Assembly (NCBI GenBank): GCA_010093815.1
Contig: ML996566.1
Length of the DNA: 64,000 bases
Direction: 5' to 3' (one strand)
Source of the DNA: Pseudovirgaria hyperparasitica
Lineage: Eukaryota
Each line of letters opens with the position of its first letter. Within the stretch, counting starts at the first letter, position 1. The position numbers and the translations under genes are program-made. Shown here piece after piece: positions 1-64,000 of this stretch. The notes under the pieces are model-generated. The model saw nothing but the letters and a program-made list of their open reading frames with translations, made no database searches and was not told the DNA's origin.

Positions 1-700
1 CACACACACACACACAAACAAAACACGCGAAACAAACACAGTCATCACAGCGCCATAACTCTAGAAATACATCCATCAATGCAGTGATATAAAGTCCACA
101 TAGACAAAAAATCTAATATTCCTATATTCTCTCTTCTCTCTCCGTCTCCTCCCCTCAGAAAATAAAAAAAAAATCCCATCTGTTCCCTATGTCGCAGCTC
201 CGGAGAGAAGCGTATGTTTGCGAAAAATGCCCATATCCCCATATCCCGAATGCACCAACCAGAGTAGTCGATGCCATGATGCCATAATCCCGCTCATCGA
301 TACGGAAATGCCAAATCTCCAGAAAGGAGTAAGAAGAAGAAGAAAGGAAAAAAAAAGATCCCACCATCTCCAGAGAGAAAATAAAGGTGATGAAGAAGAG
401 GAGAAAATCCAGTAAACGCCAGTCCAAACCAGGCCCCGAATTCGTATCGTTGCATGCGGGCGCATGTGTGCGTGCGTGCGTGCGTGGGAATAATTTTGAG
501 AAAAAAAAAAAACAAGGTATAAATTGTAGGAATTAAAGTGTGTTGTTGTTGTTGTTGAAAGAAAAACCCCGGCGGTGTAGAGTGTCGTCGCGTGTTGCGT
601 GATTGTTCGGCGGGCGTATGTGTATGTGTGTGTGTATGTCTGTGTCTGTGTATGCGTGCGTGTATGCGTGTCTGCGTGTATGCGTATACGCAACCCCCCA
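1..700. repeat. Microsatellite/low-complexity tract: (CA)n, (GTGC)n, (GTT)n, poly-A, TG-rich run
   Basis: (CA)8 at 1-16, GTGC repeats ~468-486, (GTT)n ~542-556, TG/TATG-rich 617-690; probably the 3' flank of the minus-strand gene at 758-1123. Confidence 0.85.
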
Positions 701-757
701 ATCCCAACCCCATAACCAAGACCCAAACCAGCCCCAAAAACTCACGCACACACCCCC

Positions 758-1123
758 TCAAACCGCCCCATCCAAAACCTCAAAAATACCCACACGCCCC
801 CTCGGCCTGGGCTCCAGCAAGCCCAAGCCCTCGCCGAACCGCCGCTGCTCGTCCTCCATCTCGCGGTCTAGCGGGGACGGGCTGTGGCGGCGGCTGCGCA
901 GCAGGGCGTGGATGGAGGATGTGCTGCTGGTTGAGGTTGTGGTGGAGGTGGAGCAGATGGAGCTGGAGGGGGATATGCTGCGCATGTGGCGGGTGGGTGA
1001 TGTTGTGGTGGTGGTGTCTGCTGGGTTGGATGGCGAGGGTGAGGGTGAGGGTGAGGGTGAGGGGGAGGAGGCGGTGCGGAGGCGGATTAGGGGGGTGAAG
1101 GGGTGGGTGCGAGGGGCGGGCAT
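758..1123 (-). CDS. Small Ser/Thr/Pro-rich hypothetical protein (~121 aa)
   Basis: ATG at 1123 in an AACCATG context (MPAPRTHPF...). Low-complexity (SP)n from a GAGGGT repeat, then a non-repetitive tail SPLDREMEDEQRRFGEGLGLLEPRPRGRVGIFEVLDGAV. C-rich codon bias on the minus strand. Confidence 0.5.
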   Translation of the reverse strand: MPAPRTHPFTPLIRLRTASSPSPSPSPSPSPSNPADTTTTTSPTRHMRSISPSSSICSTSTTTSTSSTSSIHALLRSRRHSPSPLDREMEDEQRRFGEGLGLLEPRPRGRVGIFEVLDGAV

Positions 1124-3513
1124 GGTTTGTTTGTTTGTTGATGGGTGGTGGTGAGGTTGAAGCGAGTGGTGGTGTGAGTAAAGTAGAGAGCGGCTGATGG
1201 AGAGATCCGATCGTAGTGAAAGAGTGTGTGTATGGACGAATATGTCGAACGAGCGTGTGGAGGAGAGAGAAGGCAGTCGTCGTTCGAACCCAAAAAACAC
1301 AGTCGAGAGGCGGAGACGGGTCGGTATATGTGCTTCGTTGACGATAAGTGACGATTGAAGAAGATGAAGGTGTCGTGTCAGGGGGGGGGGGGGGGGTTCG
1401 CGGACGCAGCAGTGCGAGCGAAAAGGAAGACGCAGAGACCTTTCGATAGCACGGTATAGAATACTCCGAATGCAAGACCTATCCTCAAAGAAGAATGGGC
1501 AAACTGGTCAGGAGTTCCGGACTGGCGGGTTCGACGAAGCCACGCGTGATGTATGCAGGCAAAGTCCGGTGCAGGAGAGCAAGCGAGAGCGAGAGAGCGA
1601 GAGAGAGCGGGATAGTGTAGTGAGGGAGAGCCAGTGGGGCGTCAGGCAGCAGATGATATAAGTCCAGAAGCAGATCCTTGCGCAGGAGGCGTAAACCAGT
1701 TCGTTTAAAAAAAAGAATGACGATGGCGCAGAGATATAAATATATCTCTTTTTCCGGTGGTATGAGTTGGTATAGCGTAGTCGAGGGAAGGGTATAGTTC
1801 GATATTAGGTCGGCTGGGATCTGCGTGCAGTCGAAGCGCAAAACGCAGACTCCAGACTAAGCCCGAGTCCTGGTGAATATTTCGCGGAATTACTTTCCTA
1901 CTATCAAACGATAATAATAATAACCTCCTGGGCAAAGCAGAATTTAGACCGGGCAATAAAAGCGATGAGTCGGGCTGGGGCCGATAATACACCCACACAC
2001 ACAAGTCTGGCTGTGCGTGCTGTATATAGGAAGAAGAGAAAGAAGAGAGAGAGAAAGAAAGCAAGGATGATGGGATCCTCCTTAATAGCAGAGGCTGTCT
2101 TTCATTCCAGATGAGACAGGGAGACCAGAATAGCACACGCACGCGTGAGACGAGGAGGGCGGAATGCAATATATGCGGCACGCAAGCAGGCGACTCGAAG
2201 TGAGGTCTTTTATGGATATGAAATTTCGCGTGTATCAGGTCTGGCGCGGGTGAGACTTTAAACCAAAGCGCACAAGACCCCTTGCTTTGGAGTTTGGAGC
2301 TGCATGCTTCTCTCTGCCTTCACAGTGCCCTGTCACACACATTCTTTCAGCCATTGTGAAGACCTGCGACACTAGTTTGCCTCCGACTATGGGCTTGATA
2401 GATAAGATCGTCGTTGTGTATCAAGACCGTTTCTGCGCGGACGGGTATGACAGACTGCTTAGGAAGGTTGAGAACGCGAGCTGTGTATCATGTTAAGCGG
2501 GCGTAGACAGGGATGTGACGCTTGGAAGTCCTCCTTGCGCGGGCCAGTATTACTGTACAAATCGATGACCTTTCGCTGGAATGTTGCCATATATACAATT
2601 GCGGTATTTATCATAGGACACTGTGTGGCCGTTGTCGTTAGTGGCATTCAACTCTCCTGCATGTTCACCGGGTGCAGTAGATGTCGCACCAACAACAACA
2701 ACATCATCATCACCACCATCAGCATCAGCATCTTATCTCGCCTATGCCGTCACCTCGCATCACCAAGCATTTCTCGCTGTCGCAGATGACTGTCGATCAA
2801 CCTCGTCTCGTCAGAAAGCCGTCTCGTGCGGGTCTCGTCTATTACCGGCTTTCGTAACAACAGCCGGCTTCTGACACCATAGCATGCATGCAAAGGATCA
2901 GGATGGATACAGGAATGCCCGCCAGCTGTTTGCGCCATTGGGCGGCGGGCTTTTTCTCGTGAGACGCGCGCTGAGACGCTGGGACGCGTTAGTTTACGAA
3001 CTCTAAGCCGCAAGTCAAACTCAAAATAGTAGCAATTCTTGTGTTTCAGCCAGCTTGAATAGGTATCATGAAATGGACCATCAAGCTAGGCCCGAAACAG
3101 CAATAGTAAATGCCCAGGCTGGGCGCGAGTTGCATTCCTTCAGCCATTACAGTACTGGCGACTGTACAGCCAATTATCATTGACTTTTCTGATAGGAACG
3201 ACAAACCCACGAATTTACATTCTATCGTAGCGATGACCGCTGTGTCTCGGTATATGTAACGCCGTCGCTATGCCTCTGCTATGACCTAATCAATCATCAA
3301 AAATCAAGCTTCCACCCCATTGCACATCCTCCAACGCCTGTCCCGGCATTTATATCGTCATGACTGCCACGACTTAATTCGGCCTTCATGCGCCTCGCCT
3401 GTCTATCCCCTCTGCCCTCCAATATCACCCGTCTATTCTTTCCCCTCCCACCTCTGACCACATACATGCTATTCCATGTCCCCTCCCTGATACGTATTCT
3501 GCTCCAAAGACTC

Positions 3514-6500
3514 TTATCGCCTGTCCTGTGGTCGCCGCAGAGTGAAGCTCCTGCGGATACTCTCGCCCCACGCTGAATCGTTGAAGACGTCCAGTGCATC
3601 TTGCGCGGCATTGCTGTTAGCCCTGCTGCGTCCTCCCTCGGGAGTTCCTCCACCGAGAGGACTAGGCGGTCCGCTCAGCGCTGCGGCAAACTGCCAATCT
3701 GGTCGATCGATGCTTTCTTGGCCTACTGCTCCCATCGGGCTGATGCCGCGCATTGTAGGAGACTGCGAAGGTGAGATCTGGATCGAGCTAGAGCGACCAC
3801 GGATGCCAATCGGAGAACCGACAGGAGAATCTCCAAGACGTGCATGCTCTGATCCAGATCCGCTGCGGAACGATGTGTTGATTGGCGACAGAGAAGGTGT
3901 TTGGTTCCTGCGCTCCGGATTGGTAATGTCCTCATCTTCAACGAGGATCTCAGGCACCGTAAACTGCGGAATATCTGTCATTCTCCCTCCTGAACTTCTA
4001 GAATTGAAGCGTCTTCTCCAGTACAATGTATCGAAGAATCCAACAACTATGTTACGACGAACAGCTTCCTCGACACGCTGCATGCGTGCCCGTCGCCGCA
4101 AAAACTCTTCCAGACGTAGACTCTTGTTATCATTGATGACCTTGTGATGCGCTAGAATGATGAGAAGGGCGTTGAAGTTAATGCCCCGATCTGGATCCGC
4201 CGATACCATGACTTCCTCATAGAACAAGTTCATTCGTCGACGCCTCATTCGAATTTCCGCGAGTGGGAGCTGTGCGATTCTGGCGTTGAGTTTAGCCAGA
4301 TCGATCTCGCGAGGTCGCTTGTGGTCGCTGACTTCAAGAGTAGAACCCCTGTGGTCGTCCACACAGCATTCTCTCAATATGCAACCCAGTGTAAATTCAC
4401 CGTCATAAATGCGCATCTGGAAAACTCCCGAAAGTTCGCCTAGAAGTCTAGGTAGCACTGCCTTTGGAATGAAACCTGTGCCGCTAGGATCGAATTCCGC
4501 CCATGCTTGCTTGAATCTGCGGATTTCCTCTCGACTGATAACGGAGAGCCCATTGCTCCTTTGATATACGTAACTGAAACTCTCGTATATCAAGGAAACG
4601 AAGAGATTGACAAAGATATACATGCTCAGGATGTTCCATGAGATAAACAGGAATCTGGCCCATTCAGGACTGCCACAGTCACTTTCGAAGTACCGTTCTC
4701 CAATAGTGCAATATGGCGGTTTGATGCTGGCGAAGTCCTCCATGAGTGCGTTCCATCCTTCTCCGATGCTTGTCCTGAACAAGAGGATTAAGGCTTTTGG
4801 TACTGTCCTAAAATTGACATTGTTCGACTCGTTCTCGCCAAATCGGGTCAAGCCAAAAGTCTGCGATAAAGCTATGGCGTAGACCAGGAAAAGGACGAAC
4901 CACGTAGCCAGCAGATTGGCAATCGAAGGCAGACTAGCGGCAGCCGTCTTGAACAGCTGGTCGAGAGCGTTGTTGCGAGGTATAATCAGCAGTGCAATTC
5001 CGACCAAGGAGAATTTATGTAGCTGCGTGTATGTTCTGTTGTGCAAATTTGACAGCAGTAAGATGGACGTGACCAGTGCTGCAGTTACGGCGACCAGCGA
5101 GAACAAGTCCCACGAGCTTTTCCGAAATCTCGTCCAAGTCAGGCCTACGATGCGGATAATAATGTTGGCCGTGTATATGAAGACGAAGAAGAGGAAGATC
5201 AAGTCGCGCACTCGATCCCACAATAGAACGCCTGGATAGTATTCCGTGCACAACAGAACCACATGCAGCACTAACACAACGGTGATGAAACGTTGCCATC
5301 GTCCGCTCTTTCTGACCGCCCGGTGGTAGCACCACTCGGCCCACGTTTGACGCTTCTTCGCTGTTGGCCGTTTGGAAGGCGATATCTGACGAAGCAGCTT
5401 TCGAAGTTCAAGCCAGGATCTTTGTTCAGATGTCAGAAAAGCAACACCAGTCTGTTCCGTGTAGTTGCGCATGAAGACGGAGACAAACAGAGTCAGCACA
5501 AAGACCGCTCCAAGCAAGTTGAAAACAACGAAGAATACAGCATTCCCCTCCTGCGAGAACGACGACGGTTGGGTGAAAACGCCTGTGATGCTTTCAGCGG
5601 ACCACATCACGTCCGTCCAGCCTTCTTGAGATACGATCTGGAAGAGGATGAATAGGGAGTTACCAAAGTTGTCGAAGTCATAAGAGGGATTTGAAGCCTG
5701 TCGAGGAGCCAGGACGGTCCAGTTGTACGGTGTGCTCATGTACTCGCCGACGCAATCGTTTAGATCCCTAATGTTTGACTTGCCATCATTACATGACTGA
5801 AGGCGACCATTGAACAGGTTCAAACCGTACATAGCAAAGGGGATCAGCAGACTCAGGGACACAAAAGCCGCCGAGGTCAATTTCCACCAGCCTCTTACTA
5901 TCAGCGAATGGAAAGTATCTCGAGCACTGTCGCTAACGTTGAGCAGTCTGAGCGCTCGCAAGGCTTTGAACGCACCAACAACTCGAGAGATTTGGCCTTC
6001 GTTGTCCAGGGATGTGATGATATTGATCCAGAGTGTTAGCAGTACGACCCCGTCTATGAAGCCCCATGAACCTCGAAAGTAGGCGTTTGGTGTCCAGAAA
6101 AAGCCATCCGCGATGACTTTGATCAATGCTTCAATAGTGAATACGGCAGCGAAACCCATGTCAGAGAAGACAAACCAATTCTTCACGCTAAATGTATGCT
6201 TGAGAAAGTATTCGCGCTGGTAAAGCGGTGTTGTCACACATGCGAGTATGACCATGGCGATAATCGCGGCGTAAATGAATGCAGAGAACGCATACCAAAC
6301 TGGAGTGGAAGGGTCAACTCCCTGAATACGAGTTCCACCACGGCCTGGACCGACGATCCGCTGGCAAGCTCTGCGAAGCCAGTTGTCCGGCTGAAAGATG
6401 AACAGTGATACATTGTACTTCGGATGCTTCTGAAGATATTGACGTTGAGCCAACTTTCGGCGTTCAGTAGCATCGACTACGTGCTTCGCCATTTCTCTTG

Positions 6501-9500
6501 GGTCCAATTCCTCTTGAGCTTTCGTCAATCCGAGACTTTCGTAGAACGGATTTGGCTCTCTGTTCTTGAAACGTCCAATGATATTTGCCCAGAGTGCGGA
6601 CAAAGATCCCGAATTCACGAGGGGAATGGTTGGAGCTGCACGTAACGTAGGTCGAGTATCCATGCGAGGGATGGCCGAAGTCTCAGGTTCGTCCAAAAAG
6701 TCTTTGACTACGGCGTCCTTCAATAACATTTCCGTAGCCGCAGATCCGAAATCTAAAGGGTCTTTGCGTCGGCCGGTATGCTGTCCAAATTTGAAGATTG
6801 TAGACAATGAAAGATTGCCACCGCCCGAATGGCCAATCTCCTTACGTTGTAGGAATGCTTTGACTTGCTGTAGGCGTTTCTCGTCCTCTGAAACATCAAA
6901 ATTCTCCTGAATGACGGCAATAAACATGTTCAGGACTATGAAGTTGGCAAGAATGAACCAGATGATGAAGAAGGCAGCTCCTATCCATGCGGTGTTGTGG
7001 ATACGGTTGAAAGTCGTGACAGTGTACAGCACTGTCGTCCAATTCTCACTCGAGAGTATCGTGTACATTGCCAGGAACGAATTGTACATCGAGAAGAAAT
7101 TATACCGTATAGTCTCTCCGTTCCCGTCTTCCTCTGGAATGTCTCCTCGAAGCAGCTGGGTCGCGAATATGGCCCCAAGAAAGGTAAGCAGGAACACAAA
7201 CAAGATGAGATTCAATAGACCACTAACGTTTCCCAGCACTACCATGATAAGTTCTCTCGTCATTGGGACTGCCAATACAACACGGTATATCCGCATGATT
7301 TGAAAGACAGTGAGCCAAGCATAGGCGCGCCCGTCGTGGGAGTGCTTGACTGTAGGTAGTTGGATAACCATGGTTATGATGGCGATTGCAGCGTCTACAA
7401 GATTCTGCTTGCTGCGATGGAAGTGACGCCAGTCTATGACGAATCGAATGATAATCTCTGCGAAAAGGATAATGGTGACTCCGGTCTCTGACACGTCTAG
7501 GGTGGGTATTAGCACACGCATTGTAGCACGTACGGAGAAACCTACTGATGAAGGTCTCTCTGCCTTGTCCCATTGACGCGCTCCGCAAACATTGACATAC
7601 CAATCCGTAGGCTATCACGAGGATCCATATCCAGTCTGTTCTTTCATAGAATCTTTTTAGAGCACTCGGTCGAATTTTGGGCTGCTCATCCGAAATTCCC
7701 GGAACAGGTTCGCTGTCTTGCCCAGTGAAGGCACTTGTCTTGCTCTCTTCGCGAATGACCTGAAACGACGAAGTGATGACCGCCACCAGCAAACTTATCA
7801 GCCAGAGACTGAGTAATAAAATCCCAATCGCGAAGAAAAGCGCTGCAACGAGATACTCAGAATCCACGAGTTTGTACATCAGATCCGACCACGTATTTGA
7901 TGACATGACAACGAACACTAGCTCAAAAGATTGGAAGATATTGTCAAAGCTGACAGTTCCGTTGTAAGGATTATGTCCTTCCAGACATATAGAATTTCTC
8001 GGACATAGATAGCCTTTGGGTGTTCCGGTGTTGTTGGTCCCGTCCTTTCTTATCCAAGCTCTTGCGTCTCCTGTGACGTTGTCTCGAAAGCCCCCACAGA
8101 ATTGATTCTCGTTATCGAACTGGTCTAGCTCTACCCCTAATGGATCAGTCCAAACACAATGTCGCCTGAGACTCGCTTTGAAGCTTTGGACACCAACAAT
8201 AGCAAATAAAAGCCAGAAGTAACAGATAAGAAATGCAACGTTGACGAGTAATGGGGCTGCCTTTTTGAGACTTCGAAGTATTACAGTTGTGCCGCTGGTC
8301 ATGTTGAGAAGCCGTAAGATTCGAAGACAGCTCAACATACGGAAGAGATATGCATGCTTTCGTGACTCAATCCCGGTGATTGACATTGCGAAGCTGATCC
8401 AAAATGCTATGACGGCCAGGAAGTCCAAACGATTGAACGAGTGCCTGAGAAAGGCACGGTGTGCAAGTCTGATACGTTGCCGCTGCCTTGCGTCTTTTGG
8501 CTGGTCTGGATCCGTCTGAGCCATGGTAAAGGTTCGTATGATAGAAGGCTCAAATGAACTTCCTGCTCTTTTCAGTGAAGGCTGTCGCGTAATAGCAAAC
8601 AGCTCATGACCCTTGTTCATAATAGCTTGCTTGAGCCCAACTTTGCGATTAACAGTGCTGTACTCCACTGGATTTATAAGGAGACCGGAGACTATGATAC
8701 GTATCAATAGCTCGATGGTATATAAGATAAACAAGCTCAGAACTCCATAGTCTATCCACGAAGACCCCCATCGATTACTGGAGTGTTCGCTGTTGCCATC
8801 GTTGTACACATTACGCCTCGAATCAGCTGCAAGAAGTACTGTTTGTACTACAATCAGAACGAAAATGCAAGGTTCGAATAGCGGATGAACCAGTAAGCTA
8901 CACAGCCGGACTCGAATCGGATTGTCAGCAGAGAAGATACCCAGCGATCTCCCTCGCAACGGATTCACGTTAATTTGTCGAGAGCTGCCCGAAGAGCTCT
9001 TCTCTATCGGAGGGGAAGTCCCACCATCATGCGCATACTCTGTCATCGCTGGAAATGACGGTGGTGCTTGCAGACGTGCTTCAGGTTCTTGGGGAGTCTC
9101 AGTCTTTACCGACGATTTTCTCTTGATACTACGCTCGACCACATCCTGTTCGTTACTAATGTTGACAACTCGCATTGACATGTTCCTCATGATTGTGCTA
9201 GCTCGCTGCAGAGGCGACGTGGGTGAGAGGGACCTTTGACGTGACCCGGATCTTCCCAACGCACTTGTAGGCGACAAGCCCACCTCGACATCGCGCATGT
9301 CTTCACTACGTCTGTCACTTGAAGAAGCGTGCTCTGGGGCGAGGAAGCGAACACTTTGGAAGTTGCTTGTCCTGTCATATGTCGATTCATCAGCTACAGC
9401 TCCGCTTATTGGTTGGAGATGTCCAGGATCTGTGAGTGGCGTGGTGTCTTCGTCTATGGGCGATGAGTAGCCGTAATCGTGGCCTTTTGCGTGGTCGTTC

Positions 9501-9985
9501 GCATAAGGATCAATTTCTCTCTGTGATGAGAAAGATTCGGATGTACCTCGTCCTCTAGGAACAGGACGCTGGCTCAGCGGTGGTGTGTATGAGGACTCGC
9601 CTTGAAAGGTTAAGCCTGCAAACCCACCAATAGCGGATTGGAAGCCACTGATATCTTCAAGTGGTGAGTAGTCCTCGTATTCTTGACGTGGACTGGTCAG
9701 ATGGTCTTCTTCTGTCACGAGGCGTGGTGCTCGAGAACCTCTGCTTCGACTCTCCGAGTCCTCTTGTATGGCAGCATATCTTGCATTGTTGTGACGCGGT
9801 CGGCCAGAGATCGAGTCGCGGTTTCTGTTGAACAGGTTCCTTCCTCTTTCTCCAAGGCTTCTCCTCCGCTGCGAGCCTGAGCCATACTCCTCGTCCCCAG
9901 TATCCTGTTGGCGACTGAAATCCTGGAGAGGTATCGATTGTGGGGTTGACTGATTGCGACGATGGTGGGGATCGCTCGAGTCCAT
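3514..9985 (-). CDS. CCH1: Voltage-gated-type high-affinity calcium channel, four repeat domains (Cch1); 2 exons, intron 7497-7545
   Basis: The 920-aa and 1335-aa ORFs join in frame through a 49-nt GTAGGT...GCTAAT...CTAG intron (FIN|VSETG). S4 segments RMLSCLRILRLL and FKALRALRLL; pore loops SSNTW, SSENW, SQEGW, IGEGW; EF-hand-like EEIRRFKQAWAEFDP. Confidence 0.96.
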
Positions 9986-11200
9986 TGAGACCTTCTGCGC
10001 CGCCTCTTCTCGAGCCTGATTGTTATGAAGTCATCGAGATTCCAATGTGGACTTCAGGTGAATGTTGGGCCAAGGCCTCGCGCGAAGGGGTACGCCTATG
10101 CCAGCCAGATGAGATAGATGCGTAGTACGGTCCAAGAAAGTTGTGAGACGCTAAAGGGGTATCACAGATGCGCAGAACAAGCGGAATTGTTTCAGGAGCG
10201 AACGTGAGAAGCAACGACTGAAAGCTGAAGCGTCAATGTTGGATAGACAAATATTAGAGCAACGAAGTAAGAATGCGGAGGTATGACAGTCGAGGCCAGT
10301 TTTAGAACGCAAGGATGAGGTGCGCGTCTCTCCCGCAGGCATAACTTAATTAGTCGTCTACGCCCCAAACAGTTGCCCGCTAGCCCCTAATGCTCCCTGC
10401 TGTACTAGGATTACTGCATACATAAATTAGTACGCCCACGCCCACAGCCTTAAAACCCACTTCAGGTTCCAGTCTACACAATTTACCTTGATCCCCTTAG
10501 AAAAGGTTAGGTGGCTCTGTCTAGGGCTCTCTTGCCGAGACCGACCATGCCGCATCCCCCCCGCAAGACGAGATGTGACAGTGCCTACGAACTGAAGCCT
10601 TGTGTGTATTGCTTGCTATCCTGACGCTCCCAGGCCGTATATCTGCTGCTGTCACACAGTCCATACTGTCAATCACGAATCGTCAGGATTCCTCAGTGTT
10701 TGGCAAGTTCAAGAGTATTTACGGCAGTGGTGGCCTTCTTTGAGAGATAGCACGATGCAGAACTTGATTCCCGATCAATGCATGATAGAACGAAGTACTC
10801 GTGTCATGGTAGTACCGTGCTTCCAGTATGCTGTGAATCTGCGAAAAGAGTCAAGTAAAATGGTAGTATAGTATATTATAAAAGTAGTAATAATGATGAA
10901 CTCATTCTTCTACAATCATCGGCTGAAGTTCGGCGCTTGAACCTAGGGAATTTGGCGCGCGGTCGCGCTCTGCCCGTCACCTCAACTTTCGCGACGGGAT
11001 CTCATCTATCACTTTTCCCGCTTCGCGACTTGGAGCCCAAATCTTTAACACCCACTATCGCAAGGTCTTGTTACCCCTTGATGCCGACCCGCCTACCACT
11101 TCTCATACTCCTATAGTCCTCAAATAGACTATTCGCTCACTCTGCTTCTTAATAAATCTTACCTCGCGCGCGCGGTGCTCGAGGGTAGGTTCCTGGCATC

Positions 11201-14087
11201 ATGGTGACAAGGAAGCGTGCTGCTGCAGAGATGGAAACGGATGAGGTGGTAACCGAGACTTCTAAAGAGGAGCCGGCATTACTGGATCGAATCAGGAACA
11301 TGTGGCAATTCGCATCACTGTTTCAATACATATTCATCTTTGGGAAAGCCGTAAAGATCGACGAAGACCTAGGTATCGAGGTATGTATGGAGGGAGATAA
11401 TTTTCGTTTCCAGAGCTAAGTGTTCTACAGGACTTGGAGGCTGAGCTGCTCAAGCCTGTGCACTCTCCCAAACTATCAGAAATTGGTCTTGCGCTCCTCA
11501 AATACGTCTCTTCACACAAAGGCCTCACGTACGCTGCAAAATCTCTATTTATAACGCCAGTTGACATACAATCAGAATCGAGATATTTGACGAATACACG
11601 AGACGACAATACATAGCTAAGGCACCTTCACGGAACCCCTTCGGCACCGAAGAAGAGCCCAAGAAATTTGCGGAGTTTGATGTCTTCACAAAGATACGCG
11701 TCCTACACCAGCTTTCGACGTGGACACTTGGTAATGCAGATCGTATCCGGGAGAAGATTGATGAAAAGAATCATACTGAATGGGTATATAGCGTTTCTGA
11801 TCACAATGCACAACGCTAACGTCTGCAGCGTATTGAACCTTTCGGTTGGGACGCCGAGCAGCTCACATATTTCGTGCTCGATGACAATCGTCTTTATCGA
11901 CAGACTCCCGCGCCCCTTCCACTACCTCCGAAGGCTAAATCCAAGGCCAAAACCAAGAAACGCAAATCACTCCGTGCAAGCAAACGTCGGAGGGTTGTTG
12001 AAACAGAAGATGAGGAGACCAGTGACACCGAATTGGTCGATGATAACACAACTGAAGAGCAAGAAAAGCCCACCGAGCCTGATGATGATGGCTTCGGGGG
12101 TATGAAATGGGAATGTCTTGCCGTCACACGAGAAGACTACAGCAGATTCCTCGACAGCATGCGTCGAACTCGTGACCCAGACCAAAAGGACTTGGTCAAG
12201 AGGATCGATGATAATGTACTACCAATTCTTGACAAACAAGTCGAAGAGATGGAAGTCAAGCGCCAGAAACAGTTACGAGAATTGGAAGTTATGCAGAAGT
12301 TGGCCCAAGCAAAAAGGTCCAGTAGATTGGCCGGTAAGCAAGAGGCACGCAAAGAGCAGGAGGCTGCTGAGGAGGCAGAACGCAAGAAACAGGCAGACTT
12401 GGCCATGGCCCATAAGGAGCAAGAGAGGCAATCAAGAATGGAGCAGGATCGACAATCTCGGATGATGACGCGGGAGCAGCGCCTCAAGGACCGTGAGGTG
12501 AAGCGCATATTACACGAAGAAGAGCTCGCAAAACTTGAAGAGGAGAAAAAGAAAGTAGAAGCCAATGAAGCCCGTGGATCGGAGCGATATCTCAAGGCGG
12601 AAATGCAGAGGAGGAAAGAGGAGCTCGAGAAGCTCACTCAAGAGGAGGACTGGGTCTTCGACTGCTCTAAATGTGGTGTCTATGGCGAGAATTTGGACGA
12701 CGGGACCCACAGTATTGCGTGCGAAACCTGCAATGTCTGGCAACACAGCGCATGTCACAATATTCCCCAGTCGCAGGCAGAGAGCGAAGACTTTAAGTTT
12801 GAATGCGGCGACTGCAAGAAGAAATCCGCCAGTGCAGCACGACGGGCCAAAGAACCTCCTTTGAAAATTCGCCTCAACACCAATCCGTCATCGCACACCA
12901 ACGGAACGTCCACTGCGCCCGGCGTTTTCAAGGCAGTAGAGATACCAGTGCCTGGCACCAACCAGCAAGCCCATCAACATCGCGATCACGTCGGCTCTGT
13001 CATGAACGGTCCAAGTCTGTCACCTCAAGGTCAAAGAGCTGGTCCACCAGGAGCATACGCCCCGCCTGCTGAGCCAACTGGAGGATTCATGTTTCCGCCA
13101 GCGAAGTCAATATCTCCTCCAGTCCACTCGCAATCAACACAAGTACCATCCCAAGGACAAACGACTGCGCATGCGCCAGCTTATGCTAGGCTGAACAGAT
13201 CGCGGAATTATTGGTACGATGGCCGCTACGAGTCGAACAATGCGCAAATGTCCCCTCCTCCACCAAATATGCCCAGCCATCCTCAACAAAATTCGCAGAA
13301 TCAGCAGTCGCAAAATCAGCAAAGTCGACATCAGAGTCAAGGCCCTGTCCCTTACGCCTCTCAGCACCAATACTCACCACAGTACTCGCCACAGTATAAT
13401 CAAACCTATCAACCTCCACCTCCTGTGCCCTATCCCACGGTACCACCGAAACCGAAAGCCCCATCATCGAGTCCGCAACCAAACGTATATCTTCAACTCG
13501 AATACCCTAACCACTCCAACCGCCGATCATCGCTCCCTGGCAGTAACAACAGCTCCACAAGCCGAGTTCTCCATCATGACCCCTTCAGAAACGACTTCGC
13601 CCGCGTCACGAAGAACTCCACATCCGCATCCCCAACAACACCAAATGGTGCTGCCGTAACTCCACCAGCAGCCCCAGACAGCACAGCCCGCCCTTCATCT
13701 CAAAATGGCCCCCCTTCTCCTACAAAAAGCGCGATCGCGACACCACGTCCACACTCCCAAACAAACAGCCATAGCCCTGCTGTCCCCCTGATGACGCCCC
13801 TGCAACAGTCTTCACAGCCACAACCGACCGCCTCGCCGCACCCCATGCTCCCCGATCCAGCAACCGGTATTTCACCCGAGAAACACGATGTTGCGCGGCC
13901 GCTGTCCAGCCAGGGCACCGAGCTGCTGCCTGGCCCGACCCTGAGTCCGACAGCTAGTCAGAGCATCCTTACGCCACCGGTCAAAAACCCAACGCCTGTG
14001 AGGCCGGTTGCGGCGCCGGAGGATATGACGAGTCTCAACGGAACGGATGTTGGACAGAGTAGCTTCGATACTAACGGAGTTGTGTAG
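11201..14087 (+). CDS. PHD-finger chromatin protein with N-terminal DDT/WHIM-like region, coiled coil and Pro/Gln-rich tail; introns 11381-11430, 11529-11575, 11784-11828
   Basis: C4HC3 PHD: CSKC...CETCNVWQHSAC...CGDC. N-terminal LLDRIRNMWQFASLFQYIFIF and RIEPFGWD...YFVLDDNRLYR. Canonical GT-AG introns restore the frame. Confidence 0.88.
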
Positions 14088-14741
14088 GATGGGTTTCTCC
14101 GCATCTATTGGGTACGGTCGGGCCTTGGAACTAGATAGTGGGTCGTCTTTTTTGGTCAGAGGGTTTGGTGTCTTTTCTTTTTATCCTAGAGCTTACGCTT
14201 TTGGGCACACGGGGATGGGGTGTCAGGCGACTAGGCTTTCGATCTGATGTATCGGATTGCCTGTTGGCCATTCCAGTCATGTGGCAAATCAATGTCAACT
14301 AAATGTATCATGACATTGTATTACTGCATCTGCCTGGGCAGAGCCCATACATATATATCAATCAAGCGCCCGTCGCAATGTGCACGGTCCACTTGTTCGA
14401 GTTCCACATGTGCAAGTCACTCACCTGTTTACTTCCAAGTGCTTCACCCCAAGTCAATGTAGAACTACGGTAGACCCGTATGATCTTTGTAAACATTCTA
14501 GATGGTGCGGAGCTTTTGATCTCTAGGGTCGAATTCTGATCAGACACTTGGCGGACACGAGTCAAGCAAACGAAAGGAGGTCAAACATTATGTAATCCAT
14601 TGCTACTCCTTGCTAATTGCTAACACCGACGAACGATACGAATAGTCCACCAGGACACGAAGAACACAGCCATTCTACGCTACAGTCTGCCTTCTTGACA
14701 GGGCCATGAAATGATCAATGTCGGGAATAGGGCTGCTGCGC

Positions 14742-16572
14742 TTACTCCTCGGCCTCAATGGGCTCCTCTTCAGCGTACTCCTCCTCAGCATCGGAGACCG
14801 ATGCCTCCTGGTATTGCTGGTACTCAGAGACCAAATCGTTCATGTTGGACTCAGCCTCAGTGAATTCCATCTCGTCCATACCCTCACCAGTGTACCAATG
14901 CAAGAAAGCCTTGCGACGGAACATAGCAGTGAACTGGTCACCGACACGTTTGAAGAGCTCCTGGATGGAGGTGGAGTTACCAACGAAGGTAGATGACATC
15001 TTGAGACCACGGGGAGGGATGGAGCAAAGAGCGGTCTGGACGTTGTTGGGGATCCACTCAACGAAGTAGGAAGAGTTCTTGTTCTGGACGTTTCGCATCT
15101 GGTCCTCGACCTCCTTTCCGGAGAGCTTACCACGGCTACATCACTCTTAGTATATCCTGTGTGGTCAAAAAAGATCGGGAAACTTACAAGATGGCAGAGC
15201 ATGTCAAGTAGCGACCGTTCCTGAAGTCACTGGCAGCCATCATGTTCTTGGGGTCAAAGATTTGCTGGGTGAGTTCGGGAACAGTGACGGCACGGAAAGA
15301 ATGGGCGCCACGACTGGTTAGAGGAGCGAAACCGACCATGAAGAAGTGGAGACGAGGGAAAGGAACCATGTTCACAGCCAATTTGCGTAGATCAGAGTTG
15401 AGCTGACCAGGGAAACGTAGACAGGTTGTTACACCGGACATGACGGCGGAGACAAGGTGGTTCAGGTCGCCGTACGAGGGGTTGTTGAGCTTGAGGGTTC
15501 TCATGCAGATATCGTAGAGCGCCTGAGAGAGTATCAGCATAAATCTACACCGTCAAATGAGCAGAATATACCTGGTTGTCTATACAGAAGGTCTCGTCCG
15601 AGTTCTCCACAAGTTGGTGGACGGACAGAGTGGCGTTGTAAGGTTCAACAACGGTATCAGACACTTTGGGTGACGGTACAACCGAAAATGTGGCCATCAT
15701 GCGGTCTGGAAACTCCTCACGGATCTTGGAGATCAATAGCGTACCCATACCAGCACCAGTACCACCACCGAGGGAGTGGGTAATCTGGAAACCCTGAAGG
15801 CAGTCACATCCCTCAGCCTCACGGCGGACAACGTCCAAAACTTGGTCGACGAGTTCGGCACCCTCAGTGTAGTGACCCTTCGCCCAGTTGTTACCAGCAC
15901 CGGATTGACCGAAAACAAAGTTGTCAGGACGGAAGAGCTGACCGAAAGGACCAGCACGGACAGCGTCCATAGTACCAGGCTCCAAATCGACGAGTACAGC
16001 GCGAGGGACGAACTTGTTGCCAGAGCCCTAAAATGAACTATTAGCTCCATGAGCTGAGGCGAAGGTAATGAGAAGCCTTACCTCGTTGAAGTACACGTTC
16101 ATGCGCTCCAATTGAAGGTCTGAGGTACCATTGTAGCTAGTGTCGTTAGTCGAGAGTCTTGATGCATAGCACATCGCTGAGTGTCTACTCACACTCCAGA
16201 GCCATCTAGACCGTGCTCGCCAGAGATCTGTTGCCTTTATAACATGTCAGTCCATATTCGATGTGATTCGTATTTATCCCAATCTGTCAGGAGCAAAATC
16301 GAAGTACGGTAGGGTTGGCGGGAACACACCAGAAGGCAGCACCAATTTGGTTACCCTGTATAAGTCAGCGTCTACTCAATTGATGAGATTCATAGATGAC
16401 TTACACATTGACCGGTTTGAAGATGTACCTATTTGCGAGAAAACTCATGTTAGCGATGTTGCTCAAAGCCAAGGGGTGCGAAATTGTGGTGCCTAGACCA
16501 ACGCGGGGCATTCAGGGGACGCGTGAAAAACAACTGTATGTACGAGAGGGGGCGACGTACGATTTCACGCAT
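14742..16572 (-). CDS. tub2: Beta-tubulin (8 exons, 7 introns)
   Basis: [21 protein letters not shown] micro-exons, GGGTGAGMG signature, [20 protein letters not shown], acidic C-terminus. Confidence 0.99.
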
Positions 16573-17859
16573 ATTGGCTGAGAATAGAAGTTTCGGATGA
16601 AGCTGGTAGAGAGTTGAGTAGCTATGGAGCTGATGATGCTGCGAGTTGGGCTGGTGGATGGAGAGGAAGTGGAGGAAGAGGTGCTGTTTACTCAAACTTG
16701 TAGCGGTGAGAAATGGGCGTAGGAAAACGGTAAGAGCGGTCGTTTGTTGTGGGGTGCAAGCGGATAGGCTGCACGTGCACGCGCCAGGGCTAGCTGCTTT
16801 GGGACCAGCTAGCCTTGAAAAAGCATTTCAACCGCGCTAACATTCTTCATCTGTGGCGCGTTGCGGTGCTTTATACAGGACAGGAGCAGTGTAAGCGTGC
16901 ACAAATGGCCAACACAGTCAATTCCGATTCAAGTCGAATGTGCTTCGATTTGTATTCCTCGAATCCCCGACTCTTGCCTAGGTTCTGATATCTGGATTAG
17001 TTTGGTCGTCTCGTTTTCCGCTACGCCTAAAATGCACTACAATAGCGAAACTTCTTTTGGAAAAGATGAACATGATCACCTCACGCAAGGACCACGCTGC
17101 AGTTGAGAGGCTGTTAGCTGTCGACTGCGTTTAAGATGCTTAGCCGTTGAACGTCAACTAAATCCAATACTCTTGCAGCAGCGGTACGGTAAGCAGATTT
17201 ATAGTGGTCTGGACTCATCTGTATAACTGAGCACACGACAGCGACATCGAAAGTTGTAGTACTTACGAAACAGTATACTGTATAATTATTGGATTTCTAG
17301 GTCTATGAAGGATTGTCTTGGCTACCAGTCTCAACCTGATATAGCGATGCTCGTAGGTCTAAACTCAAGTATTGTGAGGAGGTATGAGATGTCAAGAGAG
17401 CTGTGTTAACGAGCTCTACGAAGTTCTGTAAGACAGTCTGTACAGCAAATGCCACTTAACACGCGCTTGAAAGAAAGACAGGGTAATGTCTATAGAAGTA
17501 AAGCTGCCCCCCCAAAGTGTAGCGATCATGTCGGCATCGAACTTGTTGCGACTTGGTCTAGTGCACAGTGAGATGTTCTGAAGCGATTTGGGCCTGACAT
17601 AAGGCCTAGAGGAAGAAAGTGAAATCACCACTCCAGAGTGGTAAAGGGGCCAAATATGCACAGGAACTCAACACTTGTTTCTGGTTGGATCATGACTTGT
17701 CATTCCGGGTCATACATGTCTAATCTGGTACGCTAATAACTTCATATTATGGCTTATAAAATGTGAATCAACTCGAAAGACGTGTCGCAAAATTACACCT
17801 GCCAGAGCTAGATATGCTGTGGTAATGACAGGGTGGTTCGTATCCCTGCTAATTGTATA

Positions 17860-19002
17860 CTAAGCATATGTGTAGCATAATCTCGGCGTGTTAATCTTCA
17901 TTACGTCTCGTATTCTCTGATACGCACCACCAGGCGCTGCCTTTACGAAATGGCCCATCCACATATTGTAATCCAGTGTCACTTTCTCGGACGTAACTGG
18001 ACCATGGAAGTCGAACGGAGGTGCGAACGGTTGGATCGGGCCAGCGATATCGTATGTGCGTTTTCCGGCGTCCTTCGCTTGCCACAATGCCCAAAGCCGA
18101 TCAAGGTTGGCATGGTGGAGGAAGAAAATGGGGTCGCTGGGGCTGTTGTAAACGTCACCCATCATTCCAATATCACCGCCGACACTGAGGTGGCCTCCAC
18201 CATGGTAGGTCAGGCCGGGAACATCAATCATGCCTTGGACTGCGATATCGAAGGTGGCAAAGTGGGACTTCGACAAAGTAAGGTCTACAACAGACTTCCT
18301 GAGCTTCTTGGAGGCGAGCCAGGGGGAGAAGTCACGTCTCAGGCAGCGAGGATTGTATGCCGTCGAGTTCAACGGACCCATGTGGACAAAATCAGAGATG
18401 TTGGCGAAGGGCCCAGTGGTCACACAGCCCCCTCCAGTCTTCCCGGGTATGTGCAATCGAACACTTGGATCTCGAATGGTATCGACAAATGGACCATTGC
18501 CACCAAAGCCGTGCTCAGCGTCAAAAATGGGAGACTTGGGAAAGCCTTCGATCGTGGCATCCAGAGTCCAGTCCCAGTAAGGTTGCCCTCCTTTGTAGCC
18601 ACATTCTCCGAGGGCAGTTTCGTATTCGTGCACGAACACACGATGCCACACCTGGAAGAAGCCAACGAAGTGTATGAAGTCTGTTTCATTTATGTGGCCT
18701 GCTACAAAATCGTCGTAGCGGTTCTTGACACCCTTGAAGTAGCTTGCGGACTGAGGTGGCTTCTCTCTCAAGCACTGTACTGCGTTGATATAATTATCCT
18801 TCTGGTCGTCGCTCAATTGGCGCCTGTTTGACGTAAGTGATAATCAGTCAGAAATGCTTCTGAACGGTAAGGCTTACCATTCCCTGCGCACCAATGGCTT
18901 CGAACACGATGCTCCTTCAGGAGTGTGTTGCTTCTGAGGCAAAGCAACTGTAGTAGATAGGCATGTGATCGCCGCAAGCAAAACCGTGATTGAAAATATC
19001 AT
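17860..19002 (-). CDS. Secreted tyrosinase / type-3 di-copper protein; intron 18824-18877
   Basis: Exon 1 gives signal peptide MIFSITVLLAAITCLSTTVA and CSKPLVRREW. CuA: RYDDFVAGH...IHFVGFFQVWHR. CuB: HGGGH...SPSDPIFFLHHANLDRLW. Ends LCYTYA with no C-terminal shielding domain. Confidence 0.92.
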
Positions 19003-20857
19003 GTTGGGCGAAGTTTCGACCGAAAAAGCGCGCGAGAAAGGACTAACATGTACTGAGGGGAGGGAAAGTGACGCAGGACAAGACGCTGAGCTACGCCAGC
19101 ACTTATGGGTATGTGTATTATCCCATGGACACTGACTCCATAGTATCTCAAGATTTCGATAACGCCTGGACTCATAGCATCTCCATCAGCGTACAGGCGC
19201 TTGACGTGTCGTTTGACTCTGCGACTTAAGCGATAAGAACAGGCCATCTATGACCTTTTTTAAGGTATTTACCTCGCAAATATGCAACTACCGTATACGT
19301 TCACAGGGATATCCGAGCCGTAAAACTGGAAGCACTATAAGCATAGTCCGTGTCATAAGCCCTTGAGTGACATTAAAGGCAAAAGATGGCTAGCACTTCA
19401 CCGGGGTTACTAGAAGAGGGAAACGCCTGGTTTATATGGAGGCTATTGTCATGATTCACGAACGACCCATTTCTTGACCGATCATTATTCATATGTCGTA
19501 TACGTATAGAGGGTGAAACTGACACTAAGGCTATATAGCTAGCGACTGATATCTATTAGGCACCTAGATCCTAGCCTAGAGCGCACCTCAGCGAGTCCAT
19601 AATTTAGATTTAATATAGACTGGATCCTATATGGGCCCAGAGTAATGGTATTCTGAAACAAGCATCCTGGTCTCTGTACTGGGGCTCCCCGAATCCCGTA
19701 CATCTCCGTGCCTACCAGGCCAAATCTTACTAATCACTCTTAGTCGTAGGGAGTCCATGGACCATCGGACAGAGTTCCGATAAATAGAGACGAGCAACAT
19801 TTAATCTGCTTCGTCTCAAGGTCTGGTTGTATGCGAGGGCGAAAAAACATACGAAGTACGTTAAAAATTCGCTTGACACATGAGACAAGAAGATACACGA
19901 TCTGATGTCCCGACTATAACTAAGCGGAAACATTTGACAGCTCAATAGAAGACTGGTTTGACTCGAGACTGACCGAGATCAAGTGGATCTTTGTATAAGT
20001 TAGCGAAAGTTTAAGTCAGCACATCACATTTTGTGATCGTTTCACCTGTTCAGCGCGTTCATATGTAGCACCAGGGCGTCAAAAAATCATGGCTTTACAT
20101 GCATCAACCATACAATAAACGGTCGATGCTGGAGAGAGGTTACTAATGGTAAACTTTAAGGTTTTGACAAGAGCTCGGTACTGTGTTACGGTATGAGGCA
20201 TAGTAGATAGGATCGCACCTGAAAACCTCACAACAGTCTTTCTCTCCACATATCATAGAGCGGGGTCACCGTATCGGAATCCTGCAGAGCCCAACATCCT
20301 CTTTGTAAAGGCTAGGAACTATGTGGCACAGGATAGAAAGCGAACTTCGAAGATACAATGATAATTATCTGGCCTCCCGGGTTGTTAGGCAGTATCTGCC
20401 GGATATGCTCGGTGGGCATCGATCCGATTTTAATGTAAGCTCATAGATTTTTCATCCACAGTCGCAGGCATGACTTCTTGATTTCAGAGCTTAGACAAAG
20501 ACTTGCCTACCAGGAAAATATCCCATTGTCATATAGGCACTGTGTCCTCGCATACGCAAAGAGTCATTACTTATCTATTTCTACATTCTACTCAAGTAAG
20601 GAGGGTTGTCCAACGCGGCAACGGCACAGGAATTCTAGCATATTCAACCACACTTTGCAGAGCATGGAACCGGTGTGAGCCGCCGATGTTGAAACCTGGT
20701 CCTTTGGATCGTCTATATCAGACTCACATACAAGGCTGTTCTCAGCATCTGCTTCACTCACGGCAGGGTATTTTGCTATTTGCATTCATTGCATACCGAG
20801 AAGAAAATCACGAACAGGGTACCCCATACCTAGCCCTGCATATCGAAGTCTGAGATC

Positions 20858-22420
20858 ATGCAGCAACGAGCAACACTGGTACGATATCTCAATGTTGCGT
20901 TGGTCGTCGTTTCAACGATAGCAATGTTCATGAGGGGCTATGCAAGACTCTTCATAGTCAGAAAACCTGGGTTAGATGACGTATTTGCTGTTCTTGCATT
21001 TGTGAGTAGATCCCCACAATGAGGCTGTAGCATTACTAACATACCAGTAGGGTACTTTAGTTAGTCTGTCAGCTTTGGAAATCAAGTGTACGCCTTCAGA
21101 CGGCTTCTCAGACATACACACTGACACATGATAGTAACATACTATGGAATCGGCACGAACCAAACTGAAGTGCCACCAGAGCACTTGGCCGTATTCTTCG
21201 GGGTGAGTTGATAACGGAATAGTCTGGGTATCAAGACTAACATATCGAGCTCAGACACTGCCCACCATGCAACTATTATATCTTTCGTCTACAGGGCTTG
21301 TTAGAATATCAATAGCATTATTCATTCTACGTCTGGGTCGTCAAAGTAAGAAAAGACTCCGATTACCTACATCCTTATCATCTCCGCTGACTATAATCTT
21401 TTGGAACAGCTAATTATATGAAGAGCTTCTACGCCCTAATAGCCTCGATCGCGGTGGTAACCATAATCTCTGTCTGTATCTTGCTTTTCGAATGCGTGCC
21501 TGTACGGTGAGTGATGTCATCAAGTATCAAGAAATAAGGCATCTAACAGACAGCAGAGCCCTATGGAACCAAAGCCTACCTGGCGCAGTTTGCGTGCCCA
21601 AGTCAGAAGAAGCCACTCTCATGTATGCGCATGCGTCATTAGGAATCCTATTCGACTTCATCCTGTTCCTGACACCAATATACATACTCTCAGGATCAGT
21701 ATTCAAGAGGTGAGCAAGCTTGACAACCTCTCATACCCACTGAACTGATCACACTGTAGTATGAGAATGGTCAGGCTGTCACTCCTGTTCTCCCTAGGCC
21801 TTTTCAGTGCCATCACGGGAATCGTCCGGCTGTCCCAAATCGTCAACATTGACATGGCACACAACACCACCATGAACGTCTCTTACGCTTCCGTATGGAC
21901 CGATCTGGAGGGCCACACCGCGCTCTGGATCGCATGTCTGCCCGCTACACAGCCAATATTTCGATGGGTCTCTTTTTCGCTAGGCTTTAGAAGCAGGCTC
22001 AGGAGTACTGGTCCGACGCCCAATGGATACAATGGCTACCAAAACTCTCGAAACAAGGGTACACCAAAAATAGGAGGATTAGCCACCGTCTGGTCAAACA
22101 GATCAAGACGAGCCTCTAGAGGGATGGAGATACTCAATACAATCGAGATGGAAGAAATGGATGAGATGGACGAAGAGAGTGCCAGTGCAACATTACACAA
22201 CAGCAAGCCTTGCAGCAGAAGGAATTCCAATGATGATATCAGTCCAGCGCGAATGGTTCGGCATGGCTCATCGCTGTCTGGAACCCGGAATGAAAACTCA
22301 CTAATTATCGTCACGACCGAGGTTTGTGTGGCTAGCGAGAAGATTGAAGGGTTGACACGCCCTGCTCCTGCCTATATGTCGGCCAACACCTCGGCTACAG
22401 GGGGTGTGCACCACGCGTGA
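20858..22420 (+). CDS. PTH11-like (rhodopsin-family, non-CFEM) integral membrane protein, multi-intron
   Basis: Exon 1 MQQRATLVRYLNVALVVVSTIAMFMRGYARLFIVRKPGLDDVFAVLAF (R...R...G.DD motif). Later ILFDFILFLTPI, LFSLGLFSAITGIVRL, WTDLEGHTALWIACLP. Several short GT-AG introns; internal junctions approximate. Confidence 0.85.
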
Positions 22421-23382
22421 GAGCGGCTTGAACAATCAAGTAATGGAGGGCAGGTTAGGTTCTAGCCCCATCTGAGAGGGATGATCAGCTACAAGAACGT
22501 CATCGTAGAATTGTGGCAACCATTTTCGACGTTCGAAAGCCTCAAAACCTATTTCTACTTGCAACACCGCAATCGGTCAGTCGAGAAATGCTCCTGGAAG
22601 AGAAGCAGGACCCGGAGAATCAGCGTCCATTCATCTCGAAATGATGTCGACGCAGTCCCGGGATCTGTCTTACGAAATTACGCAAGTACCCGTACTTCCA
22701 GAGCATATATTAGAATTTGACAAGGCGCTCCAAGATGGGCACTTAATGGACGGACTGACAACTTGATACAGGACCAACAGCGCTCGGGACCTTTGGCATG
22801 TACCAGCTGCGAAGGTCCACAAGAAGCTGCGGATGCTGCACGGCATACTGTTGAGGTCGTTGATGAGATTTGGAGCAAGGAGTATACAGGACCAAGACGA
22901 GATAACGAATAATGTCTGGAACGGTCGTGTTGGAGAGATCGAAAACACTTATTATCGTGATGAACCAACTAGTGCTACGAGCATAAGAATCATGATGAGG
23001 GAATTTCATGACATGGCCTTATGTGGATATATGTATTAGGGAGTGGACAATAACATATCCGTTGCAGACATGTCGACCTATTAGTGCATAGATATTTCTT
23101 TACTCCTGAGAAAACAGTCGCATATTTAAATCGTGCGAGTGGACCTTCTCTAAGTCAATACCAATCTGGGCATGCGGTCTAACAGTAATATTCCCAACAT
23201 AGCTACCCGTATAGAGCTACGCCCTTGAGGTATATAGATTCTAGTAGCTTTGACGAATTGTGCGCGGTATATGTCCGGAGATAGAAACGACTTGAATTGA
23301 TACACACCAAAGGTAAGAGCTGTCTCTTTCGTAACCAAGTCAAAAGCGAGATCTGAGCCGAGAGCAAATGATTACGCCCGTA

Positions 23383-26341
23383 TCACACGGAAAAGTTCTT
23401 CTTTTTCTGGGCTCTCATTGCAGGGACTGTGCCATCTTTACCAAATTTGCGCCCAACTTCGATCACTATCATCCTTACGAAGTCTCTCGATAGCCAGTAA
23501 CTGCTGTGTGCACCCAGCATAGTCAAATATTGAATCTCCAACGCACCGCCTCCATAGCGCATGAAGTAATCGATTTGGCCATTATCATTCAATGCATAAG
23601 CACGCTTCTCAGCAATCTCTTCTCGCGAAAAATTGTGCGTCTCAAGTTCGACATTCGAGGGGAGATGCGGATGTACAGGCCGGGTGGGAGTCGTGAACTC
23701 ATTTGTGGAAGGCGTTGATCTGAAAGGGTTGCGGAACACAAGCCAGCCTGAGCTTGCTGAAGGTATGAAGGCTTGCTTCAGTGAAGATGCGTATATTGCG
23801 TCAACTGCGGCATTTACGCGATACGCAACTGGATCATAGGGATTAACGATGTTATAAATATTATCGACAGCCAGGCATCCATAGTCGCCGTACTCTCCAG
23901 CAACTCCAGGCAGAGTGCTACCATCATCCCCAGGCTTGTCTCGATCGTGCCGAGGTAGGAGGGCGGCATTCTTAAGTAGTAGGAAGAAACCTGCAGGGCT
24001 TCCACATAGAAACAGAGACTTTGTGTCGAACGCGAAGTGAGACGTCGGGAGTTCCGATTCAGGAGTTGAAGGATTGCCGTAATGAGGGGAGATGCGAGAG
24101 GGTTGCTTGCTGAGTACGTCAACGGCCATCACACTACCTAGCGAGTGTCCGATAATATGAACTCGTCCCCACTCGGAGAAGCCAGGATTGTTAGCACACC
24201 AGAGACGGTACACGCGGTTGGCTTCGCCAATACATGCTGCGAGGACTTTCGGGTTATGTTCTCGAGATAAATAATATGGAATATCGAGCATGACGTCGCT
24301 GATAACATTTCGCACGGACGGCAGGGTCTCTGGCGTGATGTCCTTCAAGGTATACTGATTGAATGCTGGATCGTCATGGTCACTGCGATAACCACCATCT
24401 TCAAATGAGAGATCGACTCTCCAGTTGACCTAGACCACGTTATTGGCGGTTTCTTGCGGGACACTTTTTTACTTACGGGTAGTACCATGACACCACCCAT
24501 ATCTTGCCGTAGATGAGCCTTCACACTGCCTGTACCCATCTCCACGTTCACCTCTCGCCGGAATGCGTTAATCGCATGAGTGAAATGGAAGCTTTCCATT
24601 CGCTCCGAAAGCTTTTGACCAATGCCATGTATGACAAGTACTAGATCGGTGACCCTTGGCCGCAGAGATTGTGCAATCGCTGAATCTTCATGTTGACGTG
24701 TCTCCGGTGGAGCGCCGCCAAGTGATGTGGACACTCCCTCAGCAGCTTTGGTGGTCATTAGATCGTTTTTGGGAGGATGCATTCTGTTCCACGCTACTTC
24801 GTTGAAGCCCCTACAAACACGAACACCTATAGCATGGTTCTTGCGGATATAGTTCGCCAGAGGTCTTCGGCCGTAGTAATGTGAAGGTTGCAAATTTGGT
24901 CGCAAGAGGTACGCGTCGGTCTGATTAGCGTATATGACCCCAGCTGTCAAATATTGTCGAATACGCCCATCACGCCCATATGGTGCTGAGCCACTGGCTT
25001 TGTTGTCAGGCCCTTCAGGCCCTGTAGAGATATCTATTAGATCACAGGCGTGGGCGACAGTTTCTTGTCTCTCTTTCTCAGGAGTCGTCTCTTCAGGCTC
25101 AAGCAGACTGGCGCTACGTTAGACGCTAGGTCTCCTTGCTTCAGTATAAAGATAAAAACTCACTTCTGAACGCCCAACATTCCGCCGCCTCTTGCAGTCG
25201 AAGGGCGACTATCGACTGGCTTTGGTGGAGGATTTTCGGGCCATAAGCGATGTAGTATCTTCATCTCTCCTATGGCACCAACTTCCACGGCACTATTCAA
25301 CTCGTCCGCCCAGGTCTCTGTCCACGGTTTAAGTTCCACATAGCCTATCTCTAACATATTGGCGACATCTGTCTCTACTGGTAGCATGGTGTTTTTGTAG
25401 AACCAAGTACCTCGAGTCACAACAGCAACGTCACTGACCGGCTTCCAGTAGATTGGCTCCATACGAATTGGGTTCTTGTCCATGACTACGTTGTGCAGAC
25501 GGCTCACGCCTACAGGCACCTTGGCTGAAGGCCCAACGGATTCGGGGCTATTATCACTGGTACTTAATACATTGGGTTTTGTTTGTCCATGAGACTCTCC
25601 AGGATTCTCATCCCAGTTGTAGCTATCCGCTTGTTGAGGACTGGGTCTCCGTTTTGAACTCTCCTCCCTTAGCGTATGCACCTTCGACCTGGACGGTGCT
25701 CGAATGAAGGGATTGCCAGTGATTGCTGGTGTATCGGTCTCCATATGACCATCAGCAGGGCCAACTCGAATCGGCCCAACTGCCGAACCAGCATTGCCAC
25801 GGGTAGGTTCGATCCTCTCCTCAAGCTTTGCAAATCGGGCACCAAAGGAGCTTGGTGATCCTTGACTACCACCTTGTGTACCCTCTGCGAAAGTGTTCGT
25901 AGCACGGAGAGACCCAATCACAGGTCGGCCCCTCTCCTCTGTGAGAGATGTTCCTCTACTCCTATTACCACATTTTTGCAGTGATAGGGCGGCCAGATTT
26001 ACACCGGGAGACTCACGTCTCGATTCCGGATTCTTTTTCTTCTCGTCCCTCAGCTCTTCGTTGTGTTTTAACAATTTCGTCCGCAGGTCGAGCCATGTTT
26101 TCTCTAAGGCTTTATTATCGTAGATGGAGAATGGACGTGGTGGCTGGTTGTATGTGGAAGATGACGTCGAGGTCAGTGGAGGCAACGGAGATAGCGGGTC
26201 GTCAATAGCGAGAGGAGATGTATAGAAGTAGCGAACGTTGATTGAAGGAGGCGCAATAGGTGCGTGGAGGACTTCGCGAAGATATCTGTTCGTTTGTCGA
26301 GCTACTGAGCCCGCGGGCTCATCTGAGTGAGAGCTCGCCAT
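23383..26341 (-). CDS. DDHD-domain phospholipase A1 (Ddl1/YOR022C-like), at least 2 introns
   Basis: LVLVIHGIGQK, PVNWR, lipase motif IIGHSLGS, LFLCGSP, NIVNPYDPVAYR, C-terminal AHSSYW. Confidence 0.92.
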
Positions 26342-26990
26342 GGCGCATTAGTATGCCGGATTCAACTGAAAAGGCGATAGCTTCTCAAGTCAATGAGATG
26401 TAGCAGCATACACCGCCCCATAGTGACTCAACATGGATTGTCTAGGTGTTGTTGTCTCAGACCAAACATTGGGAGCCTAGAATCGGAGGTTAAGAACTGC
26501 GTAGTGCAAGAAGTCTAAGGAAGTCCGCGCTTGGACCTACGCGCGACGTCACATCACGCAGTTCTAACGCGCCTTGAGAAGTGGACCCACAAACACCTGC
26601 AAAATACAACACCCCTCTGTATCACTATACACATCTAGTGATGTATAAATCAAAATTTGTATGGAGATAATGTGATCAAGCATGTCCCTCTCATAGAAAA
26701 GAACCTCTCCCTTCGATTAAGTCCGAAATATGTAATGATGTTGATTCTGTGGTGGGAGCACATGACAGTATACTGACTGCTATTAAATCGTATCTGTTAA
26801 CACCTGTGGACGTCCTTGACGGAGATTATTTTTGGCAGATCATGAGCGAGAAACGCCTCCACATGTTGCAATACACGTTCCCAACATGGTGGCATACTAC
26901 CCCTCGCTTCGAATAGGATACCGAGCGCTGTTGTGAGTAAAGGTTTTGCCATTGTATAGGAAGAATTTGTCCCCAAAATCATGTAGCTTA

Positions 26991-28094
26991 TCAACTCCAA
27001 CGTCTGTTTTCTGCATCAGCACCAGCACCCTTCCTTTCCCGTTCTAGCTGCGCATCGAAGTCTAATTGAGCTTGAGACTTTCCGGACGTCGCATCCGTGA
27101 ATGTACCTCCATCCCCCCTTGACTCTTTCCCCTGGCCTCTGCCAGACTTCCCGACCGTAGGCTCCGATGTATGAGATGAGGATCCTCTTCTGACACGTTC
27201 CCACGCAGAGTTGCTGGACGATTTCTCTGCTTCACTGTCAAAATCAAAAGTACCCAGCCCACCGGTTGGTGACGCATCATCGTGTGATTGATGCTGTGGT
27301 CGCTCTCGCTGCCCTGACCGAGACCAGGTTGAGGATTTGTCAGACTGAGAGTTACCGAATCTCTCATTTAGTCGGCGCTCGTATTGGTGTCGCTGAGGGT
27401 CTGTGACGACACCCGTGTTAAGACTCTCGTCTTCACGGCCATACTGCTGATTGGTGTTCTCTCTGATTGTATGATCGGTCGAGGTGATCGGCCTTCTTGT
27501 ACCCGTGTGCTCCGTTCGCGAATTCTTTTGGGCACCTTGTCTGATTTCTTCTATAAGTCTTTTCAGAATAGGACTGGCCCCAAAGTGTGAAAGAGTGTGT
27601 CCATTGCGGAGTGCGTCTCCGATAACAGCACCTATTGTCGAATAGACCAAAAAGTAACTAGGGAAGCGTAAGAGTTGCCACGCTATTCCTGCCTGGGCAC
27701 CCCTAAGAGAGAAGAATTTATCCAGGGTGAATCCTTTCTTCCTAAGATCGATCCCTGGCATAGTGCAAGCCCCACGCAACTGATAAAAGCGGACAATGCC
27801 CATGATATTACCACCCCGTCTACCAAGCTTCCTATACTCTTCAGACTCCGTTGAAATTCTCACGAGTTCGTTCACTTCTTCATCGGTAAGTCGCCGCTTA
27901 ACTTGGGCAGACATATGGGCGAGTAATGCATCGTTTCCGTCGTATAGGGTGCGTATGATGCCGCTAAATCTCCTATGCTCATTTATGTCATATTTGTATT
28001 TGTAGGCGAAGGGCTTGGTGGAGTCGGAGCTTTGGAGGTCATCGTCGCTGGGAAAATCACCTTCGGGCGACGAGGCTACTTCATCGAGCACCAT
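26991..28094 (-). CDS. Conserved fungal hypothetical protein with central hydrophobic segment
   Basis: Long single ORF with first ATG at 28094. Hydrophobic YFLVYSTIGAVIG and C-terminal SAWERVRR...SQAQLDFDAQLERER motifs. Confidence 0.7.
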   Translation of the reverse strand: MVLDEVASSPEGDFPSDDDLQSSDSTKPFAYKYKYDINEHRRFSGIIRTLYDGNDALLAHMSAQVKRRLTDEEVNELVRISTESEEYRKLGRRGGNIMGIVRFYQLRGACTMPGIDLRKKGFTLDKFFSLRGAQAGIAWQLLRFPSYFLVYSTIGAVIGDALRNGHTLSHFGASPILKRLIEEIRQGAQKNSRTEHTGTRRPITSTDHTIRENTNQQYGREDESLNTGVVTDPQRHQYERRLNERFGNSQSDKSSTWSRSGQRERPQHQSHDDASPTGGLGTFDFDSEAEKSSSNSAWERVRRGSSSHTSEPTVGKSGRGQGKESRGDGGTFTDATSGKSQAQLDFDAQLERERKGAGADAENRRWS

Positions 28095-28902
28095 TCTGGT
28101 GTGTGGGTAAGGTTGTCTGGATGCACATGGGCAAGCTAAGAGCACTCGTCACGATACCCAATTGGAGTTCAAGGTCCTGACGTTGCCTTCGTTGGTCGTT
28201 AGTTCTGTTGCGTGCTGCCAAGTATGAGCGTCGAGGTACTGGTGAAGCCTGAATTCTGAGTAGTGATGGTGATAGTGACGTTGGAGACGAGCACAAACCC
28301 TGAGTCTGGAGCTACGTACCTTAATTACTTAGTACGCGACCCGCCATCCAGATTTTACCTTAGCTGTCCTAGAGCCTAACGCTCTTGGCACTCGTATGCT
28401 TAAGTCCCTCTACCTCTATAGTAGAAGAGTATATATTAAAACATATGTAGATAGGCTCATAGACTGAGGTGCTCATAACTTTTAAGGAGTCTAACTTAAT
28501 TTAGCTTTTGATCAGAGAATCAGTATGTATATGCCTTGTCTTATAAATTATATCTTCAAAATACTCTTTTTTAAGTTTCAAGGAAGGCTCTATCCAGATA
28601 AATTGGAGTGCTAAGATTTTCCCATAAATATATGTGATCTTCTCCCGAAGACTGTTGGGTTAGAATCTAGGCAAGTAACGGATGGATGCAGGTCTGAGCC
28701 TCAAAGGTTCTGTCCCGACTCGTGGAGTATACATGGAGCTAATGAGAGGTTTCGCGTGCTGTATGCATTAGAGTCATGCATCTAATTATTGCAATGCCTT
28801 TGCCTCGAAGACGGTTTTCGTTCAGTTTCTCGCCATTATCACTTAGTGCTATGGACCGACGCATACCCAACTATTGTAGTCGATGGCAGAAACCAAGAAC
28901 GA

Positions 28903-30798
28903 CTATCCATTGTTCCCAACACTTGAAGCGCGTGCCCGTTTCCTTGTCCCATTCGCCTTCTTTCGTTTCACTTTCTCGTTATCTGGATCGAATGGCTTTC
29001 TTCGCCTCACCAATTGATAGCCTCTATCCAGCTCGACTTCTACCGCACATCGGACCTTCAAAGCGCCAACAGCAGGCCACACACTTCTTTCCCCTCTAAG
29101 AATCCAGTATTCGATACTTTCACGACTGGGATTCTCCAATAGCCGGAAGAAATCGCCCGTTGTCAAATCCGGGACGAGTGTCAGGCTTTGACCAGGAACG
29201 CTCTCGTCCAACAGGAAACGCCTTATTCCAAGCGGCAACCAGCCGAGCGAATCGAGCTGGTGTAAGCGGTGCTGTACTTCCATTACCACGAGTCTAAGTA
29301 TTGGCATAGTGAGTCGCCAGCGTCCATCGATGCGAGGGTTTGGATGATGGAGCTCGGATCGTAAGAACGGCGCAAGGTACGGCCGGGCTTGCGAGACAAT
29401 GAAATGGTTCACGTTGAACAGCTCAGCAATACGTCCCAATGGAGACTCCTTCTCTGAGTAGCTTGCATGCGTCCATGGACGGAAAGTCGCTTCTTGTGCG
29501 GACACCCAGGGGACTATAGACCCACTTTCGTCTTTGCACATGAGAGTGACCGGAGAGAAGAGCGCCGAGGCGGACGCGTTTGATGCGAGCGCAGCGGACC
29601 AGATGAGCTGAATATGTCAGGAAAGCTATCAGATATGCGACTGACGATACTTACCACATTAGGCGCAGTGAGATAGTTCAGCAGATTCGGAACGCCGCCC
29701 TCAGTAGTCGAGACGGTAATGTTGAGCACCTTCTTCGTCTTTGCGTACGCCTCCTCAAACGTGAGGTCTCCGACGTTGTCTCGAACACATTGCTCCAGTA
29801 CGCCAACATCAAGGAGGTAGCCTTCCCTGAGGAATCTTTTTAGTCTCCTCGTCAATGTTTGTAACAGTCCAACACTGCTATCATCGCACTCCTTCTCAAA
29901 CCGGCTTGTAAAAGCGGTGAGGTCTATCCCATCTTCAGAAAGAAATCCAAGTAGTTCATCCTCTGTATGTACTCCAACAAGCGCAGCTATCAAAGCGCCT
30001 GTAGCAGTTCCAGCAATGATCCTAGGCAGGAGACCACGTAAATGCAACGCCTTAACAACCCCTAAATGGCACAGACCAAAAATAGCGCCGCCTTGCAAGA
30101 CAAGACATGACCGACCAAAAGCTTGCCTTGTGTCGTGTAGTACATCAAGTTTCGCTTGATTTGTCAAGCCCGTGTCATTGCTCATAGAGGTTGGATACGC
30201 TGTGACATATTCCACCGCAAGAGCAACTTGTGTTATGTAGTCTTCGATCAACAGCTTTGTCCCAGCATAAGCACGATTGAAAAGTCGTGGTGTGGTGATG
30301 TTCCCGAGATTGCGGACAAGCCCAGAACGAAGTAGATTTACGAGGCCAAGGATGTCTTCATCTTCTCTTGATTCGATTATAGCTTGGAGTCGTTCGTATA
30401 TCAAGCGATAATCGTAGAACTTGCTCGTTGGATTCTGACGCCTGCTCAAGGTCAAGACTATTGGACAGTTCCAAAGACGCAGGTACTTACCAAAGATCAT
30501 AGCCTTTTTCTTCGTCCAGTTGGAATGCAGCAGCTTCCCATTCTTCGAAAATGCGAGCATCGGCTATGGTTTCGAGAAGGGTATCCCAAGCCGACTTCCG
30601 TGTCCACCAAGCCCAGATACGCTGTGCAACAAAGGACATAAGGTTAGCATGAGCATATGTGGGCTAGAGGGAGATATGCGAGAGATATGTTGAGCAAATG
30701 AGGAGTACGGTAGCACATACATAGAACCAGAAGGATACTATGTCCCAGCAGAATCCAAATACCGAGCTTGGAGAGCCGAGGACTCGTGATGAAGACAT
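28903..30798 (-). CDS. Patatin-domain triacylglycerol lipase family protein (TGL3-like), ~3 introns
   Basis: LRSGLVRNLGNI, FGRSCLVLQGGAIFGLCHLGVVKAL, LTFEEAY, LLNYLTAPNV, ELFNVNHFIVSQARP. First exon MSSSRVLGSP...FWFY ends at a GTATGT donor. Confidence 0.9.
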
Positions 30799-31138
30799 GA
30801 TGGGACGGACCCTTCAACGTCTCGATAATTATCCATGCGTTCTAGTATTGTTTTCAGGTCCAGTCGCAAATCGATCTGATGCGGGATGGCGACGCTAAGA
30901 CGATTTGCGAAGTATCTCATAGGAAGACGGACATGTAAGCTCACGAAGGTCCGATCCTTTCACATGCTCGAACCAGGGAAGCATCCATGCAGATAAGTGG
31001 AGGTCTAACGTCAGGCCTCTTGGCACCATGATCCGGGGAATGATTCTAGCGATCGTCAATTGCTTCTGACTACAACGTCTTGCAACATGTAATACTATGA
31101 AGAATAGAAGGGGACTGCACTCGGTGCCTAATAAGAAG

Positions 31139-31816
31139 ATGCCCACAATCTTTTCCGTTCTCCCAATCTTTCTCTTCCAAGCTTTCACCACATCCGCCGC
31201 ACCAGACGATTCCATCGCCATCGCCGTCACCACAAACCCCCAAACCCCAACCTCCCTCCCATCCTACTGCACAACCGCGCCATCCAGCGTCTACATACCC
31301 ACCTACACCCTCTCCGGCGACGACGACACATCCACACCCCCTCTTCCATGCAACAAAGCCACATACGCAACCCAAGAAGGCTACTGCTGCAGCAACGGCA
31401 TCGCGTGCGCCAACGGTGAATGCACCTGTCCCAACGGCACCCTGATCTACTCCCTCCCGCTCGAGCCATGCGTGACACTGAACCCGTACTACTCGGGCTG
31501 TCCGGGGAATATATTGCGCGATCTGTGTTGTTCTGGGCCGGGGGTGTTTGCGTATGCGGAGGAGTATGGTGGGAGCATGACGACGCCGCAGTGCTGGCAC
31601 GGTGCGACGCAGGTATGGACGCGGACTACGATGCCGGGTGGTGAGGTGGTGACGAGCACTTTGCCGCCCGGGATAAGCTATACGGAGACTCGGTGCTTCA
31701 CTTGTCCGTTGTATACTAGGAGCTCGACAGGAGCTGCGGCTATGCCTACTGGTCGTGTGAAGGGAGATGATTTTGTAGTTAAGATCATGGCCGTTATAAT
31801 ACTTATTACGTTATAA
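31139..31816 (+). CDS. Small secreted Cys-rich protein, possibly GPI-anchored
   Basis: Signal peptide-like MPTIFSVLPIFLFQAFTTSA, 14 Cys including two CC pairs, Thr-rich segment, SSTGAAA then hydrophobic C-terminus IMAVIILITL. Confidence 0.75.
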   Translation: MPTIFSVLPIFLFQAFTTSAAPDDSIAIAVTTNPQTPTSLPSYCTTAPSSVYIPTYTLSGDDDTSTPPLPCNKATYATQEGYCCSNGIACANGECTCPNGTLIYSLPLEPCVTLNPYYSGCPGNILRDLCCSGPGVFAYAEEYGGSMTTPQCWHGATQVWTRTTMPGGEVVTSTLPPGISYTETRCFTCPLYTRSSTGAAAMPTGRVKGDDFVVKIMAVIILITL

Positions 31817-32215
31817 TTAAACGTCTTACAGCTTGACAGGGAGAACTCAAACTCGGCAGAGGAACTCACAAGACTTTGGTATCTGCGAATGGTCAGCGCA
31901 TTGATACACATGCCGATCTCTCCGTGCCTGTGGAGCGACCATTTCCAGTAATCACGGCAGGTTGCTCATTCTGAGTCATTCATGAGTATGCAGCGCCGAT
32001 AAGTAAGACGAGTATGTCGACCCAACGCCCCTGGGTTCGCATATATTCGTCAGTAATTCGCAGATAATGGGTTCACGACCGTCATTACTGTTTACTTCTA
32101 TAACTACATCTAGGTTCATGTGCGCTACATGCTACCAGATCATACATGGTGCTGGACATGAGCAAACCGCCTCCGGATGATCGCCCTGAGCCAGATGATG
32201 TTACTCCTGATCGAC

Positions 32216-34956
32216 TTAAGCACTTTTGAACGCCGTGACATTCGGCCATTTTTCGCGCGCTACGTCAACGAAGCTCTTCCTGACTGCTTGTTCACTATTC
32301 CATTCTTTCAAAACGGAAATTCCCTTTACAACGTCGTCTACTGTGGCTGATGGTAGCTTAATTGATTCCATAAGGTCCTTTTCGTTCTGAGGTAAGGTTT
32401 TTAAATCTAGAAATTGGCGGGTTTTGAGGCCGTGTCGTATGTGAGAGACGCTCTGTTTGTTTTCGTTAAGGTACGAGTCGTTGTGAGCAGCTAGCGATGC
32501 CTGTGCAGGAACGAGCGTAAAACTTGACTTGATGACCTCGGCGACTGGTATGGCTAGAGGTTCGGACAGAGCGTCCACTGTGAAGAGTGTCAGCAAAATA
32601 TTGGAAATTACATGTAGTACTTACGAGTGTATCGAAGTCGGATAGCTTGCTCATGGACCACTGGGCTCTCTGGGTCTAGTGCAGCAGCAGCCAGAAGGCA
32701 TTTGAGAGCAAGGAGGTATTTTCCTGCGGTAATCAGTCGCGTCCCACATCTATTGAGCCTTGCTACTTACTCCTTCGGATGAAGACCTCAAAACCTAAGT
32801 TCTGGCCCTCAACACTTTTCGGACTGAACTCGAGTACGGGGGCCAAGAATTTCATGGCATCCTCGAGAGGAGTTTTCGTTGCGAGCAGTACTTTACCCTC
32901 TGGATCGGGGTCTTCCTTCTTCGACTCGCCATCTGCACCAGTCGACTTCTTACCACTCTTCCTCTCGGCCTCCTTCTTTTCAGCCTCGGCTTTCTCGCGA
33001 GCTTCTTTCTCTTTCTTGGCCTTTCTGTTCGCCTTCTTTTCAACAGCGGTATCCTCTCCATTGACTTGTCCGGATGACAACTTGGGGTTGTCAGCAAGGT
33101 TGAGGTAGATCTTGACAGCAGACAGAGCCATGCGGGTGAACATAGGGTGACTTCGAAGATTGTCTTCCCATCTTATCATATCGACATAGGCACGTATTTG
33201 TCCTTTTCGTAACGAGAAAGTATGGAAGTCATATTGGTCGTCGGACCAGACGTCAAAGATGTCGTACAAAGACTTGTATCTCTTCAAGGCAAGATTGAGA
33301 ATGCCTCGTCTTTGGAAGGATTCTGCGTCTTCCGTGAGGAACCACATACATTGCATGTCGTGCAAATCTCCAAGGGGCCCTCCTGCAGTCTCGTTCCTAG
33401 TAAATTTGCTCATGGTTTCTATAGCGCTGTCATTCTCATTATTGCGCAATTGATATTTCGCACACTTCGTGTTGATATATCGATCTCTGAGGTCCTGCTC
33501 TCGAGCATGGTTCATTTGTCGTGAAGCAGCTTCCGTATCTCCAGTGTGCTTTATAATTCTAGCCTTCGTCCGATTCAGGTCCACAGATGTAGGTGTAAGC
33601 GTCAAGGCTTTCTCTATGTACTCCGTCGCCTTATTCAAATCACGGCTGAGATGATAGTCGTAGTGCTGTGCAAGAAAGTACAGGACCGCTTTTTGGAATC
33701 CTGAGGCGGATTCGCCGTTGGTCTCTGCATCTCCTGATCCGTTCGTCTCCTTTTCAGCAGCGTATTTTGTTATGAGTTGTTGGATGGTAGCCTGCTTCGC
33801 AGGATCAGCATAGAGTGCCTTCACATTCGTGAACGTTGAAGGCACCCCTTTCTCAAGCATGCGGCGCAAGTAGGCATCAACGGCAGCTTCGAAATCCTCT
33901 CCTATGAAGGTGCGGTCAGCTATATTAAACACACTCGAAGTGGAAATTCCAAACCTTGTAGAAAGTCCAATGGTATTCGTCTAGCCGCATCTAACCTCTC
34001 ACTTTCTTGTGCGAATGACTCGTACAGTGCCTTCAGTTGTTTCTTATGTTCAGCATTGCTGCGATCCAGATCTAATGACTTTTCAAGACCCTCATAATAA
34101 TTTCTGTATTCATTATTACGTTTGATCAGAGCCCGGTACGCTATCTGTGCTTCTTCCTTGCGCCCTAGTTGTAGTAGATACTGTGCACGAAGCTCCATAA
34201 CTGACGTGCGGTCCAGATTGTCTTTTCGAATCGTGTCCAAATGCTCCAAAGCTCGCTCGACATCGCCAGCTTCGGCAATGATTGAGTTCTTGTACAGTAC
34301 AGCCTCGGAGTGCTCGATATCGGTCTTTGTAGGTGGGCTTTTCAGGGTGTCTTCATACATAGTCAGGACTTTCTCGGCTTCTGCTAAGTCTCCTTTCAAA
34401 TGATGCGCAAGCGCCAATGCGGTCCAATTCTGCCTGATTGAAGCCCTCTGCTTGAGCATCTCGGTTCTGCTCTGGATATACCCTTGGTAGTCTCTGATCT
34501 GAACCTGCAATTGGCTCATATCGCGCATGATGTTGGGGTTTCCCGGATCCAGACTGTGTGCAAACTTGAAGGCCTTCAGAGCCTCCTCATAGTTCTTTGA
34601 GTGTTTATGTAGCAATCCGTACACATGCCAACATATATGGGACTTCATTCCTCTTATTTCCGACTTTGGATCGAGCTTTGAAGCCAAAGCTTTTTTAGCG
34701 AGCGCGAATGCTTCATCTGGCTTTCCTTGGGAGTTGATTATGAGAGATTTCATCGCGAGGGTATCCGCATGATCAGGGACTTTGCGCAGAATCTGATCTG
34801 CGGCTTTGATGCCTGTGAGGACTGTTAGAACTGCTGCTTTATTCTGGAGTGTATATAACCTTTTTTGTACTGTTTGGCCTCATAGTTCTTGACAACCTGT
34901 CGGAACAGTGACGATTCTTTTGGAGGTAGCTGGGGTAATTGTTGCGATTGAGACAT
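32216..34956 (-). CDS. NAT1: N-terminal acetyltransferase A auxiliary subunit (TPR), ~4 introns
   Basis: LPPKESSLFRQVVKNYEAKQYKKG, SHICWHVYGL, DLRDRYINTKCAKYQLR, DQYDFHTFSLRKGQIRAYVDMIRWED, Lys/Glu-rich helix then DPDPEG. Confidence 0.95.
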
Positions 34957-35489
34957 TGCCGCAGATATATATCCGGCGGGGCTGGTGTGATAGATGGCTT
35001 AGAGGAGCTGGGAAGCGGGCGTAGGTTTTAGGTCGTGATTTGCCAGAGGCACTTAGCGAGTCGACAACATAACAGTAGGTCAGAATGGAGGAAGAGAGAT
35101 TGAGAGCAGGTCTTAAGAGAATCAGAACTATCTTTAAGACTCGTATAGTTTTTGACTCCAAGTTGTGCTTGAAGCTCTTATTTTGAAGTTGTGTCCCACC
35201 GAAGATTCTCCGCGCAGCTTCATCATGTTCGATTGTCGTAGGTTTGCCATGAGAAGTTTTAACTATATTTACTGATTCGTCCCATCTTTGATTCTACAAC
35301 GGCCTGGGGTCATCTTATAACCATTATCTACAGAGTTGCAGATCTTAATATATGTGTATATTTGTGCATTTCTACATTCCTCATAGGAACTTAATGACTT
35401 CTGTATGAACAATAGCAAACAATCCCTGGTATCATGCTATGTGGCTAAATATATGGCTAACTTTCAACATCGTTTTTGGAATTGATCGT

Positions 35490-37617
35490 CTACCAACCTT
35501 CTCTTGATAGGCGCAATGAAAGCCGAATGCTCTCTATAGCATCTAAAATCCTCTGGTCTTCGCTATTACGCTTCTCTTCTTTCTCAATCCTCCCAACAAA
35601 AGGTCTTTCTATAGGCGGGCAAATCGTACCTGTCTTAGGAGTAGCTCCGGTCTGGAAGTAGTTTCGCACGGCTTTTGCTGTGCAGATCGATGGTGAAGCA
35701 ATCGTCGTGTGACCTTCACAGTCCTGCTGGAGCAGGACAGCGTCCTTATATTGCTTTGACATGCGTGCCGCGTTTGCAAGTGGTGTCACCGGGTCGAGGG
35801 TATTTCCAATGAAGAGCAAGGGATGCGCAGTGTTACCAGTAAAAGGTCCATCAAACCTCCACTTTGCCTTTGCCTTCCATCCGACACAGCCCAATCGCTC
35901 ATGGCTCCACCAGTACCCCAGCACAGAGCTCTGGTTTGCTAGTGCTTCCATGTACTCGGAGAAGGCGCTGATGTCCAGCTGTCCTAACCCCGGACTATCG
36001 GTACACATAATCGCAGAACTAGCATCGCCACCATTCTGCCGATTGCAGGGAGGTGAGTAAGGACCTGCGAGCTTGCATTCTTTTGTCGGGCATGACTGGG
36101 CTGTTTCGGATTGCTTCCAGTCTGCGAAAGCTGACCCATTACCCTTAGCTAGAGCTCCAAAGACATCCGCTACAAATTTGGATTCAGCCAAGGGCTGATA
36201 TATGGCCATTCGCATGAAGGATATCATGTCGCTCCAAGTAATGACATCGGGGCCGCGAGTCAAGGACGCAGGCACAGGTAGCGGATCAAACCAGATGTCA
36301 CGTAGCAGTCTGTCGTATGATGCCATGATCGCGTCGGAGCCTCCTTCGACGTACATTGGACAATCCTCAGGACCGGCCTCAGCACAATGCTCGAAGAGCT
36401 TCCATAAGATCTTGTCGGTGTCCGGGAGGTTTGTGAACCAAGGGCCATGATGATAGTCCTATCATCATTGGTCAGTCAAGTCGTACATGCTAGCAGCCAG
36501 AACTTACATTTGGATCAACAACACCATCCACAGCGATGCGTGCAACGCGATCTGGATACATCGCTGCAAAGGTCTGACCAATAATGGTGCCGTATGAGAA
36601 ACCCCAATATTGAAGCTTTACGGGTTCTTGTCTTCGCTGTAGTTCTTTCGGCTCGTGTGGTTCTTTGAGCTGCTTGTGAACCCAATCTTGGTGCTTTTCA
36701 GCAATTTCTAGCATGTCTCTGATGACGGGGGTTGTGTTCACGTGCTCGCCAACATAGTTAGCTCCCTCTTCAACTGGAATCATTGCCACAGAGCATCCCT
36801 CGCCCCTAGCCTTCGACCGATACCAGTGCTTAGTCAAGGCCGTCTCTGAGCTCCCGAGAAGCCCAATGGCATCCTTTCCAAGTTGCCAATTCATTCGTGA
36901 ATTGGCGTCTGGAAAGCACGATATTGATGGCGTGGTCAATCCAATGCCCCGTGGATCAAAGCTAATGATGTCAAAGTACTTGCCAATCTTTAGATTTGGA
37001 TCATCACTAGGTCCACCTAGATCCCCCTCTGGATTCACGATAGTCTGGAGTCCACTGCCCGCGGCAAGCACCATGCCTACTCCTGAGCCACCAGGGCCCC
37101 CGGGATTGACAAACACAGGACCGCCATACCGAGCATCTGTGACGGGAACGGGAGCAGGCAGACGAATGACAGCAATCTGCATCTTGCTGCCTTTGCCATC
37201 TGTGCAATTCCAGTCCATGGGGACCTCTAAACGAGCACATTGATATGTGCTGTTATAGCAATCGTGATATTCTAGATGAGTACTAGGTGTTATCTGTAAA
37301 CCATATCAGCGCAGCCCCAAAGACACCTGAAATAACAGAAAGTCGAGGACGATTCCACATACACCACTCCATCTGACAGCTGCTTCCTCCGCTTTCTCTG
37401 CTTCCTCCACAGCGGCGTCTCCCCCCACACTTACACCCAAAACCCTCCTCCCATCCCAGAAATGCCACCCAAAGAGCAGAAACACAAAACCAAGCATCAG
37501 ATAAATCGTGCTAGACGGCTTCCGTTGCTTCTTCGCCAGCAGCGCATCTGGCGTGATATATTCTTTCCCATTATCAAGCCCAGCGAGCCCAACCTTACTG
37601 TCACTGCTCCACTGCAT
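35490..37617 (-). CDS. TAP-like alpha/beta hydrolase (peptidase S33 family) with N-terminal membrane anchor, 2 introns
   Basis: VNPGGPGGSG, FDPRGIG, nucleophile YWGFSYGT, DGVVD, GNTLDPVTP, catalytic EGHT. Confidence 0.9.
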
Positions 37618-38154
37618 ATTGGATGAGATCCCCAATCCTGCAAATTTCCACGCGACGGGTATCGCGCCGTCCCTAATAGCTCCGAAGGTCCCACTCTCTT
37701 TCGGTATTAAAATCAGGCTCAAATCCCAGCGAAGCAACGTGAACAACGAGCGAGTAACAATGAACCAGCAAAACCCCTCCCCCGACTGCAAGCAAAGAGC
37801 GCAGCGCAGGCTATGCAAATCACGGCCAAAAACAGAACGTGTAGATAGTGGCTAGAATCTGACAATACTTGCGGCACAATCAAAACAGAATCCCCAAAGG
37901 TGAGTTGACGATCCTGCACTGCACTGAGTGCAGCTGCAGATGGATGAACCTGGACGATGGAAGCTTGCCCAGCTGCCGACATGAAGATACCTGGCGCATC
38001 CTGGCTTTTTATCTTACGGATGGACCGCTGGCATGGTTTGGAGGGGGGCCTTTCCGCTCCCGCTTCCGGGGGGTGACATCGCATTGCCAGCCAGCCACCC
38101 GCACGGGGTGATTATGCAGACCGGCGGCGGCGCATTGGACGTGCGTCTGGCGAG

Positions 38155-38182
38155 CCAATCATAACATTCGGGTTTATCAGAT
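38155..38182. promoter_or_regulatory. Possible composite iron-responsive element: CBC/HapX-type CCAAT-N12-GTT overlapping SreA-type ATCTGATAA (reverse strand)
   Basis: CCAAT 38155-38159, 12 nt, GTT 38172-38174; TTATCAGAT 38174-38182 is the reverse complement of ATCWGATAA. Confidence 0.35.
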
Positions 38183-38509
38183 CCGACGATCGTGTGTGCT
38201 AATAGTCGGTCTGTTGCAGACGGGCGAGCAGATGTACGGTGCAGATAGTTGGTGGATGAGCGGTGGACAGCTTTTGTTGGACTTGTGCTGCTGTTGGCGC
38301 GGTGCTAATTATGTGCGGCCGAGTGTGTTTGGTAAGTGGGGTCTTGGGTTTACGGCTGGATCCATGATGCTTGAATATTTTTTTTCTTGCGCTGGATGGT
38401 CTGGAAGCGTATGACAGCACTGAGTTGACGTTTTGAGTAGTGTTTATAGTGATCATCATTTGGGAGGCTATGCTATTTTTATGCTATGCTAATGCGCTCA
38501 TATCTCTCT

Positions 38510-40601
38510 CTACACATCATTGCGTTCTTCATCCGGCTTTGATTCAGGCGTCTTGGCAGCAACTTCATCAGGAGCCAGTGTTTGTTCGTCCCTATAGTCC
38601 TGTCAATTTGAGCAGAGCGAATTGCCAGCGAAACCTACTTTAACTTGTGATCCTTCATCAGCAACGTCAAAAGCACAGTCGGCGCTGAGCACCCCAGCGC
38701 CGCCAGCGTTATACTCCGTATCACATCAGAATACTATTCTCATCAGTCCATCATCCCCTCCTATCAGGTCTTTCTTTGACTCACCGCAGCATTCACTGCC
38801 GCTCTCTCCACGGTCCCCCATGCCGGCAACAATGCAGTTGTGATACTCTCAAAGACCGCCCTCACTGTCTCCTCACTCGCCCCCGTGCCCAGATGCGTCC
38901 TCAACCTACTTTCAAAGGTACTCGTATATATGCCGCCCGCAATCGCACTCCCGACACCCCCGCCTAGGAACGAACAGAGGAGAATGACGGCTGTGATTTG
39001 TGCCAGCTCGGCATGCGGGACCATGATTTGCGCCGCAGTGATGCACACGATCTGAATCACACCACTGCCGATACCTTGCACGCACTGCACAAGCCACACT
39101 TCTGCATCGGAGTTGCTGGATCCCCGGAGGCGTACCATGAGGCCGTATCCTGGAGGGACTGATTAGTCGTAGGCTGAGTAAAGGCAGTGGGCGAGTTCAG
39201 AGGCACACGAACCGATTAGACGAATTACAGTGGAGGAAAACAACAGCCATTTGAACCGCCTTGTACGTGCAATGACGAGGCCGGCGATAAGGGCGATGAA
39301 CACCTGGACCGTGCCGTTCTGTGAGCGTAAGCTTGTTGGTGGTCTACGTCTCCTGTGGAAGCAAACTTACCAAGTAGAGGAAGTACGTCGAAGTGGTGAT
39401 TTTGTAACCTCGTGATATGGTCGCCCAGGAGTATAGATAAACATGAGTACACTGAAATGCTAGCGTGTCCAGGAATATGGTCGCTGCCGCGATTACGATG
39501 GTTGCGTTTCTGAGATACCTCGGCGGCAAGACGGGATGCGTGGCGACGTAATGCTCATACAGCATCAGTCCGACTAGTAGTATTGCCCCAACAGCCATCA
39601 GCGCCGGGATCCAGGGCGTGCCCCAATTATCCGGACTCGTGCTCGTGAGAGAGATTGGCAGAAAGAGCAATGCAAAGCCGACGCAAAGCAACAGCAAACC
39701 ACCTGCATCAATCAGGCTGAAGAACTTCATGAATCCAATCTTCTGTGTCAAGACGACCTCAGACTTGCGAGCCCGTGTCTGGTAGACGAACAAACTGATG
39801 ACCAGCAAACTTGCTGCTGCAGGCATTAAGAAGCCGTACATGCCAATGCCCCAGCGCCAGCCGATAGCATGGACGACGGAGTCGCAAATCAGGCCAGCGA
39901 CGAAAGGGATGACAAGAAAGGGGAAGAAAGAGATGGAGAGGGCGAAAGACCGCCACCGCGTGCTCGAAAGGTCAGAGAGGACGATGTCATTGAGGACGTT
40001 GGTGCCTGTCTGGCCGATTGCGTAGAAGATGATGCCTTCGAGTATGTCAGAACAAGAATATCGAAACACAATACGATGAGGTTACCTCCAGCATATGTGC
40101 CAAAGTTTCGAGATGCAGAACAAAGGATGTAGCCCAGGATGTAGCAGCTGATGGTGATACAATACGTCTGCGCTCGACCAATTACATCTGATATCTTCGC
40201 TACGGGAGGCTTCGCCACAGCAGCAACTATGACCCCTGCTGTACTCAGAGTGGCCTTTTGTGATAATGCATTGAACTCGCTAGGTGCGTAGTTCTGGTAC
40301 ACATAAACAGTCGTGTTGTCAAGTTCACTTATGCCAATGATCAGTTCGCGCCCAGCTAGAACTCAGATATCGCTACCACTTACTACATAATCATTATCAA
40401 AGCAATGCTAACCTTTGAGTCAGTGAATGATGAGAAGATCAGAGTGTCAACTTGCCCTAGCCATATCACATATTTACCCTTCTTCTCCAGGAGAAGCTTC
40501 GCAGCTTTAGCCTGAGCAACCCCAGCTGGAACATTGCCAGTAGCTGAAGATGGCCTCCGTAACTTGTCCATATCCTTGACACCGATGCTTGCTTTGGCCA
40601 T
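38510..40601 (-). CDS. MFS transporter, siderophore-iron transporter (SIT/ARN/MirB-like) family, multi-intron
   Basis: ELDNTTVYVYQNYA, AVAKPPVAKISDVIGR, GWRWGIGM, GIGSGVIQ, GVGSAIAGGIYT. Last exon reconstructed as ...DEEERNDV-type tail ending at TAG 38510. Confidence 0.85.
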
Positions 40602-41090
40602 TGTCTTCGGATTGTTGCTGTTTGTGATTGCTGAATCGTTACTTTCAAGATACATGATGACAACTATAGTTTCACGCGATCTTTGATCAGACCACCAAAA
40701 TGGATAGCCGCTAATACACTGTCCTACGATTAAGCTCTGACGCACAGATAATATTGGTCTTCGCAGAGAACAAGATCTAGGTGGTAGCTTCGGCGACCAT
40801 AATTTCAACAAGTCAATTCCTAGATTCAACCCACAGAACAAGGGACAGGATGGTCTAAAATATTATGAACCTTATTAGAGCTGTTGGACCAGCCCCCGCA
40901 CCCTAAGCCAAAAGATGCGCATCCACAGCTTGTACTTGGGTGGCACTAGCTGGGTTTTCACTCTATTTCAGACCGTCATCGTCTCAGGTGACATGACGTT
41001 CCGATAAGCATGGTCAGGGATCCCGACCATCTGGCCTTTTCTATATGAAAGAGTCAACGCTGGCTGCAGACAATTCCTTCGAACTCGACC

Positions 41091-41700
41091 ATGCGTGAGT
41101 CGTTACTATGCGATATTGAGACATCTTATCAGCAACAAAAAAGTCAAGCTGCACCTGCAAAGGAGCTAGATCCTCTTGATCTTCCTGCTGCTAAGATAAC
41201 TGTCACCTCCATCAATGAGGACGAGTTAAAGGCCTTTATCTTACAAGCTCCGCTAAAATACATGGAAGGTACCGCTCTACAATGATGGATGAGACCTGAG
41301 CAACGTCAAGAATGGCCATGCTGTTCTTTCATGGCTATTGAGGTGTTGGGTATACCAGGCCTCTCAGATGAGCCAGGGCGCGTGCTTTAGGCTTTAGCGG
41401 TGGTAGACGCACTTGCAGGTGGGATAGAGGAAGTCTTAGCGCTCAATTAATTGAAAGAGCTGAGTTCCTGAAGGGACTCATGCGATCGTGGCTTCTAGAT
41501 GGGAGAGTTTAAGCAGAGGCAGGGCCCTCTGATTGATCAAAGGTCAGTCAAAAATACCTTCAGATGCGTCGTATACTTTTCTAACTAAACAAGTTGTCGA
41601 TTGTCGATCCTCGTGCCGATATTTGATATTTTAATGTTGTCGATACTCAATTGTCGCTATGCGGGCTCATATCGACAATTGAGTATTGAGTACAGCCCTG
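41091..41700 (+). mobile_element. Degenerate hAT-superfamily DNA transposon: C-terminal dimerisation domain plus right terminus
   Basis: Translation DELKAFILQAPL..TALQ*W..QRQEWP..FMAIEVLGIPGLSDEPGRV/FSGGRRTCRWDRGSLSAQLIERAEFLKGLMRS resembles the hAT dimerisation domain, interrupted by stop codons. Subterminal TTGTCGAT/ACTCAATTGTCG repeats at 41594-41691; the terminus reads CAGGGCTGTAC on the minus strand. Confidence 0.8.
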
Positions 41701-41738
41701 TGAACTGGTCTAACTTCAATCAACACTCGATCCTAACA

Positions 41739-42960
41739 CTATCTCGTCCAACAGCTCATCGCAATCGCCGCAACTTCTTTTGCTCTCGAGACAGGAGCTT
41801 CGTGCCCACCCTTGATAGTATGGAATTCAACGTCGGCGGCCCCAAAGAATTCCCGCGAATCTTCGATAAACTCGTCCTTCACCACGATGACATCGCTGTC
41901 GGGTAGAATGACACAAATCCTGCCACCGGTCAATCCTGGCGGAGCATTGACGGCTTTCCGTTGCCTCAACTCCGCAGCTAGAAGTCTCCATATTCTATCG
42001 TGACGTCGATAGACTAGCGCGCTGCGTATGGTGCTCAGATACGAGTTCACAAATCCTTGATTTGCACCCAGCTGCCAGCGTATTACGTCACCAATGGTCA
42101 CATTTGGCTTGGTTGCAGCGATGGAGACGTTGTCGAATTCCACGTCAGCGTGTCTGTCTTGGTCTGGAACGTCGGCGGACGGGGCGCCATTGCGCGGCTC
42201 TAGACTTTCACGGATATATCGCAGTCGGAGTACATCAGGTATCAACCCTGAAGAGTAAAGGAATCGACTCCGAGTGCTGATGTGCGATGTGCGAATTAAA
42301 CCTCCCGGGGCGATCAAAGTGAGAGATCGTAGCATCGATGCGTGGTAGGCAGCGAAGGCGACAGAGATAGAACCGCCAAGAGAAAAGCCAACGAGGTGAA
42401 AAGCGGCGATGCCTGACCATGGTAATGGGGAGGAGGCTAGTACTAGGAGTATTTGAGTCGTGTAAAGACGGGCGTCGTGCTTGAGGTCGTTTGGGGCATC
42501 AGAATATCCACGTCCAAATAGATCTGTTGGTAACGGTTAATCGCTGCATCGTCCCTGTTTTTGAGAGGAAAGGAATACCAAACATCATGACCCTATATCC
42601 TTTACTGACAAATTCTCTAGCCATATCGCCCATTGCAATACAAGGCGTCCCCAGACCATGCACTAAAAGTATCTTCTCGCCGTCTTCGGGACCCCATTCG
42701 AAGACTTGAATCGTGCCATAGATGGTTTTCACTTGTTGTCGCCCCGGAAACTCATCCATATCATACGGCAGGGCCGCATCATTGCCTCTTCGCTTCGGAG
42801 ACGCTTCAATCCTCGCTCTAGCAACCGTCGCCGTGTCTTCCTCGGGAGAATGCTGCACAGTCCTCAGTAACGGCCAAAGCTGTAGAATGACTCTCGCGCA
42901 GAGCGCAACGAAGAGCAGGGTCCACACAGAATTGCGTGAAGAGTCTACGGGGCTGCTCAT
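41739..42960 (-). CDS. Alpha/beta hydrolase with N-terminal hydrophobic segment, 1 intron (~42524-42578)
   Basis: LLVHGLGTP, FDLFGRGYSD across the intron, nucleophile LVGFSLGG, LIAPGG, C-terminal GGHE. Confidence 0.88.
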
Positions 42961-43299
42961 CGTGCAGTTGAATGTCGGTTACCGGGTACTCGACTGCATT
43001 GCTACGCCGAAGTGTAAAATCATTTCCTCGTGCCAGGGGCGCCATGATCAGACTCCGATGCACAACTATACCGCCCTGGGATGTCGTCAGCGCTGAATTG
43101 AGTGGGAGATAAAAATGGGTCGCTTGCCCGAGCCTCATGGCCTGCCGACTCCGATGATGGCCCATGCCGGAGAGTTCTGTGATAGTCCGGATCCACTTGA
43201 AATCCTCCGAGCCGGGCGGACCATCCGGACGGACAGCCGCGCGTTCGAAGTCAGCAAGTCTAGCCTTTTCTGTCCATATGGTCCAAATGACACAGTTGT

Positions 43300-43571
43300 C
43301 GTGGACGGTATGTGTCTAAGGGCCACACTTCCAAAAGTCAAAAGTCAGAAGTCAAGTCTTAAATCCTGCTTAGTCCACGTTGCAATCAGTCAAAATGAGT
43401 CAAAATCACGTATATTGAGTGTTGTTTCGAGGCACACACCGGGACTCAAGACTGAAATTCTTACTTTTGACTTTTGAATCTTGACTTTTGGAAGTGTGGC
43501 CCTCGGACACATACCGTCCACGGTATACAGTTCGACCGTATGTGTCCGAGGGCCACACTTCTAAAAGTCAA
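43300..43571. mobile_element. MITE-like element, 223 bp with 42-bp terminal inverted repeats, plus an adjacent third TIR copy
   Basis: 43300-43341 vs reverse complement of 43481-43522 match at 40/42 nt. Internal AAAAGTC repeats. A third copy at ~43534-43571 has the left-arm orientation. Confidence 0.8.
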
Positions 43572-43919
43572 GGGGATCCTAGATTACTGATTGTCGATTA
43601 GATTCCTATTACTCATCATTTTAGAGAAAGGTAGGGAGACGCTTGGTCTTGATGCAGCTCATTGAGTTGACCTGCAGCTACTATTCACTAAGTCAGTGTA
43701 ATGTATCTAGAATGTAGCGCTATCACGTAGGGAGATATTCAACACCTCGAAGAAAGTCTAACCTCTAGTAGCTACACGATGACCGTTTATAATGGCAATG
43801 ACAGGTGCTGGGAACGAATTCGCGGCAAATAACGATAGGCGAAATCTTTCAAACCCTACTCTACAAGTACGCCTGATGTTCGATGAAGTCATACAGTCGT
43901 ACATTTTCAACTACGACAG

Positions 43920-46203
43920 TTACTTTGCCTTCTCCAGTGCCTTGTGTTTCCCATTGCTCAACTCGAAGTACTCCCGTATTCTCGTCCGGGCGACATTCAC
44001 AGTGTTGACGTCTTCGATCGTACTCGGAATTCCTACCTCCTTCTCAAAATCATTATTAACTCCATTCTCAAGCAACTCTCTGAGTACCCGCCGCAGAATC
44101 TTTCCACTTCTTGTCTTGGGGATAGTTCCGGAGCCTTGAATGATGCCGCCAAGTGAAGCAAAGGCCCCAACTTGTTCGCGCACCAATTTTTGTATCTCTC
44201 GGTAGATTTCAGAAGGTGGAATGGGCGACGAGTGGTATGACGAGGTAGAGAGCGTGATGAAGGCGAATGGCAATTGCCCTTTCAATGCGTCAGGAATACC
44301 CACAACGCAGGCCTCAATAACTAGCGGATGAGATATCACAGCCTGCTCGATGGAACCTGCTCAATTCGTGTTAGCAGATTTGGTTGCCTTGCCTGGAGGA
44401 TTGTCCTTGATCACGAGTGACGCTGGAGAAGGACTTACCACTGCTCAATCTGTACGCGCTTACATTAAGCACATCATCGTTTCTGCCCATCACCCACACA
44501 TACCCATCCTTATCAATCCAACCATTATCTCCGGTGTCCATCCATCGTCCGTTGAACCTTTCTAAGTAGCTTCTATAAAATCTTTCGTCGTTATTCCATA
44601 AATTGTGAAAAGCAGTAGGCGCGAGTGGTAACCCCAGAACAACGTTACCCATAGCACCCCTCTCAATCTCTTCGCCTGCATCATCTACTACCCGAACATC
44701 GAACCCGGGCATTGGTTTACCAGCGCTACCCGGTTTGCTGGACACGAGTGCATAAGATGAGGGATCCATCTCCGGCAATTCGAGCGCAAGATTGGGCATC
44801 AATGCGCCGCCGGTGATGGGACTGCCAACTTCTGTTGACCACCAATTGTCGATGCATCTGGCGTTGGGTGCCGCATGCTTCTCCAGTAAATGTTGGTAAG
44901 TCTCAATCAGACTCGGCTCGCTCCTCTCACCCGCCAGGAAAAGAGCGCGCAGCTGTTTCAGTCCACCCATCTTGCCGATGTGCTCAAGCATAGTATTCTC
45001 CGGATCATCGTTTCGTATTGCTCGAAGCGCAGTGGGCGCCGTAAACATCGTAGTTACACCATACTCCTTCACGACCCTCCAAAACGCGCTCGCATCTGGG
45101 GTACCTACGGGTTTACCTTCGTACAGCACTGTCGATGCACCCGCAAGCAGAGGCGCGTAGCAAATATAAGAATGCCCGACCACCCATCCGATATCCGATG
45201 CGGTGAAAATGACGTCGCCTGGACCCTGAATGTTGAACACAGAAGCAATCGATAGCGAAAGTCCAACGGCGTGGCCTCCTGCGTCTCGTAAGACACCCTT
45301 GGGAGTGCCTGTCGTGCCGGAAGTATACAGGATATACACAGGTTCAGATGAACCAATGGGCACACATGCGGCCTTCAACCGATCGTTCTTTGCCCTTTGA
45401 ACGACGTTTTGCCAGACTGATTGTTTTGTGGATGTCTGCAGGCCGATGATCCGTCGGAAAAATGACCATACGCGCGACCACCATGGCTTCGTGGTCCAGC
45501 GGAGTTGTGGGCGTTGCCAGATCCATACGTTCTCTGGTTTGTGAGATGAAAGGCGGATTGCTTTTTCTACCAAAGGCTGGTATGCGATCGCAGGTCGATT
45601 GCCGACGATTCCACAGGAGGCAGTAAGAAGAATCTTTGGCCTGCAGTCGTCTATCCGTTGAGCGAGGGCAGTGGGAGCAAAGCCACCGAAGACGACGGAA
45701 TGTATAGCGCCGAGACGATTTATGGCGAGCATACCGATGATAGATGCAGGAATCATGGGCACTGGACTACCTCGTGAGTGACACTACGCTATCATCTTGG
45801 TATTTGACGTACTGTAAAGCATTACCACGTCGCCTCTCCTGATGCCATATCTTCTCAGCGCTCCAGCCAGGGCCTCCACCTCTCTCAGAAGATTGTTGTA
45901 AGTGTACTTCTCTTTGACATGGGTGACCGGGCTGTGGTAGTAGATAGCGACAGTATCGCCATTGCCCGCAGCAACATGTCTGTCCACACAATTGTAGCAT
46001 GTCGATATTTCCCCACCCGAGAACCAGTCCCACGTAGGATGCGAAATGCCATTTTCAAGAGCTTTCCTCCCCTTCTGGAGTGCAACTTTTGGTTTCGTGT
46101 GCCAGAACAGCCGATCTGCTTGCGATAACCAAAACTCCTCTGGATTCTGCAAGCTTTCGCGCAGGACGTCGTCTTGGACGATTCTTTCTGGAACGCCAGC
46201 CAT
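43920..46203 (-). CDS. Short-chain acyl-CoA synthetase (propionate-CoA ligase PrpE/ACSS3-like), 2 introns
   Basis: WFSGGEISTCYNCVDRH, YILYTSGTTGTPKG, SDIGWVVGHSY, DNWWSTE, DTGD, GRNDD, PKTRSGKILRR. Confidence 0.93.
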
Positions 46204-47561
46204 TTCGACGTGAAAGGCAATATGTCAAGCTATGATGCTATGACGGCACGTAGGCCTTCATCTAAGGCAGAACATGCCGCCAATCATTTCGCCAGTGCAC
46301 GAAAACCGCGACGAAGCAATGGCCATCGAAAGCCTCCGAGCAGTGAGCGGTACAAGAAGCTAGATACCAATCGGCAATCAGAAGCCTCATGTGCATCCCA
46401 CTTGGAAGTATATGTTCAGGTTCGGATGCTTTCCACGGAGTGTTTATAACACTAAAGTGGAGCACACGTGACCGTAAAGACCTTTCTCGTAACTGCACCC
46501 AGTATGCCTGAGTCTATTACAAGGTAATCTGTTATCAATGAGAACTTCATTGATAAAAGTGGATATGGTTGGTTGGTCGTTTGATTCCTACTTGGTTCAG
46601 GCCGCGTTGTCCTCGCTGCTATGCCCGGCAGGAACGACTTGGTGAATAGCCGACGCGTCTTGCGTATGTAAAGCAGTAATTGTACTAAAAGCACCATAGT
46701 GCTCGGCTCCTTGAGGCTTTCGCCCTGCATGCTGATCCTTCTACCTAGAGACCCCCCCCGGTGCTTGATTCGACTACTCCTCTCTGACCCGGAACTGCCC
46801 AAGGGTCTCCGTTCGTTCTATGAATCTGATAGCTTTGGTGGCTAGCTTGCGCCCGTTCAATCTCGCTCGGCTCGGTGATCTCGTCTCCTGATGCTGGATC
46901 GGTGATAGCCGGGGTGGTGTTCGGAGACTGTTCAGTCTCTTGTTCTTGCCCACTTAGCTACCATTTGATTGTGCCGGTTCTTAGTGTGCTTGACATATTG
47001 AATTGTTCCATGATATCTAGCAACTCTTCTGTCTCGCGATCTGTCAGAATGGAGTCGGGTCGACACATATGTACAGCAATCAATCCTTTTCTCCTTCTAT
47101 CTCTTTTAGATTCAACTGGCGTAGAGAATCACGTGGTGCTCTCATACGATCTGTCCGGACTACTCGTGATCCTCCTTATAGCGGATGATGGAGGTTGAGG
47201 ACACCTAGGTCTATATGTTCTTCCTGATGATGTCCCACCAATGCATTGCGAAGGGTTAGAATGGATATGTGCAAATACGAAACAAAATGCCATTCCGCGA
47301 TTGCTATCACGTGTTTGACCCTAGCTCTATTTTAACTCTTTCGATTGTTCTTTGACCTAGGCACAGATTTTCGCCGAATACGACTATGCACGAGTATGTT
47401 GAAAGATGAGGTTGCAGGAGTAACTCATTGAATTGAATTAGTTGTAAGTCGTTAAGAGAGAGAGACTGCAGAAGCTATTTAAGTGGTTGGCCACTAGTCC
47501 CAATCAGGAAGCTGGCCCTCACTATGGAGCCCCTTTTAACACAGTACTTACTCACTTACAA

Positions 47562-48613
47562 TCAATTCATCCAGTCTCTCATGCCTTTTTCCATTAATTT
47601 TTCACTAAACCGCTGGTTCTCTTCTAGGTGATGATTGCCAAGGAGGTTGGGATAGAGGCTTTCCAGTACCACCTCTCTCGTTTGCACGCTTGACTCTACT
47701 TGAGTTTCGCTGATGGCCACAATCTCCACGATATTGCCATCGCCATACTTGGCCTCTGTCAAGATCTTGAAGATCTCTTCTGCTGCTTGTCCTTGCGTTA
47801 AGCCGATACTGCATTGCGTTAGCCAAAATAATCTCCTGAGCGGCGAGAAGAATAACTCACTCGGTTGGAAGCAGCTGGTCTCTGCAATAGTCTTGATCGA
47901 ACAGTGGAGTCTGGAGTACGTCAGTGTATGCGCACTGGAAAGAGCTGTCCTATGGCACATACTTTCGTTGGGCCAGGACATGCTGCAGCATTTCGGATCC
48001 CAAACATCTGCCTTAGAGGGCCAAAGCTCTTGGCTATACTGATGATGGCTGCTTTACTGCTACAATACAGTGGAGTCTGCATCATGTGCACATAGCCAGT
48101 CACACTGGCTACCCACATCAGATTTCCTTGAATGTCCCGGTTTTGCAGCCAATAATCCATTGCAATTTGCGACAATCGGATTGGAGCCATGGTATTGATA
48201 GCAAACAGCTTGTAGACTCCAGGATTGCAATCGACCGAGTCACTCGCGTGTGGTGAGATACCGGGAGCGTTCCAAAAAGTGCTCCATGGAGGCTCGTAGA
48301 CCGCTGCTCCGTTGACTACGATGTTGACTTTGCCAAAGGCTGCCACTGAACGGTCAAACAGGCTCTGCAGCTGCGCCCAGTCTGCCAGGTCTGTTTGCAA
48401 GAAGATTGCAGATGGTTTACCGGCGTCCGGTGCTGGGTGAGGGTACTTTAAGAGTGTGGCCTCCGCCTCCGGACGCAGTCGCAGATCAACCATAACCACA
48501 GAACAACCATTCTGCAACAAGATCTCCGTCAGCGCATGGTTGATACCGGATCCAGCCCCTGTGACAATAGCGACTTTGTCTTCAACATCGTATGCGGTTT
48601 GGTGTGGAGCCAT
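47562..48613 (-). CDS. Short-chain dehydrogenase/reductase, 2 introns
   Basis: VAIVTGAGSGIN, VVNGAAV, catalytic YCSSK, ACPGPTK|TPLF. Confidence 0.92.
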
Positions 48614-49121
48614 TGTAGTGTGTTGAAGTTGTGGCTGTATTGGATTATCGAGAAAGCCTCGGGCGGTCTCAATAAGGCGTGAAGCCACGATCACCCGGCT
48701 CTTGTCATTATGCCACGACCGTAGATGCTGCTCGCGTAATTATCAGGGTAGTGGCCCTCCAATTTTCTCAGTTTAACCCCCCGAGGTGGCACTCAATACC
48801 CTCCGGGTTCCGAATCACCCAGACAGCGGTGCTCATTCTCACGAAGGGACCGACTGTATCGGAGTGCTTCGTAACCGACTATACCATTATCGTAGCCTGG
48901 CGAGCTCCAGAATGCAAATATTGGGTATGCACATTGTCAAACGCCATCTGGTCTTGCGATACGAGGTCGCATTTTCTATCCCTGCCTGTCATTTCCGGGG
49001 ATAACAAGCATGTTGCGAAACTTCTGCAGCCTGTAGATAGACCAGAACCATTCCAGGAAAGCAATCCCCGACTCAGCTTGCGCACTAAAACTCAACTGCA
49101 ACCGCATAGAGCTTTGTCTTC

Positions 49122-51113
49122 ATGGCTCAGGCACAACCAGTCCAACCTGTTGTGGACGTCGTCACAAATGCTACCGATCATGGACCTTGTCATGTAGCAC
49201 AATCTAAAAATGCTTCTGAAGAGGCCGAGAAATTGCAGAAGAAGTATGAGGAGGAACGAAATAAACGACTCCGGTCCGACGGCCTCTCACAGTATCTCAA
49301 CCTGAGCTCTACAGAGAACCCAAAAATACGCCGCTACCTCGACGATCCTTGGGACGACGGATCTATCTCTTCAATTCCTTTGCAAGATGGTGCTCACACC
49401 AAAATTCTTATTGTGGGTGCCGGTTTCGGAGGACTTATGTTTGCTGTTGAGCTCATCCGAGCAGGAATTCCACATGGTGACATTTTGATGGTCGATCAAG
49501 CCGCTGGGTTTGGTGGTGCATGGTACTGGAACAGATATGCGGGCTTGATGTGCGATGTCGACAGTACTGTCTATATGCCTCTTTTGGAGGAGACAGGCTA
49601 CAGAGCAAAACACAAATATGCATATGGTGAGGAGCTGCGCGAGCACGCCGAGAGGATTGCTACCAAGTACAAATTGAGAGATCGTGCCATGTTTCGAAGC
49701 GAAGTCCACAGTTCTCAGTGGGATGACACTACGAAAATGTGGAAGCTGAAGCTTACACAGCGCTCTCCCAATTCGAACGACATTTCCGCTGCCGTAAGCG
49801 CTGACTTCGTCATATTCGTGCCAGGGCTTTTCACGCGCCCAAAGGTCCCCAATTTGTCGGGTCTAGAAACCTATTCTGGCAAAAGCTTTCTCACCTCGCG
49901 TTGGGACTACGAAGTAACAGGCGGAAACCAAGAAAACCCTTCTCTCGAAAACTTACGAGACAAACGGGTCGGCATCATCGGTACTGGCGCCACAGCCTTA
50001 CAAGCTGTTCCTCATCTCGCAAAATGGAGTAAGCATCTGTATGTCTTCCAACGCACGCCATCTTCCGTGGATGTTCGCCGCCAGAAGACCATCACCGACG
50101 CGGAATGGGCAAATGTCACCAAGTCTGGACCTGGATGGCAAGCAGTACGGAGCAGAAATTTTACGTCCTTCACAGCTCGCGTTGAACCGTTGCCAGAAAT
50201 CGACATGATCTCCGACGGATGGACTGATTTCCCATCGTACCACGTCCTTACTGGTGGTGGGAAGCCCGTGACGTCAGAAATGGTAGCAGCACATATTGCC
50301 GACTCACACCGTTTGGATCTTCCGCGCATGGAGAGAATTCGCGCGCGGGTCGATCAAGAAGTCAAGGACCCAGCTGTTGCTGAAAAACTTAAACCCTGGT
50401 ATGCGGGATGGTGCAAGCGGCCCGGCTTTCACGATGACTATCTTTCGACCTTCAACAAACCCAATGTCGAGCTCATCGACACAGCGGGACGAGGAGTGGA
50501 TGCTATCACCACGACAGGTGTGCAAGCAAATGGGCAAGTATACGATGTGGATGTCCTCATCTTCTCCACAGGCTTCGAATCTGGCTTCCATTTAGACCCT
50601 GGATCTCGATGCGGAATCGAAGTCATCGGGCGGGAAGGGCGACGAATGGCGGATAGATGGGAGAAGGAGGGCACGGCAACACTACACGGTATCATGAGCC
50701 GTGGCTTCCCCAACTTATTCTTCACTGGAACACCGCAATCCGGAGTTTCGCCCAACTATACCCCCTCGCTGGAGATCTTTTCGCGGCATACGGCCTACAT
50801 CATTTCCGAGGTTGAAAAGAAGCGAGCAGTGCTCCCAGAATTGAGAGTCGCGGCAGAGCCTCATGCGGATGCTGAGAAGGCTTGGGTGATGGGCGTGCTT
50901 GCCGGGGCATATTCACTGGCTCCACTGGGTCATTGTACACCGTCATATTTCAATGCGGAGAGTGATGTAACAAAGCTACCGATGGAAGAACAAGTCAAAG
51001 GTGCTGTAACGGCAGCTTGGCCGGGAGGTATAAATGACTATCTGGATATACTCCAAGCTTGGAGGGAAGCTGGTGATCTTAGTGGACTAAGCATCACACT
51101 GACAAGTAAATGA
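49122..51113 (+). CDS. Baeyer-Villiger-type FAD/NADPH monooxygenase (663 aa, intronless)
   Basis: Two Rossmann motifs GAGFGG and GTGATA, GGAWYWNRYAGLMCD, fingerprint-like YSGKSFLTSRWD, WCKRPGFHDDYL, FSTGF, CTPSYFN. Confidence 0.95.
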   Translation: MAQAQPVQPVVDVVTNATDHGPCHVAQSKNASEEAEKLQKKYEEERNKRLRSDGLSQYLNLSSTENPKIRRYLDDPWDDGSISSIPLQDGAHTKILIVGAGFGGLMFAVELIRAGIPHGDILMVDQAAGFGGAWYWNRYAGLMCDVDSTVYMPLLEETGYRAKHKYAYGEELREHAERIATKYKLRDRAMFRSEVHSSQWDDTTKMWKLKLTQRSPNSNDISAAVSADFVIFVPGLFTRPKVPNLSGLETYSGKSFLTSRWDYEVTGGNQENPSLENLRDKRVGIIGTGATALQAVPHLAKWSKHLYVFQRTPSSVDVRRQKTITDAEWANVTKSGPGWQAVRSRNFTSFTARVEPLPEIDMISDGWTDFPSYHVLTGGGKPVTSEMVAAHIADSHRLDLPRMERIRARVDQEVKDPAVAEKLKPWYAGWCKRPGFHDDYLSTFNKPNVELIDTAGRGVDAITTTGVQANGQVYDVDVLIFSTGFESGFHLDPGSRCGIEVIGREGRRMADRWEKEGTATLHGIMSRGFPNLFFTGTPQSGVSPNYTPSLEIFSRHTAYIISEVEKKRAVLPELRVAAEPHADAEKAWVMGVLAGAYSLAPLGHCTPSYFNAESDVTKLPMEEQVKGAVTAAWPGGINDYLDILQAWREAGDLSGLSITLTSK

Positions 51114-51603
51114 GATGGCGATGGCAACATGCCTTTACATTCCTTGACGTCCTCAATTCTAATTAAAGTACGCATGCAGAATCTCCAATCAGCCCGATGA
51201 AGTTGTACGTACTCTTTCCTATAATAGATACGAGCGGCTTCCAGCGAGAACATTGCGTGAGTGCATACTATAAGCATCTCTCGCAAGATGATCATGCAGC
51301 CTTGTATCGTAGACTTGCTCTGATATTCCGGCGAGTTTACTTGAACTACCGATCCCTGCCATGCAATGCTTGAAGCCGGAAGTAGAGGAGTGGTACACTT
51401 CGGAGGTTAAAACCACTCTCCGTGAAATGCCGCCCTCGGAGAGCAGCAGCACATTCACGTGGATCCGACATAAGAAGCGCCGGACACAGTCGGCCACATC
51501 GCAATGAGTAATTTAGCTGAGCGGTCTTCACCTGTTTCATCCCACACCCGATTCCATTCCATCATCTCATTTCATCTCATCCCAAACCTCGTTTTCAACC
51601 AAG

Positions 51604-52020
51604 ATGGCCGCATCTGCACCTGCCTCGGGCGTCTCGCGCCACATCACCGTCTACATCAAGCCCGAGCACGCCAGCACGTTTCTCGGAGCATTCAAGACCC
51701 TCTTCGACCAAGTAGTCACCAATCCCGAATGCAAGTTATTCGAGGTCTACCGAGATTCCAAGGAGCCCGGTGTCTTTCACTGGGTCGAAGACTGGTAAGC
51801 AGGGTCACCGGCGTCGACGACGAATAATCAAATCTTGCGAGATTACTAAAAAAAAAATTATGGCAGGGATGGAACTGCCGAGTGGCTGGCCGCTGCACAG
51901 GAGGGCAGTGAGGATTACAAGAAATGGCTGGCGTTTGAGGAGACGCTGTATGCGAAGCCGAGAGAGGAGCGCATTGTGGAGAGGATGGCAGGTGATTTCT
52001 TTCACGTGAACAAGGCATGA
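51604..52020 (+). CDS. Small ABM / dimeric alpha-beta barrel protein (114 aa), intron 51795-51866
   Basis: HITVYIKPEHASTFL...EPECK-like NPECKLFEVYRDSKEPGVFHWVEDW|DGTAEWL...YAKPRE. A GTAAGC...TACTAA...GCAG intron restores a complete ORF that the ORF track misses. Confidence 0.8.
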
Positions 52021-52488
52021 GTAGAGAAAGAAGAGGAACCAAGACGTTGCGAGATAGTTTGCCATGGCAGGTGTTCCATGCTCAATCCCTTCTATCGCCT
52101 AGAGGCCAACTACACATTTTGGCTGCAAAAAATATGTACATCGTGTTTGTCCTTCGTATAGTCATCAAATCTAGTCCAGTTACACATTTCCACCATAAAG
52201 AATTCTGTAACCCGTGATTTACCACCGCATAGTCATTGAAATCTTACCCGGGCTGCGGTGAGAATGGTCGTGGGCCGGAGATCGGATGTAATATAAAACC
52301 CTCCGAACGGGTGGATAGCGCTCCCGAACCACCTTATGCTCGATTCTGATTGGCTTGCAAATATTCTCAGCAGTCCAAGGATTTGCAGACACTTGGTTGA
52401 TCAGTTGTCCCTTTGGTAAGATCCAGTCAAGCTAAACTGGCAAGGCGACGTTATTCAGTCAGTCACGAAGTAACAGTCATTCATCACG

Positions 52489-54255
52489 ATGCTCAGCACA
52501 ATTTTATTAGTCATTGCGAGTATCCTACTCTTCTTCTACTTTTCCTATCGATGGGCATTACCCAGACCTATACCAGGGATTCCGTACAATGCCTCGTCTG
52601 CAGGCAAGGTGCTTGGCGATGTGCCGGACCTCCTCAACGAGCTCGCCTTGACCGGCGATATGGTGCAATGGCTCTTGAAGCAGAACTTGAAGACCCAGTC
52701 ACCGATCAGTCAAATCTTTGTGCAGCCACTGGGGAAACCATATGTGCTGGTGAGCGATTGGCGCGCTGCGCGAGATGTCATGATGCATCGGTCCAAAGAA
52801 TTCGACCGATCGAGTCTAATCACCAATCTTTTCGAGGGCCTGCTTCGAAGGCAGCAGTTCACGCTGCAAACCGGCGCAGAGTGGAGGGCGCATCGATTCT
52901 TGGTGCAGGATACCATGACCCCTGCGTTCTTGAACAAGATGTGCGCACCGGCAATTTATGCCCGCAGTCTGGATATGGTGAAGCTGTGGACGATCAAGGA
53001 AAGACTTGCGGGCGGAAGACCATTTAGAGCAACCGACGACATCTTCCATGCAACCTTCGACGCCGTCAACAGCTTTTCCTTTGGCGAGCAGTTCCAGCAC
53101 AGTTCGACGCGGCCACATATCGAATTACTCGAGAAGGAAGAACCAGAGCGCATCCAGGAGGGCCAGGATATCAATGCCCCGGTTGAATTCCCCAAGGCCC
53201 ATATCGACCCATCCCTCGATGCCATGCTCGAACTGTCCGAGATAATGGAAGCTGTCAAAAACGCCCCTTCGCCCTCCCTGCAATGGCGCTGGACTAAACT
53301 CACGCGTTCGTTCCGCCAGCACACGGCGTTGAAGGATGCATGCCTCCGGACGGAGATCTCCAAAGCCGTGCTCCGGGCCCAGCGGCGCGACGAGCGCGGA
53401 ACACCAGCAGGACACGAGGAAAAGGTGGAGGAACCCAGCACGAGCACCATCCGCTCTGGTATCGATGTTATCATCGATCGTGAAACACGCGTCGCAGCCA
53501 AGGAACAGAGAGCGCCGGACTACACCTCCCAGCCCATCATGGACGAGCTCTTCGGTTTTGTAGTCGCCGGCCATGATACCATGTCCACGACTCTCTGCTG
53601 GGCTGTGAAGTTCCTTGCTGACAATCCCGGCACCCAGACCAAGCTACGCCAAGCACTTCGTGTCGCTCATGCAGCGGCAGTGAATGAGTCTCGCGCACCG
53701 GCGGCAGAGGAAATTGCCAGCGCCAGGATTCCGTACCTGGAAGCAGTCATGGAAGAAGTGCTCCGGTGCGGCTTGACTGTCCCAATCGGCGATCGGGAGG
53801 TGGTCGCGGAGAGCGGAGCTGACCTCCTCGGTTATCGTATCCCAAAAGGCGTGATTGTTTTCTTCTTGCACAACGGTCCGGGTATGCGCATTCCGGAATC
53901 CGACGCAAACATTGCAAAGTACGGCACCGAAGCTGGCGCTCTACACGGTGGTAAAAAAGGAGGCATTGCTCCATGGAGCGATGATGATATAACAAACTTC
54001 AAGCCAGAGCGGTGGTTATCGGACGATGGTAGCTTTGACGCACAAGCAGGGCCAAGCATGCCTTTTGGGCTGGGCATACGCGCCTGTTTCGGAAAGAGAT
54101 TGGCATATTTGGAGTTTCGAATTTTGTTGACGATGATGATGTGGCATTTCAGCTTAGGACCGTGTCCGGAGGAGTTGAGTGGATATGCAGGGCAGTTGGC
54201 GGTGGTACATAAGCCTAGAGTGTGTTATGTCAGGCTGGAGAGTATCACGAAGTGA
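52489..54255 (+). CDS. Cytochrome P450 (588 aa, intronless)
   Basis: N-terminal TM plus ALPRPIPGIP, I-helix AGHDT, EEVLR, FKPERW, heme motif FGLGIRACFG. Confidence 0.97.
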   Translation: MLSTILLVIASILLFFYFSYRWALPRPIPGIPYNASSAGKVLGDVPDLLNELALTGDMVQWLLKQNLKTQSPISQIFVQPLGKPYVLVSDWRAARDVMMHRSKEFDRSSLITNLFEGLLRRQQFTLQTGAEWRAHRFLVQDTMTPAFLNKMCAPAIYARSLDMVKLWTIKERLAGGRPFRATDDIFHATFDAVNSFSFGEQFQHSSTRPHIELLEKEEPERIQEGQDINAPVEFPKAHIDPSLDAMLELSEIMEAVKNAPSPSLQWRWTKLTRSFRQHTALKDACLRTEISKAVLRAQRRDERGTPAGHEEKVEEPSTSTIRSGIDVIIDRETRVAAKEQRAPDYTSQPIMDELFGFVVAGHDTMSTTLCWAVKFLADNPGTQTKLRQALRVAHAAAVNESRAPAAEEIASARIPYLEAVMEEVLRCGLTVPIGDREVVAESGADLLGYRIPKGVIVFFLHNGPGMRIPESDANIAKYGTEAGALHGGKKGGIAPWSDDDITNFKPERWLSDDGSFDAQAGPSMPFGLGIRACFGKRLAYLEFRILLTMMMWHFSLGPCPEELSGYAGQLAVVHKPRVCYVRLESITK

Positions 54256-54365
54256 GCGATCGGTTCAAAGATCATCTCTCATCATGTCGAGTCAGATTCA
54301 TCCGTTAGAAAATCGTTTCGTTCGTGAGCTTCATTCTTATATACCCACGATATCATCATGTCTCA

Positions 54366-55782
54366 TTAGTATGACAAGTCTAGGTACTTTGCACCGTCAA
54401 AGGTCTTCTTGCCTCCATCACTCTTCCAGATCTCGACTTCACATCCACCCATCAGGACACCCACACGCATTGTAGCAAGCAGGTTGTGAGCGGCATTACT
54501 GTGATCGTAGATACCTTTGTTGAACAGAGCCGTAGCGTCTTTGCCAATGGCACTCTTGATCAATGCTTGGCCGCCAGGATGCTCATTGATGAAGCTCGAG
54601 ACGTCGTGGATGACTCCAGCAATTGAGGTTAGTGCTTTGCCTTCAGACCAAGCTGATTCAACAAAAGCATCCCATGTGTACACCGGTAGTTCATTGAGTG
54701 GTGTACCCCAGTCGAGCTTTGCGCGACGGACGTCAAGCTTCTTCTGCATTTGTTGTAATCTGCCCTTTTCCACCTCGTTCGAGCGGAACTGCTTAAGATG
54801 ACTGGCAAGGCCAAGTTTACCCCAGATCGTGATCATCCTGTGTTTAATCAGTGTAAGTTCCAAACGTAAAGGCTGTGCGATGGGACATACCACTTCGTAG
54901 GATCGTACTGGTACCACTCAATCGCATTGCGAAAGTCAGAGGGAAATTCATGGTGATAATTGTGATACCCCTCGCCCAGAGTGACTAATGCAGTAATCCA
55001 ATTATCGCGTGGTGAGTTGCGGTCGTCAAATGGTTGGTCGCCAAGCCAGTGAGCAAGACTGTTTATGCAGAAGGTCGCTTGCTGTACAAAGCATGCGCGA
55101 ATGATTCCAGCGTACACCAAACCACCGAGCATGTCTCCCCAGATCCCGCACACCAGAGCAGGGAAAATGAAAGCCATGCTGAGCACGCACACTAGGTAGT
55201 GCTTGTGTTGCCACCGGACAATTGGGTCCGAATTCAAATCGACAACGTCAGCTCGGCCAATCTTCTTTGCATCTTGGTTGAGTACCATCCAACCAATGTG
55301 AGAATACATAAGACCCTTGCGGACAGAGTAGGGGTCCTTCTCGGTGTCTGTGTAACGGTGGTGTGCTCGGTGGCCGCGTGACCACCAGCGGATTGAGCCT
55401 TGAACGGAGCCGGCGCCGACCGCGGCAAGATATATCTGAAGGGGAAGTGAGGCTTTATACGAAGTGTGAGCCCAAAGGCGATGGTAACCTGAAAAGAAAT
55501 TGTTAATTGACAGCTTGAACGAGAGACGTGCATCTGCGGATTACCAGCTGTGATACCGAGGCCGGTATTGAAATAGTAGAAGACGGCGAAAATAGCCGTG
55601 TAGAGCCTCAGAGGTACGAAGAAGGTAGCGATGAATCCATATAACGGGATAAGGACGACAAAAATGACATTCAGCCAATTGATATGCTTATACCAATTGG
55701 ATCGAGTCCATGGCTCATCGCTGATATGAGGCTTTCGTGTTGCTCCATCGGTTGTAGTTGACAAGACCTTTGAGACTGTCAT
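54366..55782 (-). CDS. OLE1: Delta-9 acyl-CoA desaturase fused to cytochrome b5 (OLE1-like, 435 aa); introns 55489-55544 and 54838-54890
   Basis: His boxes [18 protein letters not shown] and [27 protein letters not shown]; b5 domain HPGG and [11 protein letters not shown]. Spliced exons 238+598+472 nt give an open frame. Confidence 0.95.
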
Positions 55783-55958
55783 TATGGGTGATATCAAGAA
55801 AGTCGTTGGCGGGAATGAGAAGCGGAGGTGGATATATGGGCGGAGGAGAAGGAAAGAGACAGAATCAAAATGTGAAGCGTTGGAAGGTCATTTACTCACA
55901 TTTACATATGGCGGAGCATGGGAATTCAAACATGTCGTTGGGGTTGGGGAAGTTGAAA

Positions 55959-56051
55959 GTGGGGCCCGAGTGTTTCCTTGCAACTTGTGAAGTTGGCTGT
56001 GACCGCGGACGTGGTTCTGTTGAAAGTGGAGCCAAGTGGGGCAAAGTGGGG
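55959..56051 (+). promoter_or_regulatory. Four AAGTGGRGC repeats matching the CreA/Mig1 SYGGRG consensus, upstream of the desaturase
   Basis: GTGGGG 55959, GTGGAG 56026, GTGGGG 56036, GTGGGG 56046; the last three are exactly 10 bp apart. Confidence 0.45.
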
Positions 56052-56076
56052 CAAGAGCGGCAATCGATCCGATTCC

Positions 56077-56299
56077 CACTAAGTCCGACCATAAGGCCTA
56101 GTGTCTTGGCTGATTTTACAGTAACAGCAACTAATTACCTGCATCAAACGAATCACATCATAGAAATGCAATTAATCCAACAATGCTCACTAAACCCTAT
56201 CATAAGGCCATAGTGCCTTAGCTACACCAGACGAACCACATTATAGCATGGTAATCGATCCTTACTAAACCCTATCAGAAGGCCTAGTGTCTTGGTTGA
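56077..56299. repeat. Three imperfect ~36-bp direct repeats between the enoyl reductase stop and the desaturase start
   Basis: ACTAAGTCCGACCATAAGGCCTAGTGTCTTGGCTGA (~56078), ACTAAACCCTATCATAAGGCCATAGTGCCTTAGCT (~56189), ACTAAACCCTATCAGAAGGCCTAGTGTCTTGGTTGA (~56264). Confidence 0.8.
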
Positions 56300-56320
56300 C
56301 TGATGCTTATTACTGGCTAC

Positions 56321-57633
56321 CTACATTAGACGTACCACCAGTTTTTGCGCGTGGACTTCTCCCGCCTTGAGCATTTCCAGGCCCTGGATGATGCTCTCCC
56401 ACCTGCCATGTGGCTCGTTGGACAGCTCTCGAGGCGGGTGGCACTTGAGCTGTCCATGATCGACGAGCTGCTGCACTTCGTCCCGCCAGCGTTGTCCAAG
56501 CTCCATTTTGGTATGGTCGGCGTCACGATGATAGGCTCCTTGGAGCTGTACCTCAGAGCCAAAGAGGGTATATCCCAGAGGGAAATCAATCTTGACAGCT
56601 TTGCGCGTTCTCCACGCGTCGGGAATATGGTCTAGGGCACTGATGCGCGCACCGGCCCGCCCCAGAGCTTCGAAACAGGTCGCTACCGATTCTGGTGACG
56701 TAATGCAGTCGATGGCGTATCGTAGGGTGCCCTTCGTCTGCTCCTTGATTGTGTCGCCGCACGAAGGAGCGGTGTAATCGATAGTGCTGACGGCTCCATA
56801 GCTTTTTACCAGGGTTGAATTGGCGGGAGAGACTGTCGCAATAGGATCGCATCCGGCACTGCAAAGGAAGAATGTCAGCTCTGTTCTGGCGCTTGTCCAT
56901 TTTGGGTCTAGCGCGTTGACTCATCATATATCGTACATCGCTTGGAGGTTTCGTTCTCAACCTCGTCTCGCACCTCACCTCCACTTCTTTCATCTCCACC
57001 ACACCACACACGAAAGCACCAACAGCACCTTACCTCGCTCATTCGATATGGGTAAGAAAGTCTCTGCACATACCTTGCTAGCAGTTGACAAGCCATAGTC
57101 CCTGTTGCGGTCGCCCCCCCGGAGACCAGGACCACTGGTCGCTTGCCGTCGGCTCGTAGGTTCATTTCCGCGTTGGATGGACGTCCTGCGAGCTGGAGAG
57201 ATTTTTCAATTGCCAACGCCACTGTCCCCCATCCAACGCCTCCTAGTGCTGCAGCTTCTTTGTCGCTCCAGGTGTCGGGAACTTTGATGAGCAACCGGCT
57301 GTCTGCGACAAGGAACTCGGCGAATGAACCAATGTCGGGGTTCCCAGGGTTAGATCCGTGAACGAAACCGCATACGCGCTGCCCAACTTGCAACCCTTCA
57401 GTGGAGGATCCGGTCGAGACAACTGTCCCCGTGAAGTCGCAGCCGATGATAGCGCCAGGCTTCGGATTGGATTCTGGAGACTTGAAGTCCGTTGGGTTCA
57501 AGGCAACAGCAGCGACCCTGACTAAAACATCATGCGGTTTTCGTATTTGCGGTATAGCATGCGTCTGCGAGACAATTGGCTTCCTCGTACCATCAGAAGA
57601 CTGGATTAGACACTCCATAATGTGAGCGGCCAT
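56321..57633 (-). CDS. Trans-acting enoyl reductase (LovC/CcsC/TenC type MDR), intron 56859-57073
   Basis: VAAVALNPTDFK, GCDFTGTV, GSFAEF, VLVSGGATATGTMACQLL, YGAVSTIDY, YAIDCIT, GLEMLKAGEVHAQKLVV. Confidence 0.93.
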
Positions 57634-58571
57634 TTTGTGCTTTCTTGAGTTCAGTATGGATCAGACTGGCCCTGGTAGCTATAAGAAAGCCAAAAAATCA
57701 CTTGTCAATCCGAAAGCATGTCGGAGGCACCAAGAAGCAGTACGGTGAATTTCTCTGGTTTCGGAGCCTTTCGCGGGAGCTATCACGTCAATTACATCTC
57801 CCGTTCGAACATGTATCCCACTAATAGCTTTCTAGTGTCTTTTACACAGCCTCTCAGCTGACATAATTCCGGCAACAAAAGCTAATGCGTGGTCCTATAT
57901 CTCCCATCCACATTTAGGTGAGAGTACTGTTGTTAGACATGATTAATAGATATGACTCGGAAACGTGCTATACTATCCTAGCCTCTTCTAATATTCTATT
58001 ACTTTACTAGACTGTTATTCTGATTCGTTCCTCAAAAGAATGGAGGTTGTAATGGTCACCCTCCATTACGCTTATGTTACCGGAATTATGTCGGCTGATA
58101 GCGCAGCCTTATTATGCCTTGGATTACTATATAGACTAGTGCTAAATCGTAGTTGTAGGATCTGTTTCCTGGTCCCTGTGTGGGACTTTTTTTTCGAGAC
58201 TCGGTCCTCTTGGTATAATTGGTTGGTGCATGGAGCTCGGCCTCTTACAGAGGAATATATAAGGAGCGGTCTCTCCATGTATTTGGTTCTCGCTCTATCT
58301 AGTCTTTACCTTAAGAACTATAATCTATCTTCTCTATTATATGATAGTCTATGTTAGTATATATTCCATTACTAAGGAATATTATCCACCCCTTTACCTG
58401 TCCTTTTTACATCCTCTATATATATGTAAGACTTCATACAAGCCCTCCGATGGCCTGCCCATACCTCCATCTTAATGTATCAATCGATTGATCTAACGAC
58501 TGAACTTACTATCATTAGAATATCAAAGGGTCTTCACATTTGTCTACACAAGGGTGACTTCGCTTTTCAGC

Positions 58572-59933
58572 ATGCCTAGCGGCCAGATCGCCAAAAGGTC
58601 CGCTTGTGACCGCTGTCGAGATCTCAAACTGCGCTGCACCCGAGAGCAAACTGCGGATGAACATGTTCCATGTGATCGGTGCACCAGGTTCGATGCGCTT
58701 TGCATTACGGGTAGTGGTCGGCGATTAGGGAGACCATCGGTGGAGAACAACGATACTCGACCCATCCGAAGGAATTCTTCAAATCATCAACATCGCAACG
58801 ACCGCAATTCGTGGCAGAGGTTGAATCATCGACCTTTGACGACGAACAATACTCTAGGTCCTCCCAGGCCAGACAACCCTAAGAACGACAACCTTTACAG
58901 ACTTGCAGACTCGGACTTCTTTTCAGACCCGAATCTCGATCCTATGTTGTATGAGTCTGACTTCTTGGGGGGTTCTTCCAGTGCAACTCCAGCCAATAAC
59001 GCAAATGGAAACGGCCAACTGCCAATGACCCTCGGTATTGATACATCAGATTTACCAGACTTGGATGTCGACAGTCCATGTGACATGACTGCCCTGAGTT
59101 CATCCACTATGCCAGCGCTGGCGAATCCTAACAAGAGGCCTGCTTCACGGAATGATTCTGGTATTGTCCTTAATCAATCTGCAGAGGCCGACTCTTCATC
59201 CCTAGCAGGAGTTATCAGTGACACTTCGCGTCAGTTATTTGAGCTGAGAAGCAAGGCGCAGCATCACTCACTCGAGACAATGCTGGATCAACGCAGCGTT
59301 AGTTCAGATATAAATGCCGTATCTCGACAGCTATCCGACCTAAGAAACCGAGCTAGCGAGTCATCGATTGATTCAATTATGACCTCAGCAGGCATAGCAC
59401 ACGACTTTGCGAGATTCAATGACCCCATCAAGACAGGACCTCTCGAGAGCATGCTCTCGACGTCCATGCGTTTCATCCTTGTCTTGCAAATGCTTGCACC
59501 CGCGGAGTACGACACGGGTAGCACATCACGTCCAAGAACGAGCAGCAACTCCACAGCTCTAGACACCATGCTTATGCTCCTCTCGATATACGTACGCCTT
59601 GGCCAGTCCTTCGAGCATGTCCTTAACGGGGTGGTGCAGAACCGCAACTTTATTTCGTCAGGCTCCCAGCCTTCTTCGCCGGCTTCAACGTACAATCAGC
59701 AGTATTCAGCACAGTTGATGATGGTAGTCCGTGCTTTAGGACATCAACTGTCCACCGTGGAACGACTGATGGGTATTCCCGCGAGAGTTAGACTCTGGGG
59801 ACCGAAAGATGACTATCCGGGTATCTTGAATCAAGACCAGTCATTTTTGACCAAGGCGGCGATCTCCCAAGCCCAAGAAACGTTTTATTCGTTACGAAGA
59901 ACTATGCATGATATCGAAATTTCTTGTACATGA
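58572..59933 (+). CDS. Zn(II)2Cys6 pathway-specific transcription factor
   Basis: RSACDRCRDLKLRC...PCDRCTRFDALC...RRLGRP at the N-terminus; first ATG at 58572; located inside the cluster. Confidence 0.93.
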   Translation: MPSGQIAKRSACDRCRDLKLRCTREQTADEHVPCDRCTRFDALCITGSGRRLGRPSVENNDTRPIRRNSSNHQHRNDRNSWQRLNHRPLTTNNTLGPPRPDNPKNDNLYRLADSDFFSDPNLDPMLYESDFLGGSSSATPANNANGNGQLPMTLGIDTSDLPDLDVDSPCDMTALSSSTMPALANPNKRPASRNDSGIVLNQSAEADSSSLAGVISDTSRQLFELRSKAQHHSLETMLDQRSVSSDINAVSRQLSDLRNRASESSIDSIMTSAGIAHDFARFNDPIKTGPLESMLSTSMRFILVLQMLAPAEYDTGSTSRPRTSSNSTALDTMLMLLSIYVRLGQSFEHVLNGVVQNRNFISSGSQPSSPASTYNQQYSAQLMMVVRALGHQLSTVERLMGIPARVRLWGPKDDYPGILNQDQSFLTKAAISQAQETFYSLRRTMHDIEISCT

Positions 59934-60875
59934 GCAAGGGAGGCAAATCGGACACCAGATTTTTGTTTGTAACATTCCTGATCGCCACAGCTCAAGACAA
60001 ATCCAATGCATATCAACGTGTTTGAACAAAAGTTTGGCTTAGATCTCAGTGACTTTCGAAAAGCCCTAGCCAGAATGCCAAATGTACACTGCAGTAAGTC
60101 AATGTCAGGACTGGGTTTTGGATTGATTACCTATGATTCACACCCAGGACAAGTCATTCCACTTGGAGGAGACTCCTCCCTGCGTCAATTGCCAGTCACG
60201 AATGACTCGATTGTCTAAAACCTCCACGTTCGCACGCCATTCGACCCCACTAAGTGACGTAGAAACAAAACCAGGTGTGGTTTATACCTCCTTCTAAAAC
60301 ATGATTTATGGACCCCTGCGTGAAGCCCGGCCGAAGTGTCAGCTAGAATTTTTCAGCTTCAGCGCGGATGGCTGCGACCGATGAATGGTTGTGGAGATCA
60401 CGCGCGTAGATTACAGATCTCTAACCCTGCACGCACGAGGGCCTCAGAATTGCTTTTTATCCATTTTGAAAACTCTGAGTCGGACGGTTTGCTTGGAAAT
60501 TTGTGTAAATCCTCCGACAGGCCTCGGGTAGGGACATCGGAGGGTTTGCGCATAACGGCTGTCACGATTCCGGTAGCTTTTAATACGGTATCGGATCTAT
60601 CTGAACGGGGCATTCCCAGCGCAGAATCTTCTCCTTGCCCGTGGTTCGCCCTGATGCAACGGGTCGGATAACAAGGCTTTCTAAACTAAAGCACTAAACA
60701 GTTAAGGGACTGACATGGTCTCTATTGCACCACCGCCACCAATCTTCGACGAATATACTATGGGATCTCTGTTATATCATCCTAATTACTTAGATCTTAT
60801 TAAGCCCTAGGGTTATATACATAGAGTATAGCTAGATTAGATAGGAACGCTAATTACTCTTCCATACACACCAAC

Positions 60876-63800
60876 ATGCCTCACCAAACTTCAACACCAG
60901 CGAAGGGAGTACCAGAACCAATCGCAATTATTGGTAGCGGTTGCAGATTTCCTGGCGGCGCCTCTTCTCCCTCCAAACTATGGGATCTCCTACGTGAGCC
61001 GCGTGACGTACTGAACGAGATCCCTCCCTCTCGATTCGACACTAAAGGCTTCTATCACCCAAACTCGAACTTCCCAGGTCACGCAAACGTCAGACATTCG
61101 TATCTCCTTGAGGAGAATGTCGCGGATTTTGATGCTCAGTTCTTTGGCTTTAAACAGGCGGAAGCCTCAGCTATGGACCCGCAACAGCGGATTCTGCTTG
61201 AGGTCGTGTATGAGGCCCTTGAGGCATCAGGTTTAACGATTCAAGGTCTGAAAGGCTCTCAGACCGGTGTCTACTGTGGAATGATGTACGGTGACTACGA
61301 ATCCCTCCAATATCGGGATCTACAGAGTGTACCTACATATCATGGACTCGGTAAGTTGTAGTTCAACCCTTAAATTCGTGACCCAGAACAATGCTAAGGG
61401 AGAATCTATCAGGAATTGCGAGAAGTATTGTGTCAAACAGAGTCTCATACTTTTTCGATTGGCATGGTCCGTCGTGGACTGTGGACACTGCGTGCTCCTC
61501 TAGTCTGGTCGCTCTGCACTCAGCAGTACAGGCGCTGAGATCTGGAGAGGTGCCCATGGCTGTTGCGGCCGGTACCAATCTTTTACTGGGCCCAGAGCCT
61601 TACATTTACGAAAGTAATCTGCAGATGCTGTCACCTGATGGCCGGTCTCGTATGTGGGATCAGGATGCTAACGGGTACGCTCGCGGTGACGGTGTTGCCT
61701 GCATAGTCGTCAAGACGCTGAGCCAAGCGTTGGCAGATGGTGATCACATCGAGGCTATCATACGTGAGACGGGCGTTAACAGTGATGGGCGCAGTCCAGG
61801 CATTACAATGCCAACGATGAAGGCGCAAGTCGCACTCATCAAAGAAACGTATGCCCGAGCCGGGCTTGACATAACTTCCGCGAAGGACAGATGTCAATTC
61901 TTCGAGGCCCACGGTACTGGAACTCCTGCAGGGGACCCTGTAAGTAGCCGTAGTCAATTGTGCCTATCTGTCGAACGAGGGATTACTGATAAGTTATAGA
62001 TCGAAGCCGAAGCTGTCCACACAGCATTCTTCGGCCATCTACCTGTGTTAAAAGACAACGAAACGACAGAAGACCAGAAAGAGAGCCTCCTAGTAGGATC
62101 GATCAAAACTGTGATCGGGCACACCGAGAGTACAGCTGGAATTGCTGGTATCCTTAAAGCGGTACAAGCCATTAAGCATGGCTATGTGCCCCCGAATATG
62201 CATTTCAAGAATTTGAGCTCCCGGGTAGCTCCGTTCTACAATAACCTTCAGATCCCTACCGAATTAACTCCTTGGCCGCAGCTGGAAGAAGGTCTGCCGC
62301 GCAGAGTATCAGTCAACTCTTTTGGGTTTGGAGGGACTAACGCTCATGTCATTCTCGAAAGCTTCGATCGTAGTGCGGTTGCTATCCAGAAGCGCCCATT
62401 GTTCTCGCCCTTTGTGTTCTCAGCACAGTCAAAGCAGGCACTTGCTGGAAACTTTTCATCTTATATGAATTATCTCGACCAACATCCTGATGTAGACGCG
62501 TCAGACCTAGCTTGGATGCTCCGTTCCAGACGATCACACTTACCTCTACGAGTGTCCTTCCCAGCCTCATCGACAGCGCAGTTACAGGCCACTCTAGAGA
62601 AACTGACGGCGAACTTTCAGCTGGAACCCAAGACAACACCTGTTAATCGCCAGACAAAACTCCTCGGTATATTTACTGGTCAAGGTGCTCAATGGCCGCG
62701 TATGGGAGCGCAGTTGATCGAACAGTCTCAACACGCTTCCAACATCCTCGCTGAGCTTGATCAGGCACTTGCGGAGCTTCCCTTGCACCGCCCTACGTGG
62801 ACATTGCGCGAAGAGATCCTCGCCGATGCCGCATCAAGCAACGTCATGAAAGCTAGCGTTTCGCAGCCTCTTTGCAATGCAGTTCAAATTCTCCTTGTCG
62901 ATCTGCTCAAACTCGCTGGGATCGAGTTCTCTGTCATAGTGGGACACTCTGGAGGAGAGATCGCTTGCGCCTACGCCGCTGGAAAACTCTCAGCGCGCGA
63001 CGCCATTCGCATCGCCTACTATCGCGGCCTTCACTCCAATCTCGCATGTGGCCAAAATGGTGTCCAGGGTGCTATGATTGCGGTGGGTACAACTCTTGAG
63101 GATGCAGAGGAGCTTTGCAGTGATGAAGTTTTCGAAGGAAGAATTAAACTAGCCGCTTGCAATTCTCCGTCGAGCATGACCCTCTCTGGTGATGAGGATG
63201 CCATTGACGAAGCTATTGAAGTTCTGAAAGACGAAAAGAAATTTGTGCGGAAGCTTCGAGTGGACAAAGGCTATCATTCGCACCACATGATCCCATGTGC
63301 AGAAGAGTATCTGAAGTCAATGAAGAGTATCTCCATTGACCAGACTCGCAATACCAATGCAGGTTGCACATGGGTGTCAAGTGTGTTCCCCGACCAGCCT
63401 TGGGAGGAGATGGGTAAGATCGACAATCAATATTGGGTGGACAATCTTCTGTCTCCAGTTTTGTTTAAGCAGGCTATCGAGCGAGCGGCATCTTTGGGAC
63501 CATTCGATGCTGCTATCGAAATCGGTCCCCACCCATCTCTGAAAGGCCCTGTACGAGAAACGTTACAGGATTTGAAGGTTGAAATAGCATATACTGGTAC
63601 GCTTAAGCGAGGCGAGAGTGACATTGCTAGCACGTCCGAAACTCTTGGTTACCTCTGGACCCAGCTGGATCATCTGGACATTGATTTCGACCGATACGAG
63701 AGCACTTTGACTGGGGGAACATCGCACGACTTTCTTTCAGACTTACCCCTATACCAGTGGAATCACACCCAGTCTTACTGGCACGAGTCCAACCAGTCCA

Positions 63801-64000
63801 AGAACCTACGCCGACGAAGTGAGCCCGTTCATCCGCTCTTGGGTGATCTCCTACAGAACAGCACCGCAAACAACCTCACGTGGAAGAATTTTCTCCGGCC
63901 ACAAGATCTGCCATGGATCCATGAGCATCAGATCCAAGGGCAAAGCGTGTTCCCTGCCGCCGGATATGCTTCTACAGCTATCGACTCGGCCAGATATGTC
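60876..64000 (+). CDS. Iterative highly reducing PKS or PKS-NRPS hybrid, 5' part (KS-AT-start of DH), truncated by window end; introns 61351-61412, 61940-61999
   Basis: [84 protein letters not shown]...[14 protein letters not shown]. The frame is open from 62000 to the end. Confidence 0.96.

Follow-up and report, generated by a model that had tools for sequence, protein, structure and literature searches.

Gene organization of the locus

The window, by which we mean the whole stretch of 64,000 nucleotides analysed here, originates from Pseudovirgaria hyperparasitica, a Dothideomycete and parasite of rusts. Its right-hand part carries a secondary-metabolite gene cluster, in which a stearoyl-CoA desaturase gene is embedded. 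The following genes were annotated:

32766-34879, NatA subunit gene; housekeeping, outside the probable left edge of the cluster
38767..40362, minus strand, MFS transporter (TRI12-like); probable left edge of the cluster
41739..42978, minus strand, alpha/beta hydrolase with a GFSLGG nucleophile motif
43920..46224, minus strand, acyl-CoA synthetase (ACAS_N + AMP-binding); introns 44355-44436 and 45762-45812
47562..48739, minus strand, short-chain dehydrogenase; introns 47809-47860 and 47911-47962
49122..51113, plus strand, FAD/NAD(P)-binding monooxygenase
51604..52023, plus strand, small ABM-domain gene; one intron, about 51794-51865
52489..54255, plus strand, cytochrome P450, single exon, 588 aa; convergent with the desaturase gene
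54366..55782, minus strand, desaturase
56324..57660, minus strand, MDR-family enoyl-reductase-like gene (ADH_N + ADH_zinc_N); candidate trans-ER
58572..59933, plus strand, Zn2Cys6-like regulator; weak Zn_clus match (E 0.002, below the Pfam cut-off), 5' leader intron 58426-58518
about 60825..64000, plus strand, 5' part (KS-AT-DH) of a highly reducing PKS, ending at the window end; introns 61350-61411 and 61940-61999

The desaturase gene is flanked by the P450 and the trans-ER-like reductase genes, and its start lies 5 kb from that of the PKS, which agrees with the position given in an earlier note on this DNA. That note had also labelled the cluster PKS(-NRPS). The PKS part of this label is seen directly in the KS-AT-DH domains within the window, while support for the NRPS half is indirect. 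A search with the PKS fragment gave no self match among proteins of 1169-3335 aa, an RNA contig of the PKS extends 4.68 kb past the window end, and its homologues are PKS-NRPS of 4049-4077 aa. In full length, the window PKS is likely to be a PKS-NRPS with about 4000 aa. One homologous PKS-NRPS, P0376, has the domain order KS-AT-DH-MT-KR-ACP-C-A-T-R without an ER domain; in the window, a separate MDR gene is present near the PKS. A cytochalasan-like or pyrrolinone product was considered on account of the hydrolase, the flavin monooxygenase, the P450 and the R domain of the homologue, and was set aside since no test backs any named family.

Gene model and domain structure of the desaturase

The desaturase gene reads from an ATG at 55782-55780 to a TAA at 54368-54366. 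Its coding sequence of 1308 nt, encoding 435 aa, is divided into three exons by introns of 56 and 53 nt, both with GT..AG borders:

55545..55782, minus strand, exon 1; Met1 to the first base of codon 80, short N-terminus, TM1-TM2
55489-55544, minus strand, intron; spliced out in X3 and X4 contigs
54891..55488, minus strand, exon 2; di-iron core, His boxes 1-3, Asn/His ligand pair, Gln109 (kink position), Ile221 and Asn242
54838-54890, minus strand, intron; spliced out in X3 and X4 contigs
54366..54837, minus strand, exon 3; hinge, cytochrome b5 domain (HPGG), short C-tail and TAA stop

The model is identical in every residue to XP_033604297.1/KAF2761846.1, 'stearoyl-CoA desaturase [Pseudovirgaria hyperparasitica]'. 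The protein carries the motifs HRLWAH (residues 82-87), HRAHH (119-123) and HNYHH (255-259), the ligand pair in NSLAH (222-226) and, in its b5 part, HPGG (365-368) together with the second heme His in YDHS (389-392). Pfam searches assigned FA_desaturase (PF00487, 7.8e-21) to exon 2 and Cyt-b5 (PF00173, 4.7e-19) to exon 3, and the protein aligned to mouse SCD1 (4YMK) at 2.4e-61. The complete desaturase-b5 fusion with three His boxes and HPGG described in the earlier note was thus recovered at exactly the same coordinates. Judged by these motifs, the protein is predicted to be a catalytically intact delta-9 acyl-CoA desaturase-cytochrome b5 fusion and should be enzymatically active.

Transcription of the cluster genes

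Among the four sequencing runs used, X1 and X2 are DNA runs, while X3 and X4 were taken as RNA because their contigs are spliced; both represent one sample. The two desaturase introns were spliced out in X3 and X4 contigs, and their joints occurred in neither X1 nor X2. Spliced contigs were found in this one sample for all cluster genes, including the desaturase, the P450, the regulator and the PKS, although contigs give no levels. Lack of expression together with the PKS, which had been named beforehand as an argument against a cluster function of the desaturase, was therefore not observed, as far as the presence of both transcripts is concerned. In X4 the contig of P450 and desaturase had a word depth of 483 compared with 8-14 for the PKS contigs, depth being a poor measure.

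Phylogenetic position of the desaturase

In phylogenetic analyses the cluster desaturase grouped with short Xylariales paralogues (SH-aLRT 96-98). This group, designated clade A, comprises proteins from Apiospora, Ustulina, Pestalotiopsis, Truncatella, Xylariales sp. and Hypoxylon. The terminal branch of the cluster desaturase is long (0.35-0.45, compared with medians of 0.06-0.11), and the AU test rejected its union with 14 Dothideomycete housekeeping rows (46 rows; lnL 94.9 lower, p 4e-5). In all three species in which both forms were seen (Truncatella angustata, Pestalotiopsis sp. 9143b and sp. IQ-011), a short and a normal long desaturase coexist. The grouping with Xylariales and the AU test speak against an ancestral OLE1, an objection that the earlier note had anticipated, and indicate that the gene was not inherited as the OLE1 of its Dothideomycete host and is an accessory copy. 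Sordariomycete affinities were seen in both the window P450 and the window desaturase, suggesting a joint arrival of the two genes.

In the DNA runs, depth over 54366-55782 was that of a single contig and gave no indication of a near-identical second copy (80% likeness, a setting blind to a paralogue of about 70% DNA identity). Among the listed entries of four Dothideomycete desaturase clusters (15 of 61, 13 of 13, 1 of 1 and 1 of 1), no member from P. hyperparasitica was present.

Homologous gene clusters in other fungi

Orthologues of the window P450 with 51-53% identity occur in Eurotiales, and in all eight named species with such an orthologue the P450 and a desaturase bear consecutive accession numbers. 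At the loci of P. variotii (DTO166G4_4841-4844) and P. samsonianum (N7471_007775-007780), a PKS-NRPS of about 4050 aa, with 53-55% identity to the window PKS over KS-AT-DH, is found 3 and 5 accession numbers from this pair. A PKS-NRPS is thus near the desaturase in two species by accession number, and in one more by matching contig records. Clusters of this kind have desaturase, orthologous P450 and PKS-NRPS in close proximity, as in the window. The earlier note had named homologous clusters devoid of a desaturase as a finding that would speak against its proposal, but in the Eurotiales such clusters do carry the gene.

Outside the Eurotiales, the P450 orthologue was seen in six further holders, none of which contributed a desaturase to the 120 rows listed. 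P450 holders include Paramyrothecium (KAI9150468.1), Astrocystis (KAI0199477.1) and Nemania (KAI1127278.1). Of the named PKS homologues, the closest comes from Canariomyces (59% cluster), a genus absent from the P450 match list. Likewise, the genera of clade A, the nearest relatives of the desaturase, were absent from the 68 P450 matches, which indicates that clade A has no fixed link with clusters of this type. A metagenome scan with the P450 alignment returned one locus, L001; it holds a 43% relative, a subtilase and three P450 genes, and lacks a desaturase.

The Eurotiales cluster desaturases form a separate group. Their signature is Gln109 and Tyr408 with housekeeping-type Val221/His242, whereas the window copy has Ile221/Asn242. 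We also considered whether these Eurotiales proteins are the housekeeping SdeA and tentatively rejected this assignment. The A. niger protein P0056 groups with those of A. felis and A. thermomutatus (100/100), apart from the clade of A. carbonarius, a species of the same section; it forms a singleton cluster and is tied to a PKS-NRPS by contig records. Furthermore, A. fumigatus is missing from a 15-member cluster in which A. felis and A. thermomutatus occur, although SdeA orthologues are described as about 92-94% identical across Aspergillus in a review (PMC12345192).

Site conservation and the kink residue

Sites were counted as near-invariant if their conservation reached 97% or more across 63 housekeeping proteins, a set containing no bona fide Eurotiomycete SdeA. 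Of 205 such sites the window desaturase keeps 192 and changes 13, compared with 0-4 changes in housekeeping rows, and the Eurotiales cluster copies keep 198-201 (6 of 19 copies sampled). Core identity of the window desaturase to the housekeeping proteins has a median of 73.6%, compared with 78.2% between housekeeping proteins of different classes. Conservation so close to that of housekeeping enzymes fits an enzyme still performing the housekeeping reaction, and the 192 retained sites suggest that the cluster copy would desaturate C16/C18 acyl-CoA at delta-9.

With housekeeping Ole1/SdeA the cluster desaturase shares the domain order, the three His boxes, the Asn/His ligand pair, the HPGG b5 domain and the hinge length, and its overall identity to the enzymes of other classes is 65-67%. 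It differs from them in its shorter ends (24 residues before the core, compared with medians of 18 in clade A and 42 in Ole1/SdeA; a C-tail of 24 instead of 46 residues), in Val42, Ile221 and Asn242, in Gln replacing Glu at the kink residue, and in lying within a secondary-metabolite cluster and not being the orthologue of the host lineage. In the alignment with mouse SCD1, Gln109 falls on Gln143, which is reported to be one of three kink-forming residues that set the position of C9-C10 (bioRxiv 10.1101/2020.11.09.373951). Gln occupies this site in 8 of 9 clade-A rows and in 19 of 19 Eurotiales and Conoideocrella rows, whereas 62 of the 63 housekeeping rows have Glu and one has Gln. Given the composition of the housekeeping set, Gln109 might be a trait of the Eurotiales lineage instead of a mark of cluster copies.

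Possible roles of the cluster desaturase

Self-protection appears to be the most likely role of the cluster desaturase, although we favour it only tentatively. The cluster product would be a reduced, lipid-like compound of polyketide and amino acid origin, and it would act by plugging the substrate tunnel of delta-9 desaturase in fungi. Production of oleoyl- and palmitoleoyl-CoA would continue through the cluster copy, which would be insensitive to the product, possibly by way of the Gln that replaces the fungal Glu at the tunnel kink. A resistant second copy had been proposed in the earlier note. In favour of this proposal are the non-ancestral origin of the gene, the desaturases of homologous clusters and the transcription of both desaturase and PKS; against it stands that no OLE1-inhibiting product is known, and in the accessible part of a review (PMC12345192) no fungal metabolite inhibiting Ole1 is named. 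As expected of a self-resistance gene, the desaturase belongs to the cluster and is retained in homologous clusters (all eight named Eurotiales P450 holders).

The acyl-CoA synthetase gene and the conserved pairing with the P450 suit a biosynthetic role equally well, which weighs against self-resistance. So do the clade-A genera, absent from the 68 P450 matches, and the six P450 holders outside the Eurotiales that have no entry among the 120 desaturase rows.

A role within the pathway is only slightly less probable. The desaturase would then act on a fatty-acyl-CoA-like precursor or intermediate, giving it a cis double bond, and the adjacent P450 would oxidise the chain, both forming a tailoring or precursor-supply module. 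The constant adjacency of the two genes in the eight Eurotiales species and in the window is what one expects of sequential enzymes, the cluster encodes an acyl-CoA synthetase, and the changed kink residue together with Ile221 beside the Asn ligand could shift chain length or position of desaturation. Moreover, the absence of Canariomyces among the P450 matches implies that the P450-desaturase pair behaves as an optional module. On the other hand, near-housekeeping conservation would be unusual given a new substrate, the cluster synthetase is of the short-chain ACAS_N type by Pfam, and a dedicated supply seems needless where oleoyl-CoA is already abundant. A full-text literature search found no PKS-NRPS pathway with a delta-9 desaturase.

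It seems improbable that the gene is an additional delta-9 desaturase for membrane adaptation, residing in or travelling with the cluster but taking no part in chemistry or protection. Genomes commonly hold several delta-9 genes; A. flavus has four, and A. nidulans has sdeA and sdeB (PMC12345192). SdeB resembles the cluster desaturase in being an extra delta-9 gene beside the main one and in having a b5 domain; it is a growth and temperature paralogue for which the accessible part of the review mentions no cluster context (PMC12345192), and the clade of the window protein is a separate, Sordariomycete-type group. Clade-A proteins in Xylariales without the P450 orthologue and the high X4 word depth of the P450-desaturase contig, poor measure as it is, would agree with such a physiological role. 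However, it is difficult to see how the tie to one P450 and PKS-NRPS family could persist in two classes unless selected for, and the shared Sordariomycete affinity of P450 and desaturase suggests that they arrived together. That the gene is the sole housekeeping OLE1 of the genome and lies beside a PKS cluster by chance is very improbable: no second copy from P. hyperparasitica turned up among the entries listed and the desaturase is well represented among the RNA contigs, but the AU test, the long terminal branch, the 13 changes at near-invariant sites and the shortened termini all argue against it.

Returning to self-protection, a more far-reaching version, doubtful as a whole, may be put forward. 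A patchily distributed PKS-NRPS cluster family in Eurotiales, some Sordariomycetes and Pseudovirgaria would make a lipid-mimicking inhibitor of Ole1/SdeA, and each cluster would carry an insensitive desaturase with the Glu-to-Gln exchange at the kink as resistance determinant. A Sordariomycete would have been the donor of the Pseudovirgaria cluster, and the compound may be directed at the rusts that this fungus parasitises.

Delta-9 desaturase is regarded as a promising antifungal target in a 2025 review, which besides synthetic inhibitors names natural ones, among them sterculic acid and EV-086 (PMC12345192). A compound acting on this enzyme may be made by the cluster, or may be what the cluster needs to be protected against. 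A conserved cluster with its own desaturase copy thus offers a testable route to a desaturase inhibitor or to a new desaturase-dependent tailoring reaction, and homologous clusters are available in tractable moulds, namely Paecilomyces variotii, Aspergillus carbonarius (OOF97565/66) and an A. niger strain (record with GLA14268.1). The common change at a tunnel-shaping residue provides a single-residue hypothesis for mutagenesis.

Comparison with known systems

Fungal gene clusters can carry a copy of the target of their product, as in the case of HMG-CoA reductase and statins, IMPDH and mycophenolic acid, DHAD and aspterric acid, and CYP51 and restricticin. Sterol-C4-methyl oxidase and Erg3-like enzymes are membrane di-iron enzymes. 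In our full-text literature search no cluster combining a desaturase with a PKS-NRPS was found, and the word 'desaturase' had no occurrence in the main texts of self-resistance and PKS-NRPS genome-mining papers, whose supplements may list candidate targets. PKS-NRPS clusters of the PF1163A type contain copies of sterol-C4-methyl oxidase and of an Erg3-like enzyme, both described as probable self-resistance enzymes (PMC11731387). In contrast to these, the putative target in the window cluster is Ole1, for which we found no published cluster. Both systems have in common a PKS-NRPS cluster that carries a copy of a lipid-pathway enzyme (PMC11731387).

The desaturase gene and its neighbourhood

The desaturase gene consists of three open frames joined across two GT..AG introns (54366-55782, minus strand), which gives a 1308-nt coding sequence for 435 amino acids:

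Exon 1: 55782-55545, minus strand
Exon 2: 55488-54891, minus strand, Pfam FA_desaturase
Exon 3: 54837-54366, minus strand, Pfam Cyt-b5

The product is identical to XP_033604297.1 / KAF2761846.1, 'stearoyl-CoA desaturase [Pseudovirgaria hyperparasitica]', from a species classed as a Dothideomycete (Acrospermales). It has the complete set of three His boxes, Asn/His ligand pair, HPGG and second heme histidine, and its core aligns with mouse SCD1 (4YMK) with an E value of 2.4e-61. Gene model, NCBI identity, domains, motifs and SCD1 alignment agree, and hence the earlier note was correct in placing an OLE1-type desaturase here, including its coordinates. Judged by its sequence, it resembles a functional delta-9 acyl-CoA desaturase that carries a few changes close to the substrate tunnel.

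For the neighbourhood, 73 stop-to-stop frames of at least 130 amino acids were compared with Pfam and some were examined further. Rightwards from about 38.8 kb, the genes look like a cluster.

Genes of the window, from left to right in the cluster-like part
Left part, housekeeping: four-repeat ion channel
Left part, housekeeping: tubulin
Left part, housekeeping: NatA subunit
Left part, housekeeping: phospholipases
First cluster-like gene: MFS transporter
Next: alpha/beta hydrolase
Next: ACAS_N-type acyl-CoA synthetase
Next: SDR
Next: flavin monooxygenase
51604-52023, plus strand: small ABM-domain gene (PF03992, 2.9e-06), one intron, transcribed
52489-54255, plus strand: P450
54366-55782, minus strand: desaturase
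56324-57660, minus strand: MDR enoyl-reductase-like gene
Next: Zn2Cys6-like regulator
60825-64000, plus strand: PKS (KS-AT-DH), last gene, interrupted by the window end

A tyrosinase-domain gene (17863-18843, minus strand, 2.2e-48) lies among the housekeeping genes, distant from the cluster.

Transcription of the cluster

Transcription was examined by placing the contigs of four public sequencing runs (X1-X4) on 44001-64000. X1 and X2 are DNA and may have been used to build the assembly; a single other sample and study supplied X3 and X4. The X3/X4 contigs contained 13 joints with GT..AG or CT..AC ends and the DNA contigs none, and because of this X3 and X4 were read as RNA. Two of the 13 joints match the desaturase introns exactly (54838-54890 and 55489-55544). 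Spliced contigs were likewise obtained for the synthetase, SDR, monooxygenase, ABM gene, P450, regulator and PKS, and an X3 contig extends 4.68 kb past the window end. The entire cluster, including the desaturase, is therefore transcribed in this single RNA sample. Word depth in X4 was 483 for the contig of P450 and desaturase and 8-14 for the PKS contigs, contig depth being unsuited to ranking genes.

Plus-strand GT..AG joints at 57050-57098, 57621-57836 and 58426-58518 overlap the minus-strand reductase gene and point to either a regulator transcript with a long spliced leader or an antisense RNA. X4 also holds a low-depth 215-nt minus-strand joint (56858/57074). In the DNA runs, word depth was very high (10608 and 6875 versus about 316 and 276) in short stretches at 58008-58674 (core about 58250-58322), 46769-46857, 57851-58102 and 60777-60854. 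Many other contigs match these stretches at 80-95%; they are high-copy repeats lying between cluster genes.

Phylogenetic position of the desaturase

A search with exon 2 yielded 7360 proteins at E ≤0.001 among 7986 candidates. Among the best 120, which were listed, the closest non-self matches are short Sordariomycete proteins, such as those of Apiospora arundinis (450 aa, core identity 86%), Ustulina deusta (448 aa) and Pestalotiopsis fici (442 aa), followed by ordinary desaturases of 465-481 aa at 74-81% identity. A tree was built from those 72 of the 120 rows that carry an organism name, the 48 unnamed ones being set aside. In it the window protein groups with Apiospora and Ustulina (96, starred), within a larger group that also contains P. 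fici and Xylariales sp. PMI_506 (98, starred) and is separate from a Dothideomycete clade (99, starred). When cluster members were added (93 rows), nine short proteins including the window protein formed one starred group (98), here called clade A. Placing the window protein with 14 Dothideomycete housekeeping proteins was rejected by the AU test on a 46-row subset (lnL 94.9 lower, p 4e-5). Judged from these trees, the window desaturase is other than the ancestral OLE1. Truncatella angustata, Pestalotiopsis sp. 9143b and sp. IQ-011 each have both the clade-A form and a long form, so that clade A represents a second copy in these species. The members listed from four Dothideomycete desaturase clusters included none from P. 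hyperparasitica.

Changes at conserved and substrate-tunnel sites

The housekeeping comparison set comprised 63 proteins, P0012, P0016, P0026, P0035 and P0120 having been dropped beforehand as partial, over-long or long-branched. It defined 205 near-invariant sites, each at least 97% conserved.

Near-invariant sites changed (of 205)
Window protein: 13
Other clade-A members: 6-13
Eurotiales copies (6 of 19 counted): 4-7
Housekeeping rows sampled: 0-4

Sites 42/109/221/242/408 read Ile-Glu-Val-His-Arg in 60 of the 63 housekeeping rows. Common to clade A are Val42, Gln109 (8/9), Ile221 and Asn242; short Diaporthe proteins share Ile221 and Asn242, and Gln109 with Tyr408 occurs throughout the Eurotiales group plus Conoideocrella (19/19). 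Site 109 aligns with Gln143 of mouse SCD1, and Trp115 and Thr218 with its Trp149 and Thr257, the numbering offset being verified on these three residues. Passages of a preprint (bioRxiv 10.1101/2020.11.09.373951, citing the crystal-structure paper) describe hydrogen bonding of these three SCD1 residues as producing a kink, which brings C9-C10 to the di-iron centre, and loss of the Gln-Thr bond as possibly permitting product exit. The cluster copies also have shorter ends than housekeeping proteins: a median of 18 residues precedes the core in clade A, 25 in Eurotiales copies and 42 in housekeeping proteins, and the C-tail has a median of 29 in clade A versus 46. Compared over the core with housekeeping proteins, the median identity is 73.6%; two housekeeping proteins of different classes share 78.2%.

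Association with P450 and PKS-NRPS genes in other fungi

Only 68 proteins matched the window P450 at E ≤0.001. A 28-row tree (the window P450, all 13 matches of at least 48% identity, an A. campestris cluster member and 13 chosen lower matches) contained a 15-row orthologue group (100/100, starred) with a Sordariomycete-type and a Eurotiales branch (100/100, starred). In the former, the window P450 lies beside Paramyrothecium (94/85), followed by Astrocystis, Xylariaceae and Nemania. One P450 labelled Lasiodiplodia mahajangana (P0249; a Dothideomycete, 20-kb contig) nests within Nemania (Xylariales; 100/98, starred), which may reflect mislabelling, contamination or transfer.

All eight named Eurotiales species with a P450 orthologue have P450 and delta-9 desaturase adjacent by accession number:

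Penicillium atrosanguineum
P. samsonianum
Aspergillus taichungensis
A. candidus
A. campestris
A. carbonarius
A. thermomutatus
Paecilomyces variotii (four strains)

P. variotii has, in succession, the desaturase (_4841), the P450 (_4842), one further gene and the PKS-NRPS (_4844, 4049 aa); in P. samsonianum the desaturase directly follows the P450 (_007775), with a PKS-NRPS at _007780 (4054 aa). The P. variotii synthase has the domain order KS-AT-DH-MT-KR-ACP-C-A-T-R, lacks an ER domain and shares 53% identity with the window PKS over 667 aa. One A. niger record includes a 4077-aa PKS-NRPS and a desaturase (P0056) on contigs of equal length, presumably one and the same contig. The recurring pair and the nearby PKS-NRPS indicate that the desaturase is retained, across two fungal classes, as part of a family of PKS-NRPS clusters.

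Among the 68 P450 matches, no orthologue came from the other clade-A species; the Truncatella relative is only 36% identical and lies on a different contig. No desaturase from the six P450 holders outside that order appeared among the 120 listed exon 2 matches. Outside the Eurotiales, the pairing has thus so far been seen only in the window.

Are the Eurotiales pair desaturases simply housekeeping SdeA? We think not, since P0056 falls with two species of section Fumigati (100/100) and not with the A. carbonarius clade, P0056 forms a singleton cluster, and a 15-member Eurotiales desaturase cluster lacks A. fumigatus, despite a reported identity of about 92-94% among SdeA orthologues across Aspergillus (Table 1 in PMC12345192). 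The protein collection contains P0056 as a singleton, and the PKS-NRPS (P0390) is from one record; the A. niger cluster seems confined to some strains.

Compared with the free quick search, a tree constrained to unite clade A, the pair of short Diaporthe proteins, Conoideocrella and the Eurotiales copies in one group scored 38.4 lnL units higher (p-AU 0.89). This group was named after data inspection and includes long branches, so we regard a single origin as allowed, and only that. The Conoideocrella luteorostrata (Hypocreales) protein P0046, with the same Gln109/Tyr408, is sister to all Eurotiales cluster copies (100/99, starred), a position that may reflect between-class transfer.

Possible role of the desaturase

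We rate the window desaturase as a cluster-borne copy of a primary-metabolism enzyme. A full-text literature search found no such cluster with a delta-9 desaturase, and the word 'desaturase' did not occur in the main texts of the genome-mining and PKS-NRPS survey papers searched. Of natural inhibitors, passages of a 2025 review of fungal delta-9 desaturase list sterculic acid and EV-086; they mention no fungal metabolite (PMC12345192).

Two readings fit. As the earlier note proposed, the enzyme may be a resistant copy of the enzyme that the cluster product targets. Nearly as likely, it would be a dedicated desaturase that works with the adjacent P450 on an acyl-CoA of the pathway, as its pairing with the P450 and the acyl-CoA synthetase encoded in the cluster suggest. 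We lean slightly towards the resistant target copy because of the near-housekeeping conservation, the lipid-like product expected of a PKS-NRPS with a trans-ER, and a published parallel. Either way, the cluster-borne copy is a good lead, open to testing. The parallel is provided by PF1163A-type PKS-NRPS clusters, for which passages of PMC11731387 describe sterol-C4-methyl oxidase and Erg3-like copies, both regarded by the authors as probable self-resistance enzymes.
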